Below, piece by piece: positions 1-64,000 of a stretch of DNA of 64,000 bases. How positions within the stretch are numbered: position 1 is the stretch's first letter; every line of letters starts with the position of its first letter. This stretch comes from Candidatus Poribacteria bacterium (GTDB lineage Bacteria > Poribacteria > WGA-4E > WGA-3G), in the NCBI GenBank assembly GCA_022825825.1, contig JAJDWA010000019.1, positions 40,046 to 104,045 on the forward strand, in the 5' to 3' direction. The translations under genes were made by a program, and so were the position numbers. A model generated the notes under the pieces. That model ran no database searches. It was not told the origin of the DNA and saw nothing but the letters and a program-made list of their open reading frames with translations.

Positions 1-264
1 GAGGATGTCGCACATCGAATTGATGGTGCTTTTAAGATTCAAGAGGCAGGAAAACGTTATTTTTTTAAAGGTGATTTAATTACCGATGCTGTCCGCTTTT
101 GGGTAAAAAATCCTGATTACAACTACGGTTATCTTTTTGCTCTTCGCGATGGTAGTGTGCCTATCATTTTCACTTCAAAAGAGAGTGCAGATGAAAATTT
201 GCGTCCAGTGTTAACAATTCGTTACCAGACACAATCGGAAGCGGCAACCGTTCCACCTCGTTGA
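1..264 (+). CDS. C-terminal fragment of a DNRLRE-like accessory-domain protein (5' end outside window)
   Basis: Frame 1 is open from the window edge to TGA at 262-264. The translation ...ITDAVRFWVKNPDYNYGYLFALRDGSVPIIFTSKESADENLRPVLTIRY resembles the C-terminal signature of DNRLRE-type domains. It is absent from the ORF track because it has no start codon in the window. Confidence 0.5.
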   Translation, partial: EDVAHRIDGAFKIQEAGKRYFFKGDLITDAVRFWVKNPDYNYGYLFALRDGSVPIIFTSKESADENLRPVLTIRYQTQSEAATVPPR

Positions 265-311
265 AAATGTTGAGGATCATGTTCCTGATAAGTTAAGCTG
301 CTCATAACATT

Positions 312-1598
312 TTACACATATTCCCGTAAATATGCCAAAGTCCGTTCCACCGCGCCAAGGTTTTCCTCAATTAATTGTTTTCCAATATTTCCAACCTTTG
401 TTTGTTTTTCTTCGTCATGTAGCCATTCTATGAGTATATCTGCCATTTGCCGTGGGGTATGTGCTATTTTCGCCGCGCCTCTCTCCAGCAACAAAGATGC
501 TTCATAAGAATTCTGGATAGTGGGGCCAAACAATACCGGTTTCGCCATTGCTGCAGGTTCCATCACATTGTGAACGCTACCGTGAAAACTCCCCCCAACA
601 AATGCAATATCTGCTAACTGATACAACTTTGCTAAAAGCCCTACTGCATCAATGATAAGAATATCTATCTCTTCCAAATTTGCTTCGCTATTAAGTTCTG
701 AGAAACAACGATGTGTCAATTTTCGCTTATTCAATTCTGCTTGAATTTCTGTTATTCGCTTAGGTGTCGGTTCGTGTGGGACTAAAACTAAGTGTGGAAA
801 ACACTCAGGTATATCTTCACGAAGCGTCTGGTACGCCTCCAATAGGACCTTCTCATCATCTGCATAAGTGCTACCAGCAATGAGGATAGGGCGGTTTAAA
901 GTCGTTTGTCCGGGGAAAAATTCAGCGTTAGGTTCAACCGCAAGTGCTCGCTTGTCCACCTGTTCATAGCGGGTATCGCCAGTGACAACAACCTGATGTT
1001 CTGAACGGCAGAGTTGTTGAAATCGAGCGGCATCCGCTTCCGAAATCACACAATGTAACGTAATACATCGATGCACACTTCTGAAAAAGGACCTTGCGAA
1101 TCCACCAAGACGTTTCGAGCCAGCATGCAGTGTTCCAGCAATAACAGTGATAGGAATATCTTGTTTAGATGCTTTCCAAACGAGGTTGGGCCAAATATCA
1201 TATCTCGAAAAAATCAGACACGTAGGTTTAATAAGGTGTATTAAACGTTCTACGTTGCGAGGTGTGTCAAAGGGAAGAAAAACGGCTGCGTCAACGTACT
1301 GATAGGATGCAACATTCGGCGCAACCGAAGGAGAGAAGAAAGTTAAAACAATTCGGACATCTGCATAAATTGCTTCAATCAGCGGTTTTACTTGCTCAAA
1401 TTCGCCGACAGAAGTAAAATGAAACCATGCTGTTTTCTTTAAATTTCGCGCGTTACGGAGTTGGTCAGTCAACCTATCAAATATTTGTCTCCGTCCGATG
1501 ATACCTTCCCGAATTTTGCGATTGCAACACCCCGCAAGGTAAAAACTAATGAATATAATAGGTAGTGCAAACGCGTTGTAGACAAATTGCCAAAACAT
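312..1598 (-). CDS. waaA: 3-deoxy-D-manno-octulosonic acid (Kdo) transferase
   Basis: The FHFTSVGEFEQVKPLIEAI motif (the classical xxSVGE of KdtA/WaaA) follows an N-terminal hydrophobic helix, and the length is typical. The track ORF extends to 1697, but the ATG at 1598 (MFWQFVYNAF...) places the TM helix at the N-terminus as in WaaA. Confidence 0.8.
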   Translation of the reverse strand: MFWQFVYNAFALPIIFISFYLAGCCNRKIREGIIGRRQIFDRLTDQLRNARNLKKTAWFHFTSVGEFEQVKPLIEAIYADVRIVLTFFSPSVAPNVASYQYVDAAVFLPFDTPRNVERLIHLIKPTCLIFSRYDIWPNLVWKASKQDIPITVIAGTLHAGSKRLGGFARSFFRSVHRCITLHCVISEADAARFQQLCRSEHQVVVTGDTRYEQVDKRALAVEPNAEFFPGQTTLNRPILIAGSTYADDEKVLLEAYQTLREDIPECFPHLVLVPHEPTPKRITEIQAELNKRKLTHRCFSELNSEANLEEIDILIIDAVGLLAKLYQLADIAFVGGSFHGSVHNVMEPAAMAKPVLFGPTIQNSYEASLLLERGAAKIAHTPRQMADILIEWLHDEEKQTKVGNIGKQLIEENLGAVERTLAYLREYV

Positions 1599-1709
1599 GA
1601 TGCTCTGATACGAGAAGTAGACTGCAGGTTTCTGACGCAACGAAATCCGTAGAAGCCTGCCGAAGCGGCACATGCTCCGGCTTAGTCGCTTCCACATAGA
1701 GGAGATAAA

Positions 1710-2036
1710 TTAAAGCGCATCTAAAATTTTCTTCTTGAGCGCCTCTTTGGGCATCGCGCCGACAATCTGATCCGCCACCTCTCCATCTTTGAAAACAAGT
1801 AGTGTCGGAATACTTCGCACACTATATTTCATTGCTGTTTGACGGTTGTCATCCACGTTGACTTTCCCAACTTTAAAAGTGTCCGCGTTTTCAGCGGCAA
1901 GTTCCTCCAAAATCGGAGCAATCATTTTGCACGGACCGCACCACTCTGCCCAAAAGTCAACAACGACAGGTGTATCAGATGTAAGCACCATCCCTTCAAA
2001 CGTATCGTCGGTAATTTCAAAAGTATTTTCAGCCAT
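1710..2036 (-). CDS. trxA: thioredoxin
   Basis: 108 aa with a WCGPC active site (FWAEWCGPCKMIAPIL) and a typical thioredoxin fold sequence. Confidence 0.95.
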   Translation of the reverse strand: MAENTFEITDDTFEGMVLTSDTPVVVDFWAEWCGPCKMIAPILEELAAENADTFKVGKVNVDDNRQTAMKYSVRSIPTLLVFKDGEVADQIVGAMPKEALKKKILDAL

Positions 2037-2390
2037 CGTAACTCCTTTACTTGAATAATTGAAAATAATTATATCTGTTTGCCATCACGGTTGTGAAATA
2101 TTGTGATGATTTTCAAGATGTTATTGAGACATCCACTGCATTTTGATTTGGTAAGGTCGATAAACAAACTTTCTTTTAGACGAATCAATATGTTAAATAT
2201 GTTACCCTATTTCGAAATTAATTTCCACTCAATTATTTACAATTTTCACTTGATAAAAAAAGTGAAACGTGATATATTCTACTAAAAATTGAAGAATATA
2301 GACTTTTCATCTGCGTTGAGTCAAAGAGTATAGGCTTTATATATTTGTTTACTTTGTTATTTAGATACATACCAGCAAAGGAGGGAAAGC

Positions 2391-3032
2391 ATGTCAGATA
2401 AAGAGAAAGAGAAAAAACAGGGCACGAATATTTCGCGACGGAGTTTTTTGAAGGGCGTAGGCACTGGAACCGTTGCTGCAACCGTTGCGCCAGCAATCTT
2501 AGTCGGTGATTCGGAAACCGCAGAGGCGCAAACCGATGGAGCAGCCTCCACAGCGAAAATTCAGTTGAACATCAATGAGAAACTATATGAGATTGAAGTT
2601 GAAGCACGCACTACACTGTTGACAGTCTTGCGCGATGGAATTGATACAGGTGGAAACAGTGTTGATTTGACTGGTGCTAAGCTTATCTGTGACAGAGGCG
2701 AGTGCGGTGGATGTACTGTTCTGGCTGATGGAAAAGCGGTATACGCGTGTATGATGCTTGCAATGGATGCGCAAAGCAAACAGATTACGACCGTAGAAGG
2801 CATTGCAAACGGTGATGACCTGCATCCGGTGCAAGAGGCATTTATCCAGCACGACGCAATGATGTGTGGGTTCTGTACTCCCGGTTTCATTGTCTCATCA
2901 GTGGCACTCTTGAACGAAAACCAAAAACCTACGATCGCAGAGATTAAGGATAGCTTATCGGGCAATACTTGTCGTTGCGGCACCTATCCGTTCATATTCG
3001 ACGCAGTCGAAACCGCTTCAGAGAAGATGTAG
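2391..3032 (+). CDS. molybdenum hydroxylase (xanthine dehydrogenase/aldehyde oxidoreductase family) 2Fe-2S subunit, Tat-exported
   Basis: The N-terminus has a twin-arginine signal (SRRSFLKGVGTG). Two [2Fe-2S] Cys clusters are present (CDRGECGGC and CGFCTPG...CRCGTY). RBS aaggaggg lies upstream. Confidence 0.9.
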   Translation: MSDKEKEKKQGTNISRRSFLKGVGTGTVAATVAPAILVGDSETAEAQTDGAASTAKIQLNINEKLYEIEVEARTTLLTVLRDGIDTGGNSVDLTGAKLICDRGECGGCTVLADGKAVYACMMLAMDAQSKQITTVEGIANGDDLHPVQEAFIQHDAMMCGFCTPGFIVSSVALLNENQKPTIAEIKDSLSGNTCRCGTYPFIFDAVETASEKM

Positions 3033-3102
3033 TTTCGACTAAGTAACCCTTCATAGGGTTTGTAGTCTGTGAACGTGTTATGTATTGAAAAGGAGAAAAC
3101 AG

Positions 3103-5223
3103 ATGGCATCATGGGGAGAAGCGAGCCAGTCTCGGCTTATTGGCAAGCGGATTGCCCGTTTGTCCGGTAAGGAAAAAGTTACAGGAAAAGCAAAGTATAC
3201 CTTTGACATCAATAGACCCGGAATGCTCTACGGACGTATTCTACGATCTGAAGTTGCGCATGCAAACGTGACGGATCTTGATCTAACCCGAGCTGAAGAA
3301 TTGCCCGGTGTCAAAGCGATTATTCCATTAATTGAAGTCGGTAGGAAAATCCGCTATCAAGGACAAGAGATCGCCGCGGTTGCCGCAGAAACTGACGATA
3401 TTGCTAAAGACGCATTACGGTTGATTTATGTTGAATTAGAAGAATTACCTTTCGTCGTTACGGAAGCGGATGCGATGGCAGAAGGCGCACCGCAAATTCG
3501 GGATGACTGGAAGGCAAACCAGAGTAACCCCGGCAAAAACGAAGATGGTGATGTGGAAGCGGGATTCGCTGAGGCTGCTGTTACAGTAGAAGCCACCTAT
3601 CATACACCGGTCCAAACGCATGTCTGTTTGGAGACGCACGGTAATGTTGTTGAGTGGACAGATGAACAGAACCTAACCGTTTGGGCATCTACACAAGCGG
3701 TTTTTGGAGTGCGTAATGACCTCGCAAGGAATCTCCAACTACCCGCGAACCAGGTTAGAGTCATCACTGAACACATGGGTGGTGGTTTTGGAAGCAAATT
3801 CAGCGCTGGTACAGAAGGTCTTGCTGCAGCGCGGTTGTCCCGTATGGCCGGAAGACCGGTCAAATTAATGTTGACCCGAAAAGCTGAACATCTCGTAGCA
3901 GGGAACAGACCCTCAATGACGCAGCATGTAAAGGCGGGGGCAACTCGTGACGGACGGCTTATCGCTTACGACATGCGTGGCTACGGTACGGGTGGTACCG
4001 GTGGTGGCGCCGGTTTCACTGGACCTTATGTTTACCATGTTCCGAATAGGCGAACTGAGCGTTTTAACGTTGCAGTTAATGCCGGTAGTCAACGTGCCAT
4101 GCGTGCACCAGGACACCCGCAAGGTGCTTTTGCAATGGATTCGTTGATAGATGAACTGGCAGAAAAACTGGGAATGAATCCGCTGGAATTCCGGCGTATT
4201 AATGACTCAAGTGAGGTGCGACAAGCACAATATACCCTCGGTGCACAGGAAATTGGATGGCATCGCCGCAACAGTGTCCCCGGTTCTGGAACGGGTGTTA
4301 AAAAGCGCGGTATGGGTGTCGGTAGCGGTCAATGGGGTGGCGGCGGCGGTAGAGGCACGCAAGCGCGTATTACTATCAATCCTGACGGCACCGTTGAAGC
4401 GGTTACTGGTACACAAGACATAGGCACCGGCATTCGGACAGCCATCGCTATTATCGTCGCAGAAGAGTTGGGACTTTCACCCACCGATATTTCAGTAAAA
4501 ATTGGTGATAGCGGGCCCGGACTGCCTTCTGGCGGTAGTGGTGGCAGCCAAACGACTGCATCTGTTGCACCGGTTATTAAAACCGCAGCGGCAGCAGCGA
4601 AACAGAAGTTGTTTGAACACGTTGCGCCTTTACTGCAGGCGCCAGTGGATGATCTACGTGTCGGAGCCGGCACTATCTATGTCGCTTCTGACAGGACAAA
4701 GACGGTTACGTGGCGTCAGGCTACAGGTCTACTCGGAGTGGAAAGCATTAGCGAAGGCGGAAATTGGAATCCAGAACTCCGACAAGGCGGTGTCGCAGGT
4801 ACTCAGTTTGCTGAAGTTGAAGTTGATACCCAAACAGGTCACGTTGAAGTGCTTAAAATCGTCGCTGTCCAAGATTGCGGATTAGCCATTAACCGATTAA
4901 CAACGGAAAGTCAGATCAATGGCGGCGTCATCATGGGATTAGGGCAGACGCTCCTTGAAGAACGTATCATGGACCCACAAACAGGACGGATGCTCAACGC
5001 TAACCTTGAGGATTACAAAGTGCCTGGCACTTTTGAGATACCTGAAATCAAGTCAATCGTTTTTGATACGCACCGCAAGGTTACAGGTGTCGGTGAACCG
5101 CCGTGTATTCCGACACTCGGTGCAATTGCCAATGCCGTTTACAATGCGATTGGTGTCCGAATTCGGGAACTGCCGATAACACCGGATAAAGTCCTCACCG
5201 CACTTGCTGAGAAGAAGGCATAA
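3103..5223 (+). CDS. molybdenum hydroxylase large (molybdopterin-binding) subunit
   Basis: About 700 aa with aldehyde oxidase/xanthine dehydrogenase a/b-hammerhead and Moco-binding motifs (GGGFGSK, QRAMRAPG, GEPP near the C-terminus). ATG at 3103 has RBS aaaggag 8 nt upstream; the track start at 3085 is TTG. Confidence 0.9.
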   Translation: MASWGEASQSRLIGKRIARLSGKEKVTGKAKYTFDINRPGMLYGRILRSEVAHANVTDLDLTRAEELPGVKAIIPLIEVGRKIRYQGQEIAAVAAETDDIAKDALRLIYVELEELPFVVTEADAMAEGAPQIRDDWKANQSNPGKNEDGDVEAGFAEAAVTVEATYHTPVQTHVCLETHGNVVEWTDEQNLTVWASTQAVFGVRNDLARNLQLPANQVRVITEHMGGGFGSKFSAGTEGLAAARLSRMAGRPVKLMLTRKAEHLVAGNRPSMTQHVKAGATRDGRLIAYDMRGYGTGGTGGGAGFTGPYVYHVPNRRTERFNVAVNAGSQRAMRAPGHPQGAFAMDSLIDELAEKLGMNPLEFRRINDSSEVRQAQYTLGAQEIGWHRRNSVPGSGTGVKKRGMGVGSGQWGGGGGRGTQARITINPDGTVEAVTGTQDIGTGIRTAIAIIVAEELGLSPTDISVKIGDSGPGLPSGGSGGSQTTASVAPVIKTAAAAAKQKLFEHVAPLLQAPVDDLRVGAGTIYVASDRTKTVTWRQATGLLGVESISEGGNWNPELRQGGVAGTQFAEVEVDTQTGHVEVLKIVAVQDCGLAINRLTTESQINGGVIMGLGQTLLEERIMDPQTGRMLNANLEDYKVPGTFEIPEIKSIVFDTHRKVTGVGEPPCIPTLGAIANAVYNAIGVRIRELPITPDKVLTALAEKKA

Positions 5224-5234
5224 GGAGGTCCACA

Positions 5235-6215
5235 ATGGATAAATTTAGTTACGTTAATGCGAGCAGTCTTAAACAGGTTACCTCACTATTGAGTGACAGC
5301 GGATGGGGTGAAGTAATGATGATAGCAGGTGGAACTGACCTGCTCAGTGAACTCAAAGAGTACATTGAAACCCCCAAAACGTTGATTAATCTCAAAACGT
5401 TGCCTGGAATGGATAGTATATCTGCGAATGCATCCGGCTTAAAAATCGGTGCATTAGCCACTGTCGCCGATATTGCGAAGCACCGGACGATTCAGCAACA
5501 CTATACCGTGCTTGCACAAGCAGCGGCATCCGTAGCGACACCACAGATTCGGAATGTGGGCACACTTGGCGGTAATCTCTGCCAACGTCCTCGGTGCTGG
5601 TATTACCGAGATGAAACTGTCAACTGTCTAAAGAAAGGTGGAGACATCTGTTATGCCGTTGATGGTTTAAGCAAATATCATGCTATCCTTGGCGGGGATC
5701 CGGTCTACATTGTACACCCCTCCGACATTGCGCCAGCATTGATCGCTCTCAACGCATCTCTTAAAATTGCCGGTCCAGAAGGTGAAAAAACATTGAAGGT
5801 TGAGGAATTTTTTACCTTGCCAGCGGCAAATCCGTTTCGGGAGAATGTGCTTCAACCGAATGAAATCGTTGTTGAAGTTCAGGTGCCACAGCCTAAACCG
5901 AATACAAAGAGTTTTTATTTGAAAGCTCGAGAAAAAGGCGCCCCCGACTTTGCATTGGCGAGCGTTGCGGGTGTCTTTGAGATGATGGGAAAGACATGTC
6001 AAACAGCCAACGTCGTTCTCGGTGGTGTAGCGCCAGCACCATGGCGTTCCGCAGAAGCTGAAACTACTCTTACAGGTAAGATGATCAATGAATCGGTCAG
6101 CCTGAAAGCAGGCGCTGAAGCAGTGAAGGATGCACAACCCTTAAACGATAATGCATACAAAGTGACCTTAACCCAAAACCTCATCAGTCGCACTGCAATG
6201 ATGGCAGTAAGTTAG
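5235..6215 (+). CDS. molybdenum hydroxylase FAD-binding subunit (CoxM/PaoB-like)
   Basis: FAD-binding PCMH-type motifs (IAGGTDL, GTLGGNL). The gene follows the large subunit by 11 nt and has RBS aaggagg. Confidence 0.85.
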   Translation: MDKFSYVNASSLKQVTSLLSDSGWGEVMMIAGGTDLLSELKEYIETPKTLINLKTLPGMDSISANASGLKIGALATVADIAKHRTIQQHYTVLAQAAASVATPQIRNVGTLGGNLCQRPRCWYYRDETVNCLKKGGDICYAVDGLSKYHAILGGDPVYIVHPSDIAPALIALNASLKIAGPEGEKTLKVEEFFTLPAANPFRENVLQPNEIVVEVQVPQPKPNTKSFYLKAREKGAPDFALASVAGVFEMMGKTCQTANVVLGGVAPAPWRSAEAETTLTGKMINESVSLKAGAEAVKDAQPLNDNAYKVTLTQNLISRTAMMAVS

Positions 6216-6227
6216 AGGAGGAAGAAT

Positions 6228-6467
6228 ATGTTAGAGGGAAAAACGCTTCCAATTTTTAATCGTCCGATATGCCAAGACCTTCGGACGAAGGCAATCTACA
6301 TTCCTGGTGGCAACTTGCAAAACCTTGTTGAAGAAAATCCGGGAACACACTATTGGTGCAATTGCACGATGCAGGTGGTCGGTCCTGACGACCAATTTGT
6401 ATCTCCTAACGCCTGCAAGCAATCGCGTTCATGTTTCAGTCCAGTCGGTGGAAAGCCAGCAGTGTAA
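6228..6467 (+). CDS. hypothetical small Cys-containing protein, co-oriented behind the Mo-enzyme genes
   Basis: 79-aa ORF with a strong RBS (gaggagg 5-7 nt upstream), starting 12 nt after the FAD subunit. It has five Cys residues. I recognise no family. Confidence 0.45.
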   Translation: MLEGKTLPIFNRPICQDLRTKAIYIPGGNLQNLVEENPGTHYWCNCTMQVVGPDDQFVSPNACKQSRSCFSPVGGKPAV

Positions 6468-6500
6468 TCCACAAATATAGTTTTTGGTTATCAGTTATCA

Positions 6501-7019
6501 GTGTTCGGGAAATATATCTCTCTGATAGCTGATAACATTCTGCCTTTCTTTAGAATCTTGATAATATTCCTCAAACCTTTGGTCCAATGGGTGCATGTCG
6601 GTTCTGTCGTCTTACTAATAGGCGGTTTTTTCTTTTTCCGTGTTGTTCTCATTCCAATTGCCAACCGTCGCCCCGATCCAAATATCTTAATTTCATCGGC
6701 ACTCAGACGCTTCAGTGGAGTAGTCTGGCCTGCCTTGTTGACTGTACTTATATCAGGATTATATAATGTTATTACCTTCTTTAGAACTGCCCGTATGTCT
6801 GCTGCAGAATCTGTTGATGTAGATTACTCACTTTACATACTCGTATTAGGTATCAAATTCTTTATCGTTTTTCTGATATATACCCTTGCAATTTTTTTAA
6901 CGTTCCCGTATCCTGTTTTTGAGGCATTTCAGAAAAGACCTGCACCGTGGTTGAACATCGTCATTATTTTGGGCCTGATAATTATATTTCTATCAGCGTT
7001 TTTACGCCGCATGGCTTAA
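6501..7019 (+). CDS. hypothetical integral membrane protein (about 4 TM helices)
   Basis: 172 aa, GTG start, very hydrophobic with four long apolar stretches. It lies in the same orientation behind the Mo-enzyme genes. Confidence 0.55.
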   Translation: MFGKYISLIADNILPFFRILIIFLKPLVQWVHVGSVVLLIGGFFFFRVVLIPIANRRPDPNILISSALRRFSGVVWPALLTVLISGLYNVITFFRTARMSAAESVDVDYSLYILVLGIKFFIVFLIYTLAIFLTFPYPVFEAFQKRPAPWLNIVIILGLIIIFLSAFLRRMA

Positions 7020-7083
7020 TAGAATTGATTTTTTCACAACTATAAGCATTATAGTGAAACCAAAAATATGTTCACACTCCTTA

Positions 7084-7144
7084 GGTAGGTGCGGTTTCTA
7101 ACCGCACGATGGAGACAAGTTCGGTTAGGAAACCGAATCTACCG
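7084..7144. repeat. REP/BIME-like inverted pair (family 1)
   Basis: ggtaggTGCGGTTtctAACCGCAc at 7084-7107, plus an inverted copy ttcggttaggaaaccgaatctacc at 7120-7144. Each unit is a GTAG-headed short hairpin. Confidence 0.75.
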
Positions 7145-7190
7145 TCATGTCCAAGTAATTTATGGTTTCCACTATGAAAGGAGCAGACAA

Positions 7191-8006
7191 ATGGCAATAT
7201 TAAGTAAAGAGGACTTAGCGTTTTGGGAAGAAAAAGGTTATGTCGTTATTCCTGATGCTGCACCGGCAGCGTTAATCCAGGATGCAGCAAAGGCAGTTTG
7301 GGATTTCCTTGAGATGGATGCGGATTCTCCAGAGAGTTGGTATCCCGACCCACTTCGTGGGATTATGGTAGAAATCTATCAACATCCGGCTTTATGGGCA
7401 ACCCGTCAGTTCCCGCGTGTGTATCAGGCTTTCGCAGAAATATGGGGAACAGAGAAACTGTGGGTCAGTTTTGACCGTGCCAGCATGAGTCCGCCCAATG
7501 TCCCCGGCAAATATGAACGGACAAGCGTTGGACTTCATTGGGATATGTCCATAGACCTCCCTATCCGCTTCCATGTGCAAGGTGTGCTTTACCTGACAGA
7601 TACCGCTGCGAACCAAGGTGCATTCACTTGTGTGCCTGGATTCCACAACAAAATTGAGGAGTGGATAAAGAGTCTTCCAGAAGATGCTGATCCACGCCAA
7701 CAGAATTTAGAGGCGTTAGGCATGATTCCTGTCCCAGCGAAAGCAGGGGATCTGATAATTTGGCATAGTGCTTTGCCACATAGTGCGGGTATCAATACTG
7801 CTGACATGCCGCGCGTTGCGCAATATATCACTATGACACCAACAGGTGAAGCAAATCAAGAGGCACGAGAACGCCGTATAAACGGGTGGAAAAATCGGAT
7901 GGCAGGTTTTGGTGGCGAACGTGCCGAGAAAGAGCATCAATCGGGTCAAACCGCTGAATTAACCGAACTTGGAAAAAAATTGCTGGGACTTGAAATGTGG
8001 GGATAA
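7191..8006 (+). CDS. phytanoyl-CoA dioxygenase (PhyH) family Fe(II)/2-oxoglutarate oxygenase
   Basis: The EEKGYVVIPDA N-terminus, HWD facial-triad motif and distal H (WHSALPHSAG) are present. ATG at 7191 has RBS aaaggag. The longer track ORF from 7089 runs through the REP pair and is unlikely to be real. Confidence 0.8.
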   Translation: MAILSKEDLAFWEEKGYVVIPDAAPAALIQDAAKAVWDFLEMDADSPESWYPDPLRGIMVEIYQHPALWATRQFPRVYQAFAEIWGTEKLWVSFDRASMSPPNVPGKYERTSVGLHWDMSIDLPIRFHVQGVLYLTDTAANQGAFTCVPGFHNKIEEWIKSLPEDADPRQQNLEALGMIPVPAKAGDLIIWHSALPHSAGINTADMPRVAQYITMTPTGEANQEARERRINGWKNRMAGFGGERAEKEHQSGQTAELTELGKKLLGLEMWG

Positions 8007-8070
8007 ACAGTGTGAACCCATAACTGTCAATTTAAGAAAAAACCGCGTCACACTTGACACCACACAAACT

Positions 8071-8095
8071 GGTAAGTGCGGTTTCCTAACCGCAC
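8071..8095. repeat. REP-like unit (family 1)
   Basis: ggtaagTGCGGTTtcctAACCGCAc, followed by gtttgtaaggtttgtaggttag. It lies between convergent genes. Confidence 0.7.
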
Positions 8096-8152
8096 CGAGT
8101 TTGTAAGGTTTGTAGGTTAGATAGAACGAACAGAAAAAGGCGGTTCGGATAC

Positions 8153-9157
8153 TCAAAAATATCTTCTCCCAAGAACTGGATACGCGGGGTCATTATACCC
8201 TTTACCAGTATGTTCCCCCGGCGGCACTAACGCGTTAATTGCCGTTTCGTCATCTTCTGTGATGGTACAATCTAAACAACCCAGGTTATCCTCTAACTGT
8301 TCCATTGTACGCGGTCCGATGATGACAGACGTAACGGTAGGATTGGCTAACACCCATGCTAATGCAAATTGTGTTAGTGTCTTACCGTGTGCGTCTGCTA
8401 AAGGTGTCAACTTTTGTGCCACTTCAAAACTCTCTTCGCGAAGTTCAGTCTGTAATATCCGTCTATCCTGACGCGCTGCCCTTGACCCTTTAGGAGGCTT
8501 TTTCCCGGGCAAATATTTACCTGACAACACCCCACGTGCCAATGGACTATAAGGCACTACACCGACACCGTACTTCTGGCAAAACGGAAGTAGTTCTACC
8601 TCAATATCACGATTAACAATGTTATAAAGTGGTTGAACACAAACAAATTCCTCTAATCCCTGTTCTTTACTTGTCCAGAGTGCTTCACAAACGCGCCACG
8701 CCTCAAAGTTGGAACAAGCAATGTAACGGACTTTTCCTTGCCGCACACAATCGTCAAGTGCCCGTAAAGACTCCGCAATTCGCGTAGATGCGTCCCAACG
8801 ATGTAGATAATAAACATCAATATGGTCGGTGCCAAGACGTTCAAGACTCGCTTCAACCGCAGACATGATATGAAATCGATGAGAACCACTCTGATTAACA
8901 TCATCTCCCATTGACCCGTGAACTTTCGTGGCAATGACCCATTTTTCTCGATTTTCCTTAACTGCTTTCCCGATGACTCGTTCAGATTCACCTCCGTTAT
9001 AGACGTTTGCAGTATCAAGGAAGTTGATCCCCGCATCCATTGCACTGTGGATAATACGGATAGAATCCTTTTCATTTGTTGGCCCACCAAACATCATCGT
9101 GCCAAGGCAGAGTGATGATACTTTAACACCTGCCTGTCCAAGTGTCTTATATTCCAT
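8153..9157 (-). CDS. aldo/keto reductase
   Basis: Motifs LGTMMFGG, FLDTANVYNGGESE and the YYLHRWD region are typical of AKR11/12-type reductases. ATG at 9157 (MEYKTLG). Confidence 0.9.
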   Translation of the reverse strand: MEYKTLGQAGVKVSSLCLGTMMFGGPTNEKDSIRIIHSAMDAGINFLDTANVYNGGESERVIGKAVKENREKWVIATKVHGSMGDDVNQSGSHRFHIMSAVEASLERLGTDHIDVYYLHRWDASTRIAESLRALDDCVRQGKVRYIACSNFEAWRVCEALWTSKEQGLEEFVCVQPLYNIVNRDIEVELLPFCQKYGVGVVPYSPLARGVLSGKYLPGKKPPKGSRAARQDRRILQTELREESFEVAQKLTPLADAHGKTLTQFALAWVLANPTVTSVIIGPRTMEQLEDNLGCLDCTITEDDETAINALVPPGEHTGKGYNDPAYPVLGRRYF

Positions 9158-9180
9158 ACTCGATTTCCTTTTCAAATTTG

Positions 9181-9912
9181 TTATGCCATTCGGATGCCGC
9201 CATTAACATCAAGTGTGGCACCGGTGATGTACTGCCCTTCTTCCGAAGCAAGGAAAAGGATAACATTCGCAACCTCTGAAGGATCTGCGACGCGTCCAAG
9301 TGGAATTTGGTCTGTCATATCCGGATGGTTTTTTGCCATCTCTGTTGCTGCGATCCCTGGTGCAATAGAGTTGACCGTAATGCCGTACTCTCCTAAAACC
9401 CTCGCAAACGATTTTGTCAGACACATCACACCTGCTTTTGAAGCGGAATAAGGGGCAGATGCTACCAAACCTCCGACCTGTCCTGCTAACGAACCGAGAT
9501 TGATGATGCGCCCAAACTTTTGTGATTTCATCGTGTCCATTACAGCTTGTGAACAGAGAAAAGGCCCTTTGAGGTTCACAGCCATCATCCTATCCCATTC
9601 AGCTTCGGTGCATGCGTCTATCCGGGTATAACTGAAAATACCAGCGTTGTTTACTAAAATATCAATTCGCCCAAACGCTTTAAGCGTCTTGTTTACCATC
9701 GCATTTACAGACTCACCATCGGCAACATCTGTTTCAATTACTACGCATTGCCTATTAAGTTCGGTTATCTCTTTTGATACCGCCTCAGCATTCGCCATAT
9801 TTATTTCAGGGATAACGATATTCGCTCCTTCTCGTGCAAACGCGAGACAAGTCGCTTTCCCGATGCCTCCGCCACCCCCTGTTACAATCGCAACGCGTCC
9901 TTTCAACCGCAT
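9181..9912 (-). CDS. SDR family oxidoreductase (FabG-like)
   Basis: TGGGGGIG cofactor motif, NNAG, and the YSASK catalytic motif. 23 nt upstream of the AKR gene, so probably one operon. Confidence 0.9.
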   Translation of the reverse strand: MRLKGRVAIVTGGGGGIGKATCLAFAREGANIVIPEINMANAEAVSKEITELNRQCVVIETDVADGESVNAMVNKTLKAFGRIDILVNNAGIFSYTRIDACTEAEWDRMMAVNLKGPFLCSQAVMDTMKSQKFGRIINLGSLAGQVGGLVASAPYSASKAGVMCLTKSFARVLGEYGITVNSIAPGIAATEMAKNHPDMTDQIPLGRVADPSEVANVILFLASEEGQYITGATLDVNGGIRMA

Positions 9913-10308
9913 CTATATTTCTCCTTTGCCAATTTTTATTATTTTGAGTGCAAACGCTATTCGAAATTTGTTTTACACTCTTTTTGCTTGAAAATCTATT
10001 ATGAATGTTATAACATGTGCAAAGCCATTCAATTGTTGGGTTTTTCTTAATATTTTTGACACGGTCGCTCGGATAGGAAGAGACCTTTGAAAGAAGTTGG
10101 AAATTGAATAGCTCTGGTAACCTGTGAACATTATCACACGTATTCTGTAAAAAGTCAACATTTGGCACAATGGAAACAGAGCCATTCAGTTCTCTTTTAG
10201 GAGAGATCTCTGATTGTTCTAATACTTACTATAGGAGCGGGCTGCACTCGCGATCTTTCGGGCAAATGCTTATGGTGGATCTTAGAATTAATGAAACACT
10301 TTGCACCA

Positions 10309-10333
10309 GCACGGTTGGGAAACTGTGCCTACC
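10309..10333. repeat. REP-like unit (family 1, diverged)
   Basis: gcacggttgggaaactgtgcctacc is the reverse orientation of GGTAGG + hairpin (one G-T pair in the stem). It sits in a 640-bp non-coding gap. Confidence 0.55.
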
Positions 10334-10554
10334 GCGGAAGGGCGAAAGTGTGTATTCATTTCTTAGCTTTACTATTAAAAAACCGAAAACTGAATGACTC
10401 TGTTATAAAGGTGCTATATCTTGACCTCTGTTTGAAAATTGGGGTATATTTTTCTCATTGATTGCGGCGTGACGTGTTTAAGAAGGTTTCCACCCATTCC
10501 TGTAATAATATTAGTTAGAACCCTTCTTGCTATATTCGCTGGAGGTAAATCATC

Positions 10555-11457
10555 ATGAAAACACTCATGAATGTTCTGATGCTCCCTGTGATTATCGCCG
10601 GGTTGTGTGGCATTACAGACGCAGAGAATATCGTAACCGATGGACTTGTGAGTTACTGGACCTTTGATCATGAGGACATTATTGGGAACACTGTCAAAGA
10701 TGTTTGGGGCGAAAACAATGCAACAATTGTAGGAAGCCCAACGATTGTCAACGGACGCCTGAAAGATGCACTTAAATTTGATGGTATCAAGGATTATGTG
10801 AACCTAACGACTCTTGACGATTTTGGTGCTAAACTCGATTTTTCCACGGTTGAAGTGTGGATTAAAACGGATTACAAAGAAACATGGACAACAATTTTCA
10901 AAACTATAGGCCGTGGCTGCGATAATTCGGGAAAGATGATTTGGGGAATAGATATTAACAGAAGGATGGCTGATGCCGAGGATCTTAAGAATGATCCTTT
11001 TGGGCCTCGGATTATTTCTGCAGAGGATTTCATTCAACTTTATTTAGCATCTCTTTTCAAAAATAAAGGTGGGTGTGCACTTTCCTTTCTTAGGGGCGAA
11101 TTTCCGATTTCAGATGGCGAATGGCATCACCTCGTCTATACGAATGAGCATGTAGATGAAAACGGTACAGAATGGAGGCAACGCGCGCTTTTTATAGATG
11201 GAACACTGAATCGGATTTCACAGTTTATTCCATTAGTTCCGAAGGCTCAGTACAAATATGTGCCATTCTCTGAACCTGTGTATCTTGGCGCAGGAAATAA
11301 CCGTGGTAGAGCCGAAGGCTTTTTCAACGGGATTATTGATGAAGTCCGCATTTACGATCGTCCCCTAACTAAAGCAGAAATCATGCGCAATTATCAATCT
11401 ACTACAGGCCTCGCTGTTGACCGTACAGATAAGTTAACAACGGTTTGGGGTGCCTGA
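10555..11457 (+). CDS. secreted LamG (concanavalin A-like lectin/glucanase) domain protein
   Basis: A signal peptide is followed by typical LamG signatures (LVSYWTFD, ALKFDG, DEVRIYDRPLTKAEI). RBS ggaggt. Confidence 0.8.
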   Translation: MKTLMNVLMLPVIIAGLCGITDAENIVTDGLVSYWTFDHEDIIGNTVKDVWGENNATIVGSPTIVNGRLKDALKFDGIKDYVNLTTLDDFGAKLDFSTVEVWIKTDYKETWTTIFKTIGRGCDNSGKMIWGIDINRRMADAEDLKNDPFGPRIISAEDFIQLYLASLFKNKGGCALSFLRGEFPISDGEWHHLVYTNEHVDENGTEWRQRALFIDGTLNRISQFIPLVPKAQYKYVPFSEPVYLGAGNNRGRAEGFFNGIIDEVRIYDRPLTKAEIMRNYQSTTGLAVDRTDKLTTVWGA

Positions 11458-11586
11458 AGAAAAAATAGGTATCTATCCTATTCTATGGCTGTAGATCACG
11501 CCGCTTCTTAATTTTAGATACAAGGTAGGTCAGGGGCATTTAGTTTTAAGGATTTATCAGGTTTCGCGCTTTTTTCAAGGTTCCGG

Positions 11587-11610
11587 TTCGGTTAGGAAAC
11601 CGCACCTACC
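11587..11610. repeat. REP-like unit (family 1)
   Basis: ttcggttaggaaaccgcacctacc (reverse orientation). Confidence 0.7.
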
Positions 11611-11684
11611 AGGCCTGAGGGAACAAAATCGATCGAAAAAATGGAAAACTATAGTGAACTTTAGAATTAACAGGACATTCTGGG

Positions 11685-11752
11685 TTGTAGGAGGGAACTC
11701 CGATTCCCGACTATCAGTGAGTTTCGTCGCGATTCGGAGATCGCTCCTACAA
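11685..11752. repeat. REP/BIME-like inverted pair (family 2)
   Basis: ttgtaggagGGGAActccgaTTCCCgac at 11685-11711, and the inverted gtcgcgattcggagatcgctcctacaa at 11726-11752. The second unit is identical over 27/27 nt to the unit at 32293-32319. Confidence 0.75.
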
Positions 11753-11824
11753 AAAATGTGCATCTTTAATTTCAAAGTCTACTATAAATAGCCCTATGAT
11801 GGAAAAAGTAAAGAGGTTTAAATA

Positions 11825-12829
11825 ATGAAAACAACTGTATTTCGGAATCTGCTAAAGTTTCTTTTCGTGTTAGGTCTTATCTGTAACTTTGTTTCTACAA
11901 CATCAGCACAGAATTATTATCCCGCTACTATAGGTAATGAATGGGTTTTAGAGAGCACCGATGGCAAGGAAAGACGCACTTATTCACTTGAGAACCCTGA
12001 AGACATTGCAGATCAAGAATTTGTTCTTTTGAAAATTGAAACCGAGAATCTTAGCACTAATAAGGTTATTGACACAGACGAGTACTTTTTGACAACTGAC
12101 GATGAAGGAATCAAACTCCATAAAACCGTCCTTGAGCAAGCCCCCTATGGTGCTGTAAAAGCTGATTTTCCAACACCTGTTACTTTTTTTCCTAAAAAAT
12201 TAGTGCAAGGAGACAAGTGGAAAATAGTTGCAGATGCGGAACTTCTCGGAATACCTATAAAAAGCACCACCGATTTAGAAATAGTTGGATTTGAGGACGT
12301 TGTTACACCAGCAGGAACATTTAAGAATTGCGCTAAAATTGAGTTAGTATTGAAAACTTCTGCTGCGGGTGGCGCTATAAATATTGATCCAACAACATCT
12401 TATCAGTGGTTAGCACCTGATATCGGACCTGTCAAATTTGAGGGTAATGAGGGGGTTGTCTATGAGATAATTAGCTTCAAAATATCCGCCCCTCCTGTTA
12501 GTCCTGCACAGAATCCGCCCTTATGGCAATTGCCATCTCTTGAATTTCAAGTTACTGGTTCGCGGCTGGGTGGAATACTCAATGCCAAGATATTGGAAAA
12601 TGTTGAAGATTATGTGTCGGAAGTGCACAATTTAGGAATAGTTACCGTAACTGGAGGAATTGTTCCGCCTGGGGATGGTACTGGTTTGGCCACAAACTTG
12701 GAAAGGAAACAAGATCTTTGGGTTGCTGGAATCTTTGGCGATGCACCTATCATCGGCACGATAACGCTTTTTGCTGAAAATGATAAAGGTAGGACTACAG
12801 TAACTATTAAAGTAACTATTATTAGATAA
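11825..12829 (+). CDS. secreted hypothetical protein, paralog 1 of a three-member family (shared ~190-aa N-terminal module)
   Basis: A signal peptide is followed by AQNYYPATIGNEWVLES...TPAGTFKNCAKIEL...YQWLAPDIGPVKFE. These blocks are shared with 13228..14889 and 15049..15849. Confidence 0.75.
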   Translation: MKTTVFRNLLKFLFVLGLICNFVSTTSAQNYYPATIGNEWVLESTDGKERRTYSLENPEDIADQEFVLLKIETENLSTNKVIDTDEYFLTTDDEGIKLHKTVLEQAPYGAVKADFPTPVTFFPKKLVQGDKWKIVADAELLGIPIKSTTDLEIVGFEDVVTPAGTFKNCAKIELVLKTSAAGGAINIDPTTSYQWLAPDIGPVKFEGNEGVVYEIISFKISAPPVSPAQNPPLWQLPSLEFQVTGSRLGGILNAKILENVEDYVSEVHNLGIVTVTGGIVPPGDGTGLATNLERKQDLWVAGIFGDAPIIGTITLFAENDKGRTTVTIKVTIIR

Positions 12830-13227
12830 GCTATACAGAATAATTGGATGTACATAACGATGGACTTGTCTATATCTTGAATTTAGGTGATTATTGCACA
12901 AAATTTCAATAATTACGTTGAACAGTGTTCAAAAGTTTAGTAAAATAACGTGACTACTATCATGCAGCATTTGGAAAAGTCAATATGGTAACTTGGAAAG
13001 TGGTATTAGTTGTGATCGGCATCGGCATTCTGTTTATGGCAATCGGAATGTGGTTAGGCTATCGATACATATCGGAACAGGATGAAATTCGTTCAAACGC
13101 ACAACATGAGTCTTCTAACCAGGAACTCCCACTCGTATTTATACATCATATCAACAAAAATTTTACTGATATGATGTTACCCTTCTAACATCACTCAAAT
13201 TGTATATCTGAAAAGGAGATATGAATT

Positions 13228-14889
13228 ATGAAAATTACTAAACCTATGTCTTGGCTGAAACTGATCTTAGTATTAAGCCTTATATGTAGTTTCGCGCTTA
13301 CAGTCACAGCACAGGATTATTATCCGACGACTGTCGGTAATACCTGGGTTTTTCTAAGTCAGGATGGTGCTGAAAGGCGCACCTATTCTATAGAGGAATC
13401 CGATAATGATGCGGATGCAGGAATTATTGTCCTGAGAATCGTTACTGAAACACTCGGCACGGACACAGTTGATACCGATTTATATTTTATTTCTGATGAT
13501 AACGGAGATCTAAAACTGCACCGGATAAGGACAGAAGAAGGCGCGTTTGGTATTGCAGCGGCGACCCTTGATCCGCCTGCACTTTTCTTCCCGGCAGATC
13601 TACCAGTTGGACGTACATGGGACGTCGTGACGGTCGCAGAACTCGATCTGGTTGGTACAGCAACAACTACAAGTACTATAACAGTTGTAGATTCTGAGGA
13701 ACTTGAAACCCCGGCGGGAACATTTGAAAACTGTGTCAAACTCGAGATACAGAGAAAATCTGCCACGGCACTCGCAACTATCCGGACCGATTCTTACCAA
13801 TGGTTAGCACCTGATGTCGGCCCTGTCAAATATGAGAACGATCAAGGTATTGTGTATGAATTGCAGAGTTATAACTTAGTCCAGGAAACACCTGCGGAAC
13901 CTGAAACGCCAGAAGAACCCGCAGTGGAAACACCTACAGAAACCGAAACGCCGGAAGAACCTATAACGCCGATCAAAACCAGTAGTTTTGATATTACCCT
14001 TGAGTCAGGATTAAACATGATCTCTATCCCACTGATGCCAGCAGAACCTTATACTGCAAAATCACTTGCTACAATGTTGAGCTCAACAGTTGTCATCAAA
14101 TTAGATGCCTCAAAACAGAGTTTCGTCGGCTATTCAGCTGCTGAAGAAGGTGACGGTTTTGGAATTGATGGTAGCAGCGGCTATATTGTGAATACCCCTG
14201 CTGGCGTTATTACATTTGCTGGCACAGCATGGCAAAAGCAACCTGATGACGCAGCGGCTGCACCTAAAGTATCTACTGCTAAGAACGCGTGGGCATTTGT
14301 GGTCACAAGCAACTTGCAGAGTAAAGAGACCGGTACCTCTTATACTGTGGTTGCCAAAAATCTTCGAACAGGAGTTGTTACGACTGAGAAAGTTGCCAGC
14401 GACAAAGAACACGTCTCTGCCGTATGGGCAGATCTAAATCGCAAGAGCGTAATTGAAGTTGGTGATAAACTTGAGGTTGCCCTCCTTGACAAACGCGGCG
14501 CTATTGTGTCTGGTCCCTTCCAACGCACTGTAACTGCTACGGATATTCACAATGCATATATGAGTGTACAGATGCGTGTCGGAGACGTACGGCCCAAGGA
14601 AACGGTTCTCGGTCAAAACTTCCCGAATCCGTTCAATCCAGAGACGTGGATACCTTATCAGTTGAGTCGTGATTCCAACGTAACAATTCAGATTTATAAT
14701 GTTTCTGGTAGGGTGATTCGGACGTTAAACTTAGGCCACAAGTCGACTGGTTCATACCTGACGACCTCAACTGCAGCGTATTGGGATGGCAAGAATAACT
14801 CAGGGGAACATGTTGCGAGCGGTATCTATTTCTATACTCTCCAAACAGATAAATTTTCTGCTACCCGCCGAATGGTAATTCTTAAGTAA
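13228..14889 (+). CDS. secreted hypothetical protein, paralog 2, with P/E/T-rich linker and T9SS-type (Por/FlgD-Ig-like) C-terminal domain
   Basis: It has the same N-terminal module (AQDYYPTTVGNTWVF...TPAGTFENCVKLEI...YQWLAPDVGPVKYE) and the linker ETPAEPETPEEPAVETPTETETPEEP. The C-terminus LGQNFPNPFNPETWIPYQL...GIYFYTLQ matches the usual T9SS C-terminal sorting domain pattern. Confidence 0.8.
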   Translation: MKITKPMSWLKLILVLSLICSFALTVTAQDYYPTTVGNTWVFLSQDGAERRTYSIEESDNDADAGIIVLRIVTETLGTDTVDTDLYFISDDNGDLKLHRIRTEEGAFGIAAATLDPPALFFPADLPVGRTWDVVTVAELDLVGTATTTSTITVVDSEELETPAGTFENCVKLEIQRKSATALATIRTDSYQWLAPDVGPVKYENDQGIVYELQSYNLVQETPAEPETPEEPAVETPTETETPEEPITPIKTSSFDITLESGLNMISIPLMPAEPYTAKSLATMLSSTVVIKLDASKQSFVGYSAAEEGDGFGIDGSSGYIVNTPAGVITFAGTAWQKQPDDAAAAPKVSTAKNAWAFVVTSNLQSKETGTSYTVVAKNLRTGVVTTEKVASDKEHVSAVWADLNRKSVIEVGDKLEVALLDKRGAIVSGPFQRTVTATDIHNAYMSVQMRVGDVRPKETVLGQNFPNPFNPETWIPYQLSRDSNVTIQIYNVSGRVIRTLNLGHKSTGSYLTTSTAAYWDGKNNSGEHVASGIYFYTLQTDKFSATRRMVILK

Positions 14890-14912
14890 GCGTAGCTGCA
14901 AAATTGTTGAGT

Positions 14913-14992
14913 GAAACGCCTTGATTTTAAAAGCAATCCGGTTAACTTCACAGATTGTACTGAGATGGCTAAATCAAGGCGTTTCCTTTTTT
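14913..14992 (+). terminator. putative rho-independent terminator (long-loop hairpin + T tract)
   Basis: gaaacgccttgattt (14913-14927) pairs perfectly with aaatcaaggcgtttc (14971-14985) and is followed by cttttttt. It starts 24 nt after the stop at 14889. Confidence 0.55.
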
Positions 14993-15048
14993 ACAAAACA
15001 CATCGGTGTTCATGGATAACTTTGAGCAATTTTACGAGGGAGGATTAA

Positions 15049-15849
15049 ATGTTTAAAAGGACCTTATTGGTGACTCTTTTGACAGTGATACTTACCTTTA
15101 GTTTCACTGTTATGGCAGCACAAAATTATTATCCGACAACTCTTGGCAATATATGGGTTATGGAAAGTGAAGATAAGGCTGAACGGCTAACTTACACTGT
15201 TGAAACATCTGATGAGTCCATTAACGGTATAGACCTTGCACTACTCAAAATTACAACTGAAACCTTAGGAACGAATTCAATCATAACCGAAAAGTATCTT
15301 ATAGATTTTGATGAAGACGGAATAAAACTCTATAAAATTGAAGTGGAACTCGGTTCAGTATTTGGTGTTGCAACTGCCGTATTATATCCACCTGCTCTTT
15401 TCTATCCATTGTCTTTAGCAGTCGGAGACTCGTGGGAGTTTACCGCTGATTCAGAGGTGGACTTAGTGGGACCTGTTACATTCACAAGCACTAACAAAGT
15501 CGCAGCCGTAGAAGATGTTGTAACACCAGCAGGAACGTTTGAAAACTGTCTAAAGATCAGGATAGAGACAGTATCTACGACCACTTTAGGAGTAACACGC
15601 GGAACTGCTTACCAATGGCTTGCACCAAACTTTGGTCCTGTGAAATTTGAAAATACTCAGGATATTGTCTATGAATTGGTAAACTCCAACCTACTCTATG
15701 ATGTTACGGGGGATGGTGTTGTCAATATATCAGACCTTGTCTTTGTAGTTTCTCAGTTTGGTCAGGAGGATGCGGAGGGAGATGTAAACAATGACGGGAC
15801 AGTTAATATTCTGGATTTGGTACTTGTTGCACAGAATTACGAAAATTAA
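15049..15849 (+). CDS. secreted hypothetical protein, paralog 3, with C-terminal dockerin-type repeats
   Basis: It has the same N-terminal module (AQNYYPTTLGNIWVMES...TPAGTFENCLKIRI...YQWLAPNFGPVKFE). The C-terminus DVTGDGVVNISDLVFV...GDVNNDGTVNILDLVLV is a duplicated dockerin Ca-binding repeat. Confidence 0.8.
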   Translation: MFKRTLLVTLLTVILTFSFTVMAAQNYYPTTLGNIWVMESEDKAERLTYTVETSDESINGIDLALLKITTETLGTNSIITEKYLIDFDEDGIKLYKIEVELGSVFGVATAVLYPPALFYPLSLAVGDSWEFTADSEVDLVGPVTFTSTNKVAAVEDVVTPAGTFENCLKIRIETVSTTTLGVTRGTAYQWLAPNFGPVKFENTQDIVYELVNSNLLYDVTGDGVVNISDLVFVVSQFGQEDAEGDVNNDGTVNILDLVLVAQNYEN

Positions 15850-15886
15850 TCAGGAACATTCCAGAATTATTTGCGTAAGATCTTTC

Positions 15887-17482
15887 TTACAAAGTCCGTT
15901 TTTGAATCTCGTCTACCTCAAGTGTCTCCTCGTACCACGAACTCTCTTCAATGTTCTTACCTGATGCATTAGTGTATTTTTGTGGCTGCCACAAAAATTT
16001 GAGAGATAAATCACCACTGTTGTAAAAGATCACTTCTGCTTTGTCATCAGCGCCAATAATAGGGCGGACCAGGGAGAGAAGTGTTGATGGTATCTGATTT
16101 TGTCCATCCGCGTTTTTGATGGCTATGAACGGCGCAACCTTACCCAAAATCTCACGAGTGCCGAGAAGTAAAGGTCCGTAGCACGCGGTCACTGCACCTT
16201 GTCCCCAATTGCGTCCGTGCCCTGCAGCAACGGAGCAAACTGCACCCCCCATATCTGCATGTTCCCTTCCGCCGCGCAGCACACGATGTGCCATATTCAG
16301 ACGTGTGGCGGCATTCCGTAACGCTCTTACAGCATAAGCAACTTCACCTGTTATTTGATAGGCGAGTGTTAACGTCGCTGTTGACGGTTCTTGAATAGGT
16401 TTAACTGAACCGTCATCCGACCATTCTCCCCAATACGCCATATCCGATCGTTTTCCTACACCGGATTCTCGGCGGCGCGTTTCTTGTGGAAAAACGAGTG
16501 CCAACAATTCAGGTGAAGTTGATGGAAGCGCTTGTAAACCTTCAGTAATGGCACCATCAAAACAGGTATCGTTGAAAGTCCATCGGTAATAACTGAGTGC
16601 TGCGGCTGCGGGGTCATTGTAGGGATCGTTAAGCGATGTAACAAGCGGTTCAACAATACGTTTTGCTGCTGTCTGGAAAATCTCTTCGCCAGACAAGAGG
16701 TAAAGGTCACCCAACGCATAAATCGCACCAGACGCCAGTAGGTTCTCAATTCCTGCCAACGGATCTCCGGGAATATGATGCGAACTTGCAACAAGTCGAT
16801 GCAAATTTTTTGCGTCGACTTCTGCCTCGCTGAGACCATTTTCATTCAAATCCCAGAGCAGCGGCATCGGATCCGGCGCAGCGATGATCCGCTCAGCCCG
16901 TTTTCGTCCATATCGCAATGCCCACTCTACATATCGCTTTTCACCTGTAACGCTATATGCTGCCAAAGCGATATGGATAAAACGGAAGTGCTCTGCGAGT
17001 TCATAAGCATTCTTCTCATCATTTTCTACAAATTGCGTGCCGATATTGTAGCCGATAAACGTATCTCGCTCATAATCGTACCAGGGCGGTATTTCTGGCA
17101 CCCAATTCCCAATATGTTCTGCAGCATCTGTTAAAAGGGCAATTGCCTCAGTATCATCAGGCTTTATCCCAATATAACGGGGTAAGAAAAGCAGAAAAGG
17201 TTCTGGTCCGTGATGTGCTTCCGCCTTCGGTTCATATCCATGCACACAGTCACGTTCTATCCAACCGAAGAGTGCTGCTTTAAGCATGTCAAAGTGTTGC
17301 AAAACGGTTGGGTCGCCAGTGATTAAATAGTGTGGAAACCACGCAAGGGCGTAGTTTGCCTCATCCTCGCCGCCGTTGTTTGGACCGGGCGGGTCAAGCA
17401 GCATGCTCTGTTTAAGCCAACGCCCCATTTCTGTTCTGAGTTTGCTATAAGCGTTATAGCATTCGCTGAATTCGGATATCAT
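15887..17482 (-). CDS. hypothetical protein (helical-repeat, possibly alpha/alpha-toroid glycan-active enzyme)
   Basis: 531-aa ORF with no signal peptide. Its start overlaps the upstream stop by 4 nt (ATGA at 17479-17482). The composition is helical, W/Y-rich and reminiscent of heparinase/GH-like toroids, but I see no diagnostic motif. Confidence 0.6.
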   Translation of the reverse strand: MISEFSECYNAYSKLRTEMGRWLKQSMLLDPPGPNNGGEDEANYALAWFPHYLITGDPTVLQHFDMLKAALFGWIERDCVHGYEPKAEAHHGPEPFLLFLPRYIGIKPDDTEAIALLTDAAEHIGNWVPEIPPWYDYERDTFIGYNIGTQFVENDEKNAYELAEHFRFIHIALAAYSVTGEKRYVEWALRYGRKRAERIIAAPDPMPLLWDLNENGLSEAEVDAKNLHRLVASSHHIPGDPLAGIENLLASGAIYALGDLYLLSGEEIFQTAAKRIVEPLVTSLNDPYNDPAAAALSYYRWTFNDTCFDGAITEGLQALPSTSPELLALVFPQETRRRESGVGKRSDMAYWGEWSDDGSVKPIQEPSTATLTLAYQITGEVAYAVRALRNAATRLNMAHRVLRGGREHADMGGAVCSVAAGHGRNWGQGAVTACYGPLLLGTREILGKVAPFIAIKNADGQNQIPSTLLSLVRPIIGADDKAEVIFYNSGDLSLKFLWQPQKYTNASGKNIEESSWYEETLEVDEIQKRTL

Positions 17483-18288
17483 AGTAAGGAATTTAAAAAG
17501 TCAATACTCTGTTTTGCGATTGTCTTCGGATCGGGTTTGAAATCGAAAACCTCTGTTGAGACATAACCGCTGTAATTCATTTCTTTCAATGCTTCAATAA
17601 TTGGTGGGTAGTCTACGTTGCCAGAACCGGGGAGATAACCGTTGTCATCGTTGGAATGGAAATGTGCAACGTGTTTGGAGCAGTTGCGAATCTGTGTCGG
17701 CATGTCTAACCCTTCTTTTGCAGTACTACAGACATCTAAAATCATCTGGAAATTGGGATGGTTCACGGCATTAACCATTTCAACCGCTTTGTCAGGGTGG
17801 GAAATAAAGTTAGTTTGATCGCTTGACAACGGTTCCATGCACAAAGTGACTCCTCTTTCCCCAGCCAGTTCTGCTCCTGCAGCGAAAGTATCTTGCGCAT
17901 AGCCCCATGCTTGTTCAAAGCTAAGCGGTTCCATGACGTTCCGTTGCTGCGGTGACCCGAAAACCAGTATCTGCCCATCTAAATCTGCACAGAGTTCGAT
18001 GAGTGCAAGTAAATAATCCCGCGTTTCGTTTCGAATTTCTGCGTCTGGATGGTTGATATAGAGCCCTGGTGGTGAAACGAGTAACCAGTGAAGTCCTGCG
18101 ATCTCTATGTTTGCATCTTTAGCGGCTTTGCGGATGCGCGTCCGTTCTGTTTCACTGATGTCCAAAACCGAGTCTGCCAATGTAAATGGTGCAATTTCAA
18201 CCGCATCATACCCAAGTTCAGCGGCATAAGTGAACACATCTTCTATTTTCCAATTTTCAAACATTTCATTGCATATTGCAAGTTTCAT
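17479..18288 (-). CDS. sugar phosphate isomerase/epimerase (xylose isomerase-like TIM barrel)
   Basis: MKLAICNEMF..., YDAVEI, HFHSNDDNGYLPGSG and a typical AP-endonuclease-2/TIM-barrel pattern. ATG at 18288 is preferred over the track start at 18345. Confidence 0.8.
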   Translation of the reverse strand: MKLAICNEMFENWKIEDVFTYAAELGYDAVEIAPFTLADSVLDISETERTRIRKAAKDANIEIAGLHWLLVSPPGLYINHPDAEIRNETRDYLLALIELCADLDGQILVFGSPQQRNVMEPLSFEQAWGYAQDTFAAGAELAGERGVTLCMEPLSSDQTNFISHPDKAVEMVNAVNHPNFQMILDVCSTAKEGLDMPTQIRNCSKHVAHFHSNDDNGYLPGSGNVDYPPIIEALKEMNYSGYVSTEVFDFKPDPKTIAKQSIDFLNSLL

Positions 18289-18505
18289 TCTTGACTCCAG
18301 TCCGATTTTTTTCTGAATTCTAAAAGGTTTTTGTGTTTTTGTCAAGTATTTTGGGTATCTTCTTTTATTGATACCATAGGACTTTGCCAGAAGGCAAAAT
18401 TTGATATTCTGACGCTAATCTGATATTGTACTGCCATCGGAAATTCGGGTCACTCTCTAAGACAAGATTGCGGTATAATATCCATTTACTGGAAAGGAGT
18501 ATCCG

Positions 18506-18643
18506 ATGGCGAAACGAAAACGAAGAAACTTCACCCCGAGTTTAAAGCCGAAGTTGTTCTTGAGGCACTTACGGGTGAAAGTTCACAAGCGGAACTGTGT
18601 CGGCGACACAACCTCAGCGATGAACAACTTTCTAATCAATGCA
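18506..18643 (+). pseudogene. IS3-family transposase OrfA remnant (frameshifted and truncated)
   Basis: ATG at 18506 gives MAKRKRRNFTP. After a -1 slip the reading continues EFKAEVVLEALTGESSQAELCRRHNLSDEQLSNQ, the conserved helix-turn-helix N-terminus of IS3-type OrfA. There is no remainder of orfA or orfB. Confidence 0.7.
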
Positions 18644-18706
18644 GAATACCGGACGCGTATTCAGTGTTGATTTGGCTGAATACCGGACGCGTATTCAGTG
18701 TTGATT
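18644..18706. repeat. tandem direct repeat (2 x 29 nt, period 34) with internal hairpin
   Basis: gaataccggacgcgtattcagtgttgatt occurs at 18644-18672 and again at 18678-18706. Each copy contains GAATAC-N7-GTATTC. Confidence 0.8.
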
Positions 18707-18740
18707 CGTAGTGTGTAATAATTATAGGTTTACTATAAGT

Positions 18741-19784
18741 TCAGGGGAGCAGACACACTTTTCCAAAGTTCTTACGTGACTCCAGCAGTTGATGTGCTTC
18801 AGCTGCTTGGGCTAAAGGCAGTGTCCGATCAATGATGGGGATTAACCGTCGCTGTTCTGCAAGGCGGACAAGGGTGCGGAGTTCTTTTGGCGTGCCTAAC
18901 GCAGAACCCATGATGGTAAGTTGTTTTTGATACATTTTGCGGATGTTAATTTCCCCGATGTTGCCTGTCGTCACACCGCAAGACACGAGTCTGCCATTTT
19001 TCGTCAGACTGCTAATACTCTGTTCCCATGTCGCAGCACCCACATGTTCCAGAACAACATCAACACCACGCCCGTTTGTTTCTTCCAATATGACCTCTGA
19101 GAAATCTATATCAGTGTAGTTTATGGTAACATCTGCACCAAATTGTTTGGCGCGTGCTAATTTTTCGTCAGTGCTTGCAGTAGCAAAAATGCGTGCCCCG
19201 ACAAGTTTAGCGATTTGTAAACCTGCACTGCCAACACTGCCTCCCGCGCCAAGTATTAGGACATCTTCACCTGCTCGGAGTTGTGCGCGCGTGATGAGCA
19301 TATGCCATGCCGTCAAATAAGCAATCGGCAACGCTGCCGCCTCAATGAAGGACAGCGGATCCGATATCCGAATTGCGTTTTTAGCGGGTGCTTTAACGAA
19401 CTCGGCATAACCACCGTCAGTTTGGAATCCGAGCAGCTGTTGTGTGTCACATAGATTTTCGTAACCGTTGATGCAGTCGGGGCAGACACCGCATGGAATA
19501 CACGGCGCGAGCAGCACACGATCCCCGATAGCAAGTTCAGGATGTTCTCCAGAAATTTCGGCTATTTCACCTGCAATGTCAGAGCCTAAAATGTGAGGTG
19601 TGCCAGTTTCTTCAAGTTTCTGTTTTATCTCAGGGCGGTTGCGCCGCGCGTGAATATCGAGGTAGTTAACAGCACACGTTATAACTTTGACGAGGATTTC
19701 ATTTGGACCAAGGATCGGTTCGGCGACTTCTTGATACCGCAACACCTCCACCTCACCTTGTTCTGAAAACGCGATTGCTTTCAT
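18741..19784 (-). CDS. zinc-binding MDR-family alcohol dehydrogenase/oxidoreductase
   Basis: GSDIAGEI, structural-zinc Cys cluster CGVCPDCINGYENLC, and GAGGSVG Rossmann motif. ATG at 19784 (MKAIAFSEQGE). Confidence 0.85.
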   Translation of the reverse strand: MKAIAFSEQGEVEVLRYQEVAEPILGPNEILVKVITCAVNYLDIHARRNRPEIKQKLEETGTPHILGSDIAGEIAEISGEHPELAIGDRVLLAPCIPCGVCPDCINGYENLCDTQQLLGFQTDGGYAEFVKAPAKNAIRISDPLSFIEAAALPIAYLTAWHMLITRAQLRAGEDVLILGAGGSVGSAGLQIAKLVGARIFATASTDEKLARAKQFGADVTINYTDIDFSEVILEETNGRGVDVVLEHVGAATWEQSISSLTKNGRLVSCGVTTGNIGEINIRKMYQKQLTIMGSALGTPKELRTLVRLAEQRRLIPIIDRTLPLAQAAEAHQLLESRKNFGKVCLLP

Positions 19785-19815
19785 TCTTACATCCAATCCA
19801 GTATGTATGAATGCC

Positions 19816-20625
19816 CTACCCGTACGCACCATGATTGAGAAACCCTAACAATCGCCGCAACCGCGGGTTTGCGTCCCGATAAACAGATTCTGGCATATTA
19901 TAATTCATGAACGGGTAGAATTTATGACCAACCAATCGACGCGCGTAAGTTATTTGTGTAATGTATCGGGTGCGTTGACTCTGATTCGGACCGCCCCGAT
20001 GCCATACCTGATTGTTGAACATAATGACGCTTCCCGCTTTGCCGAGATTGTATTGTACCTTTTCTTCCCACTCCGTTCCCGCTATCGGATTAGGGGGTGA
20101 AGCACCGAAAAGATGTGAGCCGGGAACAACCTCTGTCCCACCATGTTCAATCTCGATGACATCCGTGAGGTAGTAGTTAGCGGTAAAAAGCAGTACAGGA
20201 AGTTTTACGTTTTTTGGTGGTTCACCATCTGTGACAAGGTAGTGAGGTGAATCGTCTTGATGCCATGACGTTATACCGCCCCCAGGACGTGTTTGGAAGG
20301 AGTTGTTGTGAATTACGTGACATTCTCCTGCAATCAGAGCTTCAGCAAACGAGACGATCGGTTCGATGTCAAACAACCTGAGGTTTGCCTTGCTATGTTC
20401 GAACATGCGGTGACATAGATGCATGGTAGATTCGAAGGTGCCGCTATTCAAGCCATTCGGATTGTTTTTAAGTGACCACTCTAAATCCTGCCGAAGTTCT
20501 GCACAGTGATCGGGTGTCAACACATTTTGAAGGAATAGGCATCCATCACGGTGGAAGGTCTCCACCCATTCCTGGATTTGATCTGGACTTACATCCTGCT
20601 CCGACAAATAAACCGTTTCAGACAT
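19816..20625 (-). CDS. phytanoyl-CoA dioxygenase family protein
   Basis: FHRDGCLFLQNVL N-terminus, HQD triad motif, and distal WHRGGPN. Confidence 0.8.
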   Translation of the reverse strand: MSETVYLSEQDVSPDQIQEWVETFHRDGCLFLQNVLTPDHCAELRQDLEWSLKNNPNGLNSGTFESTMHLCHRMFEHSKANLRLFDIEPIVSFAEALIAGECHVIHNNSFQTRPGGGITSWHQDDSPHYLVTDGEPPKNVKLPVLLFTANYYLTDVIEIEHGGTEVVPGSHLFGASPPNPIAGTEWEEKVQYNLGKAGSVIMFNNQVWHRGGPNQSQRTRYITQITYARRLVGHKFYPFMNYNMPESVYRDANPRLRRLLGFLNHGAYG

Positions 20626-20646
20626 AAGGGACCTCTTTGTAATTCG

Positions 20647-20671
20647 AAAAAGGCGGAGTCGAAACCCCGCC
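20647..20671 (-). terminator. rho-independent terminator downstream of the DUF350 gene
   Basis: The minus strand reads GGCGGGGtttcgaCTCCGCC followed by TTTTT. Confidence 0.6.
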
Positions 20672-20705
20672 CATGCATTTTCAACTTGCAGTTATAACGA
20701 ATAAG

Positions 20706-21050
20706 CTACCCCTTCATAGCGGCAGCAACAATAATACCGAGTGAGACAAGGACACCGGCAACGGCAATACCAGCGGCGACGTTGTTCTCTTCCGCAATTT
20801 GTTTGTTGAGATCATAAGGCGTTGCCATATCAAAAACCTTATACCCGACCATTAAAACAACTAATCCCACAATGCTAAAGATAATCCCTTCAATAATAAG
20901 AACTCCGAGGGCTTTAAAGTTTATCAGTGGGGTTTCTTCTGCGGCAGCACCATCGTCTTGCGCCATAGTAGTTGTCGTAAATATAGCAAAGACACAGAGT
21001 GATACCATAACTAAACAGAATGTTGCTGATACAATTCTTTGCGCTTTCAT
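20706..21050 (-). CDS. DUF350 family membrane protein
   Basis: The sequence MATPYDLNKQIAEENNVAAGIAVAG is typical of DUF350 (YjfL-like) repeats. ATG at 21050 has RBS gggagga. Confidence 0.7.
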   Translation of the reverse strand: MKAQRIVSATFCLVMVSLCVFAIFTTTTMAQDDGAAAEETPLINFKALGVLIIEGIIFSIVGLVVLMVGYKVFDMATPYDLNKQIAEENNVAAGIAVAGVLVSLGIIVAAAMKG

Positions 21051-21188
21051 GGTTCCTCCCATTGGGACCAGCAGGTCCCATTTGCAAAAAGTTTAAATGT
21101 ATACGAAAGTTTCCAAATTTTTAAGAATGGTAGCTTCGTTTCCATTCTAATTCAACATGCTTTAGACACTTTACAGAATTTCGGTAAT

Positions 21189-24100
21189 TTATTCAACATT
21201 TTTAAGCAATTGAAACTGCATATCAGCAGTAATGTGTACCTGTTTTATCAGGATAGCGTCTTTTTCTTCAATGTAACGCCATCCGGATGTGACATCTTCA
21301 AGAGAATCGACTTGCGGAATATCATAAGGAGAATCATCTCTATCGCCATTGCTCTCTGCAGTTTGCACACGGATGAGAGATGGGATTTGTTCATAGCCGG
21401 TAATCAATGTATGACTTATTTCATTTTCCGCATAGTTAAGTGACCACTTTAGTTCACCGTTACGGGATGTGGTCACGTCTTCGGGGGTTGCACCAGAGCT
21501 TAAATGGATTGAATCTGCGATTGCGGTTTTAACACCTGGATCAAGTCCGCGGAGTGTATAGACATTGACCATAATATCTTCAGGATTGAGATGTGGCCCT
21601 TTACCTTCAGTGCAAAACCCGTAAAACCCATCAGGATAAGTGCCTTTCAGTTCACCGTCTGTCCACTGTTGATACATGGCACTTATCGTAATGCCCTCGG
21701 CAATCTTAAGCCACCTTTCATCGCGCGTATGCTGATTTAGGCGCTGCAAATAGTAGGCATACACCAAACCGTTCCACTGCACCGGGACACCAAACCAGGG
21801 ATGGGTATAGAAGGTTGTGCCGAAAACTGGTATAGAAGCAAATTGCATCCCGGGGCGGTCAGGGAGATGCCAATGGTATAGGAATGGCAGTCCTGTTTCT
21901 GCCCAATATTCGGCGCGTCTCAAATATGTTTTATTGCCTGTGATTTCGTGTGCCTCCACATAAGCGCCGATTGCATGCGCTGCAGCAAGGAGATCCGGTT
22001 CATACAGCGGACACTCCCATGCCTGCGCACCACGTGGCACCGAAAAACGATCCATGAACGAGAGCGCTTTTTTACCTGCTTCAAAGGAGGTGCTGTTGCC
22101 TGTGATACGTGCATGTTTTAAGAGTTTCAACGCGTTTGCTGCACACGTACCAAGAACAACATCCCCAGGTTTCCCAAGTTTCTCTGTCTTCTCAGAAGTC
22201 GGTTGAAAACCCCAACTGCCATCCTCTGTCTGAGCCTCAATTATGGGTTGCACTTCAGCTTCATAGTATCCTAAAGCAGCATCCAAATGTCCGTAATAGA
22301 ACGGAAACTCTCCGCTGAGTATGTGGCACGATCCTCGTGCTGCCAAACTACCTGCATCTGTATCAGCAATCGTTTTTTCTGCTATTTCTTTGACCCGTTC
22401 TTTAACATCTTCAGATTTTGTTACAAGGTAGTCGTACCAAAGTAAAGTAGCAAATCCAGGTTCGTTCTGGGAAGCCCAATCAACGCAGTGCCTGGATTGT
22501 CTTGCCTCTTCATCCCAGACAGTATGCATGAAACCGTGCCGCGAGAGCAGGACTTGCTCTTCATCAGGCCGAGGGGATTCCAGCGGTTCGGGCGTGCCAT
22601 ACGCGGATGTCCAATGCGAAATAGCATCTAAGATAGAGGCATTTCCATCAGCAATAATCTCACAATCAATTGTGAGAGGTTGTTCTGGTGTTAGTCGGTA
22701 AGGGGTTTCAGCAACAAGTGTATTTTCCTCTACCCATTCTGGTACAGTCGGAACAAAAAGCCCCATTAAATGGTTTCTCTCCTGATGATGCCAATTCGGT
22801 GAAGCAAACATAGCAGAGACATTTTGTGTTTCACCATCCCAACTATGCAATGGATTCCAAGTAATCCCGACAACCGATTTCTGTACCTCAACCGCCATCA
22901 CCGGCACAGTGATCTTATAGGGATGTGGTACCAATCGGTTGTTGAGCGGTGGCGCAGCATCCCGTGTATTTGAAGAGGGTTCGTTTCCTTCAAGGAATTC
23001 GAGGCCGGGAAAAAGTGCTGCAGTTTTCTTTTCGCGAGTGCTTTTGTGTCCAGCGTAAATTTCTGCGCCTCGGAAAGCAAGAAGTTCGCGTACTCCATCA
23101 ACTGTTAATCGGTATGCTGTTTTGATACGTTTTGCATCTTCTGTGAGGATAAAATTTGACTGAAGTGTCCACGTGACACCATCCGAATCTTTATGTTCAC
23201 CTGTGATGCGGACGATGGATTCTCCAAGACTATTACCGGCTAACTGAACATTGTTTGGAATAAATTTTAGGTTATGGACAGTATCATTAGATAGGTAAGT
23301 AGCCTCAGCAACCGTTTTGGAGGTCGCTACTTGTAGGTAGGCATTCCCTTTCGCTACGAAAATCGCATAATATTCAAAACCAGACTTGGATTTTGCTTTT
23401 GAATTCTTACTGGTTTTACGACTCTTCGCTTGAGATTGTTCACCGTTATGGACAAGTACGACACGGAGATTTTTGTTTCCTATCACCACATGTTCGCCGT
23501 GCATATAGGTATGAAGTTCTGGAATGACCTGCGCTTCAAGCTTCGGCAGGGCAGGGCGAATGTGAACGACACTCTCCACCTTTGCTGTGCTTTCAAGATG
23601 ACGAGACTTGAGCGAGACGCTGAAATTAATCGCAGTCGAACGGAGGATACTACGTGCACACCATACGAAAGTTGATGTTTCACCAGGAGCAAGTGTTTTG
23701 ACATAATGTGTGGATCGTCCACGTCGTAATTTAACATCGCTGATGCTGAGTCGTGTTTTACTATTCTTTCCGAGTGGGCCCGGGCCAACGTTTCTGATCG
23801 TGCATTGTACGTCAAATACTTCTCCTGCACTAACGACCGCTGATGTGGTACCCACGCTTACGATTTCTAATTTCGGTTGTGAAGCGTAAAGCGTTAAGTC
23901 AATCGGTTCGTTTTCTAATTGATTGTGGATTTCAGCTGCAATTTTATGTGCAAGTGTCCACCCCTCACGATTGAATTCAAACGGTGCCGTGCGTTCTTCA
24001 GGCAATTTCGCAATCGCAAGTCCGCACTGGACTTCTGGTGGGAATCCGTGCTGGGTTTCAGTCCGGGTAAGTTTGAGAAGTTTCGGTTGTCCCCATAATG

Positions 24101-24881
24101 CCCATGCAAAGCTACTATTTCCCTCTACATTACATTGTGTGATAAAGACGAGTTCCACTTTTTCGCCTGCGTAGCGGGTTAAATCTACCCCGTTTTCGGT
24201 CCAATGGCACTCTGTTGAAACGGCTTCAAAACATTGTTCGCCAGCAATTTCAATAGAAAATTTAACACCACCAGGTTGCCTTTGCGGATCATCAAACACA
24301 ACACCATCCCTTAAACCGATGCTAAAATGTAGGTAGAGATTTTCATTCTCTTCAACTGAAGGAAGGGTTAATTCATAAACAATTCGTGCCGAATCGGTCG
24401 ATGATGGGTGTTCAAAAAGCGCGGGTTTTGTAACGCCGCCCGCTGTATCTGCCGTGTTAGCAGATACGTGTTCAGCACCAGAATGTTGGCTCTCCTCAAA
24501 CATTACTACGAAATCGAACAATTCCTCGCTCTCACCCAGAGAATAGGAGATTTGCGGTTCGCTTGGAGCGGGTGTCTCATCAACTTCAGGTGTTTCTTCG
24601 TAAGACAGGACGACAACTTCTTCTGACATTTCTTCAGGATGAGGTGTCTCTTCTAAATCAGGTGTTTCTGTATCTTCTGACGGAGCGTCCGAATCAGATT
24701 CCGGCTGTACATCATTGGAGGTTTCCGATTCCGCGTTTTCATCAATAGGTTCAGGCGAATCAGGATTAGGAACTTCGTTTTGATGTTCAGACTCCGGTTG
24801 TTCTTGATCAAGGACCTCCTCGTCATTTTGTGTTTCTTCTTCCATTTTTCCGATAAGAAAATGTTGGAAAAACGTCAGCAT
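21189..24881 (-). CDS. large hypothetical protein (1230 aa): acidic low-complexity N-terminus, beta-rich middle, helical toroid-like C-terminus
   Basis: The ORF is uninterrupted with RBS gaggag 8 nt before ATG at 24881. The first ~130 aa are E/D/P/S-rich. A CARDB-like stretch (VFDVQCTIRNVGPGPL) is present. The C-terminal third is W/Y/H-rich and helical. It lies 41 nt downstream of the DUF2961 gene. Confidence 0.7.
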   Translation of the reverse strand: MLTFFQHFLIGKMEEETQNDEEVLDQEQPESEHQNEVPNPDSPEPIDENAESETSNDVQPESDSDAPSEDTETPDLEETPHPEEMSEEVVVLSYEETPEVDETPAPSEPQISYSLGESEELFDFVVMFEESQHSGAEHVSANTADTAGGVTKPALFEHPSSTDSARIVYELTLPSVEENENLYLHFSIGLRDGVVFDDPQRQPGGVKFSIEIAGEQCFEAVSTECHWTENGVDLTRYAGEKVELVFITQCNVEGNSSFAWALWGQPKLLKLTRTETQHGFPPEVQCGLAIAKLPEERTAPFEFNREGWTLAHKIAAEIHNQLENEPIDLTLYASQPKLEIVSVGTTSAVVSAGEVFDVQCTIRNVGPGPLGKNSKTRLSISDVKLRRGRSTHYVKTLAPGETSTFVWCARSILRSTAINFSVSLKSRHLESTAKVESVVHIRPALPKLEAQVIPELHTYMHGEHVVIGNKNLRVVLVHNGEQSQAKSRKTSKNSKAKSKSGFEYYAIFVAKGNAYLQVATSKTVAEATYLSNDTVHNLKFIPNNVQLAGNSLGESIVRITGEHKDSDGVTWTLQSNFILTEDAKRIKTAYRLTVDGVRELLAFRGAEIYAGHKSTREKKTAALFPGLEFLEGNEPSSNTRDAAPPLNNRLVPHPYKITVPVMAVEVQKSVVGITWNPLHSWDGETQNVSAMFASPNWHHQERNHLMGLFVPTVPEWVEENTLVAETPYRLTPEQPLTIDCEIIADGNASILDAISHWTSAYGTPEPLESPRPDEEQVLLSRHGFMHTVWDEEARQSRHCVDWASQNEPGFATLLWYDYLVTKSEDVKERVKEIAEKTIADTDAGSLAARGSCHILSGEFPFYYGHLDAALGYYEAEVQPIIEAQTEDGSWGFQPTSEKTEKLGKPGDVVLGTCAANALKLLKHARITGNSTSFEAGKKALSFMDRFSVPRGAQAWECPLYEPDLLAAAHAIGAYVEAHEITGNKTYLRRAEYWAETGLPFLYHWHLPDRPGMQFASIPVFGTTFYTHPWFGVPVQWNGLVYAYYLQRLNQHTRDERWLKIAEGITISAMYQQWTDGELKGTYPDGFYGFCTEGKGPHLNPEDIMVNVYTLRGLDPGVKTAIADSIHLSSGATPEDVTTSRNGELKWSLNYAENEISHTLITGYEQIPSLIRVQTAESNGDRDDSPYDIPQVDSLEDVTSGWRYIEEKDAILIKQVHITADMQFQLLKNVE

Positions 24882-24921
24882 TTTATATCTCCTCTGGTCT
24901 ATTTAGGCAGTATTATGGCAT

Positions 24922-26070
24922 TTATTGTTTCTCTTGCCACTGCTGTTTTTTTTGTTTCATTTCATCATTAAGAACAAGGTCAGATGATGGTGTTTGGTTT
25001 GCCTCGTCTATAATCCAATTCCCATCTTCATCTTTCAACACCGGTTTGCGCTGTTCAACAGGTAGCACACTAAACGGTTTATGCGGTTCTATCTGATACC
25101 AATAGGCAACAGAGGATGTCTCGTTGCTCAGATGGTTGCCGTGTCCGTGTTCAATTGTCACCCGAATCTCCTCCTCAAAACGGATAGGGTTTTCCAGATG
25201 AAATACATAAGACGTCTGATAACCGCTGGTGTTGTTTTCGTGAATAGATGAACCGTTATGTGCAAAGGCATTTTGTTGCATGCCCCACGCCTGATTGAGA
25301 TAGTCCTCTGATCCAGTGCCGTGTAAATCGGGAGGCCATTTGTAGCCATCAATCCATATCATATCATCGCCTTCACCCCACCATGTGCCTTGAAAGTTGC
25401 TGACAGAGAGGTTACAACCGATATACTGTCCTCTACCTTCTGCAGATAAAATAAGATAGTTGTTATCCCACGCGAGACGTTCAGCGTTGATGATATTTGC
25501 TTCTGCTGTATTGACCGTAATTTCATGTCCCCATCCATCACACGGATTTTCACGATGGAATTGTGCGTGAAAATATGCAGTATCCTCACCGTGTGGCGTA
25601 GGATAGAGCTCATAATCAACATAAAAGTATTGGCGGTGTGATGTGTCGCCTTCGTTGACAAGTTCAATACGGGCTGAGCGGTTAAATGGCATTTGTAAGT
25701 AGCAGTTGAGCGCACACCCCGTGTTAAATTGATTGTTGCTGTGCGTAGAGGCTGAAAACGGAATGGAATCGTAAGAGTTAACGATTTCGTTTCCAAGACC
25801 AAAAAAATCGCCCAACGGACATAAAACACTCGGATGTTCTTCATCATCCCAAAACATCCGAATCAGCACGTTTCGATATCCGTTCGGCTGTGTCATCCAG
25901 ATATGATTGATACACCCTGGACCTTTAATATCGGCAAGAACGCGCGTTTCACCGGGCGCAATATTCCATGCATCGTTATTGCGTCCTGTGGTATCCCATG
26001 AGGAGGCACGTAAAGACCGCGCATCTTGGATACGCGTCAACGATGATAATATGCCATCAATATAAGTCAT
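24922..26070 (-). CDS. DUF2961 (glycoside hydrolase family 172-like) protein
   Basis: The N-terminal signature SSWDTTGRNNDAWNIAPGETRVLADIKGPGCINHIWMT matches the DUF2961 pattern as I remember it. Confidence 0.7.
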   Translation of the reverse strand: MTYIDGILSSLTRIQDARSLRASSWDTTGRNNDAWNIAPGETRVLADIKGPGCINHIWMTQPNGYRNVLIRMFWDDEEHPSVLCPLGDFFGLGNEIVNSYDSIPFSASTHSNNQFNTGCALNCYLQMPFNRSARIELVNEGDTSHRQYFYVDYELYPTPHGEDTAYFHAQFHRENPCDGWGHEITVNTAEANIINAERLAWDNNYLILSAEGRGQYIGCNLSVSNFQGTWWGEGDDMIWIDGYKWPPDLHGTGSEDYLNQAWGMQQNAFAHNGSSIHENNTSGYQTSYVFHLENPIRFEEEIRVTIEHGHGNHLSNETSSVAYWYQIEPHKPFSVLPVEQRKPVLKDEDGNWIIDEANQTPSSDLVLNDEMKQKKQQWQEKQ

Positions 26071-26332
26071 TCAGTGTTTCCTTTAATTATCCTCAGATGG
26101 AGGGTGAGGATACATGCAAAATGTTTTTAAATTATTATACCATATACGCGAGGAAAGTCAAGGCATTTATTAAAATATCAAGTTGCCACGGACGGGTTTG
26201 TCGGTGGCAACTTTGGGATGGGTGTTGGAAGAAAAATATACTTGTAAAAATTTGATTCAACCTAACTGAACAGAGATTAATTTCAAATCGAACTTGAACA
26301 AGTATCCATTTTGACAAGTTTGTTGTGAAACC

Positions 26333-27094
26333 CTATTTACTGCTTTTGCTATGATAGACTTCAATTGTTCCCTTAATGATCATGAAATTAGCAACTTCAC
26401 ATCCCTCAGGACTCACACAGACATAACGGGTACCATTCTTTAGTTCTATCCATCCGTTCTTTTGGAAGCCTGTTATGCGTTTACCACTCCACAAGGTATT
26501 AACCCTCGAAACAACATCATTGGAAGTAAAGAGGGGAAGTTTATCTCCAACACGAAGAATCTTGTCAGGCGTTTTTAAGGAATTGAGGTACGTCATAACT
26601 ATGCGTTTGAGCTGCGTATCACCTGCTTGTTCGGCAAGTTTTAATGCGGTTTCAAAATCAGTGATAGCACCTTCATATTGTCCTATATCTACCTTTGCCA
26701 GTCCCCGACTGTAGTAGGCATAGACATGATCGGGTTTTAGGCGTATAGTGGTGTCAAAATCGGTGATGGCACTGAGGTGTAGTCCGTATATAGCAAAAGA
26801 GGTTCCGGATTGTATAGATTCAGGAGAATCAGGGTTGAAAATCTTAACCTGATACTTTACCAGTTTTACCTTTGCATTCCCACGATTGTAATAGGCTTCG
26901 GCAAAATCAGGTTTACTTTCCACTGCAGTGTTAAAATAGGTGATTGCATCTTCATATTGTTCAATTTTTACCTTTGCAAGTCCCAGCTCGTTGTAAATTT
27001 TGGCATAATCTGTTGTGGGTCCACATCCCAAACTGAATAGGAAACAAATTATCACTGCCACACTTATTAATAAAAATGGTGTAAAGTTTCTCAT
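26333..27094 (-). CDS. TPR-repeat lipoprotein
   Basis: The signal peptide has a lipobox-like LGCG. Repeated AxxYYNRGxAKxxLGxYExAIxDF TPR units are present. RBS aaggag. Confidence 0.8.
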   Translation of the reverse strand: MRNFTPFLLISVAVIICFLFSLGCGPTTDYAKIYNELGLAKVKIEQYEDAITYFNTAVESKPDFAEAYYNRGNAKVKLVKYQVKIFNPDSPESIQSGTSFAIYGLHLSAITDFDTTIRLKPDHVYAYYSRGLAKVDIGQYEGAITDFETALKLAEQAGDTQLKRIVMTYLNSLKTPDKILRVGDKLPLFTSNDVVSRVNTLWSGKRITGFQKNGWIELKNGTRYVCVSPEGCEVANFMIIKGTIEVYHSKSSK

Positions 27095-27126
27095 AAAAGT
27101 TCTCCTTAATTAAATATAATTAGAGG

Positions 27127-27214
27127 GTTTTAACCAAATAATGTTATGATGGAGGTTTGCTTGAAAGGTTTTTTCGGCTATCTGCCTCTGAACGTTTTAA
27201 CCAAATAATGTTAT
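27127..27214. repeat. 21-nt direct repeat pair in an intergenic region
   Basis: gttttaaccaaataatgttat occurs at 27127-27147 and 27194-27214. Hairpins follow at 27231-27246 and 27251-27284. Confidence 0.7.
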
Positions 27215-27381
27215 AAATGTATTCAAAAGTTCCCCTGACAAGGGGATTTAGGGGTTAAAAAACCAAAATAAGGACTTTAACCCCTTATCAAGAGGAAACG
27301 CGTAAGCCCTGATCAAATAAGAATTTGACAGAACGAATATCGTGACTATAGTCTCTGCATATTCAATGATTATTCCCTTGC

Positions 27382-27840
27382 TTATTCGTCGTATCCATCG
27401 TGATGTTTATCCTTCTTTGGCTTTTCGATGCCTTTATTAATCCAATATGCACCCAGGCCAAGTATAGTAATTGGCACGATCAAGGTTACTATAAAAAGAA
27501 TTGCCTGTACCAGGTCTCCAGTCTGTACCCATATCGAGATGGAAAAACCGGTTAACACTAAAGCACCTAAAAAGATAACAAGACGAAATGCACCTTCTTC
27601 CCAGTTTATGTTTAGTTTCGGTTCCTTGAAACCTTTTATACACCAATTGATTGCCCACCAAATAATGTAAACAATGGCTGCAGGTATTATTATGATCTTA
27701 AGGGCAAAAATAAAACCGTTATTCCAAGAGAGATAACTCTTGAGCAAACCCTCTGTCGTAACCAATTCATAAACTAACATAACAATAAAAAAAGAAACGA
27801 TCACTATTCTGAACAGACCACCTTTCCAATTTCGTTTCAT
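27382..27840 (-). CDS. hypothetical membrane protein with internal duplication
   Basis: ATG at 27840 has RBS ggaggtg. There are two similar halves (KRNWKGGLFRIVIVSFF... and NINWEEGAFRLVIFLGA...), each followed by TM helices. Confidence 0.6.
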   Translation of the reverse strand: MKRNWKGGLFRIVIVSFFIVMLVYELVTTEGLLKSYLSWNNGFIFALKIIIIPAAIVYIIWWAINWCIKGFKEPKLNINWEEGAFRLVIFLGALVLTGFSISIWVQTGDLVQAILFIVTLIVPITILGLGAYWINKGIEKPKKDKHHDGYDE

Positions 27841-27910
27841 ACGATTCACCTCCCTTGGTGATATCTTATGCTTTTTTAAACAAGTGCAAGTATACCAAAA
27901 ACTTTCAAGA

Positions 27911-29947
27911 CTATTCATCGTTTTCTTCCGAATCAACAAGATTAATCATTTTTGTTTCAGAGTCAATCTCAAAATGGTACTCGCGTGCATGTTTTTCTTT
28001 ACTGATTTTCTTTATAGCCCTGGGCCCTAAACGCCGAGTATAGGTTTCCAAAATCTGTTCCACCGCTTTTGCATTTTCGTCAGTTGTGGTATTGAATTGG
28101 ACTTTAGGATAATCAGGCGACAGTCTTTTCAATGATCTCGTCCAATAGTGATTTGATAACTTACCAGACTCAAGAGAAAATTGGGACCAATCTTTATTCT
28201 CAGTCCACTTAATTTGATAGTCGGCAGTAGTCTCAGTGTTGTTTTGAATTGAGAATATATGTCTTTCAGGAAAAATTTTCCTAAACAAAATAACTCCTAT
28301 AATAGAATATAAAATAATGTTGATGATCAAAAGAAGCCATGTCGGGGCCCGGATGACGAAGAATCTACTTTTCCTTTTCCACCATACTTCAGGGGTGTGC
28401 AATCCATCACGAATTTCAAATGCTCCATTTTTTGGAGACAGATGAAAATGGTAATAACCGATGCCATACTTGGTAGATGTAGGTTTTTTGATGTTTCCAA
28501 TATCCATAATGTGTCCATCTGTTTTGGAATCAATAGGAAAAAATTCAGATTCTATGGTTGTTTTTATTGACTTTTCGATGGTCCCGCTGTACTTAGTATT
28601 ATTAGCATAATTTATTGTATAGTATTCGATTTGGATTTTAGGATAATTTGCTGATAACTCAGCTGATAACTCAGTTTGAGTTCTTGTGTTCCAGTGAGGT
28701 TGCGTTTTACCTGGTTCAAGAGTATAGTTTTCTTCGTCAAGTCTATTCGCTGACCATCTAATTTTGTAGTTCTGCCTATCAGTAGTATAATTTGCAATCC
28801 AAACTGTTTGTCTCGGTTCTTGAAGTTCAATCTTCTTTGATTCTGTATCAACGAATCGATAGTTGTGGCCATCAAGCTTAGGTATGATACGTTCAGTAAC
28901 GTCAGAACTGAAAAACTGACGTTTGACATTTTTAATCTCATGTTCAGTATAGGTTATGTTTCCAAGAATATCTTCGCTCTGCAACTCGGTATTTTCGGTG
29001 TCAGTGTTGACAGGTACTTGAGGATCTTGCTGCTGGATTGGTATGTACCGAATTTTAGGTGTAATTACCCCAGGAGTATCAGTGGGTTCGCTGTGGGGAT
29101 ACCATTTACCTGGATCAAGAGACTTTCTTTCCCATGTTTTGGTTTCTGACCAATTGACTTCATAAACTACGGTAGACTCAGTGTTATTGGCAATCGAGAA
29201 TATATACCATTCTTTCAAGTCACTCACCAAATCAATTATTGGCTTTAAAGAAACAGCCCAGGCCTTCGTTACATCGTCAATAGATTTGGTAATTCCAATT
29301 AACTCACCATCTTTGTTAAGCACAGGCCCCCCACTATTTCCTTTCCACGGCCGACCTTCATAAAATAAATCTCTTTCATTGTATCCTTGGAAATGTCCTG
29401 CATTCCATTGCCATAAGAGTCCTTGATCAGCTGGATGCCCAAAAAAATGAACTTGATCACCTTTCTTCATGTCATCATAGACGTTAACATTCTTAAGTAG
29501 AAACTGTTTAGCTGTCTTCGGAAGTCCAGCAGGACGAATTATTGCCACATCTGCTTCTTTGTTCTCCGCTACGACGCGACCATCAGTGACATAGCCCAGG
29601 CGGCGGAGTAAAGTACTATAATATCCTAAATAAAACTCCTTGTCTCGAATTTCATTTAGGTTTAAATCGTATGCAAGAAAATACACTTCTACCTGATCAC
29701 TGCCATTTGTGACATGCTCATTGGTGAGAACAAATGCCTTACCACTGGGTGATTGAATAACGACTCCACTACCGCTCCCATCTTTAGATCTAATTAGCAC
29801 TACAGTAGGTAGGACATTTTTCCGCATCTCACTAGCACTCATAACTTCGTGAGGGATCACAGGAACCTCTTGACTATAACCAATTCCTTGTACTACACAT
29901 ATCAAAAATAAACTTATTAACGCTAACACATATATTTTTCTATACAA
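27911..29947 (-). CDS. trypsin-like (S1/DegP-type) serine protease with three ~120-aa repeat modules and an internal TM helix
   Basis: TTG start with RBS aaggag, then a signal peptide. The triad context is TNEHV (H78), EADVAII (D133) and GNSGGPV (S205). Three repeats of IxNxTxxxxxYxxxWxxxxxW...PGK...YPKI...YxFxxxxxxxIxL occur at aa 247-377, 382-514 and 563-672. A TM helix lies at aa ~530-556. Confidence 0.75.
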   Translation of the reverse strand: MYRKIYVLALISLFLICVVQGIGYSQEVPVIPHEVMSASEMRKNVLPTVVLIRSKDGSGSGVVIQSPSGKAFVLTNEHVTNGSDQVEVYFLAYDLNLNEIRDKEFYLGYYSTLLRRLGYVTDGRVVAENKEADVAIIRPAGLPKTAKQFLLKNVNVYDDMKKGDQVHFFGHPADQGLLWQWNAGHFQGYNERDLFYEGRPWKGNSGGPVLNKDGELIGITKSIDDVTKAWAVSLKPIIDLVSDLKEWYIFSIANNTESTVVYEVNWSETKTWERKSLDPGKWYPHSEPTDTPGVITPKIRYIPIQQQDPQVPVNTDTENTELQSEDILGNITYTEHEIKNVKRQFFSSDVTERIIPKLDGHNYRFVDTESKKIELQEPRQTVWIANYTTDRQNYKIRWSANRLDEENYTLEPGKTQPHWNTRTQTELSAELSANYPKIQIEYYTINYANNTKYSGTIEKSIKTTIESEFFPIDSKTDGHIMDIGNIKKPTSTKYGIGYYHFHLSPKNGAFEIRDGLHTPEVWWKRKSRFFVIRAPTWLLLIINIILYSIIGVILFRKIFPERHIFSIQNNTETTADYQIKWTENKDWSQFSLESGKLSNHYWTRSLKRLSPDYPKVQFNTTTDENAKAVEQILETYTRRLGPRAIKKISKEKHAREYHFEIDSETKMINLVDSEENDE

Positions 29948-30059
29948 AATTAAACTCCTTTATCAATTTTTGATTCCGAAAGGGAATCAAGGTTATCTAA
30001 AGCGATATTAACAAGTAACACCGCTTTGTGAATACTTTAGAGGTATTTGTCCTATATTG

Positions 30060-30569
30060 TTATTTACGAACTCTTTCTAGGATTTTGTAAGTTCCTTTTG
30101 ATCCTACGCCTCCTGTCTGGTAACCGACTTTGTCGCGTGTAAAAAGGAACCCTTCACCTTTATCAGTTACTCCGGCCTGAAGAACAGGTTTGTCAAGAAC
30201 TTTGTTGAAAAGTGCCATGAATCCACCATAATCACTCACACCTAACTCGGCTGCAACACCACCAGATTCCTTGCCCCGCACTGCAACAATTCCATAATCA
30301 TTCCAATCAACACCTAAGGTAATTCGTTGTGCTCCATCTTCATTGTAAATCACTATCCATCCGCGATCAAGGAAGTTTGTCTCCAAGGTAATGCGCGGTG
30401 TATTGTCATCACCGACGATGACGAGTTTACGGCACCGCACCTCATCAACGATTGGGGCATTTTCCTGTGCATTGACATTACTATTATCAACATTTCCGAA
30501 GTGGTAACCGATAACTGTTAGTAGGCAACCAAAAGCCATGTAACCTAATTTTGTCAAGATATTTTTCAT
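30060..30569 (-). CDS. hypothetical exported/anchored protein
   Basis: 169 aa with an N-terminal hydrophobic helix and RBS aaaggag. I recognise no family. Confidence 0.55.
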   Translation of the reverse strand: MKNILTKLGYMAFGCLLTVIGYHFGNVDNSNVNAQENAPIVDEVRCRKLVIVGDDNTPRITLETNFLDRGWIVIYNEDGAQRITLGVDWNDYGIVAVRGKESGGVAAELGVSDYGGFMALFNKVLDKPVLQAGVTDKGEGFLFTRDKVGYQTGGVGSKGTYKILERVRK

Positions 30570-30652
30570 TTGTATTCTCCTTTTAGTTATATAATCGCTG
30601 AAGATAACCTCAGCAGCAAATTAAATAAAATGGTAATTAAACCAAAACTACA

Positions 30653-31465
30653 TCAAGAATCTATCACAGATTGCATCTTCTCCAATCCAATCTGAGCAAC
30701 TTCTGCAGGGTCCTCCTCCCAATAACTCGGATTGAACAACTCTAATGAAATAACACCCGAATAATTCGCGTCTTTCAAAATAGAAATCATCCGTTTTAGA
30801 TCAAGGATACCATCACCAGGATAAACTCTGTCCGCATCAGTCTGTTCTGCACGTGCAGGTTCGGCAGGTGCATCGTTGAAATGGAACACTGCGATTTTTT
30901 CACCAGGAATACCCTCCATATCCTCTATTTCTCCGCCGCCACGATAGATATGGAACGGGTCAAGCACAATCGTGCTATCCGGATGATCTGCGACTTCTAT
31001 CACTTCCCATGCATGTTTGACTTGATTAACACCATCAACAAAACCGAGGAATTCCATTGCAGGTTTAACACCAAATTCACGACCTAATTCAAGCAGCTCA
31101 CGATAATTCTCACCGCCTAACTGCAAGTCTGCCACCTCACGCGGTGGACTTGAGATGATATAGGTTGCACCGACAGCGGCAGCTTGTGCCATCCGTTTTT
31201 TCGCATCCTCAATCGCTTTCTGATGTTCCGCGCCTGTTGTGTTGAGCCATCCGTGCAAGGCAATGACGGTCGGCACCGAAAGTCCATGGTCATCAAGTGC
31301 TTTTCGGACATCAACGAGTGAACCGCCCTGCTCTTCATAATCCGATAAATCGTTATTCCACAACTCAATTGCTGTGTAGCCAGTTTCCCCTGCAATCCGA
31401 ATTTTATCCATCAAATCGGCAGGACGAATCGTGCTTGTATTCAATCCTAACTGAAATTGTCCCAT
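30653..31465 (-). CDS. sugar phosphate isomerase/epimerase (xylose isomerase-like TIM barrel)
   Basis: The pattern YTAIEL..., FHFNDAP, ISLELFN is typical of the family. Confidence 0.8.
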   Translation of the reverse strand: MGQFQLGLNTSTIRPADLMDKIRIAGETGYTAIELWNNDLSDYEEQGGSLVDVRKALDDHGLSVPTVIALHGWLNTTGAEHQKAIEDAKKRMAQAAAVGATYIISSPPREVADLQLGGENYRELLELGREFGVKPAMEFLGFVDGVNQVKHAWEVIEVADHPDSTIVLDPFHIYRGGGEIEDMEGIPGEKIAVFHFNDAPAEPARAEQTDADRVYPGDGILDLKRMISILKDANYSGVISLELFNPSYWEEDPAEVAQIGLEKMQSVIDS

Positions 31466-31474
31466 GCTATCTCC

Positions 31475-32275
31475 TTATTTGTCCATCAAAGCGCGAATGA
31501 AGCGCACATCTACACGAGCCAGATCAATCACACTGTCCACAGGTTCACCGCCGTATTCACTATGAAAGCTGACAGGCCCCGAGAATTTTATTGTTTTGAG
31601 CGTGTCAAGTGCTGTTTCCCAATCAACAAAGCCTTTTCCCATGCGAACAACTTTACCACCACGCATCCCAGGTGAACGCGCAAGGTCTTTGAAAGCGATA
31701 ACAGCGAGGTGCGATCTGACTATATCAAGTGCCATGTTAATCGGTTCGCCAACTATTGATAGGTGTCCCGTATCGGCAAAAACGCCCACGTGTTGTGGGT
31801 CAAATCCTTTAACGAGGTTCATCACTGCACATGAGTTAAGCCCCATAGAAGTTCCCGAATGGTTATGAATGCAGGTTCGGGGTCCGTATTGTTCGGAGAG
31901 TTTGGCGAATCCGTCCAATTGCTTTCGGATAGCGTCAACCTGCGCCCAGTACCCGCCATCTTCCGCGTGCCAATGCCAATATCCTAACTTGATGTTTTCA
32001 ACCCCCGCTTCACCCGCAGCAGCAAAAACGCGGACTGTCTCTTCTTTAGAGGGGTCTAAAAAATCTCCAGGCGTTGTGACAAGTGGAATAGATAAACCCG
32101 CTTCCGCAAACTGTTTCGCGGCTGCTGGCAATTCTTTCTCCGCATTTTCAGGATTTACCGGATAACCGGGACGAACACAAAGGTCAGCACCTTCAACACC
32201 CACTGCTTGTAATGCAGTGATAATTTCTGGAATTTCTAAACCTTCCAGATGTTTTGTGAACATTATAAATTTCAT
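31475..32275 (-). CDS. sugar phosphate isomerase/epimerase (xylose isomerase-like TIM barrel)
   Basis: The pattern is that of the family (CIHNHSGT, DTGHL). 9 nt upstream of the previous TIM-barrel gene. Confidence 0.75.
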   Translation of the reverse strand: MKFIMFTKHLEGLEIPEIITALQAVGVEGADLCVRPGYPVNPENAEKELPAAAKQFAEAGLSIPLVTTPGDFLDPSKEETVRVFAAAGEAGVENIKLGYWHWHAEDGGYWAQVDAIRKQLDGFAKLSEQYGPRTCIHNHSGTSMGLNSCAVMNLVKGFDPQHVGVFADTGHLSIVGEPINMALDIVRSHLAVIAFKDLARSPGMRGGKVVRMGKGFVDWETALDTLKTIKFSGPVSFHSEYGGEPVDSVIDLARVDVRFIRALMDK

Positions 32276-32292
32276 ATTATGTTTTCTTCAAA

Positions 32293-32319
32293 TTGTAGGA
32301 GCGATCTCCGAATCGCGAC
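32293..32319. repeat. REP-like unit (family 2)
   Basis: ttgtaggagcgatctccgaatcgcgac lies between the dehydratase stop and the next gene start. It is identical to the inverted unit at 11726-11752. Confidence 0.75.
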
Positions 32320-32325
32320 CTTCTG

Positions 32326-33429
32326 CTACCAATCCACAACAGAACCATCATCTGGATGGTAAGATTCTGGATTTCTCCAATCGTGGTCAATTTTATCTTC
32401 AAGTGCGTCTTCGTCCAGTTCAATGCCTAAGCCTGGACCGGTAGGCAGTTCAACAAACCCATCTTTGAAAACAAATGGGTTCTTGAGATACCCTTCACCG
32501 AGGGTTGTATGTTCTTGCATCACAAAGTTCGGAATAGAGGCATCTAACTGGATACATGCTGCCAACGAAATAGGTCCGAGCGGATTGTGCGGCGCGATAC
32601 CGCCATAATACGCTTCTGCCATCCCAGCGATAATGCGTACTTCATTGATCCCCCCCGCATGACATAGGTCTGGTTGTAAGATAGACGCTGCCTGTTTTTC
32701 CAAGATTTCACGGAATCCCCACTTGGTGAAAATCCGTTCACCTGTGGCAATCGGTAAATGTGTGCTGCGCGCGATTTCAGCGAGTGTATCCACATTCTGA
32801 CACTGAATCGGCTCCTCAACAAACATCGGTTGATAAGGTTCCAACGCCTTAATTAACACCTTTGCTGTCTGTGGGCTTACTGCACCGTGAAAGTCAATTG
32901 CCAAGTCAACCTCTGTGCCTGCGGCTTCACGCAGTGCAGCAAAATGCTCAACGGCCCTATCTATAAATGCCTTGTTTTCAATGATACGTGCGGGTCTACC
33001 ACCTGCAACACCCGTTTTAAATGCGGTGAACCCTTTGTCAATCCATTCTTTAATTCCTTCTGGATCGCCGCCCCCTTTGTACAGCCGAATGCGATCGCGA
33101 GTTGGTCCACCAAAAAGTTGGTAAACGGGTACACCGAGCGATTTTCCTGCTAAATCCCATAGTGCCTGTTCAACACCACTTAGTGCGCTCGTAAGAATGG
33201 GACCGCCTCGATAAAATGCGTGGCGATACATTGCCTGCCAATGATGTACAACCCGTCTTGGGTCTTCACCGATCAGATAAGGGGCAAGTTCATCAACCGC
33301 TTGCGCACATGTTTTCGCGCGTCCCTCTAATATCGGTTCGCCGAGACCGACTAATCCTTCATCAGTGTGGATTTTTAGAAAGAGCCAGCGCGGCTGCACA
33401 AGAAACGTTTCTAATTTTGTTATTTTCAT
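32326..33429 (-). CDS. dgoD: D-galactonate dehydratase family enolase-superfamily enzyme
   Basis: MKITKLETFLVQPRWLFLKIHTDEGLVGLGEP, DFHG, FVEEP, ATGER, ILQPDLCHAGGI and a C-terminal DWRNP follow the E. coli DgoD sequence closely as I recall it. ATG at 33429 with RBS aaaggtga. Confidence 0.75.
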   Translation of the reverse strand: MKITKLETFLVQPRWLFLKIHTDEGLVGLGEPILEGRAKTCAQAVDELAPYLIGEDPRRVVHHWQAMYRHAFYRGGPILTSALSGVEQALWDLAGKSLGVPVYQLFGGPTRDRIRLYKGGGDPEGIKEWIDKGFTAFKTGVAGGRPARIIENKAFIDRAVEHFAALREAAGTEVDLAIDFHGAVSPQTAKVLIKALEPYQPMFVEEPIQCQNVDTLAEIARSTHLPIATGERIFTKWGFREILEKQAASILQPDLCHAGGINEVRIIAGMAEAYYGGIAPHNPLGPISLAACIQLDASIPNFVMQEHTTLGEGYLKNPFVFKDGFVELPTGPGLGIELDEDALEDKIDHDWRNPESYHPDDGSVVDW

Positions 33430-33721
33430 GGGTTCACCTTTATGGCACACAAGCGTGCCAGTAATTTTTTTTTATGGTATCATCTCACCTATATTTTGTC
33501 AATTTATTTTTCGGGGTTGACTATCGGTTTTGATTTTTCAGAAAGTCCTGAAACTTCATTTTTAACCTCAAACATGCTATACTTTTCCCATCAATTACGT
33601 TTCACAAACACATAAATTGTTCTCAATTCAGATTTTCCTCCATTTCTACTCATTTTATGCAACCTTTGCAACTAAAATCAGAGTCTTTGTATTATGAAAT
33701 AGCTATTTTGGGAGAAGACGC

Positions 33722-35809
33722 ATGGAAAACACTGACTTTGAACTGATTAAACGCACGTTATCTGGTGACCAGGACGCTTTTACCGCCCTTGTAGAGAAAT
33801 ATCAAAAACGGGTGCACGCGCTCGCCTGGCGAAAAACCGGGGATTTCCACGTCGCTGAAGAGATAACACAGGATACCTTCCTGAGAGCTTACAGAAAACT
33901 CGGCACCTTGAAAAATCCCGATCTATTTGCGGGATGGCTCTATGTTATCGCAAATCGTTTGTGCAATACTTGGTTCGAAAAGAAAGCACCTGATATGCAA
34001 TCGTTGGAAACTGTGCCAGCAATAGAACTCGAGGAACACGTTTATTCCGAATATACTGCCGAACAACGTGAAGAACGGGCATCAGAAAAACGGGTTGACC
34101 TTGTCAAGCGTCTCCTTCAAAAATTACCGGAAAGCGAACGAATAGTGGTAACACTCCATTACCTTGCAGGAAGTTCAGTTAAAGAGATTAGCGAATTTTT
34201 GGGCGTATCGTTGAACACGGTGAAAAGCCGTCTCTATCGCGCCCGTCAACGTTTACAGAAGGAGGATCACATGGTACGTGAAACTTTGGGAAGTTTCCAA
34301 CCCTCAGCGAACTTAACCGAGAATATCATCAGAACCCTTAAAGAAACTGGAACACAGATTGACCCTGTTGTGCCTTCAGGAAGTAAACCAATTGTGCCGT
34401 GGGTAATTGCCACTTCAACCCTTGTCTTGGTAGTACTCATGCTCGGACTCGGTGCACAGCACCTTGCACGTTTTCAGCAACCCTACAGCCTTGACGCAAC
34501 ATCCGAGATGGCAGTAGACATTGTTGACGCAGCTGTCCTGATGAACCTTCCATCCGATCCTAATGCCCAGAATCAAATCGGTAACGTTGACGCTCCCGAA
34601 AAAAGCGAGGGGACAAGTCAGCATTCTGATGCAAAGTTATCTTCCCCTGTTACTGGTCGCGTTGTTGATGAGGCAGGGAATATTGTATCTGGCATCCAAA
34701 TAGCAACCATACCTGTTGAAGATGGTGATGGTGCTTGGTTTCCTACCCAGAGAGATGAAAATGGTGAACCTATAGATATGTCTCAATATCAAGCGGAAAC
34801 TGACTCGGATGGGCGTTTCACCATTACCGATGCTATCACAGGACCCGTGTTATTAACTTTATTGCCGTATCATAAGCCAAAACCGGATATCCGCCTGTTA
34901 AAGGTTGAAATTGGGGGATTGTTTTTCTATCCAAGTGGATCCCTTGGAGTCCTAAAGGATGGAATTGTGTTTAGCACAACACCGGATGAGAACATTGAAA
35001 ACGTCAAAGTTACCGTTCTGCATTCGCCAAAAATCCGGGGCACAGTAAACCAGATGGACGGAACACCACTTACTAACAAGACCGTTGAACTGCACATCCA
35101 GGAGCGGAGTTTAAATCAAAGCTCTCGTATAGAAACTTCTGTGAGTACAGATGAAAATGGCTACTTTGAACTATATCTCCATAAAGATTTTTTGATACGT
35201 AACACAACAGATGTGCATAGAGATTATTTGATACGTAACACAGATGTGGAAGGTCCAACATTTTACATCATAAATGTGGTATATGTGCGACTGAGGGCGA
35301 GGTCAATTCTGATAAAAAATAACGCACAAAACCGGGAATTTGTCTTTAACTTGAAAATTTTACCAGACATTTCTGCCAGATCATCTTTTTCTTCAACATT
35401 GGACGCTATCGGGGTATGGGTCGTCAATCCGGAAAATGGACACGCCTACAAAAAAATCGGTTGCAAAAATCCCAATGATGCTATCGCTCAAGCTGGCAAA
35501 GAAGATGCTTATCTTGTCACAATTAACGATCAAACTGAACAGAATTGGCTGGAAAAGGTTTTCGGAGGTTCGGATGCCTTTATCGGACTCAACGATATTG
35601 CCGAGGAAGGTCAGTGGCAATGGCAGAGTGGTGAAACCGTCGTATATACCAATTGGGCAAAAGAAGCACTTGAGGATAATAACAGTAAACATGAGGATTA
35701 CGTTATTCTCAGCTATGGTAAATGGAAAGATATCGGTCCAAGAAGTCGAAATTGGTTCAAAACTCGAACGGCAATCCTTGAAAAAGTACAGACGTCTGTG
35801 AAGAAATAA
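33722..35809 (+). CDS. ECF sigma-70 factor fused to a TM helix, carboxypeptidase-regulatory-like beta domains and a C-terminal C-type lectin domain
   Basis: Sigma region 2 (aa 20-85, EEITQDTFLRAY) and region 4 (LPESERIVVTLHYLAGSSVKEISEFLGVSLNTVKSRLYRARQRL) are present. A TM helix lies at aa ~224-246. VTGRVVDEAGN and IRGTVNQMDGTPL are CarboxypepD_reg-like starts. The C-type lectin domain is WVVNPENGHAY...YLVTINDQTEQNWL...IGLND...GQWQWQSGE...YTNW. Confidence 0.8.
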   Translation: MENTDFELIKRTLSGDQDAFTALVEKYQKRVHALAWRKTGDFHVAEEITQDTFLRAYRKLGTLKNPDLFAGWLYVIANRLCNTWFEKKAPDMQSLETVPAIELEEHVYSEYTAEQREERASEKRVDLVKRLLQKLPESERIVVTLHYLAGSSVKEISEFLGVSLNTVKSRLYRARQRLQKEDHMVRETLGSFQPSANLTENIIRTLKETGTQIDPVVPSGSKPIVPWVIATSTLVLVVLMLGLGAQHLARFQQPYSLDATSEMAVDIVDAAVLMNLPSDPNAQNQIGNVDAPEKSEGTSQHSDAKLSSPVTGRVVDEAGNIVSGIQIATIPVEDGDGAWFPTQRDENGEPIDMSQYQAETDSDGRFTITDAITGPVLLTLLPYHKPKPDIRLLKVEIGGLFFYPSGSLGVLKDGIVFSTTPDENIENVKVTVLHSPKIRGTVNQMDGTPLTNKTVELHIQERSLNQSSRIETSVSTDENGYFELYLHKDFLIRNTTDVHRDYLIRNTDVEGPTFYIINVVYVRLRARSILIKNNAQNREFVFNLKILPDISARSSFSSTLDAIGVWVVNPENGHAYKKIGCKNPNDAIAQAGKEDAYLVTINDQTEQNWLEKVFGGSDAFIGLNDIAEEGQWQWQSGETVVYTNWAKEALEDNNSKHEDYVILSYGKWKDIGPRSRNWFKTRTAILEKVQTSVKK

Positions 35810-35836
35810 GTCTTATGCTTCACCGAAGGAGAAAAT

Positions 35837-37225
35837 ATGAAACGTTTAACATGGAACATGTGGCTTTTTATACTACTAATAACGGTAATCGCGCTTTTCA
35901 TCGGATTTACTGCACACAGCATTGCCCAGAAACAGACATCAACATTATCTGGGCGCGTTGTTGACGTTAAAGGGAATCCGGTCATTGAATTACCAGTCTT
36001 TGTTCGTGCTGCTGAGAGTTTTCGAATAGGCCCATTTTTTTTTCCGAGTGATTACTTTGATGCACGACACACCCGCACAGCCTTTGATGGGAGCTTTTCC
36101 ATCACGGATATACCTTCAGGCTCTATATATTTCGGTTCACTTTCTAAAAATATAAAAGCATTGATTTCGGACGATTTAGAAGCGAAAATTAAAAAAGCTC
36201 TTGAGAAGAGAGATGTAGCTGCGCTCCGCGCAAGTGGGATTCATGAATTAGAAAGTGAAGACTTTGAGCCTGACGTTAAAGTTTTATCCGTCAATATTCA
36301 AGGGATAACCTTCTATCCTCGTAGTGACTTTGATAAAATTGTATTTGGTGTCAAACCCGGAACACATACTGAAAACGTTCTGATTACAGTAAAACCGCGT
36401 ATGCGGATTCGGGGACGCGTTATATTTAGAGATGGCACACCACTTGCTAATGCGCGCTTACGTGTTTCTATTAGATACCACTATAAAGAAGGAGACCGTA
36501 GCGGATCCACAGGTGAAAATCCAAGAACAGATGCTGATGGTTACTTTATTTTCTATCTGGAAGAGAAAAACGAAGCAGCATTTTATACATTTTCTGTGAA
36601 ATATATGGGATTAATTGCGAACGCTGATCCTGTACTCCCTGATCCTGTACTCCTTAAACCAGGAGAACGTCTTGAAGGTTTAACATTTACATTTCACAGT
36701 GATCCGATTGCTCCTAAACCACCTCGAAAGACAGAAACAATCGCCAAGAAACCTGACCCGCCACCTGCGCAAGAACACCTGCCAAGGCGAAAACCTGAAG
36801 AGGTATGGATCGTAAATCCCACAAACGGGCATGCTTACAAGCGAGTTCATTGCAAAACTCGCGATGATGCTATTGCGCAAGCCACTAAAGAGAAAGCACA
36901 TCTCGTCACGATTAACAATGCGAAAGAACAAGCATGGTTAGGTGCGGTTTTCGGGCATGAATTTTATTGGATAGGACTCAGCCATGTTGAAAAAGAGGGT
37001 GAATGGCAGTGGCACAACGGCGAACCTCTCACATACCAAAACTGGTTGTCTAATGATTACTTTTCTGAGTCCCTTAATGCCAATGAAAGAGACTACGCTG
37101 TTATGACTCTCGTTGATGGTAAATGGTATGCCGTAAGTCCTAAGAGTGCAATCGTTCAGATGACCGAGATGGCAATCATTGAAAAGGCAGACGTGAAGAT
37201 AAAACAGCCTGCCAAAAAGAAGTGA
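35837..37225 (+). CDS. membrane-anchored protein with carboxypeptidase-regulatory-like domains and C-type lectin domain (sigma-less paralog of the upstream gene)
   Basis: An N-terminal TM/signal anchor is followed by LSGRVVDVKGNP and IRGRVIFRDGTPL. The C-type lectin domain is WIVNPTNGHAY...HLVTINNAKEQAWL...IGLSH...GEWQWHNGE...YQNW. RBS gaaggag, 27 nt after the previous stop. Confidence 0.8.
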   Translation: MKRLTWNMWLFILLITVIALFIGFTAHSIAQKQTSTLSGRVVDVKGNPVIELPVFVRAAESFRIGPFFFPSDYFDARHTRTAFDGSFSITDIPSGSIYFGSLSKNIKALISDDLEAKIKKALEKRDVAALRASGIHELESEDFEPDVKVLSVNIQGITFYPRSDFDKIVFGVKPGTHTENVLITVKPRMRIRGRVIFRDGTPLANARLRVSIRYHYKEGDRSGSTGENPRTDADGYFIFYLEEKNEAAFYTFSVKYMGLIANADPVLPDPVLLKPGERLEGLTFTFHSDPIAPKPPRKTETIAKKPDPPPAQEHLPRRKPEEVWIVNPTNGHAYKRVHCKTRDDAIAQATKEKAHLVTINNAKEQAWLGAVFGHEFYWIGLSHVEKEGEWQWHNGEPLTYQNWLSNDYFSESLNANERDYAVMTLVDGKWYAVSPKSAIVQMTEMAIIEKADVKIKQPAKKK

Positions 37226-37317
37226 GCAGGGATAATTCATAAATAACAGAATAGACGTAAATTCAGGTATCCCTATTTAGAATTTTGTCCTTTCAAGGAT
37301 TTACTCCTCTTTATCTA

Positions 37318-37350
37318 CTAATTCGCATGCCACACGCGCATGCGAATTAG
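37318..37350 (+). terminator. 13-bp perfect hairpin (possible terminator or REP-like element)
   Basis: ctaattcgcatgc-cacacgc-gcatgcgaattag lies 93 nt after the stop at 37225. No T tract follows. Confidence 0.35.
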
Positions 37351-37510
37351 CGGAATGTGTCCGTCCTCTACAAAAACTTTACACATCCATTTCAGTTTCA
37401 CACAGAAAATCAGTTGAATTGTCAACTGAAATCATGTATAATTTCATAATATAATACACATTAATTTGCTCACAAATTGATATAAACACAGAAACCTGGA
37501 GGTGTTTATC

Positions 37511-38203
37511 ATGCTTTTAGGACTTGACCCGGTCTATTGGTTATTTATTGCACCTGGGCTCTTGTTATCCTTATATGCGACATGGAAGACAAAATCGACA
37601 TTTTCAAAATATTCGCAAGTCGGTTCGCGAAACCGGATGACGGGCGCACAGGCAGCAGCACTCATGTTGGAAAGAAACGGCATCCGCGATGTTAAAATTG
37701 AACACACAGGCGGGTGGTTGAGTGACCACTATGATCCACGTAAAAAAGTATTACGGCTGTCCAGCGATGTATATTCAAGCCAGTCTCTGTCTGCAATAGG
37801 GGTGGCATGCCATGAAGCAGGGCATGCAATGCAAGATGCACAGGGATATGCGATGCTTAACTTGCGTAGTGCGCTTGTTCCAGCAACAAACTTCAGTTCT
37901 ATATTTTCCTATATTTTTATAATGGTTGGGTTTTTCCTTCATCCGTCATTCTTGTATTTAGGCGTGGTCCTGTTTACGGTAGGTGTAGTGTTTTCATTGG
38001 TAACACTGCCTGTGGAATGGGATGCGAGTCGGCGTGCCAGAATTGCTATGGATGGCGCAGGCATGCTTTCCCCTGAGGAAAGTCGTCAAGCGAACAAGGT
38101 GCTCAATGCCGCATTTCTAACCTATCTCGCAGCAGCAGTTACAAGTCTACTGACACTTATCTACTTTCTATTCCGTTTAGGACTTTTGGGTGGTGATGAG
38201 TAA
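37511..38203 (+). CDS. membrane zinc metallopeptidase (YugP-like, Zn_peptidase_2 family)
   Basis: An HEXXH motif in the context VACHEAGHAMQ, an N-terminal TM helix and C-terminal TM helices. ATG at 37511 has RBS ggaggtg. Confidence 0.75.
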   Translation: MLLGLDPVYWLFIAPGLLLSLYATWKTKSTFSKYSQVGSRNRMTGAQAAALMLERNGIRDVKIEHTGGWLSDHYDPRKKVLRLSSDVYSSQSLSAIGVACHEAGHAMQDAQGYAMLNLRSALVPATNFSSIFSYIFIMVGFFLHPSFLYLGVVLFTVGVVFSLVTLPVEWDASRRARIAMDGAGMLSPEESRQANKVLNAAFLTYLAAAVTSLLTLIYFLFRLGLLGGDE

Positions 38204-38341
38204 ACGATTCACTATGAGTAGTTTAAGGCATACCAATATTTTTACGCTATTAGTAGTTTTGGGATTTGAAAAAAGTTGAAAAATCTCTCTAAACCCTTGT
38301 ATTTATTGGCTTTTTCTTGATTAAAAAGTGAGGAAAAGAGA

Positions 38342-40690
38342 ATGAATAAACAACAAAAAGGTCCAAGAAGACATCATTGGAGATCACAATGGTATTTAGA
38401 TGGATTTTCTATACCGGATAATCCAGAGCATTGCCATGCACTTAATGTTGTATCAGGTCAAGCAATATGTAATGCTCATATAAAAAATCTGGCTGTTGAA
38501 AAGGATTTTTACAGATTTTTAGATGATTTTTCGGGTATAGAACCTCAAGTATCACAATTGGATGGTATCGTGAGCTCCATATTCTCTGAAATTGTTTCAG
38601 AGAATAAAATGACATTCAGAAACCAAGCTGAATACGAATACAAAACAGAAATGATGTTGCGTTTTATTGCACACATGATGGCTTTTGATCCTGCAGTAAG
38701 AGATGGCATAATTCATGCAGCTAAAATTATAGCACCTGAAGATATTACTGATAAGGACGATGTAGAGTCTATTCCAATGCATATAGTCTTTTACTTTGAG
38801 TATTTAGGGATTATTAGAAATATGGGGAGCAACATTGGATTCAAAATATTTACTGCAGGCGATGATAATTTTTTTATTTGCCCAGATGTCATTAATTTTA
38901 CAGTAACTTACGATAACGAGTTGCACTTATGTTTCCCCTTACATAAAAACCTATGCTTTTACGGCTGTACTTCAAAAGAAGTTTTAGATACTATTAATCC
39001 ATCTGTACCACAAATCAACACAATGCTCCTATTACATAGTAGACAATTTGTATATTTCCCCAGTTGGGATTTAGAAATAGATAATGGGATCAGTGAAATT
39101 CCGATTAAAGATTTAATAAATAAGGGAATAGATGAAATGATAGAAGTATGGCTACAAAAAAATCCTACTATCATTAATCCCTCCAGTCGTTGTCCAATCA
39201 ACATTAACCTAATCTTTAACATAACTGAAAAACACATACCTGATGACGCAAAAAAAGAAGCATCAGACTACATAGAAAAAACAATAAGCAATATTAAATC
39301 TGACATATACGCAATGTGCCTTGTACATGATGAAAATTACGATGGACGTAGCCCATTAGATTCAGACAAGTTCATAGAGATCACACGCGAAGTGTCCGAA
39401 CTTGCAGACCTAAATATCAAACATTTTTGTTCGAAGGACATGACAACTGTATTCTTTAGAATGCATGAGTCTAATGACGGCTCAAGTATGACCTTGCATA
39501 AAGTAAGACGAGAGGATATTAAAACAGAATCTGCCTTAAATTCACCAGTTATATGTAAGATTATGCCGTTCAATCAATGGCTAAATGCTGTTACAGACAG
39601 GATTTATGACAATGAAGGAGTCCGTATTGCCACAGAAATGGCTGAATCTGTAAAATGCCCGATAGATGCACAAGAAGCACATCTCTTTTTGTCAGGGTTT
39701 GCATCCTATACACAGTTCGAATTAAATAATATCCTCGACTTAGCGAGGCAGGGGAAAGCAACACCTGACATGAATATCCCATATTGTATATTGTTTCTAC
39801 CCGAATTCAAAGAAGGCAATATCATGGAAAATTGTAGTATGTTAGATATTGCTAACAAGGTGACTTCTCTTATGAATGCACAGTGGATAGATACTATTAC
39901 GGATTCTATTAGTTTAAATGAGATATTCCAATCTGATGAATTACTTATACCACATTCTGATAACAATTTATTACTTTTTTCATCTTGGGATAAAAAAATA
40001 GAGAATCTCTGTATTTCTAAAACACCTAAGTCGGGAGCAACATTTTCTATCTGGTTACATATTTTTAATTTGTGCCTTAGCACACCGAAATTTTTAGTAT
40101 TTGTTGCAATGAAAGAATATTCTACACTTTTAAAGACAATCTTAGACGATCTGGAACAAGTTATCCTCGGATATAAACTTAGCAATTCAATGCCTATTAT
40201 ATCGCTTATAGGCAAACCATCACGTCCAGAAGGGATAGCATTTCCAAACGGTTCAGAAATAAAATTTCTTGGATTAAGGAGTAAATATGGAGTAAGCAGT
40301 AAAAAAACAGCAGAAAAAATAGAAAAAGAACAGCCTCAGCTATTCTGGCTTAGTGATGATTCCAAGTATAACTATTTTGATTTTGATATGTGGAATCCAA
40401 TTCATAGAATCTTGCTATCACAAGACAAACAATGCCAGATAATATTTGAAACATATCCTAAATCGCCTAAGTATTGGATTTACAAATTGTTTCACTCACA
40501 CGAACCAGGAATTCTTGATTTGCATGAAGGTAAAGATATTGCAATAAGCGATACTATAGAGAAATGCGGTTCAATGATGTGGTTAGTTTTTAAGTTATCT
40601 GATAACCCAGTCATGGTTCATGAGCATAAAAAAAGAAAAGACGATGCGATAAAACTGCTTAAGCATATACAAATTGACAAATCACGTTAA
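38342..40690 (+). CDS. hypothetical 782-aa protein: DUF4238-like N-terminal domain plus ~500-aa uncharacterised C-terminal region
   Basis: The N-terminus RRHHWRSQWYLDGFS, IKNLAVEKDFYRF, FIAHMMAFDPAVRD and FKIFTAGDDNFFICPD follow the DUF4238 pattern (HHYvPqfYLr.F ... n.a.e.dfY ... F.tsD.P) as I remember it. The rest has no motif I recognise. The gene is strongly AT-rich. Confidence 0.7.
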   Translation: MNKQQKGPRRHHWRSQWYLDGFSIPDNPEHCHALNVVSGQAICNAHIKNLAVEKDFYRFLDDFSGIEPQVSQLDGIVSSIFSEIVSENKMTFRNQAEYEYKTEMMLRFIAHMMAFDPAVRDGIIHAAKIIAPEDITDKDDVESIPMHIVFYFEYLGIIRNMGSNIGFKIFTAGDDNFFICPDVINFTVTYDNELHLCFPLHKNLCFYGCTSKEVLDTINPSVPQINTMLLLHSRQFVYFPSWDLEIDNGISEIPIKDLINKGIDEMIEVWLQKNPTIINPSSRCPININLIFNITEKHIPDDAKKEASDYIEKTISNIKSDIYAMCLVHDENYDGRSPLDSDKFIEITREVSELADLNIKHFCSKDMTTVFFRMHESNDGSSMTLHKVRREDIKTESALNSPVICKIMPFNQWLNAVTDRIYDNEGVRIATEMAESVKCPIDAQEAHLFLSGFASYTQFELNNILDLARQGKATPDMNIPYCILFLPEFKEGNIMENCSMLDIANKVTSLMNAQWIDTITDSISLNEIFQSDELLIPHSDNNLLLFSSWDKKIENLCISKTPKSGATFSIWLHIFNLCLSTPKFLVFVAMKEYSTLLKTILDDLEQVILGYKLSNSMPIISLIGKPSRPEGIAFPNGSEIKFLGLRSKYGVSSKKTAEKIEKEQPQLFWLSDDSKYNYFDFDMWNPIHRILLSQDKQCQIIFETYPKSPKYWIYKLFHSHEPGILDLHEGKDIAISDTIEKCGSMMWLVFKLSDNPVMVHEHKKRKDDAIKLLKHIQIDKSR

Positions 40691-40708
40691 AAATAAGAGG
40701 ATATTATT

Positions 40709-41050
40709 ATGACCATAGTGTTCAGGCATTTAGATTTTCCTGATAAAATATGTAGATTTGAACTTAATAATAGTAAATGTGTAGATACCGCAAGATTAAT
40801 TTATGCTGAAGAAATTACTGTTGTATATGGTATAGTATTGTGGGAACACCCTAAATACTATAGGCGAGGTATTATAGATAAGCGTGGGGAATACGGACAT
40901 ATAGTAATAGCACGTTGCCAAACTGTTAATGCTCTTACTGACAAAGCTTTGAAACCACTCCTTAATGAAATCAGAAAGGCGTTAAGAAACGGAGTGCTTG
41001 AACTTGATCTTACGGACAGAAAAACTGAATTGGATTTAAGCGATGTGTGA
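40709..41050 (+). CDS. hypothetical 113-aa protein
   Basis: The ORF starts 18 nt after the previous stop with RBS aagagga. It is AT-rich like its upstream neighbour. I recognise no family. Confidence 0.55.
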   Translation: MTIVFRHLDFPDKICRFELNNSKCVDTARLIYAEEITVVYGIVLWEHPKYYRRGIIDKRGEYGHIVIARCQTVNALTDKALKPLLNEIRKALRNGVLELDLTDRKTELDLSDV

Positions 41051-41142
41051 CTAATTCCGCTTTAAAATCCTGAATTTTATTGTGAAACTCAATTTAACCA
41101 GTCTCAAATCTACTAATTGTGTATTTTTAATGGAAACTTTGC

Positions 41143-42579
41143 ATGACACAAAACTTCCCAGATAATACCCTTTATGAAATGGACAATTTAGATGTGCTGC
41201 GCGGCATGAACAGTCAAACGGTTGACCTCATCGCCACTGATCCACCATTCAACACGAAACGAAATCGGAGCGCAACAGCAGGACATTACGTTGATAACTG
41301 GAAATGGGGAGATACCGGTATACTTCCTGACCAATGGAAATGGAACGAAGTTCACCCGAAATGGCTTGAGGAGATCAAAGACAACCACACTGAACTTTAC
41401 CATGCCATTGACGCTGCCAAACATTGTCAAGGCGAGGACACTGCCGCATTCCTCTGCTTCCTCAGTGTTAGACTCATTGAAATGCATCGTGTCTTGAAAG
41501 AGACAGGTAGTATCTATTTGCACTGCGATCCAACTGCAAGTCATTACATCAAAATGTGTATGGACGCTATCTTTGGGAAAAAGAACTTTCGCAATGAGAT
41601 TGTGTGGCATTACCAAACTGGCGGTGTCAGTAAGAGGTGGTTTGGGCGCAAACATGATGTGATACATTTCTACACCAAAACAGAAAAATACTTTATTGAT
41701 TTGACACGGGTAAAAGACAGTAGAAGCGCGGAAGTACTTCGCCGTATAGAGAGTGGAAACGAAAATGCTACCCGTGCTAAAGATTTGGAAAGACTGCCGT
41801 TTGATGTTTGGAACATTCAAGCATTAAACGCAATGTCCAACGAACGTACAGGTTCTCCCGACCAAAAACCGCTTGCTCTTTACGAGCGCATTATCAAAGC
41901 CAGTAGCAACGAAGGAGACGTTGTATTAGACCCTTTCTGTGGGTGTGCCACAACGATCATTGCTGCCGACAAACACAAACGTCGTTGGATAGGCATTGAT
42001 AGACGAAAAGACGCGCGTTACCACATTATTACCCGTTTGATGGGAATTGATCGAAAAGAGCGGGAACGTCTTGAGAAAGTTGTGAAAGATGGTAGTGATC
42101 CGGGGTGGCTTGATAGACAAACACAAAAATACGAAATACACTACCAAACCGAACCCCCGACACGCACCGATGAAGCCGCGCAAACTTCGGCAGCGTTAGC
42201 ACACGTCTATACGACCCGATCCGAATCTCTGCACACGCATGCCGAGATGCACCAAATCCTTGTCAATCAGTTTGGACTCAAATGTTGGGGATGTAACTTT
42301 GTACCACCAGACAAAAGGTATTTACACCTTGACCACATTATCCCTAAAAGTGATGGCGGCACAAATGATATAAATAACCGTGCACTACTCTGCCAACCGT
42401 GCAATAGTAAAAAATCAAATACCATGAGTCTTAACGCACTTCGTAGACAAAACAAAAAGGAGGGCTACACACAATCTAACCCAGAGATAGACTTGCAAAA
42501 TGCACTTGCATGGACAAGAAACTATTTAATACAAACTATACGAGAAACACCGTACCAATTTAAGCTTGATAATTCCTAA
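41143..42579 (+). CDS. beta-class N4/N6 DNA methyltransferase fused to a C-terminal HNH nuclease domain
   Basis: Motif IV DPPF (DLIATDPPFN, aa 28-37) precedes motif I (VLDPFCGCATTIIAA, IGID), which is the beta-class order. The C-terminus CWGC...HLDHIIPKSDGGTNDINNRALLCQPCNSKKSN (nt ~42270-42420) is an HNH with a CxxC...CxxC zinc site. Confidence 0.85.
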   Translation: MTQNFPDNTLYEMDNLDVLRGMNSQTVDLIATDPPFNTKRNRSATAGHYVDNWKWGDTGILPDQWKWNEVHPKWLEEIKDNHTELYHAIDAAKHCQGEDTAAFLCFLSVRLIEMHRVLKETGSIYLHCDPTASHYIKMCMDAIFGKKNFRNEIVWHYQTGGVSKRWFGRKHDVIHFYTKTEKYFIDLTRVKDSRSAEVLRRIESGNENATRAKDLERLPFDVWNIQALNAMSNERTGSPDQKPLALYERIIKASSNEGDVVLDPFCGCATTIIAADKHKRRWIGIDRRKDARYHIITRLMGIDRKERERLEKVVKDGSDPGWLDRQTQKYEIHYQTEPPTRTDEAAQTSAALAHVYTTRSESLHTHAEMHQILVNQFGLKCWGCNFVPPDKRYLHLDHIIPKSDGGTNDINNRALLCQPCNSKKSNTMSLNALRRQNKKEGYTQSNPEIDLQNALAWTRNYLIQTIRETPYQFKLDNS

Positions 42580-42605
42580 GCCATAAACTAATCCTTAATT
42601 TAGAT

Positions 42606-42626
42606 GGCGCGGCACGGAACCGCGCC
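42606..42626. repeat. GC-rich hairpin between convergent genes (terminator or REP-like)
   Basis: GGCGCGG-cacggaa-CCGCGCC. Confidence 0.45.
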
Positions 42627-42644
42627 TGTCGTGGAGTTTACGAT

Positions 42645-43073
42645 TTAACCTTTGCTTTCAATATCAACACCGGGCCATTGGTCGTCGCGTTCGGTAATAT
42701 CAACGACAATCCCGTCAGGGTCTTCAACTTTGAAAGCCTCTGAAGGCAACTCATCGGAATTCGGATCGTAAGGTTTGGTGCCATCTAAGCCTTCCCAGGT
42801 AATTGCAAAACCGAGGTCTTCACATCGTTGTGCTGCTTCTCGCAAATCGGGAACGCGGACACCGATATGAAGATAGTCTAACATCCCACCGATATGTTGT
42901 GGACGGTCAGGTCCATTGTGTTGAAACACACGAAAATTGTGATAACCGTCAGTCAGGTCGTAGCACCCATTTTTAGTTGAAGAAACGCTTAACCCGAGTG
43001 CATCCCGCCAGAAACGGATACTTTTTTCAAGGTTCGTAGTGCGGACACCAATATGTACAAGTGTTGTTGACAT
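42645..43073 (-). CDS. VOC (glyoxalase/bleomycin resistance/dioxygenase) family protein
   Basis: 142 aa with paired beta-alpha-beta-beta-beta modules: HIGVRTTNLEKSIRFWRDALGL and HIGVRVPDL. Confidence 0.75.
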   Translation of the reverse strand: MSTTLVHIGVRTTNLEKSIRFWRDALGLSVSSTKNGCYDLTDGYHNFRVFQHNGPDRPQHIGGMLDYLHIGVRVPDLREAAQRCEDLGFAITWEGLDGTKPYDPNSDELPSEAFKVEDPDGIVVDITERDDQWPGVDIESKG

Positions 43074-43125
43074 GAGAAAATCTCCTTATTGTATAATGTG
43101 AGGTAATACGAAATTAGTTATGGCA

Positions 43126-43917
43126 TTAGACCCAAAGAGCGGGTTCGCGGTCTTCGGCACGGTGTTCATAGAGTAGTTTAACATCATCAGGAAATTTATC
43201 GAACGTTTCACCGGGAATCGTAGCGGTATTAACACCGAAGAGTTCCAAATTCAACCACCACGGAGCATATCTGACGACAACTGCAGTGCGGCGACCGTCG
43301 CTTGGATTTTCTGCATTAGAATGCCAAATCCGACTGTCCATGATAAGCACGCTGCCCGCGCTGCCAATGGCTTGCATTTCGCCCTCAAGTGGATTGCGAT
43401 CACCGATACCGTCCTCTTTACCGCGTGGATTTCTGAGATCAACATGTGATTTTGGAACAATCCATGTGCCACCGTTTTCTGTCGTAAAATCGGTGAGCAT
43501 CCAAAGCGTGGTAATACCGATAACAGCAGTCGGAAACGGTTGGGTGATATGCCATTTCTGGTTTAAGTCATACGGAAAATCGGAGTGATATGCACGCACC
43601 AATTGATAATGTGGAGGCCGAATCTTATACTCTGTTTGAGATATACGTACCTGCGGTCCCAATAATTCTTGGATGACCGCAAGAAGCCGTTCGTTCGCCA
43701 GATGTGATGCAAAGTTTGGCATAAAACTGACGACATTACGTTCCCACCTACCGTTTTCTTTGCTGAATGCGTTATAATCTGCCTCTGAGGTTTCTACCTC
43801 TTCACGAACTGCATTAACAACGTCTGCTGGGATAACATCTTCTAATACACACCAACCTTCTTCGCGCATCTGCGTAACGTAAGGGTTGATGGTTTCTGAT
43901 AAATTTTCTGTAGGCAT
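43126..43917 (-). CDS. phytanoyl-CoA dioxygenase family protein
   Basis: EGWCVLEDVIP N-terminus, HSD triad motif, and distal WHSNAEN. Confidence 0.8.
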   Translation of the reverse strand: MPTENLSETINPYVTQMREEGWCVLEDVIPADVVNAVREEVETSEADYNAFSKENGRWERNVVSFMPNFASHLANERLLAVIQELLGPQVRISQTEYKIRPPHYQLVRAYHSDFPYDLNQKWHITQPFPTAVIGITTLWMLTDFTTENGGTWIVPKSHVDLRNPRGKEDGIGDRNPLEGEMQAIGSAGSVLIMDSRIWHSNAENPSDGRRTAVVVRYAPWWLNLELFGVNTATIPGETFDKFPDDVKLLYEHRAEDREPALWV

Positions 43918-43982
43918 TCTATTTCTCCTTTAGAGAATACTGGAATTGGAAGGATAATAGAGTCTAATAAATTATATGACAA

Positions 43983-44366
43983 TCAGTTACGTTCCTTGTT
44001 ATGACGAATTGCTGCCTTAATAAGCGGTGTAAGACGCATAATTTTGCCGAGTGAACCGGTAATACCGATTTCGCGTGTTGTGATCGCTCCCATAACGTTG
44101 AGTTCACCTGTCCAAAATTTGTGCGCGACATCTCCTGTCATCGTCAATTCAACATCGGGGGTTGCATCACTACAAGCATCGCGAGAAACAGTATATTCAC
44201 CATTCGCTGCGGTTAACGTCATCACACAATCAGGGATACTGTAATTAAACTGCACGCTTAAGTTTAGCGATTTGAGAACCTCTTGCGCTTCTGGTAGCGT
44301 AGCAATTTCTTCAAACAGTTCGCTGATATAACTATAAAGTTGTTCTGATGTTTCAAATATAGCCAT
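43983..44366 (-). CDS. SCP2 sterol-binding domain protein
   Basis: The pattern DVELTMTGDVAHKFWTGELNVMGAITTREIGITGSLGKIMRL is the typical SCP2 C-terminal half. ATG at 44366 (MAIFETS). Confidence 0.65.
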   Translation of the reverse strand: MAIFETSEQLYSYISELFEEIATLPEAQEVLKSLNLSVQFNYSIPDCVMTLTAANGEYTVSRDACSDATPDVELTMTGDVAHKFWTGELNVMGAITTREIGITGSLGKIMRLTPLIKAAIRHNKERN

Positions 44367-44415
44367 AGTTTGCGGTATAGCATAACTTATAATTACATTG
44401 AAGGTCAAATTAAAA

Positions 44416-45030
44416 ATGAAAAAGAACCCATTTCACTATTATGTTGAAAACCTTGAAGAACGTCTTGAAAATATGGATACCTACAATAAGGAATCAATTA
44501 CACGAACCTTTCAAGATTTTTATGGGCCGGATAATCTCCGATATAAATTACCTATCGGTCATATAGACATAGTTCAAACAGGTTCCTATATTTCGCATAT
44601 ATTTTTTAACGACGATTCCACGTTTTATGAACCCCCATTCACCCCACAGACCGAGTTGCTGAGTTGTACGAAGAATGTATTGGATCGGTATTTTGATGGT
44701 GAGTCGGTAGATTTTCGCGAGATTCCAGTTAAAATAGAAATTGGAACAGAATTTCAGAATTCCGTTTGGAACACCATTCATCAGATTCCGTTTGGTGAAG
44801 TGCGCAGCTACAAATGGATAGCAGATCAGATTGGCAGACCGAAGGCTGTGCGCGCTGTCGGAAATGCTACGGGAAGCAATCCAATTACAATTATTATTCC
44901 GTGCCATCGTGTGATTAGGAGTAATGGCAATTTGGGCGGTTATGGAGGTGGTCTTGAACGCAAACGACAATTGTTATCACTTGAAGGCTACCCAATTGAG
45001 GTGTTAAAACAACCGCGTGAGGGTTCTTGA
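44416..45030 (+). CDS. ogt: methylated-DNA--protein-cysteine methyltransferase
   Basis: Active site IIIPCHRVI and the helix-turn-helix region GEVRSYKWIADQIGRPKAVRAVGNATGSNP. Confidence 0.9.
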   Translation: MKKNPFHYYVENLEERLENMDTYNKESITRTFQDFYGPDNLRYKLPIGHIDIVQTGSYISHIFFNDDSTFYEPPFTPQTELLSCTKNVLDRYFDGESVDFREIPVKIEIGTEFQNSVWNTIHQIPFGEVRSYKWIADQIGRPKAVRAVGNATGSNPITIIIPCHRVIRSNGNLGGYGGGLERKRQLLSLEGYPIEVLKQPREGS

Positions 45031-46262
45031 TTGTGAAACATAAAAAATATAAGGGTAAATCAACTGAGGCTATTCATGCGGGTGAAACATTTTCAATACT
45101 CCCAACAGCTGTGCAAGATCATCAGGCAGGAAAAACAGGTATTCCTTTATTACCGCCTATTTATCAAAACAGCACTTTCGGTTTTCAAACAGCGGCGGAA
45201 TGTGCATCGGCGTTTATTGATGAGGAGAGTGGTTACGTCTATACCCGATGGGGGAACCCCACACAAAAAGTATTAGAAGAGAAACTCGCAGCACTTGAGG
45301 CAGGAGAATCTGCATTAGCAACAGCCTCAGGAATGGGTGCAATTAGCATCGCGCTGCTCACCGCTTTAGCAGATGGTGGGCACGTTGTTGCCATGGAAAC
45401 CCTGTATTCCGCTACATTTAATTTGCTGAATGAAGAACTCCCGCGGATGGGAGTTGAAACAACGTTTGTAGATGCTACAGATCCGAACAAAATTGAAAGC
45501 GCAATTCGTCCTGACACAAAAGTCATCTACCTCGAAAGTCCTACCAACCCTTTGCTCAAACTTGTTGATATCGCTGCGTGTGCTGAGATTGCCAAGTCGC
45601 ACAATATAACCTCAATCATTGATAATACTTTCGCAACACCTTGCAGTCAGCAACCGATAACACTTGGAATTGACGTAGTCCTTCACAGCATGACGAAATA
45701 TCTGAGTGGAAACGGTGCTGTTATTGCTGGTGCAATAGTTGGAAAAAAAGAGTTCATTGTGCAGGCACAAAAGGAGGCATTACGAAACTTCGGGGCAGTT
45801 ATCAGCCCATTTAATGCATGGCTTACACTGCTCGGTGTGCCCACTTTACCTCTTCGGTTTGGACGGCACTGTGAAAACGCATTACGTATCGCAGCGTTTC
45901 TTGAGACACATCCAGCAGTTGAATGGGTTCGCTATCCGGGTTTACCCAGCCACCCGCAGCACAACCTCGCCAAACGTCAAATGAACGGATTTGGCGGTAT
46001 GATTACAATGGAACTCAAAGAGGGACATGCTGCGGGTGAAAAACTTGTGAACGCACTTCAAATCTGTACACTGGCAGTCAGTTTAGGTGATGTGCGTACC
46101 TTAGTTTGTCACCCTGCATCGACGACGCACTCACATATCCCGATCGAAGTGCGTCAGCAAACCGGCATCACAGATGGTTTAGTTAGGTTCTCAATAGGTT
46201 TAGAGGATACTGAGGATATTATTGCCGACCTTGAACAGGCTTTAGGGACGCTGCTCTCTTAA
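45027..46262 (+). CDS. Cys/Met-metabolism PLP-dependent enzyme (methionine gamma-lyase/O-acetylhomoserine sulfhydrylase family)
   Basis: AIHAGE, YTRWGNPT and the PLP-lysine context HSMTKYLSGNG. The TTG start overlaps the ogt stop (TTGA). Confidence 0.85.
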   Translation: MIVKHKKYKGKSTEAIHAGETFSILPTAVQDHQAGKTGIPLLPPIYQNSTFGFQTAAECASAFIDEESGYVYTRWGNPTQKVLEEKLAALEAGESALATASGMGAISIALLTALADGGHVVAMETLYSATFNLLNEELPRMGVETTFVDATDPNKIESAIRPDTKVIYLESPTNPLLKLVDIAACAEIAKSHNITSIIDNTFATPCSQQPITLGIDVVLHSMTKYLSGNGAVIAGAIVGKKEFIVQAQKEALRNFGAVISPFNAWLTLLGVPTLPLRFGRHCENALRIAAFLETHPAVEWVRYPGLPSHPQHNLAKRQMNGFGGMITMELKEGHAAGEKLVNALQICTLAVSLGDVRTLVCHPASTTHSHIPIEVRQQTGITDGLVRFSIGLEDTEDIIADLEQALGTLLS

Positions 46263-46268
46263 AAGGTT

Positions 46269-46359
46269 ATACCAAATTAACTGGATTTATCTTGTTTTAT
46301 TGGCATTAGGTGTGGTTAGGAAACCACACCTACCAAGACGAATCGCGTTAATTTGGTAT
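46269..46359. repeat. REP-like unit (family 1) nested inside a 13-bp outer inverted repeat
   Basis: The inner unit is ggtgtggttaggaaaccacacctacc (46309-46334). The outer arms ATACCAAATTAAC (46269-46281) and GTTAATTTGGTAT (46347-46359) are perfectly complementary. Confidence 0.7.
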
Positions 46360-46443
46360 TATAAGTCATCTGAAGTTCTTCGTAAGTTGACAGTTATAGG
46401 TAGAGCACAGCGAAATCTATAGGCATCAATTTAGCGGTCCACA

Positions 46444-46528
46444 CCTCTGGTAGGCGCGTTTTCTAAATGCGCCATTAGGCAATTTCAGCACAAGGACAAG
46501 CGCATTTCCAAAACGTGCCTACCAGAGG
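46444..46528. repeat. REP/BIME-like inverted pair (family 1 variant)
   Basis: cctctggtaggcgcgttttctaaatgcgcc (46444-46472) faces gcgcatttccaaaacgtgcctaccagagg (46500-46528). Confidence 0.7.
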
Positions 46529-46575
46529 GTCCCAAATCGGGCTTAGAAAGCGGACGGGATTTATTAAACTCACGT

Positions 46576-47907
46576 TTAATTATCTTGATCTAAATGATCT
46601 GCTTTTAGCGTCTGCACATAATTTTCAGTGATCTCCCTTGAAGGGTGTGCAACATTTTGATGGGGTTCGGGAAAATCAGTGAGCAGCTTTTCGTATGCTT
46701 CTATTGCATGCTCCATATCCTCAATTTCTTGATAGATTTTTCCAACTTTGTATTGCGCTTGTAGTCGGGAGTCGTAATTATGTGTCGGATTGTCTGCAAA
46801 ATTCTGATACACTTCAATCGCGCGAGCGGTATCCTTGTTATCTTCAGCAATCTGACCGATGTAAAATTTCGCAGTTGTAGCGTTCGCGTTATCTGGGTAG
46901 TTTTCTATTGCGGCCTCAAGACGAGCGATAGCTTCATCGTAATCTTTAAGCATGTGGTATGCCCATCCGATATAGAATTGCGCGTCTTGTCCGGACTGGG
47001 TGTTCGGATAGAGATCAATAGTTCGTTGGTACCCAGCGACCGCTTCCTGATATATCGCTTCCGCTTCCTGATATATCGTTTCCGCTACCTTAGGTTTGCC
47101 TTCCACTTCCTTGAATTTCGCTTCCGCTTCTTTACGCCTCCCTTCACTGAGGTAGGTTTGGGCAATACTAAAGCTTGAAGGTGGTGCAAACTGCGGGTCA
47201 CCAGCATCTGTTACGTTTTTGAACTCAACTCTTGCATTTTCATAGTCTTGTTGTGCAAAGTTAATCGCCCCAATATGATATAAAATCTTAAAAATGATTG
47301 GACTATTGCCAAGTTCCATTTTTAAGTTTTCAAGTTGGCTGAGGGCAGTATTTAGATCCTCTTTGCCTTTGTAACACATTGCGATGTTAAAATGTGCTTC
47401 TTCTTCCAAGGCATTGCCGGGATATATCGTGATTAATTGATTGAATAGCGCGATTGCTCTGTCATAGTAGGCATTGATAGATTCAAGTGTGCCGGTCTTT
47501 TTCAGATCTTCTGCAATCCGAAAGGTTGTGAACGCGATAGCGTACATTGAATCATCAGCGAATTCACTGTCCGGGTAATCGCGTATTAATCGGCGATGCA
47601 GAGCAAACCCCTCCTCATCGGTACGAGGAAGTGATGCAAGTTGATAGAGTGCATCGTCCGCCCATCGACTGTCAGGATAATTGTCAAAAACTGCCCGGCA
47701 CGCTGAACGCACTTCACGCAATCGATTTTTGTCAGGATCATCATACGTTACTGGCGGATTGTTCATTTCGCGGACTTTAACCCAAGCTTTATCGGCATTT
47801 TCATAATACTGTGTATAATTATTAAAAGGACTTGTGATCCGTCCAATCCAAAACCCCACGGCGAGCGCAATAATAACGCAAATTTCTATGATTATGAACT
47901 TTTTCAT
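46576..47907 (-). CDS. TPR-repeat protein with N-terminal membrane anchor
   Basis: An N-terminal TM helix is followed by many TPR/BamD-YbgF-like units (ADDALYQLA, YPDSEFADDSMY, YPNTQSGQDAQFYIG). Confidence 0.8.
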   Translation of the reverse strand: MKKFIIIEICVIIALAVGFWIGRITSPFNNYTQYYENADKAWVKVREMNNPPVTYDDPDKNRLREVRSACRAVFDNYPDSRWADDALYQLASLPRTDEEGFALHRRLIRDYPDSEFADDSMYAIAFTTFRIAEDLKKTGTLESINAYYDRAIALFNQLITIYPGNALEEEAHFNIAMCYKGKEDLNTALSQLENLKMELGNSPIIFKILYHIGAINFAQQDYENARVEFKNVTDAGDPQFAPPSSFSIAQTYLSEGRRKEAEAKFKEVEGKPKVAETIYQEAEAIYQEAVAGYQRTIDLYPNTQSGQDAQFYIGWAYHMLKDYDEAIARLEAAIENYPDNANATTAKFYIGQIAEDNKDTARAIEVYQNFADNPTHNYDSRLQAQYKVGKIYQEIEDMEHAIEAYEKLLTDFPEPHQNVAHPSREITENYVQTLKADHLDQDN

Positions 47908-48292
47908 CTATTTTTTCCCTTCGGACTAATAAATACGTGAAATTAATCAGAATTATAACTACGTTTTGGCAAGTTGTCAAGTATGTAAATTGAGAAGCAC
48001 CTGATTATTACAGTTTTAACTTCAGAATAAGCAATTTATATGCCAAATACAGTGTCAATAATATACCGAAATATCAACCTAAAAATCAGTTTGCTGCACA
48101 AAAATGTGCAATTTCTACTTGAAGATGCACAATATGGGGCATTTCCAAACCTAAATTACTATATCTTCCAGAATCCCAACTACCCTGAAAATTTTAAATG
48201 ACAATTAAACCGATTTATGGTATACTTGATACTATTGAAGTACAAAGTTTACAATATAAAATTTTCCGAACAACAGAATTAAACACATCCTT

Positions 48293-49477
48293 ATGAATCT
48301 TTCATCTATTTTATTTAGCACTGTCATTGCATCAACGGGTTTTTCTACATCTACCGCTATCATAGAGAAACCAGTCGCTCCCCCACCGACTATCCGAGAA
48401 AACTTTGAGTTACCATCTTTTTACCAACAGTGGATTGATGTAGATGGATTTCCCGTTGTCGCATCGGAGAAGGTTAATCCGCATGCTATGCAGGAAGCAG
48501 CTTGGCTTATCCAGCAAATGATTGGGCACCGTCCAGATTTACTACAAGCACTTGCAGAAAACAATGTCCGTTTCTCCATTATGGCATACAATGAGATGAC
48601 GACAGCGATCCCTGAACATAACGATCTCAAACCCGATTTTTATTGGGATAGACGCGCTCGTGGTCTGGGGGCAACATCTTCGCGTCCATCTGTCAGTTGT
48701 GGTGAAGAGAACCTTCTTAACTATCCGGGGGATCCTTACGGGACTGAAAATATCCTTGTTCACGAGTTCGCTCATGCAATCCATCAAATGGGACTCAGCA
48801 CCGTTGCCCCGGATTTTGACAAACGGCTTAAGGCTTTGTATGAAATAGCGATGGAAAAAGGGTTGTGGAAAGGCACTTACGCTTCCACCAACAAGGAGGA
48901 GTATTGGGCTGAAGGCACGCAATCTTGGTTTAACACGAACCGGGAGAACGATGCACAGCATAACCATGTCAGTAAACGGGGAATATTGAAAGATTATGAT
49001 CCTGAGTTGGCAACGCTGCTCATGGAAATCTATGGTGATGAAGATTGGCGTTATACAAATGCTATAACCCGGACGCATTTACCGCATCTGGATGGATTCA
49101 ATCCTGATAATTCACCAAAGTTTGAATGGCCCGCTGAACTTGCTGCGAGCTATGAACAGTTGTTTGATCCGAACTGCGATGAGGGTGACAAATGGGTGAA
49201 TTTGAACCGTTACGAACCGAGTCAACTTTCAACGTTAAAATCGAATGACGGTGAGCATACTGCTGTCCTTTTCGTGAACAAAACCGAAACTGATATTACT
49301 TACTATTGGATAGATGCTGAAGGTAATGAGAGTTATCGCGGGCGTGCTGCTGCCGATGCATTCAGTATTCATCACACGCATGCTGGTCATATCTGGCTTG
49401 TTAAAGATCACAATGGGGATAACATCGCCATTTTTCAAGCAAAAGAGATGACAGGACGAGCCTTAATTCAAGAATAA
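48293..49477 (+). CDS. putative secreted zinc metallopeptidase-like protein with C-terminal VHL-beta-like domain
   Basis: HEXXH in the context LVHEFAHAIHQ plus EEYWAEGTQSWF. The C-terminal segment TAVLFVNKTETDITYYWIDAEGNESY...HAGHIWLVKD resembles the von Hippel-Lindau beta-domain core (V-F-N ... W ... G ... Y ... GH-WL--D). Confidence 0.65.
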   Translation: MNLSSILFSTVIASTGFSTSTAIIEKPVAPPPTIRENFELPSFYQQWIDVDGFPVVASEKVNPHAMQEAAWLIQQMIGHRPDLLQALAENNVRFSIMAYNEMTTAIPEHNDLKPDFYWDRRARGLGATSSRPSVSCGEENLLNYPGDPYGTENILVHEFAHAIHQMGLSTVAPDFDKRLKALYEIAMEKGLWKGTYASTNKEEYWAEGTQSWFNTNRENDAQHNHVSKRGILKDYDPELATLLMEIYGDEDWRYTNAITRTHLPHLDGFNPDNSPKFEWPAELAASYEQLFDPNCDEGDKWVNLNRYEPSQLSTLKSNDGEHTAVLFVNKTETDITYYWIDAEGNESYRGRAAADAFSIHHTHAGHIWLVKDHNGDNIAIFQAKEMTGRALIQE

Positions 49478-49671
49478 TACAATTATCGGTAAACCTATTT
49501 GGTGTTATAGGTGTTAAATCTTACCAAATCAACTAAAATTTGGTATGTCGTATAATAACAAGTTTATTACAATGAACTAACTATTTCAATTATTGTATAG
49601 ATGAATCTTGGACAAAATGTATTCATCTTAACTATCAATTCAATTCAATTTAATTTTGAAAGGAAAAGAAA

Positions 49672-50691
49672 ATGAAAAAATTATGTTTTCGAATTTCAGT
49701 ATTGGTATTGGCATTTTTAATGGTTTCCCCTATACTCTCAGACAATCACGAGAGTAGTATCCTTGATAAAGTGAAAAAAAGGGGAAGGCTGATTTGTGGT
49801 GTTAATAAAGAATTACCGGGGTTTGGTTATCTCAGTCAGGATGGAAAATATAAAGGATTTGACGTAGATTTTGGTCGTGCAATTGCCGCTGCAGTTCTCG
49901 GGGATCCGGACAAAGTTGAGTTCCGTTCCTTAAAGGCAGCAGACAGATTTCCTGCTCTTCAGACAGGTGAAATAGATGTGTTAATTCGCAACACTACTAT
50001 GACGTTAACGCGTGACACAGCAAACGGTGCAGACTTCTGCCCGCCAAACTTTTATGATGGTCAAGGGTTTATGCTACGTAAAAAGCTGGGTATAACATCA
50101 CTGAAGGAGCTCGACGGTGCTACTATCGGTGTCACAGCTGGGAGTACCACAGAGTTAAATCTTGCAGACAAAATGCGAACATTGGGAATCAAAGTTGAGT
50201 CTATTGTTTTTGAGGAAACTGAAACGCTTTACCAAAGTTATGATCAAGGACGTTGTGATGCGGTGACAAGCGATAAGTCTCAACTTATTTCTCGCCGGGC
50301 ATCTTTGAAAAATCCGGATGAGCATATCATTCTTGATGTAACCATTTCCAAGGAACCTTTAGCACCTGTTACCGTTCATGGAGACAACAAGTGGAATGAT
50401 GTTGTGAGTTGGGTTGTTTATGCCACGTTCTTTGCAGAGGAACACAATATTACACAAGCTAAGGTGAAAAACCTTAAATCCGACAACCCAGAAATTAAGC
50501 GTTTTCTTGGAGATACTGGAAATATCGGTGAGTTACTTGGTTTGCCAAAAGATTGGGCGCGCCACGCCATTGGTGCAGTCGGTCACTATGGTGAAATCTT
50601 TGAACGCAACCTCACGCCTCTCGGTCTTCCGCGCGGTGTTAACAAACCTTGGACAGAAGGTGGGTTGCTTTACGCAATGCCGTTCCGTTAG
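49672..50691 (+). CDS. amino-acid ABC transporter substrate-binding protein (AapJ/BztA-like)
   Basis: A signal peptide and the family-3 SBP pattern (GFDVDFGRAIAAAV, IDVLIRNTTMT). Confidence 0.85.
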   Translation: MKKLCFRISVLVLAFLMVSPILSDNHESSILDKVKKRGRLICGVNKELPGFGYLSQDGKYKGFDVDFGRAIAAAVLGDPDKVEFRSLKAADRFPALQTGEIDVLIRNTTMTLTRDTANGADFCPPNFYDGQGFMLRKKLGITSLKELDGATIGVTAGSTTELNLADKMRTLGIKVESIVFEETETLYQSYDQGRCDAVTSDKSQLISRRASLKNPDEHIILDVTISKEPLAPVTVHGDNKWNDVVSWVVYATFFAEEHNITQAKVKNLKSDNPEIKRFLGDTGNIGELLGLPKDWARHAIGAVGHYGEIFERNLTPLGLPRGVNKPWTEGGLLYAMPFR

Positions 50692-50736
50692 ACACATACT
50701 ACACATAGGAAAGTCAAAGATGCATGGTGCCTTCCT

Positions 50737-51972
50737 ATGTACCATGCATCAAATACTATGGCACAAAATTCAACAAACATCCCATTTTGGCGAGATACTC
50801 GCGTTCTTAAAGTCCTATTCCAAATCCTTTTTTTGCTTGGTGTATTCCTGTTAGCAGGGATTCTCTACGCAAATATGCTTAAAGGGTTAGAAAGTCGCGG
50901 CTTAAATCTCAAACTTGATTTTTTAAGAAATGAAGCGGGGTTTGATGTATCCGATAGTGTTGTAGAATATGCTTCGTCGGATACGTATCTAAAGTCGTTT
51001 TATGTCGGCGTGCTGAACACCGTAAGGGTTAGTTTGGTGGGGATCTTGTGTGCGACAGTGCTTGGTCTCTTTTTTGGGATTGCTCGTTTATCAACCAATT
51101 GGTTGGTACGAAACATTGCGGCTACATATATTGAGATTTTCCGTAATGTTCCGCTACTGCTTCAGATAGTGTTTTGGTTTACCGTATTTGGCTCACTACC
51201 CGCAGCGAACAATAGCATTGAACTATTCAATGCTGTCTACATCAACAACCGGTCAATACATTTCCCTTCTTTACAACAGACAGCAGGATTCAGCAGCTGG
51301 GTTGGGTATCTTTATGCTGCAGCTATTTTGGCAATTATCTCTGTATTTGTCTTGGCATTGATTTTTTATCGCAAACATGCCGAAAGGATGAAAGAAGGGG
51401 ATGACAACAGATATTTCATGCATATATCCAGAGCCGCGAAGTGGAGTGCTGTACCCGTTTTCTTGATAGTCGCTATCATAGGGTGGTTTTTTGCACCAGA
51501 GAGTCCATTCGTATTAGTACGTCCGGAATTTCAGAGGTTCAACGTCGTTGGCGGGATACGTTTTTCAGCAAGTTTCATTTCTCTCTTAATTGGGTTAAGT
51601 GTCTATACCAGTGCATTTATCGCTGAAGTGGTTCGAAGTGGTATACAAGCAGTCTCAAAGGGACAACGAGAAGCAGCGCGGGCAGTTGGTTTGAGTACGG
51701 GGCAGACGTTACGTTTAATCGTTTTACCGCAAGCAGTTCCAATTATTATTCCCCCACTTACAAGCCAGTATCTTAATCTCGCAAAAAACTCAAGTTTGGC
51801 AGCAGCAGCGGGTTATGACGACCTATTTCGCATTGGAAAGACCATTATGACTCAAGCTGGGAAAGAAATCCCTGTCTTTGCAATGATTATGGTAAACTAT
51901 CTGACCATGAGCCTGACAACATCAGCAGCAATGAATTGGTATAACAGTTGGGTCAACCGTATTAAAAGATGA
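50737..51972 (+). CDS. amino-acid ABC transporter permease (AapQ/BztB-like)
   Basis: A long polytopic permease with the His/Glu/Gln/Arg-type EAA region (AEVVRSGIQAVSKGQREAARAVGLS). Confidence 0.85.
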   Translation: MYHASNTMAQNSTNIPFWRDTRVLKVLFQILFLLGVFLLAGILYANMLKGLESRGLNLKLDFLRNEAGFDVSDSVVEYASSDTYLKSFYVGVLNTVRVSLVGILCATVLGLFFGIARLSTNWLVRNIAATYIEIFRNVPLLLQIVFWFTVFGSLPAANNSIELFNAVYINNRSIHFPSLQQTAGFSSWVGYLYAAAILAIISVFVLALIFYRKHAERMKEGDDNRYFMHISRAAKWSAVPVFLIVAIIGWFFAPESPFVLVRPEFQRFNVVGGIRFSASFISLLIGLSVYTSAFIAEVVRSGIQAVSKGQREAARAVGLSTGQTLRLIVLPQAVPIIIPPLTSQYLNLAKNSSLAAAAGYDDLFRIGKTIMTQAGKEIPVFAMIMVNYLTMSLTTSAAMNWYNSWVNRIKR

Positions 51973-52033
51973 TTCATAACGGTCTTGTATCTACTATGAA
52001 CGTAATGCATTCTAAAGCAAAGGACATCACAAA

Positions 52034-53281
52034 GTGGAAGAACAGGTAGATATTCAACAAATTAAACCACCAACTTATGCGAAAGGGCCTGTAGGGTGGC
52101 TGAGAGAGAATCTATTTAGTCCTTGGTATAACGCAATTCTGACTTGTGTTGCCTTGTTGTTTCTCTATTTTGTCTTTAAGGGACTATTAACATGGGCATT
52201 CACTGAAGCAGAATGGAACGTTATTCCTGCAAACCTACAACTTTTTGCTATCGGACCCTACCCACGGGATCAAGTTTATCGTATATGGATTTGCCTCTAT
52301 ATATTGTCCGTACTCTTAGGTTTGAGTGCAGGAGTCTGGCGTGGTATAGTCCAACGATGGACCATTGTTGTTGGGAGTATTCTTCTTGTATTTCTCGTTA
52401 TACCTTTTGAGATTGTTCAGCGTGAAGATAGTCATTTGGTTTCAATTGAATTTAGGTTCAACTTGATCTGGCTTATTTTTGAGTCACGGCGATGGTTATT
52501 AGGTGATGTAGCATTACTTATTGGGGCATTTTTTCTCGGACAGCGTATTACCAGATTGCGTCCTTGGATATTGGGTGGATGGGTTCTTTCCTTTCCTATA
52601 ATCATGTTTGTCCTACACGGGTTTGGAGAGAATGCTGTTCAAACAAGTATGTGGGGTGGGCTGCTGCTCACATTAATTCTTGCTGTCTTTGGAATTGTCG
52701 TTTCATTTCCACTTGGTGTGTTTTTAGCACTCTGTAGACAGAGTAAACTTCCAGCTATCAAATGGGTATCAACATTTTATATTGAAACGGTACGTGGTGT
52801 GCCGTTGATAACAATTTTATTCATGGGAAGTGTGTTGATACCTATCTTTATACCTTATTTTACCATAGACCAAGTTTTACGCATGATGGTCGCCATAACT
52901 TTATTTTCTGCTGCGTACATGGCAGAGAATGTCCGGGGTGGTCTCCAGGCGATACCCAGAGGACAACATGAGGCTGCCCAAGCTGTAGGACTTAACTACG
53001 TTCAGAGTATGATGTTTATTGTCTTACCGCAGGCACTACGTTCTGTCATTCCGGCGATTGTTGGACAATTTATAGCACTCTTTAAGGACACATCTTTAGT
53101 GTATATCATTGGCCTCATTGATCTGTTTGGTGTCGCTAAAAGTATAATTACAAATCCCGTTTGGTTAGGACGTCACGTTGAGGTATATATATTTATCGCC
53201 CTTATCTACTTTAGTTTTTGTTATGCAATGTCTAAAGCCAGTCAGGAAATTGAAGCAGATTTAGGAGTCGGAAAACATTAG
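52034..53281 (+). CDS. amino-acid ABC transporter permease (AapM/BztC-like)
   Basis: GTG start, an N-terminal [12 protein letters not shown] motif, and the EAA region [25 protein letters not shown]. Confidence 0.85.
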
Positions 53282-53337
53282 GGGTTTGTTGGATCCCTTC
53301 ACATCAATATGAGAATCATAAAGGAAGGAATATAGCA

Positions 53338-54093
53338 ATGAATGAAAATACAACCAACGATCCAATAATTATATGTGAAGACGTACACAAATGGTTTGAT
53401 GATTTCCACGTCCTTAAAGGCATAACTACTACTTTTAAAAAAGGAGAAAGGGCAGTTATTTGTGGTCCCTCTGGATCAGGAAAATCCACGTTTATCCGCA
53501 CCATCAATCGCCTTGAGGAACATCAACGCGGTACAATCATTGTTGATGGCATTGAGTTAAGCAACGATCTCCGGAATATCAATCTTATCCGTCAGGAAGT
53601 CGGTATGGTATTCCAGCAATTCAATCTGTTTCCACATCTGTCGAACCTAAAGAATATAACGTTAGGTCCTATGAAAGTGAGAAAACTGTCAAAACGTAAA
53701 GCTGAAGAAGAAGCATTAGCATTGCTTGAACGGATGGGTATTGCGGATCAGGCGTATAAATATCCATCGGAAGTTTCTGGTGGGCAGCAGCAGCGTGTTG
53801 CCATTGCGAGAGCATTGGCAATGGAACCAAAAATCATGCTCTTTGATGAACCGACAAGTGCACTTGACCCTGAGATGATCTCTGAAGTATTAGATGTGAT
53901 GCGTGAACTTGCACATTCTGGTATGACAATGTTGGTTGTTACGCATGAGATGGGTTTTGCCCGTGAAGTAGCGGATCGGGTTATGTTCTTTGATGAAGGT
54001 GTGGTTGTAGAGGAGGCAGCACCTGCAGATTTCTTTGATAACCCGCAGCATGACCGCACAAAACTTTTCATATCGCAAACGCTGCAGCATTAG
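53338..54093 (+). CDS. amino-acid ABC transporter ATP-binding protein
   Basis: Walker [10 protein letters not shown], signature VSGGQQQR, Walker [12 protein letters not shown], and the H-loop VTHEM. Confidence 0.95.
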
Positions 54094-54115
54094 GATTTGG
54101 TAGAAATATAACATA

Positions 54116-54315
54116 ATGAAAGCAGAATATGATTTATCAAAAGGTGAACGTGGTAAATTCTACAACAAAGAAGCTGTTTTCCAAATACCTATTTATCTTG
54201 AAAAAGACGTTTGCGACTATATGCAACATCTTGCCGATGTCAAGGGAAAGAGGTAGAAGAACTTGTTAATGAATTACTACGTCACAACATTGAATTGATT
54301 CAGAGAATCCGATAA
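54116..54315 (+). pseudogene. orphan, frameshifted CopG/RHH-type antitoxin-like gene
   Basis: MKAEYDLSKGERGKFYNKEAVFQIPIYLEKDVCDYMQHLADVKGK is interrupted by TAG at 54254-54256. A +1 frame continues EVEELVNELLRHNIELIQRIR* to 54315. Joined, the two parts look like the common MKxEYDFSKGxRGKFY antitoxin family. There is no adjacent toxin. Confidence 0.5.
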
Positions 54316-54364
54316 ATTAACAGAGCGATTGCCTTATGCAGCGTAAATTGAAGTTGTTTACTTA

Positions 54365-54724
54365 TCAATTGTAAGCTGTTTGTAGAAGCATAATCGGAAT
54401 CGTTTCTGAGATTGACGGTGTGTAAGATGAGAGCAAAAGCACATCACTAACCGGTGGACGTTGCAGTACATCTATAACAATCTCTTGAAGATCATTGGAT
54501 AAATCGGATAAACCTGTGAGTGGAAAACTTCGAGGTCCCATGTCGGTTTTTTGTGCAAGTAAAGAGTACTCCAGCAAAGTCATCCCAATAGCGCGACGAT
54601 CTTGTTTGTTGAGTCGGAGCAAAATGTGGGGTGTTAATTCAATACCCGTTGCTTGTTCTCCAGAGGAAAATGAGATGTACAGTGTATCACTTACTTCATC
54701 GTAGTTAAAAATTGGTGGTGTCAT
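54365..54724 (-). CDS. DUF2283-like protein (possible antitoxin)
   Basis: The N-terminus NYDEVSDTLYISFSSGEQATGIELTPHILLRLNKQDRRAIGMTLLEYS follows the DUF2283 pattern (YD.e.D.lYi.f ... G.e.l). It lies 6 nt downstream of the 110-aa ORF. Confidence 0.55.
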   Translation of the reverse strand: MTPPIFNYDEVSDTLYISFSSGEQATGIELTPHILLRLNKQDRRAIGMTLLEYSLLAQKTDMGPRSFPLTGLSDLSNDLQEIVIDVLQRPPVSDVLLLSSYTPSISETIPIMLLQTAYN

Positions 54725-54730
54725 ATCAGT

Positions 54731-55063
54731 TTACCCTATCTGTTTTTGGAATGCTGTGACAATGTAGTTATTTGACAGTGGTTTACCGTCCGAATCTTCA
54801 CGAAACCGGAACAGAACAATTGCAACTATATGCGTATTATCTTCAGGCAAATCATCGAAGGAATTGACGTAACGGTATTTTTGTGGATTCAACTTATCTT
54901 GTGATCTTCTTCCGTAACGTATTGTCAACTTTAGGTGTTCTTCATGATTGATCATATTTGGATGGTTTACTGAGTTAGTAATATGCTGCCAACGTTCATG
55001 TGTGAGATAAATCTCATTTCTATACCGGTCAAACGTTGTCCAACGGATACCAATTGATTTCAT
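54731..55063 (-). CDS. hypothetical 110-aa protein (possible toxin partner)
   Basis: A compact ORF immediately upstream of the DUF2283-like gene, which is the usual toxin-first arrangement of DUF4258/DUF2283-type pairs. The family itself is not confidently recognised. Confidence 0.4.
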   Translation of the reverse strand: MKSIGIRWTTFDRYRNEIYLTHERWQHITNSVNHPNMINHEEHLKLTIRYGRRSQDKLNPQKYRYVNSFDDLPEDNTHIVAIVLFRFREDSDGKPLSNNYIVTAFQKQIG

Positions 55064-55151
55064 TATTTCCTCTTGAGTTGCTTAAGTACTCGCTTCAATT
55101 CGCTATTTATTATAACATTAAAATAGAAAGAATGATAGGGAAAACCACATC

Positions 55152-55910
55152 ATGCGGTTAAAAGATAAAATAGCCATTGTCACAGGAGCAGGGCGCGGTA
55201 TCGGCAGAGCAATAGCGATTCGTTTCGCTGAAGAAGGTGCTAAAGTTGTCGTTGATGATGTAAACGATGCCATTGGCACAGCCACCGTCACTGCTATCAC
55301 TGATGCGGGCGGCGAAGCATTATTTATCAACGCTGATGTGTCCGATGCTACAGAAGCAGATACGCTCATAACTAAAGCGGTTGATGCTTACGGAACAGTT
55401 GATATCCTTGTAAACAATGCCATCTGTTCTACCGAAGATGTCCTAAACAACAATTGGGAAGCAAACCTATCAGTTGCACTTCAAGGCACAAGTCATTGTA
55501 GCAATACGGTGGTCCCGATTATGCAAAAAGGGGGCGGCGGTAGCATCGTCAACATTGCTTCTGTCAATGGACTCATCGGACTGCAAGGTATTCACGCCTA
55601 TTCTGCTGCAAAAGGCGGTGTCATCGCGTTGACTCGTTCCATGGCAGTTGCACATGGAAAAGACAATATCCGTATCAACTGTATCTGTCCCGGCACTGTG
55701 CAAACTGAAGTCTGGGAACCTATGATTGAACGGAATCCGAATATATTGGACGAAATCACGCCGTGGTATCCGCTGGGACGAATCGGAAAACCTGTGGATA
55801 TTGCAAACGCCGCGCTGTTCCTTGCATCTGATGAGGCGAGTTTTGCAACAGGGGCAGTTTTTGTGATTGACGGAGGGTTGACTGCTGGCAACCATCAGTT
55901 TCCGATCTAA
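55152..55910 (+). CDS. SDR family oxidoreductase
   Basis: TGAGRGIG, NNAI and YSAAK motifs. Confidence 0.9.
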   Translation: MRLKDKIAIVTGAGRGIGRAIAIRFAEEGAKVVVDDVNDAIGTATVTAITDAGGEALFINADVSDATEADTLITKAVDAYGTVDILVNNAICSTEDVLNNNWEANLSVALQGTSHCSNTVVPIMQKGGGGSIVNIASVNGLIGLQGIHAYSAAKGGVIALTRSMAVAHGKDNIRINCICPGTVQTEVWEPMIERNPNILDEITPWYPLGRIGKPVDIANAALFLASDEASFATGAVFVIDGGLTAGNHQFPI

Positions 55911-55963
55911 ATTATACAATTCGTAAATTCTAAATGAATACCAATTTGACAAGGAGAAACAGA

Positions 55964-56815
55964 ATGGTAACACAGGAACAAATCGACTTTTTTCAAGAAA
56001 ACGGCTATCTAAAATATGGTAAGGTTTTAGATAGCGATGGTGTCCAATCCATGCGCGATGGTTTAGATACCATCATTGAATTGGAACTCAACGAAGGTGA
56101 TGATTCATCTCCAGAATTCAAATACGGACATGATCGTCAAGGGCAGCAGCTCAATAGAGGCAGAGGTCACCCGCGTGCAATTCATCAATTCGTCAACATG
56201 TGGAAACGCGAAGCCAGTTATGAAGCTGCTATCCATAATCCGTCAATTGCAGGAACAGCGCGGGCATTGTTGGAGACTCCAGAAGTTAGACTTTGGCATG
56301 ATCAAGTTATTTCCAAACCACCACAAGATAACGGGCACTTCGGTTTTCATCACGATTTCTTCTTCTGGCCCCTGAGTCATCCAAATATTGTGAGTTGTTG
56401 GCTTGCTTTAGACAATGCTACGGTGGATAGCGGATGCATGCACGTCATGCCGAAAAGCCACAAAGACGAACGTTTCTCAGTCGAAGCGAAAGCAGCATTT
56501 GATGCGGAAACAGCAAAAGCACAAGAAGAAGGACGTGAACCACCCCCGAATCCGTGGGCAGAAAGGCGGAATTTAGATATTAGTCATGGCATTCCAGTAG
56601 AGTTGAAAGCAGGTGAGTGTATGTTCCATCACTGTCTCAACTGGCACGGCACACCGCCAAATGTTACAGATCGTCAACGGCGTGCATTTGTCATGATCTT
56701 TATGGCGCAAGGTGTTTGCTACAACAACGCGCAATCTCCGGGACACGTCCTCGTACCAACGATTGAGGTTGCAGATGGTGAACCGCTTGTCGGTGATGCG
56801 TTTCCAGTAGCATAA
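55964..56815 (+). CDS. phytanoyl-CoA dioxygenase family protein
   Basis: FFQENGYLKYGKVL N-terminus, HHD triad motif, and distal WHGTPPN. ATG at 55964 has RBS aaggag. Confidence 0.8.
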   Translation: MVTQEQIDFFQENGYLKYGKVLDSDGVQSMRDGLDTIIELELNEGDDSSPEFKYGHDRQGQQLNRGRGHPRAIHQFVNMWKREASYEAAIHNPSIAGTARALLETPEVRLWHDQVISKPPQDNGHFGFHHDFFFWPLSHPNIVSCWLALDNATVDSGCMHVMPKSHKDERFSVEAKAAFDAETAKAQEEGREPPPNPWAERRNLDISHGIPVELKAGECMFHHCLNWHGTPPNVTDRQRRAFVMIFMAQGVCYNNAQSPGHVLVPTIEVADGEPLVGDAFPVA

Positions 56816-56833
56816 CAAGATTTGGGTAGTGAG

Positions 56834-58063
56834 ATGAAAGATTCTACGTTTATCACGAGAGTCATTCTAAAGAACTATAAAAGTATCGCAGCTTGTGATG
56901 TGCAGTTACAGCCACTAACGTTTCTTGTAGGTCGCAACGGTGCAGGGAAGAGCAATTTTCTTGATGCGTTGCGATTCGTGGCAGATGCGTTAGATTCATC
57001 ATTGGAGCATGCAATACGCGATCGTGGGGGTATCAACGATGTCCGCCGCCGTTCTCGTGAGCACCCGAACCATTTCAGTATTCGCCTTGAATTCGTTTTG
57101 CCTGACGGTTCATCGGGACATTATGCTTTCCGAATTGGAACACGCTCTCCAGGAGGCTACGAGGTACAGAAAGAACAGTGTAAACTATATCCTGACATAT
57201 ACTTCCAAATTGAAAAAGGAACTGTGACGCATACAAGTGTCCAGGTTGCACCGCCTGCTGTGTCCGATCGACTCTACTTAGTAAACGCCTCAGGTTTGCC
57301 TGAATTTCGTCCTGTCTATGATGCATTTTCACGGATGGGATTTTACAATCTCAATCCTGACAAAATCCGAGATCCTCAAACACCTGATCATGGTAATATA
57401 CTAAATCGGAATGGCAGCAACATTACAAGTATCTTTGCGCAACTGTCCCCTAATGCGAAGCAAGACATTGAGGAATACCTTTCAATAATCGTACCTGGCG
57501 TTAGTGGTGTGGAAGTCGAAAAGTTTGGGGATAAGGAGATGTTAGTGTTCAGACAGGATGTTGCTGGTGACAAACACCCCTGGCATTTTCTTGCGAACAA
57601 TATGTCTGATGGCACACTCCGCGTGTTGGGAATTCTCGTAGCACTATTTCAAGGAAATCATGATACTCACAAGCACGTGTCACTTGTGGGAATTGAGGAG
57701 CCAGAGATAGCACTTCATCCAGGGGCGGTAGCCGTACTGCTTGATGGTCTTCGGGATGCTGCCCACAGAACACAGGTTATCGTCACCACTCACAGTCCAG
57801 AGCTGCTTGATGACAAGCACCTGGATGTAAACTCAATTCTGGCAGTTGAAGCACACGATGGCGATACAGTGATCGCTCCAGTGGATGAGGCAAGCAAATC
57901 TGTGGTGCAAGATCGACTGTTTACGGCTGGAGAACTTTTACGGAGTAATCAATTGCAACCAGATCCGGCAGCTCTCTCTACTGCAAAGGAGAAACAACTA
58001 TCTTTGCCTGATTTTGATAAGCCAAAGCCTGGTAAAGCGGAGAGTAGAGGAAAGCACAAATGA
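56834..58063 (+). CDS. ABC-type (AAA_21/OLD-family-like) ATPase
   Basis: Walker A GRNGAGKSN (nt 56930-56953), signature-like MSDGTLRVL, Walker B LVGIEEPEIALHP, and H-loop VTTHSPELL. No fused nuclease domain is present. Confidence 0.8.
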   Translation: MKDSTFITRVILKNYKSIAACDVQLQPLTFLVGRNGAGKSNFLDALRFVADALDSSLEHAIRDRGGINDVRRRSREHPNHFSIRLEFVLPDGSSGHYAFRIGTRSPGGYEVQKEQCKLYPDIYFQIEKGTVTHTSVQVAPPAVSDRLYLVNASGLPEFRPVYDAFSRMGFYNLNPDKIRDPQTPDHGNILNRNGSNITSIFAQLSPNAKQDIEEYLSIIVPGVSGVEVEKFGDKEMLVFRQDVAGDKHPWHFLANNMSDGTLRVLGILVALFQGNHDTHKHVSLVGIEEPEIALHPGAVAVLLDGLRDAAHRTQVIVTTHSPELLDDKHLDVNSILAVEAHDGDTVIAPVDEASKSVVQDRLFTAGELLRSNQLQPDPAALSTAKEKQLSLPDFDKPKPGKAESRGKHK

Positions 58064-58677
58064 CAGTCAAAATCGGTTGTATTGTCGAAGGGGAAAGCGA
58101 GGTGGAAACTGTACCCCTTCTGATTCGCCGTATCGATGCGAATCTTTATCCAGAATTGCCGATTATTGTGCCACCACCTATTCGCCGTCCCCGGAATAAG
58201 GTTGTTAAAGAGAACGAACTTGAAAGAGCAGTTGAATTCGTGGCTCGGCAGATTGGTGGGGAAGGTGCTATATTTATCATCCTTGATAGTGACGATGACT
58301 GTCCAGCAGAACTGGGACCTGAACTGCTTCATAGAGCGTCACAGACTCGTAGCGATTTACCGATTGCTGTTGTCCTTGCTAAACAAGAATTTGAGGCGTG
58401 GTTTCTTGCATCAGCGGAATCTCTACGTGGGAAGAGAGGATTAAAAAGTGATATTAATTCTCCAAATAATCCTGAAGCAATCCGTGGTGCAAAAGAGTGG
58501 TTGTATCAGCGGATGCAAACGGGTAATACGTACAGTGAAACAAGCGACCAACCCGCACTTGCAGCACTCTTTGACATTGAGAAAGCACGTCAAGCAGATT
58601 CGTTTGACAAATGCTACCGCGACATTGTTTGGCTTCTTGAAGAATTGCAAAAAGCAAATGATTTAACAAATGAATAA
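58060..58677 (+). CDS. DUF4276 family protein (Toprim-like E...DxD motifs)
   Basis: The start overlaps the ATPase stop (ATGA). Motifs are IVEGESE (aa 8-14), ILDSDDD (aa 74-80) and AKQEFEAWFLA. The pattern matches what I recall of DUF4276. Confidence 0.7.
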   Translation: MTVKIGCIVEGESEVETVPLLIRRIDANLYPELPIIVPPPIRRPRNKVVKENELERAVEFVARQIGGEGAIFIILDSDDDCPAELGPELLHRASQTRSDLPIAVVLAKQEFEAWFLASAESLRGKRGLKSDINSPNNPEAIRGAKEWLYQRMQTGNTYSETSDQPALAALFDIEKARQADSFDKCYRDIVWLLEELQKANDLTNE

Positions 58678-58729
58678 GGAAAGAATTGTCTAACACATCA
58701 AATTTACCAACTGAAATGGAGAATTGAAC

Positions 58730-60133
58730 ATGGAAAACAAACCAAATGTCATATTTGTTCTAACAGACGACCAAGGCCCTTGGGCAGCAGGCTGCTGCGG
58801 TAACGATGAGGTCCGCACCCCTTATATTGACCAACTTGCTGCAGAAGGCACACGTTTTCCTAACTTTTTTTGCACGAGTCCTGTCTGCTCACCCGCACGT
58901 GCAAGCCTCATGACCGGGCGTATCCCTTCAGCACACGGGGTACACGACTGGATTCGCGACGGAAATATGCCACCTGACCCCTCACGGTATCTTGAAGGTT
59001 TAACCTGCTATACCGATGTTCTTGCTGAGAACAATTACACGGTAGGATTGAGCGGCAAGTGGCACCTCGGAGATAGTCTAACACCGCAGCACGGCTTCAG
59101 TCACTGGTTCGCGTTACCCACCGGTGGTAGCCAATACAACGACGCGAATATGATCCGAGATGGACAAGTAGAGCAGCAACCTGGCTATCTAACTGATGTT
59201 ATCACTGATGATGCGTTAGAATTCATTTCAGCAAATAGTAATGCTCCGTTCTACCTTAGTGTCAACTATAATGCACCACATACCCCTTTTACAGGACATC
59301 CACAAGATATTGTTGATTCTTATGATGATTGTCCATTTAAAACGTGTCCACAAGAATCGTTACATCCGTGGGCAATACAAGGGGCAGCAGCACACATGGG
59401 CAATCGTGAGTCGTTAAAAGGCTATTTTGCTGCGATAACGGCACTTGATTTAAACGTCGGAAGGATTTTAGAACGGCTTGATGAGTTAGGTATCCGAGAA
59501 AACACGCTTGTTGTCTTTAGTAGTGATAACGGTTATTCATGCGGGCATCACGGATTTTGGCACAAAGGTAACGGCACGTTCCCACTGAATATGTATGAAA
59601 ACTCGGTAAAAGTTCCCTTTGTTATCAGTCAACCCGGTAGGATTCCAGAAGGACACGTCAGTGAGGCGATGGTGAGTCAATACGATTTCATGCCAACACT
59701 CCTTGATTATCTCGGTTTACCCGATCCAAATGATGATATGTCCCCCGGTAGAAGTTTTGTCCCCGCACTTACGGGAGAAACAAACGATGCGCAAGATGAA
59801 ATCGTTGTTTTTGATGAATACGGCCCTGTGCGTATGATCCGCACGCAAGAGTGGAAATATGTGCACCGATATCCTTACGGTCCACATGAATTGTACGACT
59901 TAGTGAAAGATCCGGGTGAACGTAAGAATCTGATAGATGAGAATGAACATAATGCCTTGATCTCCGATATGCGGCAACAGATGGGCGCATGGTTTGAGCG
60001 GTACGTAGTACCGGAATTGGATGGAGCAAGATGTTCGGTCACTGGCGGCGGACAAGCAGCTAAAATAGGTGAAGGTAATTACGGCGAAGATTCGTTCCAT
60101 CCAAGATATGCCTCACCTCGGCGAAATGTGTAG
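58730..60133 (+). CDS. Cys-type sulfatase (arylsulfatase A family), no signal peptide
   Basis: NVIFVLTDDQG and the formylglycine motif CSPARASLMTGR. ATG at 58730. Confidence 0.9.
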   Translation: MENKPNVIFVLTDDQGPWAAGCCGNDEVRTPYIDQLAAEGTRFPNFFCTSPVCSPARASLMTGRIPSAHGVHDWIRDGNMPPDPSRYLEGLTCYTDVLAENNYTVGLSGKWHLGDSLTPQHGFSHWFALPTGGSQYNDANMIRDGQVEQQPGYLTDVITDDALEFISANSNAPFYLSVNYNAPHTPFTGHPQDIVDSYDDCPFKTCPQESLHPWAIQGAAAHMGNRESLKGYFAAITALDLNVGRILERLDELGIRENTLVVFSSDNGYSCGHHGFWHKGNGTFPLNMYENSVKVPFVISQPGRIPEGHVSEAMVSQYDFMPTLLDYLGLPDPNDDMSPGRSFVPALTGETNDAQDEIVVFDEYGPVRMIRTQEWKYVHRYPYGPHELYDLVKDPGERKNLIDENEHNALISDMRQQMGAWFERYVVPELDGARCSVTGGGQAAKIGEGNYGEDSFHPRYASPRRNV

Positions 60134-60179
60134 TGGATGCATTCACAGACGGTTCGGTAATATCAACTGGAGAAAAGGG

Positions 60180-61718
60180 ATGCCAGAACATGAGAAAAAC
60201 CGTACAACAAACATTTCGCGTCGGCATTTTTTGAAAAATATTGGTACGGGTGCTGCCGCTGCAGCCTTGACTCCAGCAACCTTAATCAGCGGAGGAAAAA
60301 CAGGAGGAAATCAAATGCAAAATCAACCAAATGTCATTTTTATCCTAACTGACGACCAAGGTCCTTGGGCAGCAGGTTGTTGCGGCAATGATGAAGTCCG
60401 TACACCATTTATCGACCAGCTCGCTTCAGAAGGGACACGTTTTCCCAATTTTTTCTGCACAACTCCTGTATGTTCTCCGGCACGCGCAAGCCTGATGACT
60501 GGACGCATCCCCTCAGCACACGGTGTCCATGATTTTTGCCGTGACGGCAGCATGCCACCTAACGCTGAACGTTATCTTGAAGGTTTGACCTGCTATACCG
60601 ATGTGCTCGCAGAGAATAATTACACCGTGGGATTGAGTGGAAAGTGGCATCTGGGTGATAGTTTGACACCACAACACGGGTTTAACCACTGGTTCGCTAT
60701 GCCCTTAGGTGGAAGCAGATACAACAACGCCAACATGATTCGAGATGGTCAGGTTGAAGTGCAACCCGGCTACCTTACAGATGTTATTACCGATGACGCA
60801 TTAGATTTTATATCTAAAAATAAAGAAGGACCGTTCTACCTTAGTGTTAACTATAACGCGCCACATACCCCGTTTAACGGACATCCGAAAGACATCGTTG
60901 CTTCTTATGATAATTGTCCGTTCAAAACATGTCCGCAGGAGGCATTGCATCCGTGGGCAGGACGCGGCACAAACCAACACATGGGCAATCGCGAGTCGTT
61001 GAAAGGGTATTTCGCAGCAATAACAGCAATGGATCTAAACGTTGGGCGCATTTTAGAGCGACTTGCTGAGTTAGACATCCGCGAAAATACGCTTGTTGTT
61101 TTTAGTAGTGATAACGGCTATTCGTGTGGACATCACGGATTTTGGCATAAAGGCAACGGGACATTCCCACTGAATATGTATGAGAATTCGGTCAAGGTGC
61201 CTTTTATCATGAGCCAACCCGGTACGATTCCAGAAGGGCGTGTCAGTGAAGCGATGATGAGTCAATACGATTTCATGCCGACACTCCTTGATTATCTCGG
61301 TTTACCCGATCCGAATGATGATATGTCACCTGGCAGAAGTTTTGTCCCCGCCCTAACCAGAAAAACAAACGATGCGCAAGATGAGGTCGTTGTCTTCGAT
61401 GAATACGGTCCTGTCCGCATGATCCGCACGCAAGAATGGAAATATGTCCATCGTTATCCTTACGGTCCACATGAATTATATGACTTAATAAAAGATCCAG
61501 GAGAGCGAAAAAATCTAATAGACGACAAGTCGCAGAAAGCATTGATAACCGATATGCGGCGACAGATGGGTGCATGGTTTGAGCGGTACGTAGACCCGCG
61601 ATTGGACGGCACAAGATGTGCTGTTACCGGCAGAGGACAAAGGGCAAAGATTGGAGATGGAGTGTATGGTGAAGATGCCTTCAATCCAAGGGAAGGCAGA
61701 CGTGGATCAAGAGCTTAG
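60180..61718 (+). CDS. Cys-type sulfatase (arylsulfatase A family) with Tat signal peptide
   Basis: ATG at 60180 with RBS ggag. Tat motif SRRHFLKNIGTGAAAAAL, then NVIFILTDDQG and CSPARASLMTGR. It is a close paralog of the preceding gene. Confidence 0.9.
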   Translation: MPEHEKNRTTNISRRHFLKNIGTGAAAAALTPATLISGGKTGGNQMQNQPNVIFILTDDQGPWAAGCCGNDEVRTPFIDQLASEGTRFPNFFCTTPVCSPARASLMTGRIPSAHGVHDFCRDGSMPPNAERYLEGLTCYTDVLAENNYTVGLSGKWHLGDSLTPQHGFNHWFAMPLGGSRYNNANMIRDGQVEVQPGYLTDVITDDALDFISKNKEGPFYLSVNYNAPHTPFNGHPKDIVASYDNCPFKTCPQEALHPWAGRGTNQHMGNRESLKGYFAAITAMDLNVGRILERLAELDIRENTLVVFSSDNGYSCGHHGFWHKGNGTFPLNMYENSVKVPFIMSQPGTIPEGRVSEAMMSQYDFMPTLLDYLGLPDPNDDMSPGRSFVPALTRKTNDAQDEVVVFDEYGPVRMIRTQEWKYVHRYPYGPHELYDLIKDPGERKNLIDDKSQKALITDMRRQMGAWFERYVDPRLDGTRCAVTGRGQRAKIGDGVYGEDAFNPREGRRGSRA

Positions 61719-61881
61719 ATTTTTCCCATTATATTCTGTGTGGTAATTGCGCCCTACATAGAAATATGGGTTTGCTATGTGTGAGATCATCTTTTTAGCC
61801 GTTGAACAGACTTTGGGTATGCTATTTAACAGCAACTGAACTACAATGGACGCAGATTTTCTGAATATTAAGGAGGATATT

Positions 61882-62463
61882 ATGGCAGCTATTGCAGTGC
61901 AAACCCACCTGACACCTGAGGAGTACCTCGCGTGGGAACGCAAAGCCCCCTTCAAAAATGAATATCTCAGCGGACAGATACTCGCGATGTCTGGCGCGAG
62001 CCTCGCGCATAATCTGATCACAGGCAATATATTTAATGGACTTTACAACCAACTGGTGAATCGAGAATGTATGACTTTTAGCAGCGAAATGCGCGTGAAG
62101 GCGAACCCAATAACATCTTACTTTTATCCGGATGTCACCGTTGTCTGCGATGACCCCCGTTTTGAAGATGATGTGTTTGATACGCTCCTCAACCCAACTG
62201 TTATCGTAGAGGTGCTTTCCCCATCAACTGCAGCTTATGACAAAGGGGAGAAATTTGAGTCTTATAAGCAGATCGTGTCCTTGCAAGAATACGTCCTTGT
62301 TTCACAAGACAAAGTAAACGTTGAACGCCATTTTCGCTTAGAAATGCAGTGGAGGACTATTGAATTTCAGGATATCGCGGATGTGCTGCCACTGGATTCA
62401 ATTCGCTGCGAACTGCCTTTGAGTCATATCTATCGACGTGTCCAATGGACGGATACACCCTGA
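61882..62463 (+). CDS. Uma2 (DUF820) family endonuclease
   Basis: TPEEYLAWERKAPFKNEYLSGQI, YPDVTVVC and NPTVIVEVLSPST..YDKGEKFESY form the typical Uma2 PD-(D/E)xK pattern. ATG at 61882 with RBS aaggagg. Confidence 0.8.
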   Translation: MAAIAVQTHLTPEEYLAWERKAPFKNEYLSGQILAMSGASLAHNLITGNIFNGLYNQLVNRECMTFSSEMRVKANPITSYFYPDVTVVCDDPRFEDDVFDTLLNPTVIVEVLSPSTAAYDKGEKFESYKQIVSLQEYVLVSQDKVNVERHFRLEMQWRTIEFQDIADVLPLDSIRCELPLSHIYRRVQWTDTP

Positions 62464-62537
62464 TCCTACCGTAAATGCACTTTATAAGCGCACAAGGAGT
62501 TTTAGACTATTCATCTTATAGTAGATTTTAGAATTTT

Positions 62538-62598
62538 TTGGACACTTTGTACCAGCGAGGTTAGGAAACCTCGCCTACCGAGGGGTGAAAGTGTCCAA
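62538..62598. repeat. REP-like unit (family 1) nested inside an 11-bp outer inverted repeat
   Basis: The inner unit is gcgaggttaggaaacctcgcctacc (62555-62579). The outer arms are TTGGACACTTT (62538-62548) and AAAGTGTCCAA (62588-62598). Confidence 0.7.
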
Positions 62599-62635
62599 TT
62601 ATTTTCATAATTCACTATAAAAAGAAAGGAGTAAT

Positions 62636-63481
62636 ATGGCGAGCGCATTTGCACCTGGCAACATTTCGTGTGTTTTTAAAATAATTCCGCATGCCGATCC
62701 GGCACTTATGCATTCTCTCGGCATGGGTTTCACCGTCAAAGAGGGTGTCCAAGCCACCGTTTCGGAGTATGATCAAACAAAAGTGCTATTCAACGGGGAG
62801 GAGATCAATTTACCAACAGTTCGTGCTGTTGTGAATAAGTTAATCCAAAATACAAACACAGCAGGTATAAAGGTAAATCTTACGTCCCCGCTTCCGCTGG
62901 GTTGTGGTTTTGGGTTGAGCGGTGCTGCCTCACTCGCTACAGCGTACGCGCTGAACGAACTAATAGGAATAGAAAAAGAAAACGAAGAACTTGCAATGAT
63001 CGCGCATGTGGCTGAAGTTGAAAATCGGACAGGGTTGGGTGATGTCTGCTCACAATATCACGGCGGATGCCTCGTCAAGTTGAAGGAAGGTGCACCTTTA
63101 GTGGCAGACAAGTTGCCGATTCCCGAACAACCTATCTATTATCGGTATTTTGGTCCAATTCAAACGAGCGAAGTACTCAGAGACAGTGAACAAACGAAAC
63201 GTATCAACTGTGCTGCGGATGCAGCTTTAGCAGCGCTGCAAAGACTTATACATATCCCGTCAAATCCTGAACTCTTTACTGCATGCTTTGCAGTAGCCAA
63301 ACAATTTTCAGTGGAAAGTGGTTTGCTGAGCGATGCGCGAGTGATAGACACAATTGCACAGATTGAGTCAGCAGATGGCGTAGCGTCCATGATTATGTTG
63401 GGAAACGGGGTTTTCAGCACACATGCGTTTGATGACGCAACAGAGACACGCCTCGCTAAAAATCCTGCACGACTCATCTAA
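62636..63481 (+). CDS. GHMP kinase superfamily protein (pantoate kinase/COG1829-like)
   Basis: APGNISCVFKI N-terminus, GHMP motif II PLGCGFGLSGAASLA, AEVENRTGLGDVCSQYHGG and SMIMLGNGVF. Confidence 0.6.
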   Translation: MASAFAPGNISCVFKIIPHADPALMHSLGMGFTVKEGVQATVSEYDQTKVLFNGEEINLPTVRAVVNKLIQNTNTAGIKVNLTSPLPLGCGFGLSGAASLATAYALNELIGIEKENEELAMIAHVAEVENRTGLGDVCSQYHGGCLVKLKEGAPLVADKLPIPEQPIYYRYFGPIQTSEVLRDSEQTKRINCAADAALAALQRLIHIPSNPELFTACFAVAKQFSVESGLLSDARVIDTIAQIESADGVASMIMLGNGVFSTHAFDDATETRLAKNPARLI

Positions 63482-63531
63482 AACAGATATTTTACGTCTT
63501 ACACTTAACCATCTCGTTAGCTGGAGTTACA

Positions 63532-64000
63532 ATGGGACCGAAAGTTACTGTCTTCTTAGCGTTTTTTGTGGCGTCTTCAGCCTTCTGTGCGGTAGATATT
63601 GAGGATGCAACATTTGGCTTCAATAATGGATATAGGGCGGGGAAATGGACACCCTTGAATGTTATCGTGAGGAGTCAGAATAACCCCAACCCGTTTATTG
63701 GAGAACTCACGGTTGAAGTTCGTAATTTATATTCGGATGAGACTGTTTACCGTTATATGACTCCGCTGCAGCTGAGTAAGACTGATCTTAAACTTAAAAA
63801 ACTCTATATCTACTGTCCAAAAACTGCCATAAAACTTTTCATTCAAGTGGTGCGAACAAGAGGAAACGATAAGAAAATTATCAATTCAGAACCAATTGCT
63901 ATACAAGAACTCTCACCACCGGCACCGATAGAAAACAAAGATTATTTCGTGTTGGTATTAGCACCGAGCGGCGATAAACTCAAAAAAATCATTGACAAAA
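63532..64000 (+). CDS. hypothetical secreted protein (3' end outside window)
   Basis: ATG at 63532 with RBS ggag and a signal peptide MGPKVTVFLAFFVASSAFCA. The frame stays open to the window edge. It is absent from the ORF track because it has no stop codon in the window. Confidence 0.5.
   Translation, partial: MGPKVTVFLAFFVASSAFCAVDIEDATFGFNNGYRAGKWTPLNVIVRSQNNPNPFIGELTVEVRNLYSDETVYRYMTPLQLSKTDLKLKKLYIYCPKTAIKLFIQVVRTRGNDKKIINSEPIAIQELSPPAPIENKDYFVLVLAPSGDKLKKIIDK

What the first reader, a model, noticed from the sequence alone, without database searches (positions are those of the whole stretch)
38220..42640. AT-rich three-gene island: DUF4238-like 782-aa protein, 113-aa ORF and methyltransferase-HNH fusion (candidate undescribed defence/R-M-like system)
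Three same-strand genes (38342..40690, 40709..41050, 41143..42579) are separated by only 18 and 92 nt. They sit between a housekeeping-looking membrane Zn peptidase and a VOC protein on the opposite strand.

The last gene combines a beta-class amino-methyltransferase (DPPF before the FCG motif) with a C-terminal HNH nuclease. That puts self-marking and DNA cleavage in one polypeptide. No separate restriction enzyme or specificity subunit is present.

The first gene has a DUF4238-like N-terminus and about 500 aa with no P-loop, nuclease or protease motif that I can see.

I do not recognise this gene trio as any validated defence system. Compact co-directional architecture, a nuclease plus a modification enzyme, and foreign composition are the usual hallmarks of an immunity island.
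Basis: partly seen in the sequence, partly recalled or inferred. Interest (0 to 1): 0.85.

Follow-up and report, generated by a model that had tools for sequence, protein, structure and literature searches.

The report
Mobile cassette beside a methylase-nuclease gene
The three genes are not one fixed system: two ride on a small jumping DNA cassette, one of them a likely anti-phage protein carrying an apparently disabled copy of a phage DNA-packaging motor domain, and the cassette landed just upstream of a separately mobile methylase-nuclease gene.

Summary
The three ORFs are real and lie in a 4,396-bp strain-variable islet (38205-42600); a near-identical contig lacks it. They are not a conserved trio.

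Genes 1+2 are the cargo of a 2,877-bp element (38245-41121) with ~28-nt terminal inverted repeats and an 8-bp target duplication (TATTTTTA). A second copy elsewhere has its own duplication (TAATTCTT). No transposase is recognisable. The element inserted 13 nt upstream of gene 3.

Gene 1 has three parts:
- a divergent DUF4238 domain, from a family with validated anti-phage members;
- a ~240-aa region with no relatives outside the family;
- a large-terminase ATPase domain (hhalign 99.9%) with no nuclease half and with the Walker-A Lys, catalytic Glu and other motif residues replaced, yet under purifying selection.

In other genomes gene 1 is split into two genes.

Gene 3 belongs to a large, multi-copy Poribacteria family of beta-class methyltransferase-HNH fusions that moves independently. 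A different lineage of that family (33-39% identity) sits directly upstream of gene 1 in four other contexts, so a loose functional partnership is possible.

Verdict: a mosaic of mobile, probably defensive modules. It is a new variant of known kinds, of moderate interest.

The parts
38205..42600 (.). Strain-variable islet of 4,396 bp. In the empty-site contig L014 it is replaced by 7 nt (TTTGTGG). No target duplication or inverted repeat at its outer ends.
   Evidence: L014 aligns to window 44384-42601 and 38204-37161 at 98%. Junction sequences. Outer ends score only 5.6 and 2.3 bits against the TIR matrix.
38237..38244 (.). Left copy of the 8-bp target-site duplication TATTTTTA.
   Evidence: 8/8 identity with the right copy at the same offsets as in L003. 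Every other candidate TIR pairing scores 5/8 or less.
38245..41121 (+). 2,877-bp TIR-bounded element carrying genes 1 and 2, with no recognisable transposase (mobile-insertion-cassette-like).
   Evidence: The same element is in L003 at 9902-12786 (2,885 bp, 89% nt identity) at a different site, with its own duplication TAATTCTT.
38245..38273 (+). Left terminal inverted repeat, CGCTATTAGTAGTTTTGGGATTTGAAAAA.
   Evidence: Inverted repeat I1. The motif occurs twice in the 64-kb window against 0.03 expected by chance. Weight-matrix scan.
38290..38309 (+). Conserved leader block TAAACCCTTGTATTTATTGG just inside the left TIR. It is also present in L003, and upstream of the MTase-HNH gene in L004. 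Possibly the element's promoter (inferred).
   Evidence: Sequence alignments. The consensus promoter scan did not call it.
38342..40690 (+). Gene 1 (782 aa): an in-frame fusion of an N-gene (aa 1-515) and a C-gene (aa 516-782), which are separate, translationally coupled genes in L002/L003.
   Evidence: the split form has stop + AAAGGAG + ATG. dN/dS 0.26-0.44.
38354..39181 (+). DUF4238 domain (aa ~5-280). It keeps the conserved positions H12, Y18, L19, F22, E67, P117, D182, P199 and N226.
   Evidence: Pfam E 5.5e-10. End-to-end alignment with stand-alone DUF4238 proteins. AF2 pLDDT is mostly 84-94 here. The only fold match is an uncharacterised phage Smp131 protein, E 1.1e-5.
39182..39901 (+). 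Family-specific middle region (aa ~281-520). No relatives outside the family and not confidently modelled.
39923..40624 (+). Terminase large-subunit ATPase-like domain (aa ~528-761), with no nuclease domain and with the catalytic motifs replaced.
   Evidence: Hits to Terminase_3 proteins down to E 1e-17. The free-standing C-gene in L003 hits Terminase_3 at E 5.3e-8. hhalign probability 99.94%, E 5.3e-37. Substitutions.
40019..40042 (+). Degenerate Walker A, K560-T-P-K-S-G-A566-T567. It aligns to G-x-R-x-x-G-K-T of the terminases, so the P-loop Lys is replaced by Ala.
   Evidence: Ala or Thr at this position in 24 of 24 family members.
40709..41050 (+). Gene 2 (113 aa), of unknown function. Found elsewhere only in L002/L003 (94% aa identity). 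A real gene (pN/pS 0.19).
   Evidence: No hit in Pfam, PADLOC or NCBIfam, one weak PHROG match (E 0.021), and nothing in PDB or viral contigs.
41093..41121 (-). Right terminal inverted repeat. On the + strand it reads TTTAACCAGTCTCAAATCTACTAATTGTG.
41122..41129 (.). Right copy of the target-site duplication TATTTTTA, followed by 13 nt and then the ATG of gene 3.
   Evidence: DNA homology of gene 3 to its ortholog in L015 starts at 41130, immediately after this copy.
41143..42579 (+). Gene 3 (478 aa): beta-class N6/N4 DNA methyltransferase (aa 27-291) fused to an HNH nuclease (aa 381-426). It lies outside the element and belongs to a large multi-copy family.
   Evidence: (nearest solved structure M.RsrI, E 1.9e-22). 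pN/pS 0.08 against the 95% ortholog. Two copies confirmed on one 3.95-Mb chromosome.

Best explanation
The islet is a mosaic of two independently mobile modules. They have become one probable transcription unit by insertion.

(1) Shown: genes 1 and 2 are the cargo of a 2.9-kb element with ~28-nt imperfect terminal inverted repeats and an 8-bp target-site duplication. It has no recognisable transposase. It transposed into the leader of gene 3, 13 nt before that gene's ATG.

(2) Shown: gene 1 is a Poribacteria-restricted derivative of the DUF4238 family. It is joined to a family-specific middle region and to a phage large-terminase ATPase domain. That domain lacks the nuclease half, and the consensus Walker-A lysine, Walker-A arginine, a conserved arginine, the catalytic glutamate and the motif III asparagine are all replaced.

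Inferred: gene 1 is an anti-phage protein. The apparently dead terminase module no longer packages DNA. Instead it serves as a binding module for the phage packaging machinery (small terminase, portal, or the phage's own large-terminase ring). It would act either as the infection sensor that switches on the DUF4238 part or as a dominant-negative poison of the motor. Gene 2 is a small accessory protein of unknown role.

(3) Shown: gene 3 belongs to a large, multi-copy family of beta-class methyltransferase-HNH fusions that moves as a gene-sized unit.

Inferred: gene 3 acts as a self-contained restriction-modification-like module. The methyltransferase marks host DNA, probably as m6A given DPPF, and the HNH domain cuts unmarked DNA. 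Some family members may instead serve as the methylase partner of a separate nuclease gene.

The modules do not need each other, but their recurrent adjacency suggests they work well together.
For: Element:
- The TIR motif occurs exactly twice in the window, inverted, against 0.03 expected.
- There are perfect 8-bp flanking repeats in two independent insertions with different flanks (window TATTTTTA, L003 TAATTCTT).
- All other candidate TIR pairings give 5/8 or less.
- The shared DNA block with L002/L003 is 38233-41119.
- TIR-like copies scoring 20 bits or more, with a matrix that did not include them, also lie near gene 1 in L001, L008 and L009. None above 14 bits occurs in the five gene-3-only loci or elsewhere in the window.

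Islet: empty site L014.

Gene 1 architecture:
- Exhaustive profile search with Pfam confirmation of the hits.
- The free-standing C-gene hits Terminase_3 at E 5.3e-8.
- hhalign gives 99.94%.
- The two-gene form has its own SD and ATG.
- The catalytic positions are invariant or nearly so in 15 terminase relatives but replaced in 22-25 of about 25 family members.
- In HK97 terminase, Walker-A K60A and Walker-B E154A abolish ATPase activity and packaging (PMC9410871).
- dN/dS is 0.3-0.5 in the C-module, so it is maintained.

Defence context:
- A DUF4238 protein protects E. coli against T7 (PMC9122126).
- A validated E. coli TIR system contains a DUF4238 domain (PMC11350192).
- CAP12/PDC-S35 TIR genes flank gene 1 in L006, L009 and L010, on either side.
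- Packaging-targeting defence has a precedent in TERi (bioRxiv 10.1101/2025.02.27.640495).

Gene 3:
- All 120 listed homologs carry both domains.
- Two copies on one chromosome are confirmed by coordinates.
- Homology to L015 and L016 is confined to the ORF.
- Its relatives' neighbours include a REase_II-like gene and bSEFIR.
Against: - No phenotype, methylation or binding data exist. All functional steps are inferred.
- PADLOC's DUF4238 defence model does not report gene 1, although it hits bridging homologs.
- The DUF4238 fold matches no solved structure, so its biochemistry is unknown.
- K560-x4-G565-x-T567 is invariant and resembles lambda-type deviant Walker A motifs (from memory). Residual nucleotide binding or hydrolysis therefore cannot be excluded.
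- No autonomous partner element with the same TIRs was found, and I could not scan whole genomes for one.
- The longer MTase-HNH-carrying versions of the element have only one recognisable end and no matching duplication.
- The recurrent MTase-HNH adjacency may mean the modules are more tightly coupled than I propose.
Confidence: 0.55

Rival explanations
1. Two-part cooperative system. Gene 1 and an adjacent MTase-HNH work together. For example, the terminase-like module docks or regulates the HNH nuclease, echoing the HNH-terminase partnership of cos phages. Gene 2 is dispensable.
For: - Gene 1 is directly adjacent to an MTase-HNH gene in 5 of 9 distinct contexts.
- Two MTase-HNH lineages only 33-39% identical are involved, in two gene orders.
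- The [MTase-HNH + gene 1] block moved as a unit between L004/L006/L010 and L007, with a left TIR upstream of the MTase-HNH in L007.
- L008 shares about 80 nt corresponding to the 3' end of the upstream MTase-HNH gene. This is read from alignment coordinates only.
- In the window, the element landed 13 nt from a solitary MTase-HNH gene. My rough estimate of the chance of that is a few in a thousand, assuming random insertion and about 10 such genes per genome.
- HNH genes sit beside terminase genes in many phages, and gp74 stimulates HK97 terminase cos cleavage (PMC3592412; PMC9410871).
Against: - Intact gene 1, under purifying selection, occurs with no MTase-HNH within 8-10 kb in L001/L009 and L002/L003.
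- Gene 3 relatives are mostly found without gene 1.
- The proposed HNH contact surface of HK97 terminase is in the nuclease domain, which gene 1 lacks.
- TIR-domain genes show the same either-side adjacency to gene 1. That looks like defence-island shuffling rather than a fixed operon.
Confidence: 0.22
2. Gene 1 (perhaps with gene 2) is the transposition machinery of the TIR element, a new kind of transposase or helper, and not a defence gene.
For: - The clean elements contain only genes 1 and 2 between TIRs with an 8-bp duplication.
- TIR copies were found only near gene 1 among all held sequence.
- No known transposase domain is present, so something has to move the element.
- DUF4238 has invariant His, Glu, Asp and Asn positions of unknown role.
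Against: - DUF4238 proteins elsewhere are single genes in prophage defence hotspots with a measured anti-phage effect.
- Gene 1 appears once per large contig, not multi-copy.
- Its ATPase-like module lacks the catalytic residues.
- The same TIR family bounds variants with other cargo: a 185-aa ORF in L004 and a TIR-domain gene in L006/L010.
- Transposase-less TIR cassettes mobilised in trans are a known class (PMC4337579).
Confidence: 0.12
3. A single integrated three-gene defence or R-M-like system.
For: - The genes are co-directional and tightly spaced, with no terminator called between them, so they are probably co-transcribed now.
- All three are under purifying selection.
- The whole islet is present or absent as one block relative to L014.
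Against: - The trio was found only on contigs identical to the window.
- The element boundary separates genes 1-2 from gene 3.
- Base composition differs (33-35% against 44% GC).
- Each gene recurs without the others.
Confidence: 0.07
4. A decaying remnant of a prophage packaging module (terminase plus HNH).
For: A terminase-homologous domain and an HNH nuclease lie within 1 kb of each other. This is the classical cos-phage arrangement (PMC3592412).
Against: - There is no portal, capsid, small terminase, integrase or tRNA nearby.
- No relatives were found in viral contigs or in 50,697 phage genomes.
- The MTase-HNH fusion is absent from sequenced phages; no record covers 80% or more of the query.
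- The terminase domain is fused to DUF4238, is conserved across more than 20 full-length homologs, and is under purifying selection.
Confidence: 0.03

Closest known systems
DUF4238 single-gene anti-phage system (P2-prophage hotspot; Rousset et al. 2022, PMC9122126; PADLOC model 'DUF4238-Pers')
   Same: The N-terminal ~280 aa of gene 1 are a complete DUF4238 domain. The conserved positions are kept. The only structural match is a 298-aa uncharacterised protein of Stenotrophomonas phage Smp131, which from memory is a P2-like phage. Gene 1 sits on a mobile element among defence-type neighbours.
   Different: Gene 1 is 782 aa (or a 515 + 271-aa gene pair), not about 300 aa. It carries a family-specific middle region and a terminase-derived module. 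The PADLOC defence model does not report it. Relatives were found only in Candidatus Poribacteria. It has no phenotype data.
Phage terminase large subunit, Terminase_3 family (TerL)
   Same: Clear homology of aa ~528-761 to the N-terminal ATPase domain (E down to 1e-17, hhalign 99.94%).
   Different: There is no C-terminal nuclease domain. The Walker-A Lys and Arg, a conserved Arg, the catalytic Glu and the motif III Asn are all replaced. It is fused to DUF4238. It has no packaging-gene neighbours and no phage context.
Mobile insertion cassettes: transposase-less TIR-bounded passenger-gene elements (e.g. PMC4337579)
   Same: Short imperfect TIRs, a target-site duplication, passenger genes and no transposase. 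At least two independent insertions are seen.
   Different: The cognate autonomous element and transposase family are unknown. The cargo is a candidate defence gene. Related copies are rearranged, with only one recognisable end.
Type II restriction-modification enzymes with beta-class N6/N4 methyltransferases (nearest solved structure M.RsrI), and single-polypeptide R-M enzymes
   Same: Gene 3 has a complete beta-class methyltransferase (DPPF then FCG; E 9.8e-45) and PADLOC MTase_II hits. It also has an intact HNH motif with two CxxC pairs. Modification and cleavage are in one chain.
   Different: I found no described example of a beta-class MTase fused to HNH. The window has no separate nuclease or specificity gene. 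The 95% ortholog in L015 has a REase_II-like gene 27 nt upstream, so the HNH may not be the primary restriction nuclease.
HNH endonuclease + terminase partnership of cos phages (HK97 gp74; PMC3592412, PMC9410871), and packaging-interference defences (TERi, bioRxiv 10.1101/2025.02.27.640495)
   Same: An HNH nuclease gene sits next to a terminase-homologous gene. The idea that defence can act at DNA packaging has experimental precedent.
   Different: Here the terminase part appears catalytically dead and nuclease-less. The HNH is fused to a methyltransferase. No phage packaging genes are present. TerI is a small protein, and I did not compare its sequence with these genes.

Membership tests
DUF4238 defence family (Rst_DUF4238 / PADLOC DUF4238-Pers) | Pfam PF14022 domain above the gathering score, spanning the whole domain | tested here: met
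   39.6 bits against a cut-off of 27. The profile search aligns aa 11-272 to residues 4-277 of a 318-aa DUF4238 protein. Conserved columns are kept.
DUF4238 defence family (Rst_DUF4238 / PADLOC DUF4238-Pers) | Recognised by the defence-system HMM (PDLC03000) | tested here: not met
   No PADLOC hit for gene 1 at E <= 0.1. The same model hits the bridging homologs P0187, P0199 and P0206 at 5.5e-10 to 1.2e-16.
DUF4238 defence family (Rst_DUF4238 / PADLOC DUF4238-Pers) | Stand-alone single protein of about 300 aa | tested here: not met
   782 aa, with about 500 extra residues, or a 515 + 271-aa gene pair.
DUF4238 defence family (Rst_DUF4238 / PADLOC DUF4238-Pers) | Protects against phage when expressed | not testable with these tools
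   Needs cloning and plaque assays.
Phage terminase large subunit (Terminase_3) | Homologous ASCE ATPase domain | tested here: met
   E 5.3e-8; E 1e-17; 99.94%.
Phage terminase large subunit (Terminase_3) | Canonical Walker A GK[ST], catalytic Glu after Walker B, and motif III | tested here: not met
   The changes are GK[ST] to GA(T), [NE]E to SD, TNP to (A/T)YP, and R to M.
Phage terminase large subunit (Terminase_3) | C-terminal RNase-H-like nuclease domain | tested here: not met
   Gene 1 ends where the aligned terminases start their nuclease domain.
Phage terminase large subunit (Terminase_3) | Lies in a packaging or morphogenesis module (small terminase, portal, capsid) | tested here: not met
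   The flanks are housekeeping genes. No tRNA. No relatives in viral contigs or phage genomes.
Transposable element of the mobile-insertion-cassette type | Terminal inverted repeats | tested here: met
   31-nt arms, 74% complementary. The motif occurs twice against 0.03 expected. It is conserved in L002/L003.
Transposable element of the mobile-insertion-cassette type | Target-site duplication that differs between insertions | tested here: met
   TATTTTTA in the window and TAATTCTT in L003, both 8/8. Control pairings give 5/8 or less.
Transposable element of the mobile-insertion-cassette type | A cognate autonomous element with the same TIRs and a transposase | not tested
The one viral-contig match was a chance hit.
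Transposable element of the mobile-insertion-cassette type | An empty target site for this element | tested here: inconclusive
   Gene 3 homology to L015 starts right after the duplication (41130). The sequence upstream in L015 is unrelated to the reconstructed window site.
Type II R-M / single-polypeptide R-M enzyme | Complete DNA methyltransferase with catalytic motif IV and AdoMet motif I | tested here: met
   N6_N4_Mtase E 9.8e-45, DPPF at aa 33, FCGC at aa 265. PADLOC MTase_II E 6.1e-56. M.RsrI E 1.9e-22.
Type II R-M / single-polypeptide R-M enzyme | Nuclease with an intact catalytic motif | tested here: met
   HNH E 2e-12, H395/H398, CWGC and CQPC zinc pairs.
Type II R-M / single-polypeptide R-M enzyme | Sequence-specific cleavage blocked by its own methylation | not testable with these tools
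   Needs a methylome analysis and cleavage assays.
BREX / DISARM / other multi-gene systems in PADLOC | Hits to the system's signature proteins | tested here: not met
   No PADLOC model matches genes 1 or 2. Gene 3 matches only generic MTase models.
   Only contigs identical to the window carry all three. All other loci carry subsets.

The most novel reading that the evidence does not exclude
Gene 1 is an exapted, catalytically dead phage terminase used as bait. The pseudo-ATPase module would co-assemble with, or capture, the invading phage's packaging proteins. It would thereby trigger or carry out defence through the DUF4238 part. It would do so in functional partnership with the neighbouring MTase-HNH nuclease, a captured version of the cos-phage HNH-terminase pair. 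The whole would be spread among sponge symbionts by a previously undescribed family of transposase-less TIR cassettes that shuttle defence genes.
Probability: 0.15. Interest if true: 0.8.

Novelty: new variant of a known kind. Interest (0 to 1): 0.55.

Why it matters
If the functional reading holds, it matters in three ways:
- **A handle on DUF4238.** This would be a defence protein built by fusing a DUF4238 module, whose mechanism is still unknown, to a disabled viral packaging ATPase. The fusion points to what DUF4238 systems may sense or target, namely DNA packaging. It would also be a clear case of a host capturing a core virion-assembly enzyme as a non-catalytic module.
- **A route for defence-gene spread.** The TIR cassette shows how defence genes could move between sites in sponge-symbiont genomes, which are known to be rich in defence genes (PMC5649159, PMC5099237).
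- **An uncharacterised enzyme family.** The abundant MTase-HNH fusions are potential one-chain restriction-modification enzymes of practical interest.

If it does not hold, the region is an ordinary strain-variable islet of accessory genes.

Tried and rejected
- **Full-length AF2 of gene 1.** With the shallow family alignment it gave mean pLDDT 37.7, which is unusable, so no fold search was run on it.
- **Sequence and profile searches of gene 1 against PDB.** Only noise.
- **Foldseek of the well-modelled DUF4238 domain.** Nothing meaningful against PDB (best E 0.034, TM <= 0.14). Against viral models it found only one uncharacterised phage protein. No biochemical mechanism could be derived.
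- **PHROGs, PADLOC and NCBIfam for genes 1 and 2.** Nothing useful.
- **Gene 1 against phage and plasmid genomes and viral contigs.** No match.
- **Gene 2.** No relatives in viral contigs, PDB or among the neighbours of other MTase-HNH genes, including a 113-aa ORF of the same length in L019.
- **The last homolog search, using a DUF4238 profile.** It returned mostly the same family because of the word-index prefilter.
- **Rfam and tRNA scans of the window.** Nothing.
- **Target duplications for the longer MTase-HNH-carrying elements.** None found.
- **TIRs at the outer ends of the 4.4-kb islet.** Not significant.
- **TIR pattern in viral contigs.** One chance hit in a 28%-GC contig.
- **Integron-cassette and prophage-remnant readings.** Considered and rejected. 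There is no conserved 3' recombination site, the repeats occur in both orientations, and there are no phage genes.
- **Motif regexes.** My simple patterns for FxGxG and HNH did not match the upstream-type MTase-HNH proteins. For those, domain content rests on precomputed Pfam for L004/L005 and on tblastn similarity for the others.

Full report
**1. The observation**

The three + strand ORFs exist exactly as stated: 38342..40690 (782 aa), 40709..41050 (113 aa) and 41143..42579 (478 aa), with spacers of 18 and 92 nt. They lie between a Zn_peptidase_2 gene and an opposite-strand glyoxalase/VOC gene.

Gene 3 carries N6_N4_Mtase (aa 27-291, E 9.8e-45) and HNH (aa 381-426, E 2e-12). DPPF is at aa 33, ahead of FCGC at aa 265, and the HNH histidines are at 395 and 398. 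Gene 1 has an N-terminal DUF4238 match.

Two details need correcting. Low GC (33-35%) covers only genes 1 and 2, while gene 3 is 44%, like its surroundings. And the C-terminal part of gene 1 is not featureless (section 4).

All three are real genes under purifying selection: dN/dS 0.26-0.44 for gene 1, pN/pS 0.19 for gene 2 and 0.08 for gene 3. No tRNA or Rfam family lies in the window.

**2. The islet is a presence/absence polymorphism**

A contig encoding an identical VOC protein (L014) has PhyH-VOC-Zn-peptidase directly adjacent. It aligns to window 44384-42601 and 38204-37161 at 98%. The islet is therefore 38205-42600 (4,396 bp), and L014 has 7 nt in its place.

The islet sits between the peptidase stop codon and a GC-rich hairpin. 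There is no duplication or inverted repeat at its outer ends. Two other contigs, L012 and L013, are identical to the window.

**3. Genes 1 and 2 ride on a transposon-like cassette, and gene 3 does not**

The only DNA the window shares with L002/L003 is 38233-41119, which is genes 1+2. That block is bracketed by an imperfect inverted repeat.

In both loci the repeat ends are flanked by a perfect, locus-specific 8-bp direct repeat. In the window, TATTTTTA lies at 38237-38244 and 41122-41129 around an element at 38245-41121 (2,877 bp). In L003, TAATTCTT flanks an element at 9902-12786.

Controls support this. The TIR motif occurs exactly twice in the 64-kb window, in inverted orientation, against 0.03 expected. 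In a scan of all candidate TIR pairs, only these two give 8/8 flank identity, and all others give 5/8 or less.

A weight matrix built from eight copies finds further copies near gene 1 in L001, L008 and L009, at 20-30 bits. It finds none above 14 bits in the five loci that hold only a gene 3 relative, or elsewhere in the window. One hit appears in shuffled sequence. The raw total of 21 hits includes the training copies and duplicate loci.

Nothing in the element resembles a transposase. The element resembles the transposase-less 'mobile insertion cassettes' described elsewhere (PMC4337579).

The right-hand duplication is followed by 13 nt and then the ATG of gene 3. Gene 3's homology to its 95% ortholog in L015 begins at 41130, immediately after the duplication. 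So the cassette inserted into the leader of a resident gene 3. No terminator is called between the genes, so the three are probably co-transcribed now.

**4. What gene 1 is**

The word-indexed homolog search found 51 proteins, all 71-100% identical, and the named ones are Candidatus Poribacteria. Each large contig appears once in that list.

An exhaustive profile search of 1.84 billion representative proteins resolved three parts:
- **aa 5-280** aligns end to end with stand-alone DUF4238 proteins, confirmed by Pfam. The conserved columns are retained: H12, Y18, L19, F22, E67, P117, D182, P199 and N226.
- **aa 280-520** has no relatives outside the family.
- **aa 528-761** matches the N-terminal ~230 residues of 470-560-aa Terminase_3 proteins, with E-values down to 1e-17.

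About half of the family is split at residue 515. In L002/L003 the N-gene ends ...AQW-TAA, and a 14-nt insert with AAAGGAG precedes the ATG of a 271-aa C-gene. That free-standing C-gene hits Terminase_3 at E 5.3e-8. L008 has the N-gene alone, and L004 has it followed by an unrelated 185-aa ORF. So the terminase-like part is a separable module.

A profile-profile comparison gives 99.94% probability (E 5.3e-37) over 207 columns. The module stops where the terminases begin their nuclease domain.

The positions that are invariant or nearly invariant in 15 terminase relatives are G42-K43, R39, R67, E140 and N180-P181. In gene 1 they read:
- Walker A: K-T-P-K-S-G-A-T, so the P-loop Lys is Ala and the Arg is Pro.
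- M-K-EYST, so the Arg is Met.
- W-L-S-D, so the catalytic Glu is Asp.
- T-Y-P, so the motif III Asn is Tyr.

Across the family these are fixed: Ala or Thr in 24/24, MK in 25/25, SD in 22/25, and AYP or TYP in 25/27. In HK97 terminase the equivalent K60A and E154A mutations abolish ATPase activity and packaging (PMC9410871).

I therefore read the module as a pseudo-ATPase retained for a structural or binding role. One caveat: the invariant K560-x4-G-x-T spacing resembles lambda-type deviant Walker A motifs (from memory), so residual nucleotide binding is possible.

**5. Structure**

A deeper DUF4238 alignment gave a confident model of aa ~5-280, with pLDDT mostly 84-94. It matches no solved structure (best E 0.034). 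It matches only one viral model, an uncharacterised 298-aa protein of Stenotrophomonas phage Smp131 (E 1.1e-5). This confirms family membership but gives no mechanism.

**6. Is gene 1 a defence gene?**

For:
- A single DUF4238 protein from the P2 prophage hotspot protects E. coli strongly against T7 (PMC9122126).
- A validated E. coli TIR system contains a DUF4238 domain (PMC11350192).
- In L006, L009 and L010 the neighbour of gene 1 is a CAP12/Pycsar-type TIR protein that matches PADLOC candidate PDC-S35 (E 1.6e-20). It lies on either side of gene 1.
- Gene 1 is AT-rich relative to every host genome and is mobile.

Against:
- PADLOC's DUF4238 model hits bridging homologs but does not report gene 1.
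- There is no experimental evidence.

**7. What gene 3 is**

All 120 listed homologs (52-95% identity) carry both domains. L018 and L019 are two copies on one 3.95-Mb chromosome, and a third hit shares that contig length. The nearest solved structure is M.RsrI.

Contexts differ widely:
- **L018:** solitary, among glycolysis genes.
- **L015:** preceded at 27 nt by a gene matching PADLOC REase_II (E 1.4e-10). That gene's Pfam Shedu/HSDR_N hits are all below the gathering cut-offs.
- **L017:** preceded at 27 nt by a 186-aa gene with no family hits, and followed by a bSEFIR gene (E 2.9e-54).
- **L019:** preceded by a 334-aa gene with no family hits that overlaps it by 4 nt.
- **L016:** inside an integrase-bearing element.

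DNA homology to the orthologs is confined to the ORF. No sequenced phage carries the fusion: of 100 matching records, none covers 80% or more of the query. I found no published description of a beta-class MTase-HNH fusion.

**8. How the modules relate**

A different MTase-HNH lineage (33-39% identical to gene 3) lies directly upstream of gene 1 in L004/L005, L006, L007 and L010/L011, with a 66-nt gap.
- L004, L006 and L010 are one chromosomal site.
- L007 shares only the [MTase-HNH + gene 1] block, in different flanks. It has a left TIR upstream of the MTase-HNH.
- L008 shares about 80 nt that correspond to the 3' end of that upstream gene. This is read from coordinates only.
- L001/L009 and L002/L003 have gene 1 without any MTase-HNH.

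So adjacency arose at least twice, but it is not obligatory. I rate a cooperative pair as the main rival (0.22) to the 'independent modules' reading. The HNH-terminase partnership of cos phages is the obvious analogy (PMC3592412, PMC9410871). However, the proposed HNH contact is in the terminase nuclease domain, which gene 1 lacks.

**9. Mechanism I commit to (confidence 0.55 overall)**

Shown: the mosaic structure, the transposon signature, the domain architecture and the loss of the catalytic consensus.

Inferred: gene 1 is an anti-phage protein whose pseudo-terminase module engages the phage packaging machinery, as sensor or as poison. Packaging-targeting defence has a precedent in TERi. 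Gene 3 is an R-M-like module.

**10. Novelty**

The parts belong to known kinds: the DUF4238 defence family, terminase ATPases, TIR cassettes and beta-class methyltransferases. The combinations are undescribed as far as I could find. These are DUF4238 plus an apparently dead terminase domain, a defence-carrying transposase-less cassette family in Poribacteria, and an abundant MTase-HNH fusion family. The finding is a new variant of known kinds, of moderate interest.

**11. Unexplained**

- Between loci with unrelated flanks, homology to gene 1 begins exactly 11 nt before the ATG and ends at the stop codon.
- The mechanism that inserted or deleted the whole 4.4-kb islet is unknown.
- Whether the TIR element is mobilised in cis or in trans could not be tested.

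Noticed in passing
window 33722-37225: Two adjacent C-type lectin proteins. The first (695 aa) combines ECF sigma-70 regions 2 and 4, a transmembrane stretch, CarboxypepD_reg and Lectin_C in one chain. The second (462 aa) has CarboxypepD_reg (faint) and Lectin_C. A sigma factor fused to a lectin is unusual.
   Followed up: no
window 37318-37350: A 33-nt stretch matches the empty-site contig in both orientations at 100%, so it is a perfect palindrome. It lies in the intergenic region upstream of the Zn-peptidase gene.
   Followed up: no
window 47750-48500 and 49250-50000: Two further GC dips (0.33-0.35 against about 0.44) near the ORFs at 48293..49477 and 49672..50691.
   Followed up: no
L015:3510-11489: The 95% ortholog of gene 3 sits in a run of R-M-like genes: HSDR_N, a C5 DNA methylase, an HATPase_c_3 protein, a REase_II-like 288-aa gene and a 662-aa ORF with no family hits.
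   Followed up: partly
L017:4413-4973 and L019:4000-5004: The unrelated genes immediately upstream of two other MTase-HNH copies both start with a hydrophobic stretch followed by a similar Y-V-R-L motif. They have no family hits.
   Followed up: no
L001:5208-5235 and 8138-8165: Two same-orientation TIR copies lie 4.8 and 1.9 kb upstream of gene 1, flanking ORFs that include a Hypoth_Ymh protein. No right end was found, so this may be a nested or rearranged element.
   Followed up: partly
protein P0051 (478 aa): A family member with permuted order: the terminase-like module is followed by the middle region. It could be a tandem copy or a misassembly.
   Followed up: no
L016:1-17437: An 85% homolog of gene 3 lies in an integrase-bearing element made almost entirely of ORFs with no Pfam hits, including 566- and 501-aa proteins.
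   Followed up: partly

Follow-up and report, generated by a model that had tools for sequence, protein, structure and literature searches.

The pair and its surroundings

The analyzed window, a stretch of 64,000 nucleotides from a Candidatus Poribacteria contig, contains two overlapping genes, here referred to as A and B, which lie between a PhyH oxygenase gene and two sulfatase genes (PF00884, about 1e-50 each), with every gene on the + strand (Table 1). The gap between PhyH and A is 18 nt, and 46 nt separate B from the sulfatase ORF. A sequence-only reading of this region had reported the overlapping ORFs, their ATGA overlap, the short gap behind PhyH, the two sulfatases and the common strand, along with a set of motifs in both products; all of these are present as described, including LVGIEEPEIALHP in protein A. 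It had further placed the pair within a metabolic gene run devoid of mobile-element signatures, which is correct and represents the conserved state in Poribacteria. The neighbors of the pair are PhyH, SDR and sulfatase genes, and the SDR-PhyH-A-B-sulfatase organization is conserved.

Table 1. Features of the A-B pair and its flanking genes; positions are counted from the first nucleotide of the window.
Feature	Position	Strand	Basis or presumed role
PhyH dioxygenase, upstream anchor (context only)	55934-56815	+	PF05721 1.6e-36; syntenic
Gene A, HEC-01A, 409-aa ABC-type ATPase (AAA_21/AAA_15, SMC_N-like)	56834 (ATG)-58063 (TGA)	+	presumed sensor/regulator, judged from sequence
Walker A / P-loop GRNGAGKS of A (aa 33-40, K39)	56930-56953	+	sequence
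Variable segment 1 of A (aa ~90-140), beta-rich insert past the P-loop helix	57101-57253	+	column identity
Variable segment 2 of A (aa ~183-255), insert preceding the signature motif	57380-57598	+	column identity
ABC signature-like motif NNMSDGTLR of A (aa 255-263)	57596-57622	+	sequence
Walker B / D-loop LVGIEEPE of A (aa 284-291)	57683-57706	+	sequence
H-loop TTHSP of A (aa 318-322)	57785-57799	+	sequence
ATGA start/stop overlap of A and B	58060-58063	+	sequence
Gene B, HEC-01B, 205-aa DUF4276 protein	58060 (ATG)-58677 (TAA)	+	presumed Toprim-like metal-dependent nuclease effector
IVEGESE of B (aa 8-14), closing strand 1; includes the putative catalytic E10 and the acidic E14	58081-58101	+	sequence
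ILDSDDD of B (aa 74-80), DxD (D76-S-D78) ending a central strand	58279-58299	+	sequence
EFEAW of B (aa 110-114), second acidic cluster past the next strand	58387-58401	+	sequence
Sulfatase, downstream anchor (context only)	58724-60133	+	PF00884 8.3e-51; syntenic

We found neither flanking repeats around the pair nor a tRNA at the locus, and with 46-48% GC the pair does not differ in composition from its flanks. Searching the IMG/VR viral contigs brought up no relatives of B, and the pair family occurs on only 3 of 72,556 plasmids. A mobile or phage origin was rejected on these grounds; the Poribacteria module has long resided on the chromosome, between PhyH and sulfatase, and is not a mobile island. 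The Rfam search returned no matches, and the neighborhood of the pair holds no methyltransferase or other mad gene and no helicase gene. Fixation of the locus in its lineage, with no mobile mark or viral relatives, is atypical of a defense system and was counted against such a role; fixed placement would also be compatible with a cellular role specific to the lineage.

A scan for promoters and terminators gave counts at or below the shuffled expectation, and neither a promoter signal nor a terminator-like site sets the pair apart from the neighboring metabolic genes, which was also counted against defense. Together with the short distances on both sides and the conserved gene order, this is what one would expect if A and B were an accessory of the adjoining PhyH/sulfatase catabolic operon, e.g., a regulator or an assembly factor, whose position is functional. 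Such a role seems most improbable, as in Poribacteria the pair also has at least three further settings unrelated to this one (near periplasmic binding proteins with PD40 proteins, near an RsmI-like methylase accompanied by an enolase-family gene, and in HmaA islands), while in other phyla it adjoins SurA/Dus, ThiC/MscL or Fic genes. Moreover, the more distant PhyH homologues (<72% identity) have no adjoining pair, and neither protein resembles sulfatase-maturation or regulatory families.

The ATPase and the DUF4276 protein

Gene A starts at an ATG whose equivalent is used in 81 of 82 homologues, rather than at the TTG at 56822. Its product matches the Pfam families AAA_21 (6e-32), AAA_15 (2e-23) and SMC_N (2.2e-13), and its residues 1-383 align with positions 1-389 of the 399 in the PADLOC model of HEC-01A (PDLC04178, E 9.5e-164). 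The closest PDB sequence is the OLD-family entry 6p74 (1.2e-9), followed by PtuA and GajA. The Walker A, signature-like, Walker B/D-loop and H-loop motifs come in the canonical ABC order typical for the SMC/Rad50/OLD clade. Among 43 and 62 homologues, G33, N35, G36, G38, K39 and S40 of Walker A (K39 had been numbered correctly) as well as H320 and S321 of the H-loop are invariant, and N256-R263 of the signature-like motif are invariant or at least 90% conserved; in the Walker B/D-loop, G286, E288 (A2) / E291 (A3) and P290 are invariant and the other residues at least 90% conserved. Pfam detects no Toprim or nuclease domain in protein A, and the polypeptide ends without one. The view of A as an ABC ATPase of the OLD/SMC type that lacks a nuclease domain holds, in agreement with the sequence-only reading, which had recognized an OLD-family-like layout lacking the C-terminal Toprim.

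Conservation in A is uneven. In 57 syntenic alleles, mean column identity amounts to 0.56-0.68 in variable segment 1 and 0.59-0.69 in variable segment 2, compared with 0.9 in the motif regions. The predicted model of A, which is of low confidence (pLDDT 56; shallow alignment), puts strands 80-134 in variable segment 1. Foldseek searches with this model gave local matches to Rad50, PtuA and SMC heads, which back the term "ABC ATPase" only and are uninformative on closeness to AriA or OLD.

Protein B matches DUF4276 in Pfam (2.1e-13), and its residues 1-195 align with positions 1-194 of the 197 in the PADLOC model of HEC-01B (PDLC04196, E 6.5e-72), an assignment common to all 116 diverse B relatives. 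The E...DxD arrangement singled out by the earlier reading is conserved among these 116 representatives (40-68% identity), although the acids it had listed as E11 and D77-D79 are in fact E10 and D76/D78. In IVEGESE, V9 is retained in 114 relatives, E10 in 112 and G11 in 115, and position 14 is E or D in all of them. D76 of ILDSDDD is found in 116/116, and 112/116 have D or E at position 78, while in EFEAW, E110 is kept in 114 and both E112 and W114 in every relative. In the AlphaFold2 model of B (pLDDT 97.7, pTM 0.92), strands 3-9, 70-76 and 102-107 carry the acidic residues at their C-terminal ends. Judged from the motifs and the model, B possesses the conserved glutamate after strand 1 and the DxD after a central strand by which Toprim domains are recognized.

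As to the fold itself, the proposal that B is a Toprim protein stood in part. In BFVD, a set of viral structures, the B model finds its best match in an RloB-like protein (prob 1.0, E 2.6e-4); RloB is also the commonest secondary Pfam match among B relatives (11/116), and weak sequence ties connect the B family with RloB, AbiLii and mad4. Foldseek searches of the B model against PDB gave no match at E<=1e-3, the best one (0.014) pointing to unrelated or generic Rossmann-like folds and AriB ranking 21st (E 0.095). The profile of the 116 relatives found no match among PDB sequences. When it was compared with P2 Old by hhalign, E was 0.22 with Old alone and 0.097 with nine Old homologues from IMG/VR added; the VEG of B was aligned on the VEG in the Toprim domain of Old, at a non-significant E. 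A database search with the Toprim half of P2 Old, intended for a deeper profile, yielded 5 fragments only, and protein B has no match to PF20469 (OLD-like_TOPRIM) in Pfam. In the literature, DUF4276 and HEC-01B are treated as Toprim, and the HEC-01 metal site was aligned to B. pseudomallei OLD (bioRxiv 10.1101/2024.01.29.577857; PMC12065111). We thus regard the Toprim fold of B as partly verified: the motifs, the predicted order of strands and helices and the RloB-like match fit, whereas solved Toprim structures give no significant match.

Pairing, synteny and allele divergence

The association of A with B far exceeds chance. In related loci, 82 of the 89 copies of A are directly followed by B, and adjacency of the two genes recurs on a Streptomyces plasmid and in two unrelated metagenome lineages. 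The -4 overlap is retained in 35 of the 71 scored A-B pairs; at several loci the stop of A comes about 20 codons earlier, leaving 38-67 nt before B. We also identified a natural A-B fusion, a 609-aa Dehalococcoidia protein (P0138), in which residues 7-361 are 46% identical to A and residues 414-604 are 51% identical to B, thus recreating the single-chain layout and domain order of OLD.

The pair is kept at the same site in at least 57 Poribacteria species, its synteny with PhyH being documented at 57 loci from genomes and on 6 metagenome contigs; 115 further Poribacteria relatives were left out of this comparison. No empty PhyH-sulfatase site was seen among the orthologous loci examined. Mean protein identity at the locus is 86.8% and 91.5% for the flanks, compared with 71.6% for A and 70.8% for B, and nucleotide identity falls precisely at the borders of the pair. 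Spearman correlation of the distance matrices reaches 0.70 for flank versus flank and 0.21-0.35 for the pair versus its flanks; the relationships of the pair are decoupled from those of the flanking genes. Faster protein evolution as the sole cause of the divergence was rejected, since dS is also 3-7 times higher in the pair (0.95-1.7) than in the flanks (0.17-0.5), and some species pairs exhibit the reverse pattern, e.g., a dS of 0.03 in A versus 0.10-0.27 in the flanks. The dN/dS ratios of A and B range from 0.11 to 0.23, which indicates that both genes are under constraint. The 89 copies of A fall into 74 clusters at 90% identity. Extra copies at the locus are arranged in tandem, with as many as three pairs in a row, or in A-B-A arrays, orphan copies of A also occur, and a few copies (L015, L037) are pseudogenized by in-frame stops. 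Most likely, the alleles are functional, under purifying selection, and either very old or exchanged between species by recombination via the conserved flanks. A divergent yet constrained allele pattern of this kind is the one expected for a gene pair engaged in an arms race.

These features also bear on whether A and B could be a lineage-specific housekeeping pair for DNA maintenance, analogous to RecF (ABC ATPase) and RecR (Toprim) and inherited vertically in the Poribacteria core genome. The fixed position in every orthologous locus examined, the GC content matching the flanks, the tightly packed setting on the strand of the neighbors, the weak RecF/Rad50/SMC matches at the N-terminus and the Rad50/SMC structural matches would agree with it. 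Yet A scores 29.9 bits with the RecF equivalog (TIGR00611), far from its cut-off of 172, in a match confined to the P-loop region (aa 7-50); the elevated dS, decoupled relationships, tandem triplication, orphan copies and in-frame stops are untypical of housekeeping genes; and members of the same subfamily reside within Hma/Septu/RM islands of other Poribacteria. We consider this role very unlikely.

The copies found elsewhere in Poribacteria adjoin several defense-type genes. Relatives whose B is 62-73% identical neighbor HmaA (3.3e-193) and PtuA (4.5e-132), others have an HKD+Snf2 protein on one side and a type IIG restriction enzyme (8e-150) on the other, and further ones adjoin PDC-S19 or a GajB-like helicase. 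The vicinity of relatives to HmaA, Septu (PtuA) and type IIG restriction genes was counted in favor of defense.

Zeta-toxin, MNT and Fic genes are likewise present near relatives, and they are among the signs that the module might be selfish, i.e., a toxin-antitoxin-like addiction or anti-plasmid module with no anti-phage role, in which B would be a toxic nuclease, A its ATP-dependent neutralizer, and loss of the pair costly. Pfam labels AAA_21 as "putative AbiEii toxin, type IV TA system", AAA ATPase and RloB/Toprim nodes sit in the NetFlax TA network, the first phage test of HEC-01 was negative, and every locus seen in the syntenic lineage is occupied. Modules of this type are, however, usually patchy and mobile, while the pair is syntenic across at least 57 species without mobile marks; the concentration of allele hyperdiversity in the ATPase inserts suggests recognition of changing targets and not simple neutralization; one HEC-01 did protect against phage; and the pseudogenized copies imply that loss of the pair is tolerated. 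An addiction module is thus unlikely here.

Returning to immunity, we tentatively put forward a broader view, which may well prove incorrect: HEC-01 in sponge-symbiont Poribacteria could be, instead of a patchy mobile defense gene, a fixed, phylum-wide immune locus held as a long-lived polymorphism, with dozens of deeply diverged A-B alleles, tandem copies and an orphan-A lineage swapped between species and at least three sites by homologous recombination, and with the ATPase inserts as specificity determinants. If so, the locus would parallel, in bacteria, the highly polymorphic loci of host defense and would offer a natural allele series for learning what HEC-01 senses. A fixed, syntenic and hypervariable HEC-01 locus in Poribacteria is not described in the HEC-01 literature found (bioRxiv 10.1101/2024.01.29.577857; PMC12881386). 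What is new here is the evolutionary pattern, an unusual one, in which a fixed chromosomal site carries highly divergent, exchanged alleles. The pattern suggests that a defense-type module can be fixed across a whole symbiont lineage and still behave as an arms-race gene. With more than 80 alleles at one site, nearly identical flanks and variation focused in two ATPase inserts, the locus constitutes a comparative series in which the question of the sensor is directly testable by allele swaps.

The pair among known ABC ATPase-Toprim systems

The two proteins, their order and their strand are identical to those of PADLOC HEC-01 (Hma-embedded candidate 1; Payne et al.). The PADLOC search that the sequence-only reading had recommended gave full-length matches to both the HEC-01A and the HEC-01B model in adjacent genes on the same strand, which assigns the window pair to this type. 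The same reading had supposed that the pairing lies outside the experimentally validated systems. This supposition fails because the pair already has a name, a finding on which that reading had itself agreed to give the claim up: HEC-01 is in PADLOC and was tested twice, and the domain pairing is also that of Mad3-Mad4 of MADS. [quoted passage not shown] In contrast, another representative in E. coli B protected against at least one of T4, T5 and T7 in a single spot assay for which no magnitude is stated; HEC-01 also ranked within the top 12 system types by abundance in a survey of cold seeps (PMC12881386). The activity tests of HEC-01 are thus in conflict, and both the negative outcome of the first and the fact that the positive one is a single spot assay were counted against defense. 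The window copy differs from the eponymous arrangement in being "solo" amid metabolic genes, outside any Hma system, whereas other Poribacteria relatives adjoin HmaA. As a system type the pair adds little, as HEC-01 is already in PADLOC and ATPase + DUF4276 pairs are already listed among OLD-like systems.

Taken together, the two genes probably form an immunity module of the PADLOC HEC-01 type, within the group of OLD-like ABC ATPases combined with Toprim-type nucleases. We infer its sensor and effector roles, nuclease activity, substrate and trigger by analogy with related systems. By this analogy, the ATPase A would hold the DUF4276 nuclease B in check and would sense an invader-derived cue via its two variable inserts, upon which ATP binding or hydrolysis would license B. 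In turn, B would bind a divalent metal via E10, D76/D78 and E110/E112 and cut nucleic acid, possibly DNA, as OLD and GajA do, or tRNA, as does AriB of PARIS.

Among the systems compared, the methylation-associated defense system MADS (Maestri et al. 2024) has the same domain pairing, Mad3 being an AAA_15/21 ABC ATPase and Mad4 a DUF4276 protein, and Mad3-Mad4 is already counted among the ABC ATPase + TOPRIM systems (PMC11464382; PMC12065111). Nevertheless, A reaches 102.8 bits with the NCBIfam model MAD3 (NF047739), whose cut-off is 420, and the window B has no mad4 match, a weak one being present in only 3 of 116 B relatives. Class 1 OLD proteins (P2 Old, Burkholderia/Thermus OLD) and GajA share the ABC ATPase lineage with A (PADLOC Old 5.2e-25) and, by sequence comparison, seem to share the E...DxD chemistry with B. 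They differ in that class 1 OLD unites on one polypeptide the domains that the window carries on two genes, while the GajA match is partial (9.9e-18) and the GajB UvrD helicase partner of Gabija is missing. AbiL (AbiLi ATPase + RloB-like AbiLii) and RloA/RloB of type I R-M loci likewise consist of an ATPase and a small Toprim-like protein encoded by two genes, and RloB is, in the model-based comparison, the closest apparent structural relative of B found; yet the sequence matches are weak (AbiLi 4.1e-24, AbiLii 0.0048) and the Pfam families are different.

PARIS, too, encodes an ABC ATPase (AriA) and a Toprim-type effector (AriB, DUF4435) as separate genes (PMC11464382), and in both systems the ATPase retains its catalytic motifs but shows poor conservation in the parts ascribed to recognition. 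The window pair is distinguished from it by B, which is a DUF4276 protein with no DUF4435 or AriB match in Pfam and PADLOC, just as the sequence-only reading had proposed DUF4276 in place of DUF4435, and by A, which the AriA models match partially (1.8e-29 and 3e-25, versus 9.5e-164 for HEC-01A). PARIS is also typically located on phages or satellites, whereas relatives of the window B were not found in IMG/VR. Still, PARIS provides the best available mechanistic template, with an ATPase scaffold, trigger binding and effector release (PMC11464382), and the placement of the window pair with split ABC-ATPase + Toprim systems such as PARIS holds.

The gene pair and its neighbours

The ABC-type ATPase gene and the DUF4276 gene, designated here HEC-01A and HEC-01B after Hma-embedded candidate 1 (HEC-01), a system type in PADLOC, are both located where the sequence-only reading had placed them. 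All motifs quoted there were found, and so was the setting, with the PhyH dioxygenase gene ending 18 nt upstream of hec-01A and two sulfatase genes downstream of the pair. The Walker A residue K39 had been numbered correctly; the acidic residues of HEC-01B were one off, the conserved ones being E10 and D76/D78. As 81 of 82 homologues begin at the equivalent ATG, the TTG at 56822, a little further upstream, does not start HEC-01A. HEC-01A matches Pfam AAA_21 (6e-32), AAA_15 and SMC_N, and HEC-01B matches DUF4276 (2.1e-13). The GC content is 46–48% over the pair and its flanks alike; no flanking repeats around the pair, no tRNA at the locus and no Rfam match were found.

Coordinates of the gene pair, its relatives and other features mentioned in the text (L numbers denote loci of relatives, each with its own coordinates)
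Feature	Location	Strand	Remarks
HEC-01A	window 56834-58063	+	ATG to TGA, 409 aa
HEC-01B	window 58060-58677	+	ATG to TAA, 205 aa
ATGA tetranucleotide	window 58060-58063		common to HEC-01A end and HEC-01B start
Second sulfatase	window 60069-61718	+
Uma2-family putative endonuclease	window 61846-62463	+	2e-30
DUF2283 cassette	window 54365-55063	-	two genes
Methylase-HNH fusion	window 41143-42579	+	478 aa
DUF4238 ORF	window 38342-40690	+	782 aa
Sigma-factor fusion	window 33722-35809	+	695 aa
ORF	window 21189-24881	-	1230 aa
ORF	window 15887-17482	-	531 aa
Orphan HEC-01A after a normal pair	L010 4120-5313
Orphan HEC-01A after a normal pair	L036 6721-7959
Orphan HEC-01A after a normal pair	L061 6750-7976
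Orphan HEC-01A after a normal pair	L068 6913-8148
Orphan HEC-01A as sole copy	L095/L097 6928-8154
Three tandem pairs	L008 2844-8545
HEC-01B with in-frame stop	L015 6001-6615
HEC-01B with in-frame stop	L037 6001-6600
Gabija-like layout near the AAA-ATPase/DUF4276 pair	L142 5714-8570		Streptomyces plasmid NZ_CP107915.1

We found that hec-01B lies directly 3' of hec-01A in 82 of the 89 copies of the latter in related loci, and that, of 71 pairs scored, 35 retain the overlap of four nucleotides. HEC-01A ends about 20 codons sooner in several loci; thus, its Lys-rich tail is dispensable. The pair is also carried by a Streptomyces megaplasmid, where it is annotated as "AAA family ATPase" and "DUF4276 family protein" and adjoins Fic toxin genes, and by two unrelated metagenome lineages, so the adjacency noticed in the window is conserved elsewhere. 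A 609-aa protein of Dehalococcoidia represents a fusion of the two halves. In both metagenome lineages the neighbours are housekeeping genes. We consider it very unlikely that the two proteins form a RecFR-like housekeeping pair. In L142, a Fic toxin pair is found upstream of the AAA-ATPase/DUF4276 genes, and about 1.1 kb 3' of them a further AAA family ATPase and an ATP-dependent helicase are encoded in a Gabija-like layout.

The window copy has metabolic neighbours; the Poribacteria copies in other contexts have non-metabolic ones, defence genes among them. In L056, L031 and L058, hec-01B is followed by a gene for HmaA (3.3e-193), and in L056 and L058 next by that for Septu PtuA (4.5e-132, scored in L056). 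In L072, the pair has a gene for an HKD+Snf2 protein (1e-111) on one side and one for a type IIG restriction enzyme (8e-150) on the other. Other neighbours in Poribacteria are PDC-S19, a GajB-like helicase, zeta-toxin and MNT genes. That the pair is an accessory of the sulfatase operon, as its position in the window could suggest, is extremely improbable. A toxin-antitoxin-like or anti-plasmid selfish module, for which the toxin gene neighbours could speak, seems rather unlikely. Relatives of HEC-01B were detected in only 3 of 72,556 plasmids and in none of the IMG/VR viral contigs.

Elsewhere in the window, an N6/N4 DNA methylase (PF01555, 9.8e-45; PADLOC MTase_II, 6e-56) is fused to a C-terminal HNH endonuclease (2e-12) and may constitute a single-chain restriction-modification enzyme. 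Its gene adjoins the 782-aa ORF, the sole match of which is an N-terminal DUF4238 (5.5e-10; no PADLOC match), and the two may therefore form a second defence-like patch. The 1230-aa ORF has neither a Pfam nor a PADLOC match, and the 531-aa ORF has no Pfam match. The 695-aa protein is an unusual sigma-factor fusion, with ECF sigma-70 regions 2/4 at the N-terminus and, behind them, CarboxypepD_reg and a C-type lectin domain.

A fixed site with divergent alleles

The named homologues and all close genome matches belong to Candidatus Poribacteria, sponge symbionts. In a one-genome-per-species collection with 195 relatives, of which the best 80 were retained, Poribacteria account for 78 of these 80, and the PhyH-A-B-sulfatase order of the window occurs in at least 57 loci. 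A separate scan, anchored on PhyH and not on HEC-01B, gave six metagenome contigs of Poribacteria that extend beyond the PhyH gene on its downstream side; hec-01A directly follows PhyH in all six, and an empty PhyH site was found in none. The DUF2283 cassette (a 119-aa DUF2283 protein and a 110-aa protein without Pfam match, between ABC transporter and SDR genes) is present in only some syntenic Poribacteria loci and is therefore a variable, TA-like insert. The Uma2 gene and the second sulfatase gene are each missing from part of the syntenic loci; thus, the region 3' of the pair is also indel-prone.

Mean pairwise protein identity is 86.8% for PhyH and 91.5% for the sulfatase, as opposed to 71.6% for HEC-01A and 70.8% for HEC-01B, and species pairs with 96–98% identical flanks mostly share only 58–79% in HEC-01A and HEC-01B. 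Nucleotide identity drops from 92–98% to 58–84% exactly at the pair borders; in the relative closest to the window, it is mosaic within the pair. Spearman correlation between distance matrices was 0.70 for flank against flank, 0.21–0.35 for the pair against the flanks and 0.43 for HEC-01A against HEC-01B. Among 14 close species pairs, 11 had a dS of 0.95–1.7 in the two genes versus 0.17–0.5 in the flanks (up to 0.89 in flanks of more distant pairs). The dN/dS ratio was 0.11–0.23 in the two genes versus 0.02–0.10 in the flanks (one flank value of 0.17). A few species pairs are reversed, the pair being closer than the flanks (e.g., HEC-01A dS 0.03).

The 89 HEC-01A copies fall into 74 clusters at 90% identity, one of which unites loci of different chromosomal contexts. 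Second, B-less HEC-01A copies form a separate clade just 5' of the sulfatase gene, A-B-A arrays occur in four genomes, and in one Poribacteria genome (L008) the PhyH-sulfatase site carries the pair three times in tandem, the copies sharing about 70% identity with the window proteins. In-frame stops in two HEC-01B copies, one of them (L037) also without HEC-01A, may reflect occasional locus decay or assembly errors. Decay as the cause of the divergence is not indicated by the combined results, and fast protein evolution as its sole cause cannot explain them. Because of the identity, dS, dN/dS, decoupling, cluster and array results taken together, we conclude that this fixed site holds alleles that are old or have been exchanged and that are subject to purifying selection. 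It is this hypervariable locus, fixed across a symbiont phylum, that deserves follow-up.

Protein features and a putative mechanism

Among PDB sequences, HEC-01A is matched best by 6p74, an OLD-family nuclease (1.2e-9); PtuA and GajA come next. Its structure model is poor (pLDDT 56), since the alignment was confined to close homologues; local Foldseek matches of this model to Rad50, PtuA and SMC heads confirm the predicted ABC class and nothing finer. Variation is concentrated at aa ~90–140 and ~183–255, between the conserved ABC motifs.

For HEC-01B, an alignment of 116 representatives (40–68% identity) revealed invariant D76, E112, W114 and S181, at least 90% conservation of V9, E10, G11, R24, R42 and E110, and D or E at position 78 in 112 of 116. 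The AlphaFold2 model built from it is very confident (pLDDT 97.7, pTM 0.92) and consists of strand 3-9, helix 12-29, short strands near 34-42, helix 53-64, strand 70-76, helix 82-96, strand 102-107 and a helical C-terminal half. All three acidic clusters are at C-terminal ends of long strands in the model, which we infer to be the Toprim arrangement. The Toprim-like nature proposed by the sequence-only reading is partly supported by conserved acidic motifs, strand order and a significant top Foldseek match among viral models to an RloB-like protein (E 2.6e-4, prob 1.0, TM 0.49), as well as by the literature, the Menshen analysis having placed DUF4276 and RloB in the Toprim superfamily (PMC12065111). 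RloB and DUF3226 are also recurrent weak Pfam matches among HEC-01B relatives. PDB searches, in contrast, gave no significant support: Foldseek returned no match at E≤1e-3 (AriB, 8ux9_A, ranked 21 with E 0.095) and the profile matched no PDB sequence. In hhalign, IVEGhGE aligned over LLVEGKTE within the Pfam Toprim domain of P2 Old, though not significantly (E 0.22; 0.097 with nine Old homologues added). HEC-01B is therefore a candidate Toprim member, supported by motifs and by the literature.

By analogy with PARIS and OLD, the best-supported model, and probably the right one, is a sensor ATPase with a DUF4276 nuclease effector; the three alternatives considered are weaker. HEC-01A would act as sensor and regulator, its variable inserts recognising an invader cue, and would release or activate HEC-01B, a putative metal-dependent nuclease with DNA or tRNA as candidate substrate.

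Relation to known systems

Over their full length, HEC-01A matches the PADLOC-DB model PDLC04178 (E 9.5e-164) and HEC-01B the model PDLC04196 (E 6.5e-72), the latter assignment holding for all 116 diverse relatives. All other defence families score far below: AriA (1.8e-29), mad3 (4.9e-27), Old (5.2e-25), AbiLi (4.1e-24) and GajA (about 1e-17). Identity of HEC-01A with MADS Mad3 (NCBIfam MAD3 equivalog, 102.8 bits, cut-off 420) or RecF (29.9 bits, cut-off 172) was rejected. The architecture, an ABC-type ATPase with a DUF4276 partner, had been read correctly; the pairing, thought to be unrecorded, is already named, catalogued and minimally tested (PADLOC HEC-01; published MADS3-4). [quoted passage not shown] According to a 2026 cold-seep study, E. 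coli B was protected by one HEC-01 representative from at least one of the phages T4, T5 and T7, the magnitude not being stated (PMC12881386). Mad4 is a DUF4276 protein according to the Menshen analysis (PMC12065111), and AbiL and MADS3-4 are counted among ABC ATPase + TOPRIM systems in the PARIS paper (PMC11464382). The pair is a Poribacteria allele and, as such, a new member of a candidate system that is known, if poorly understood.
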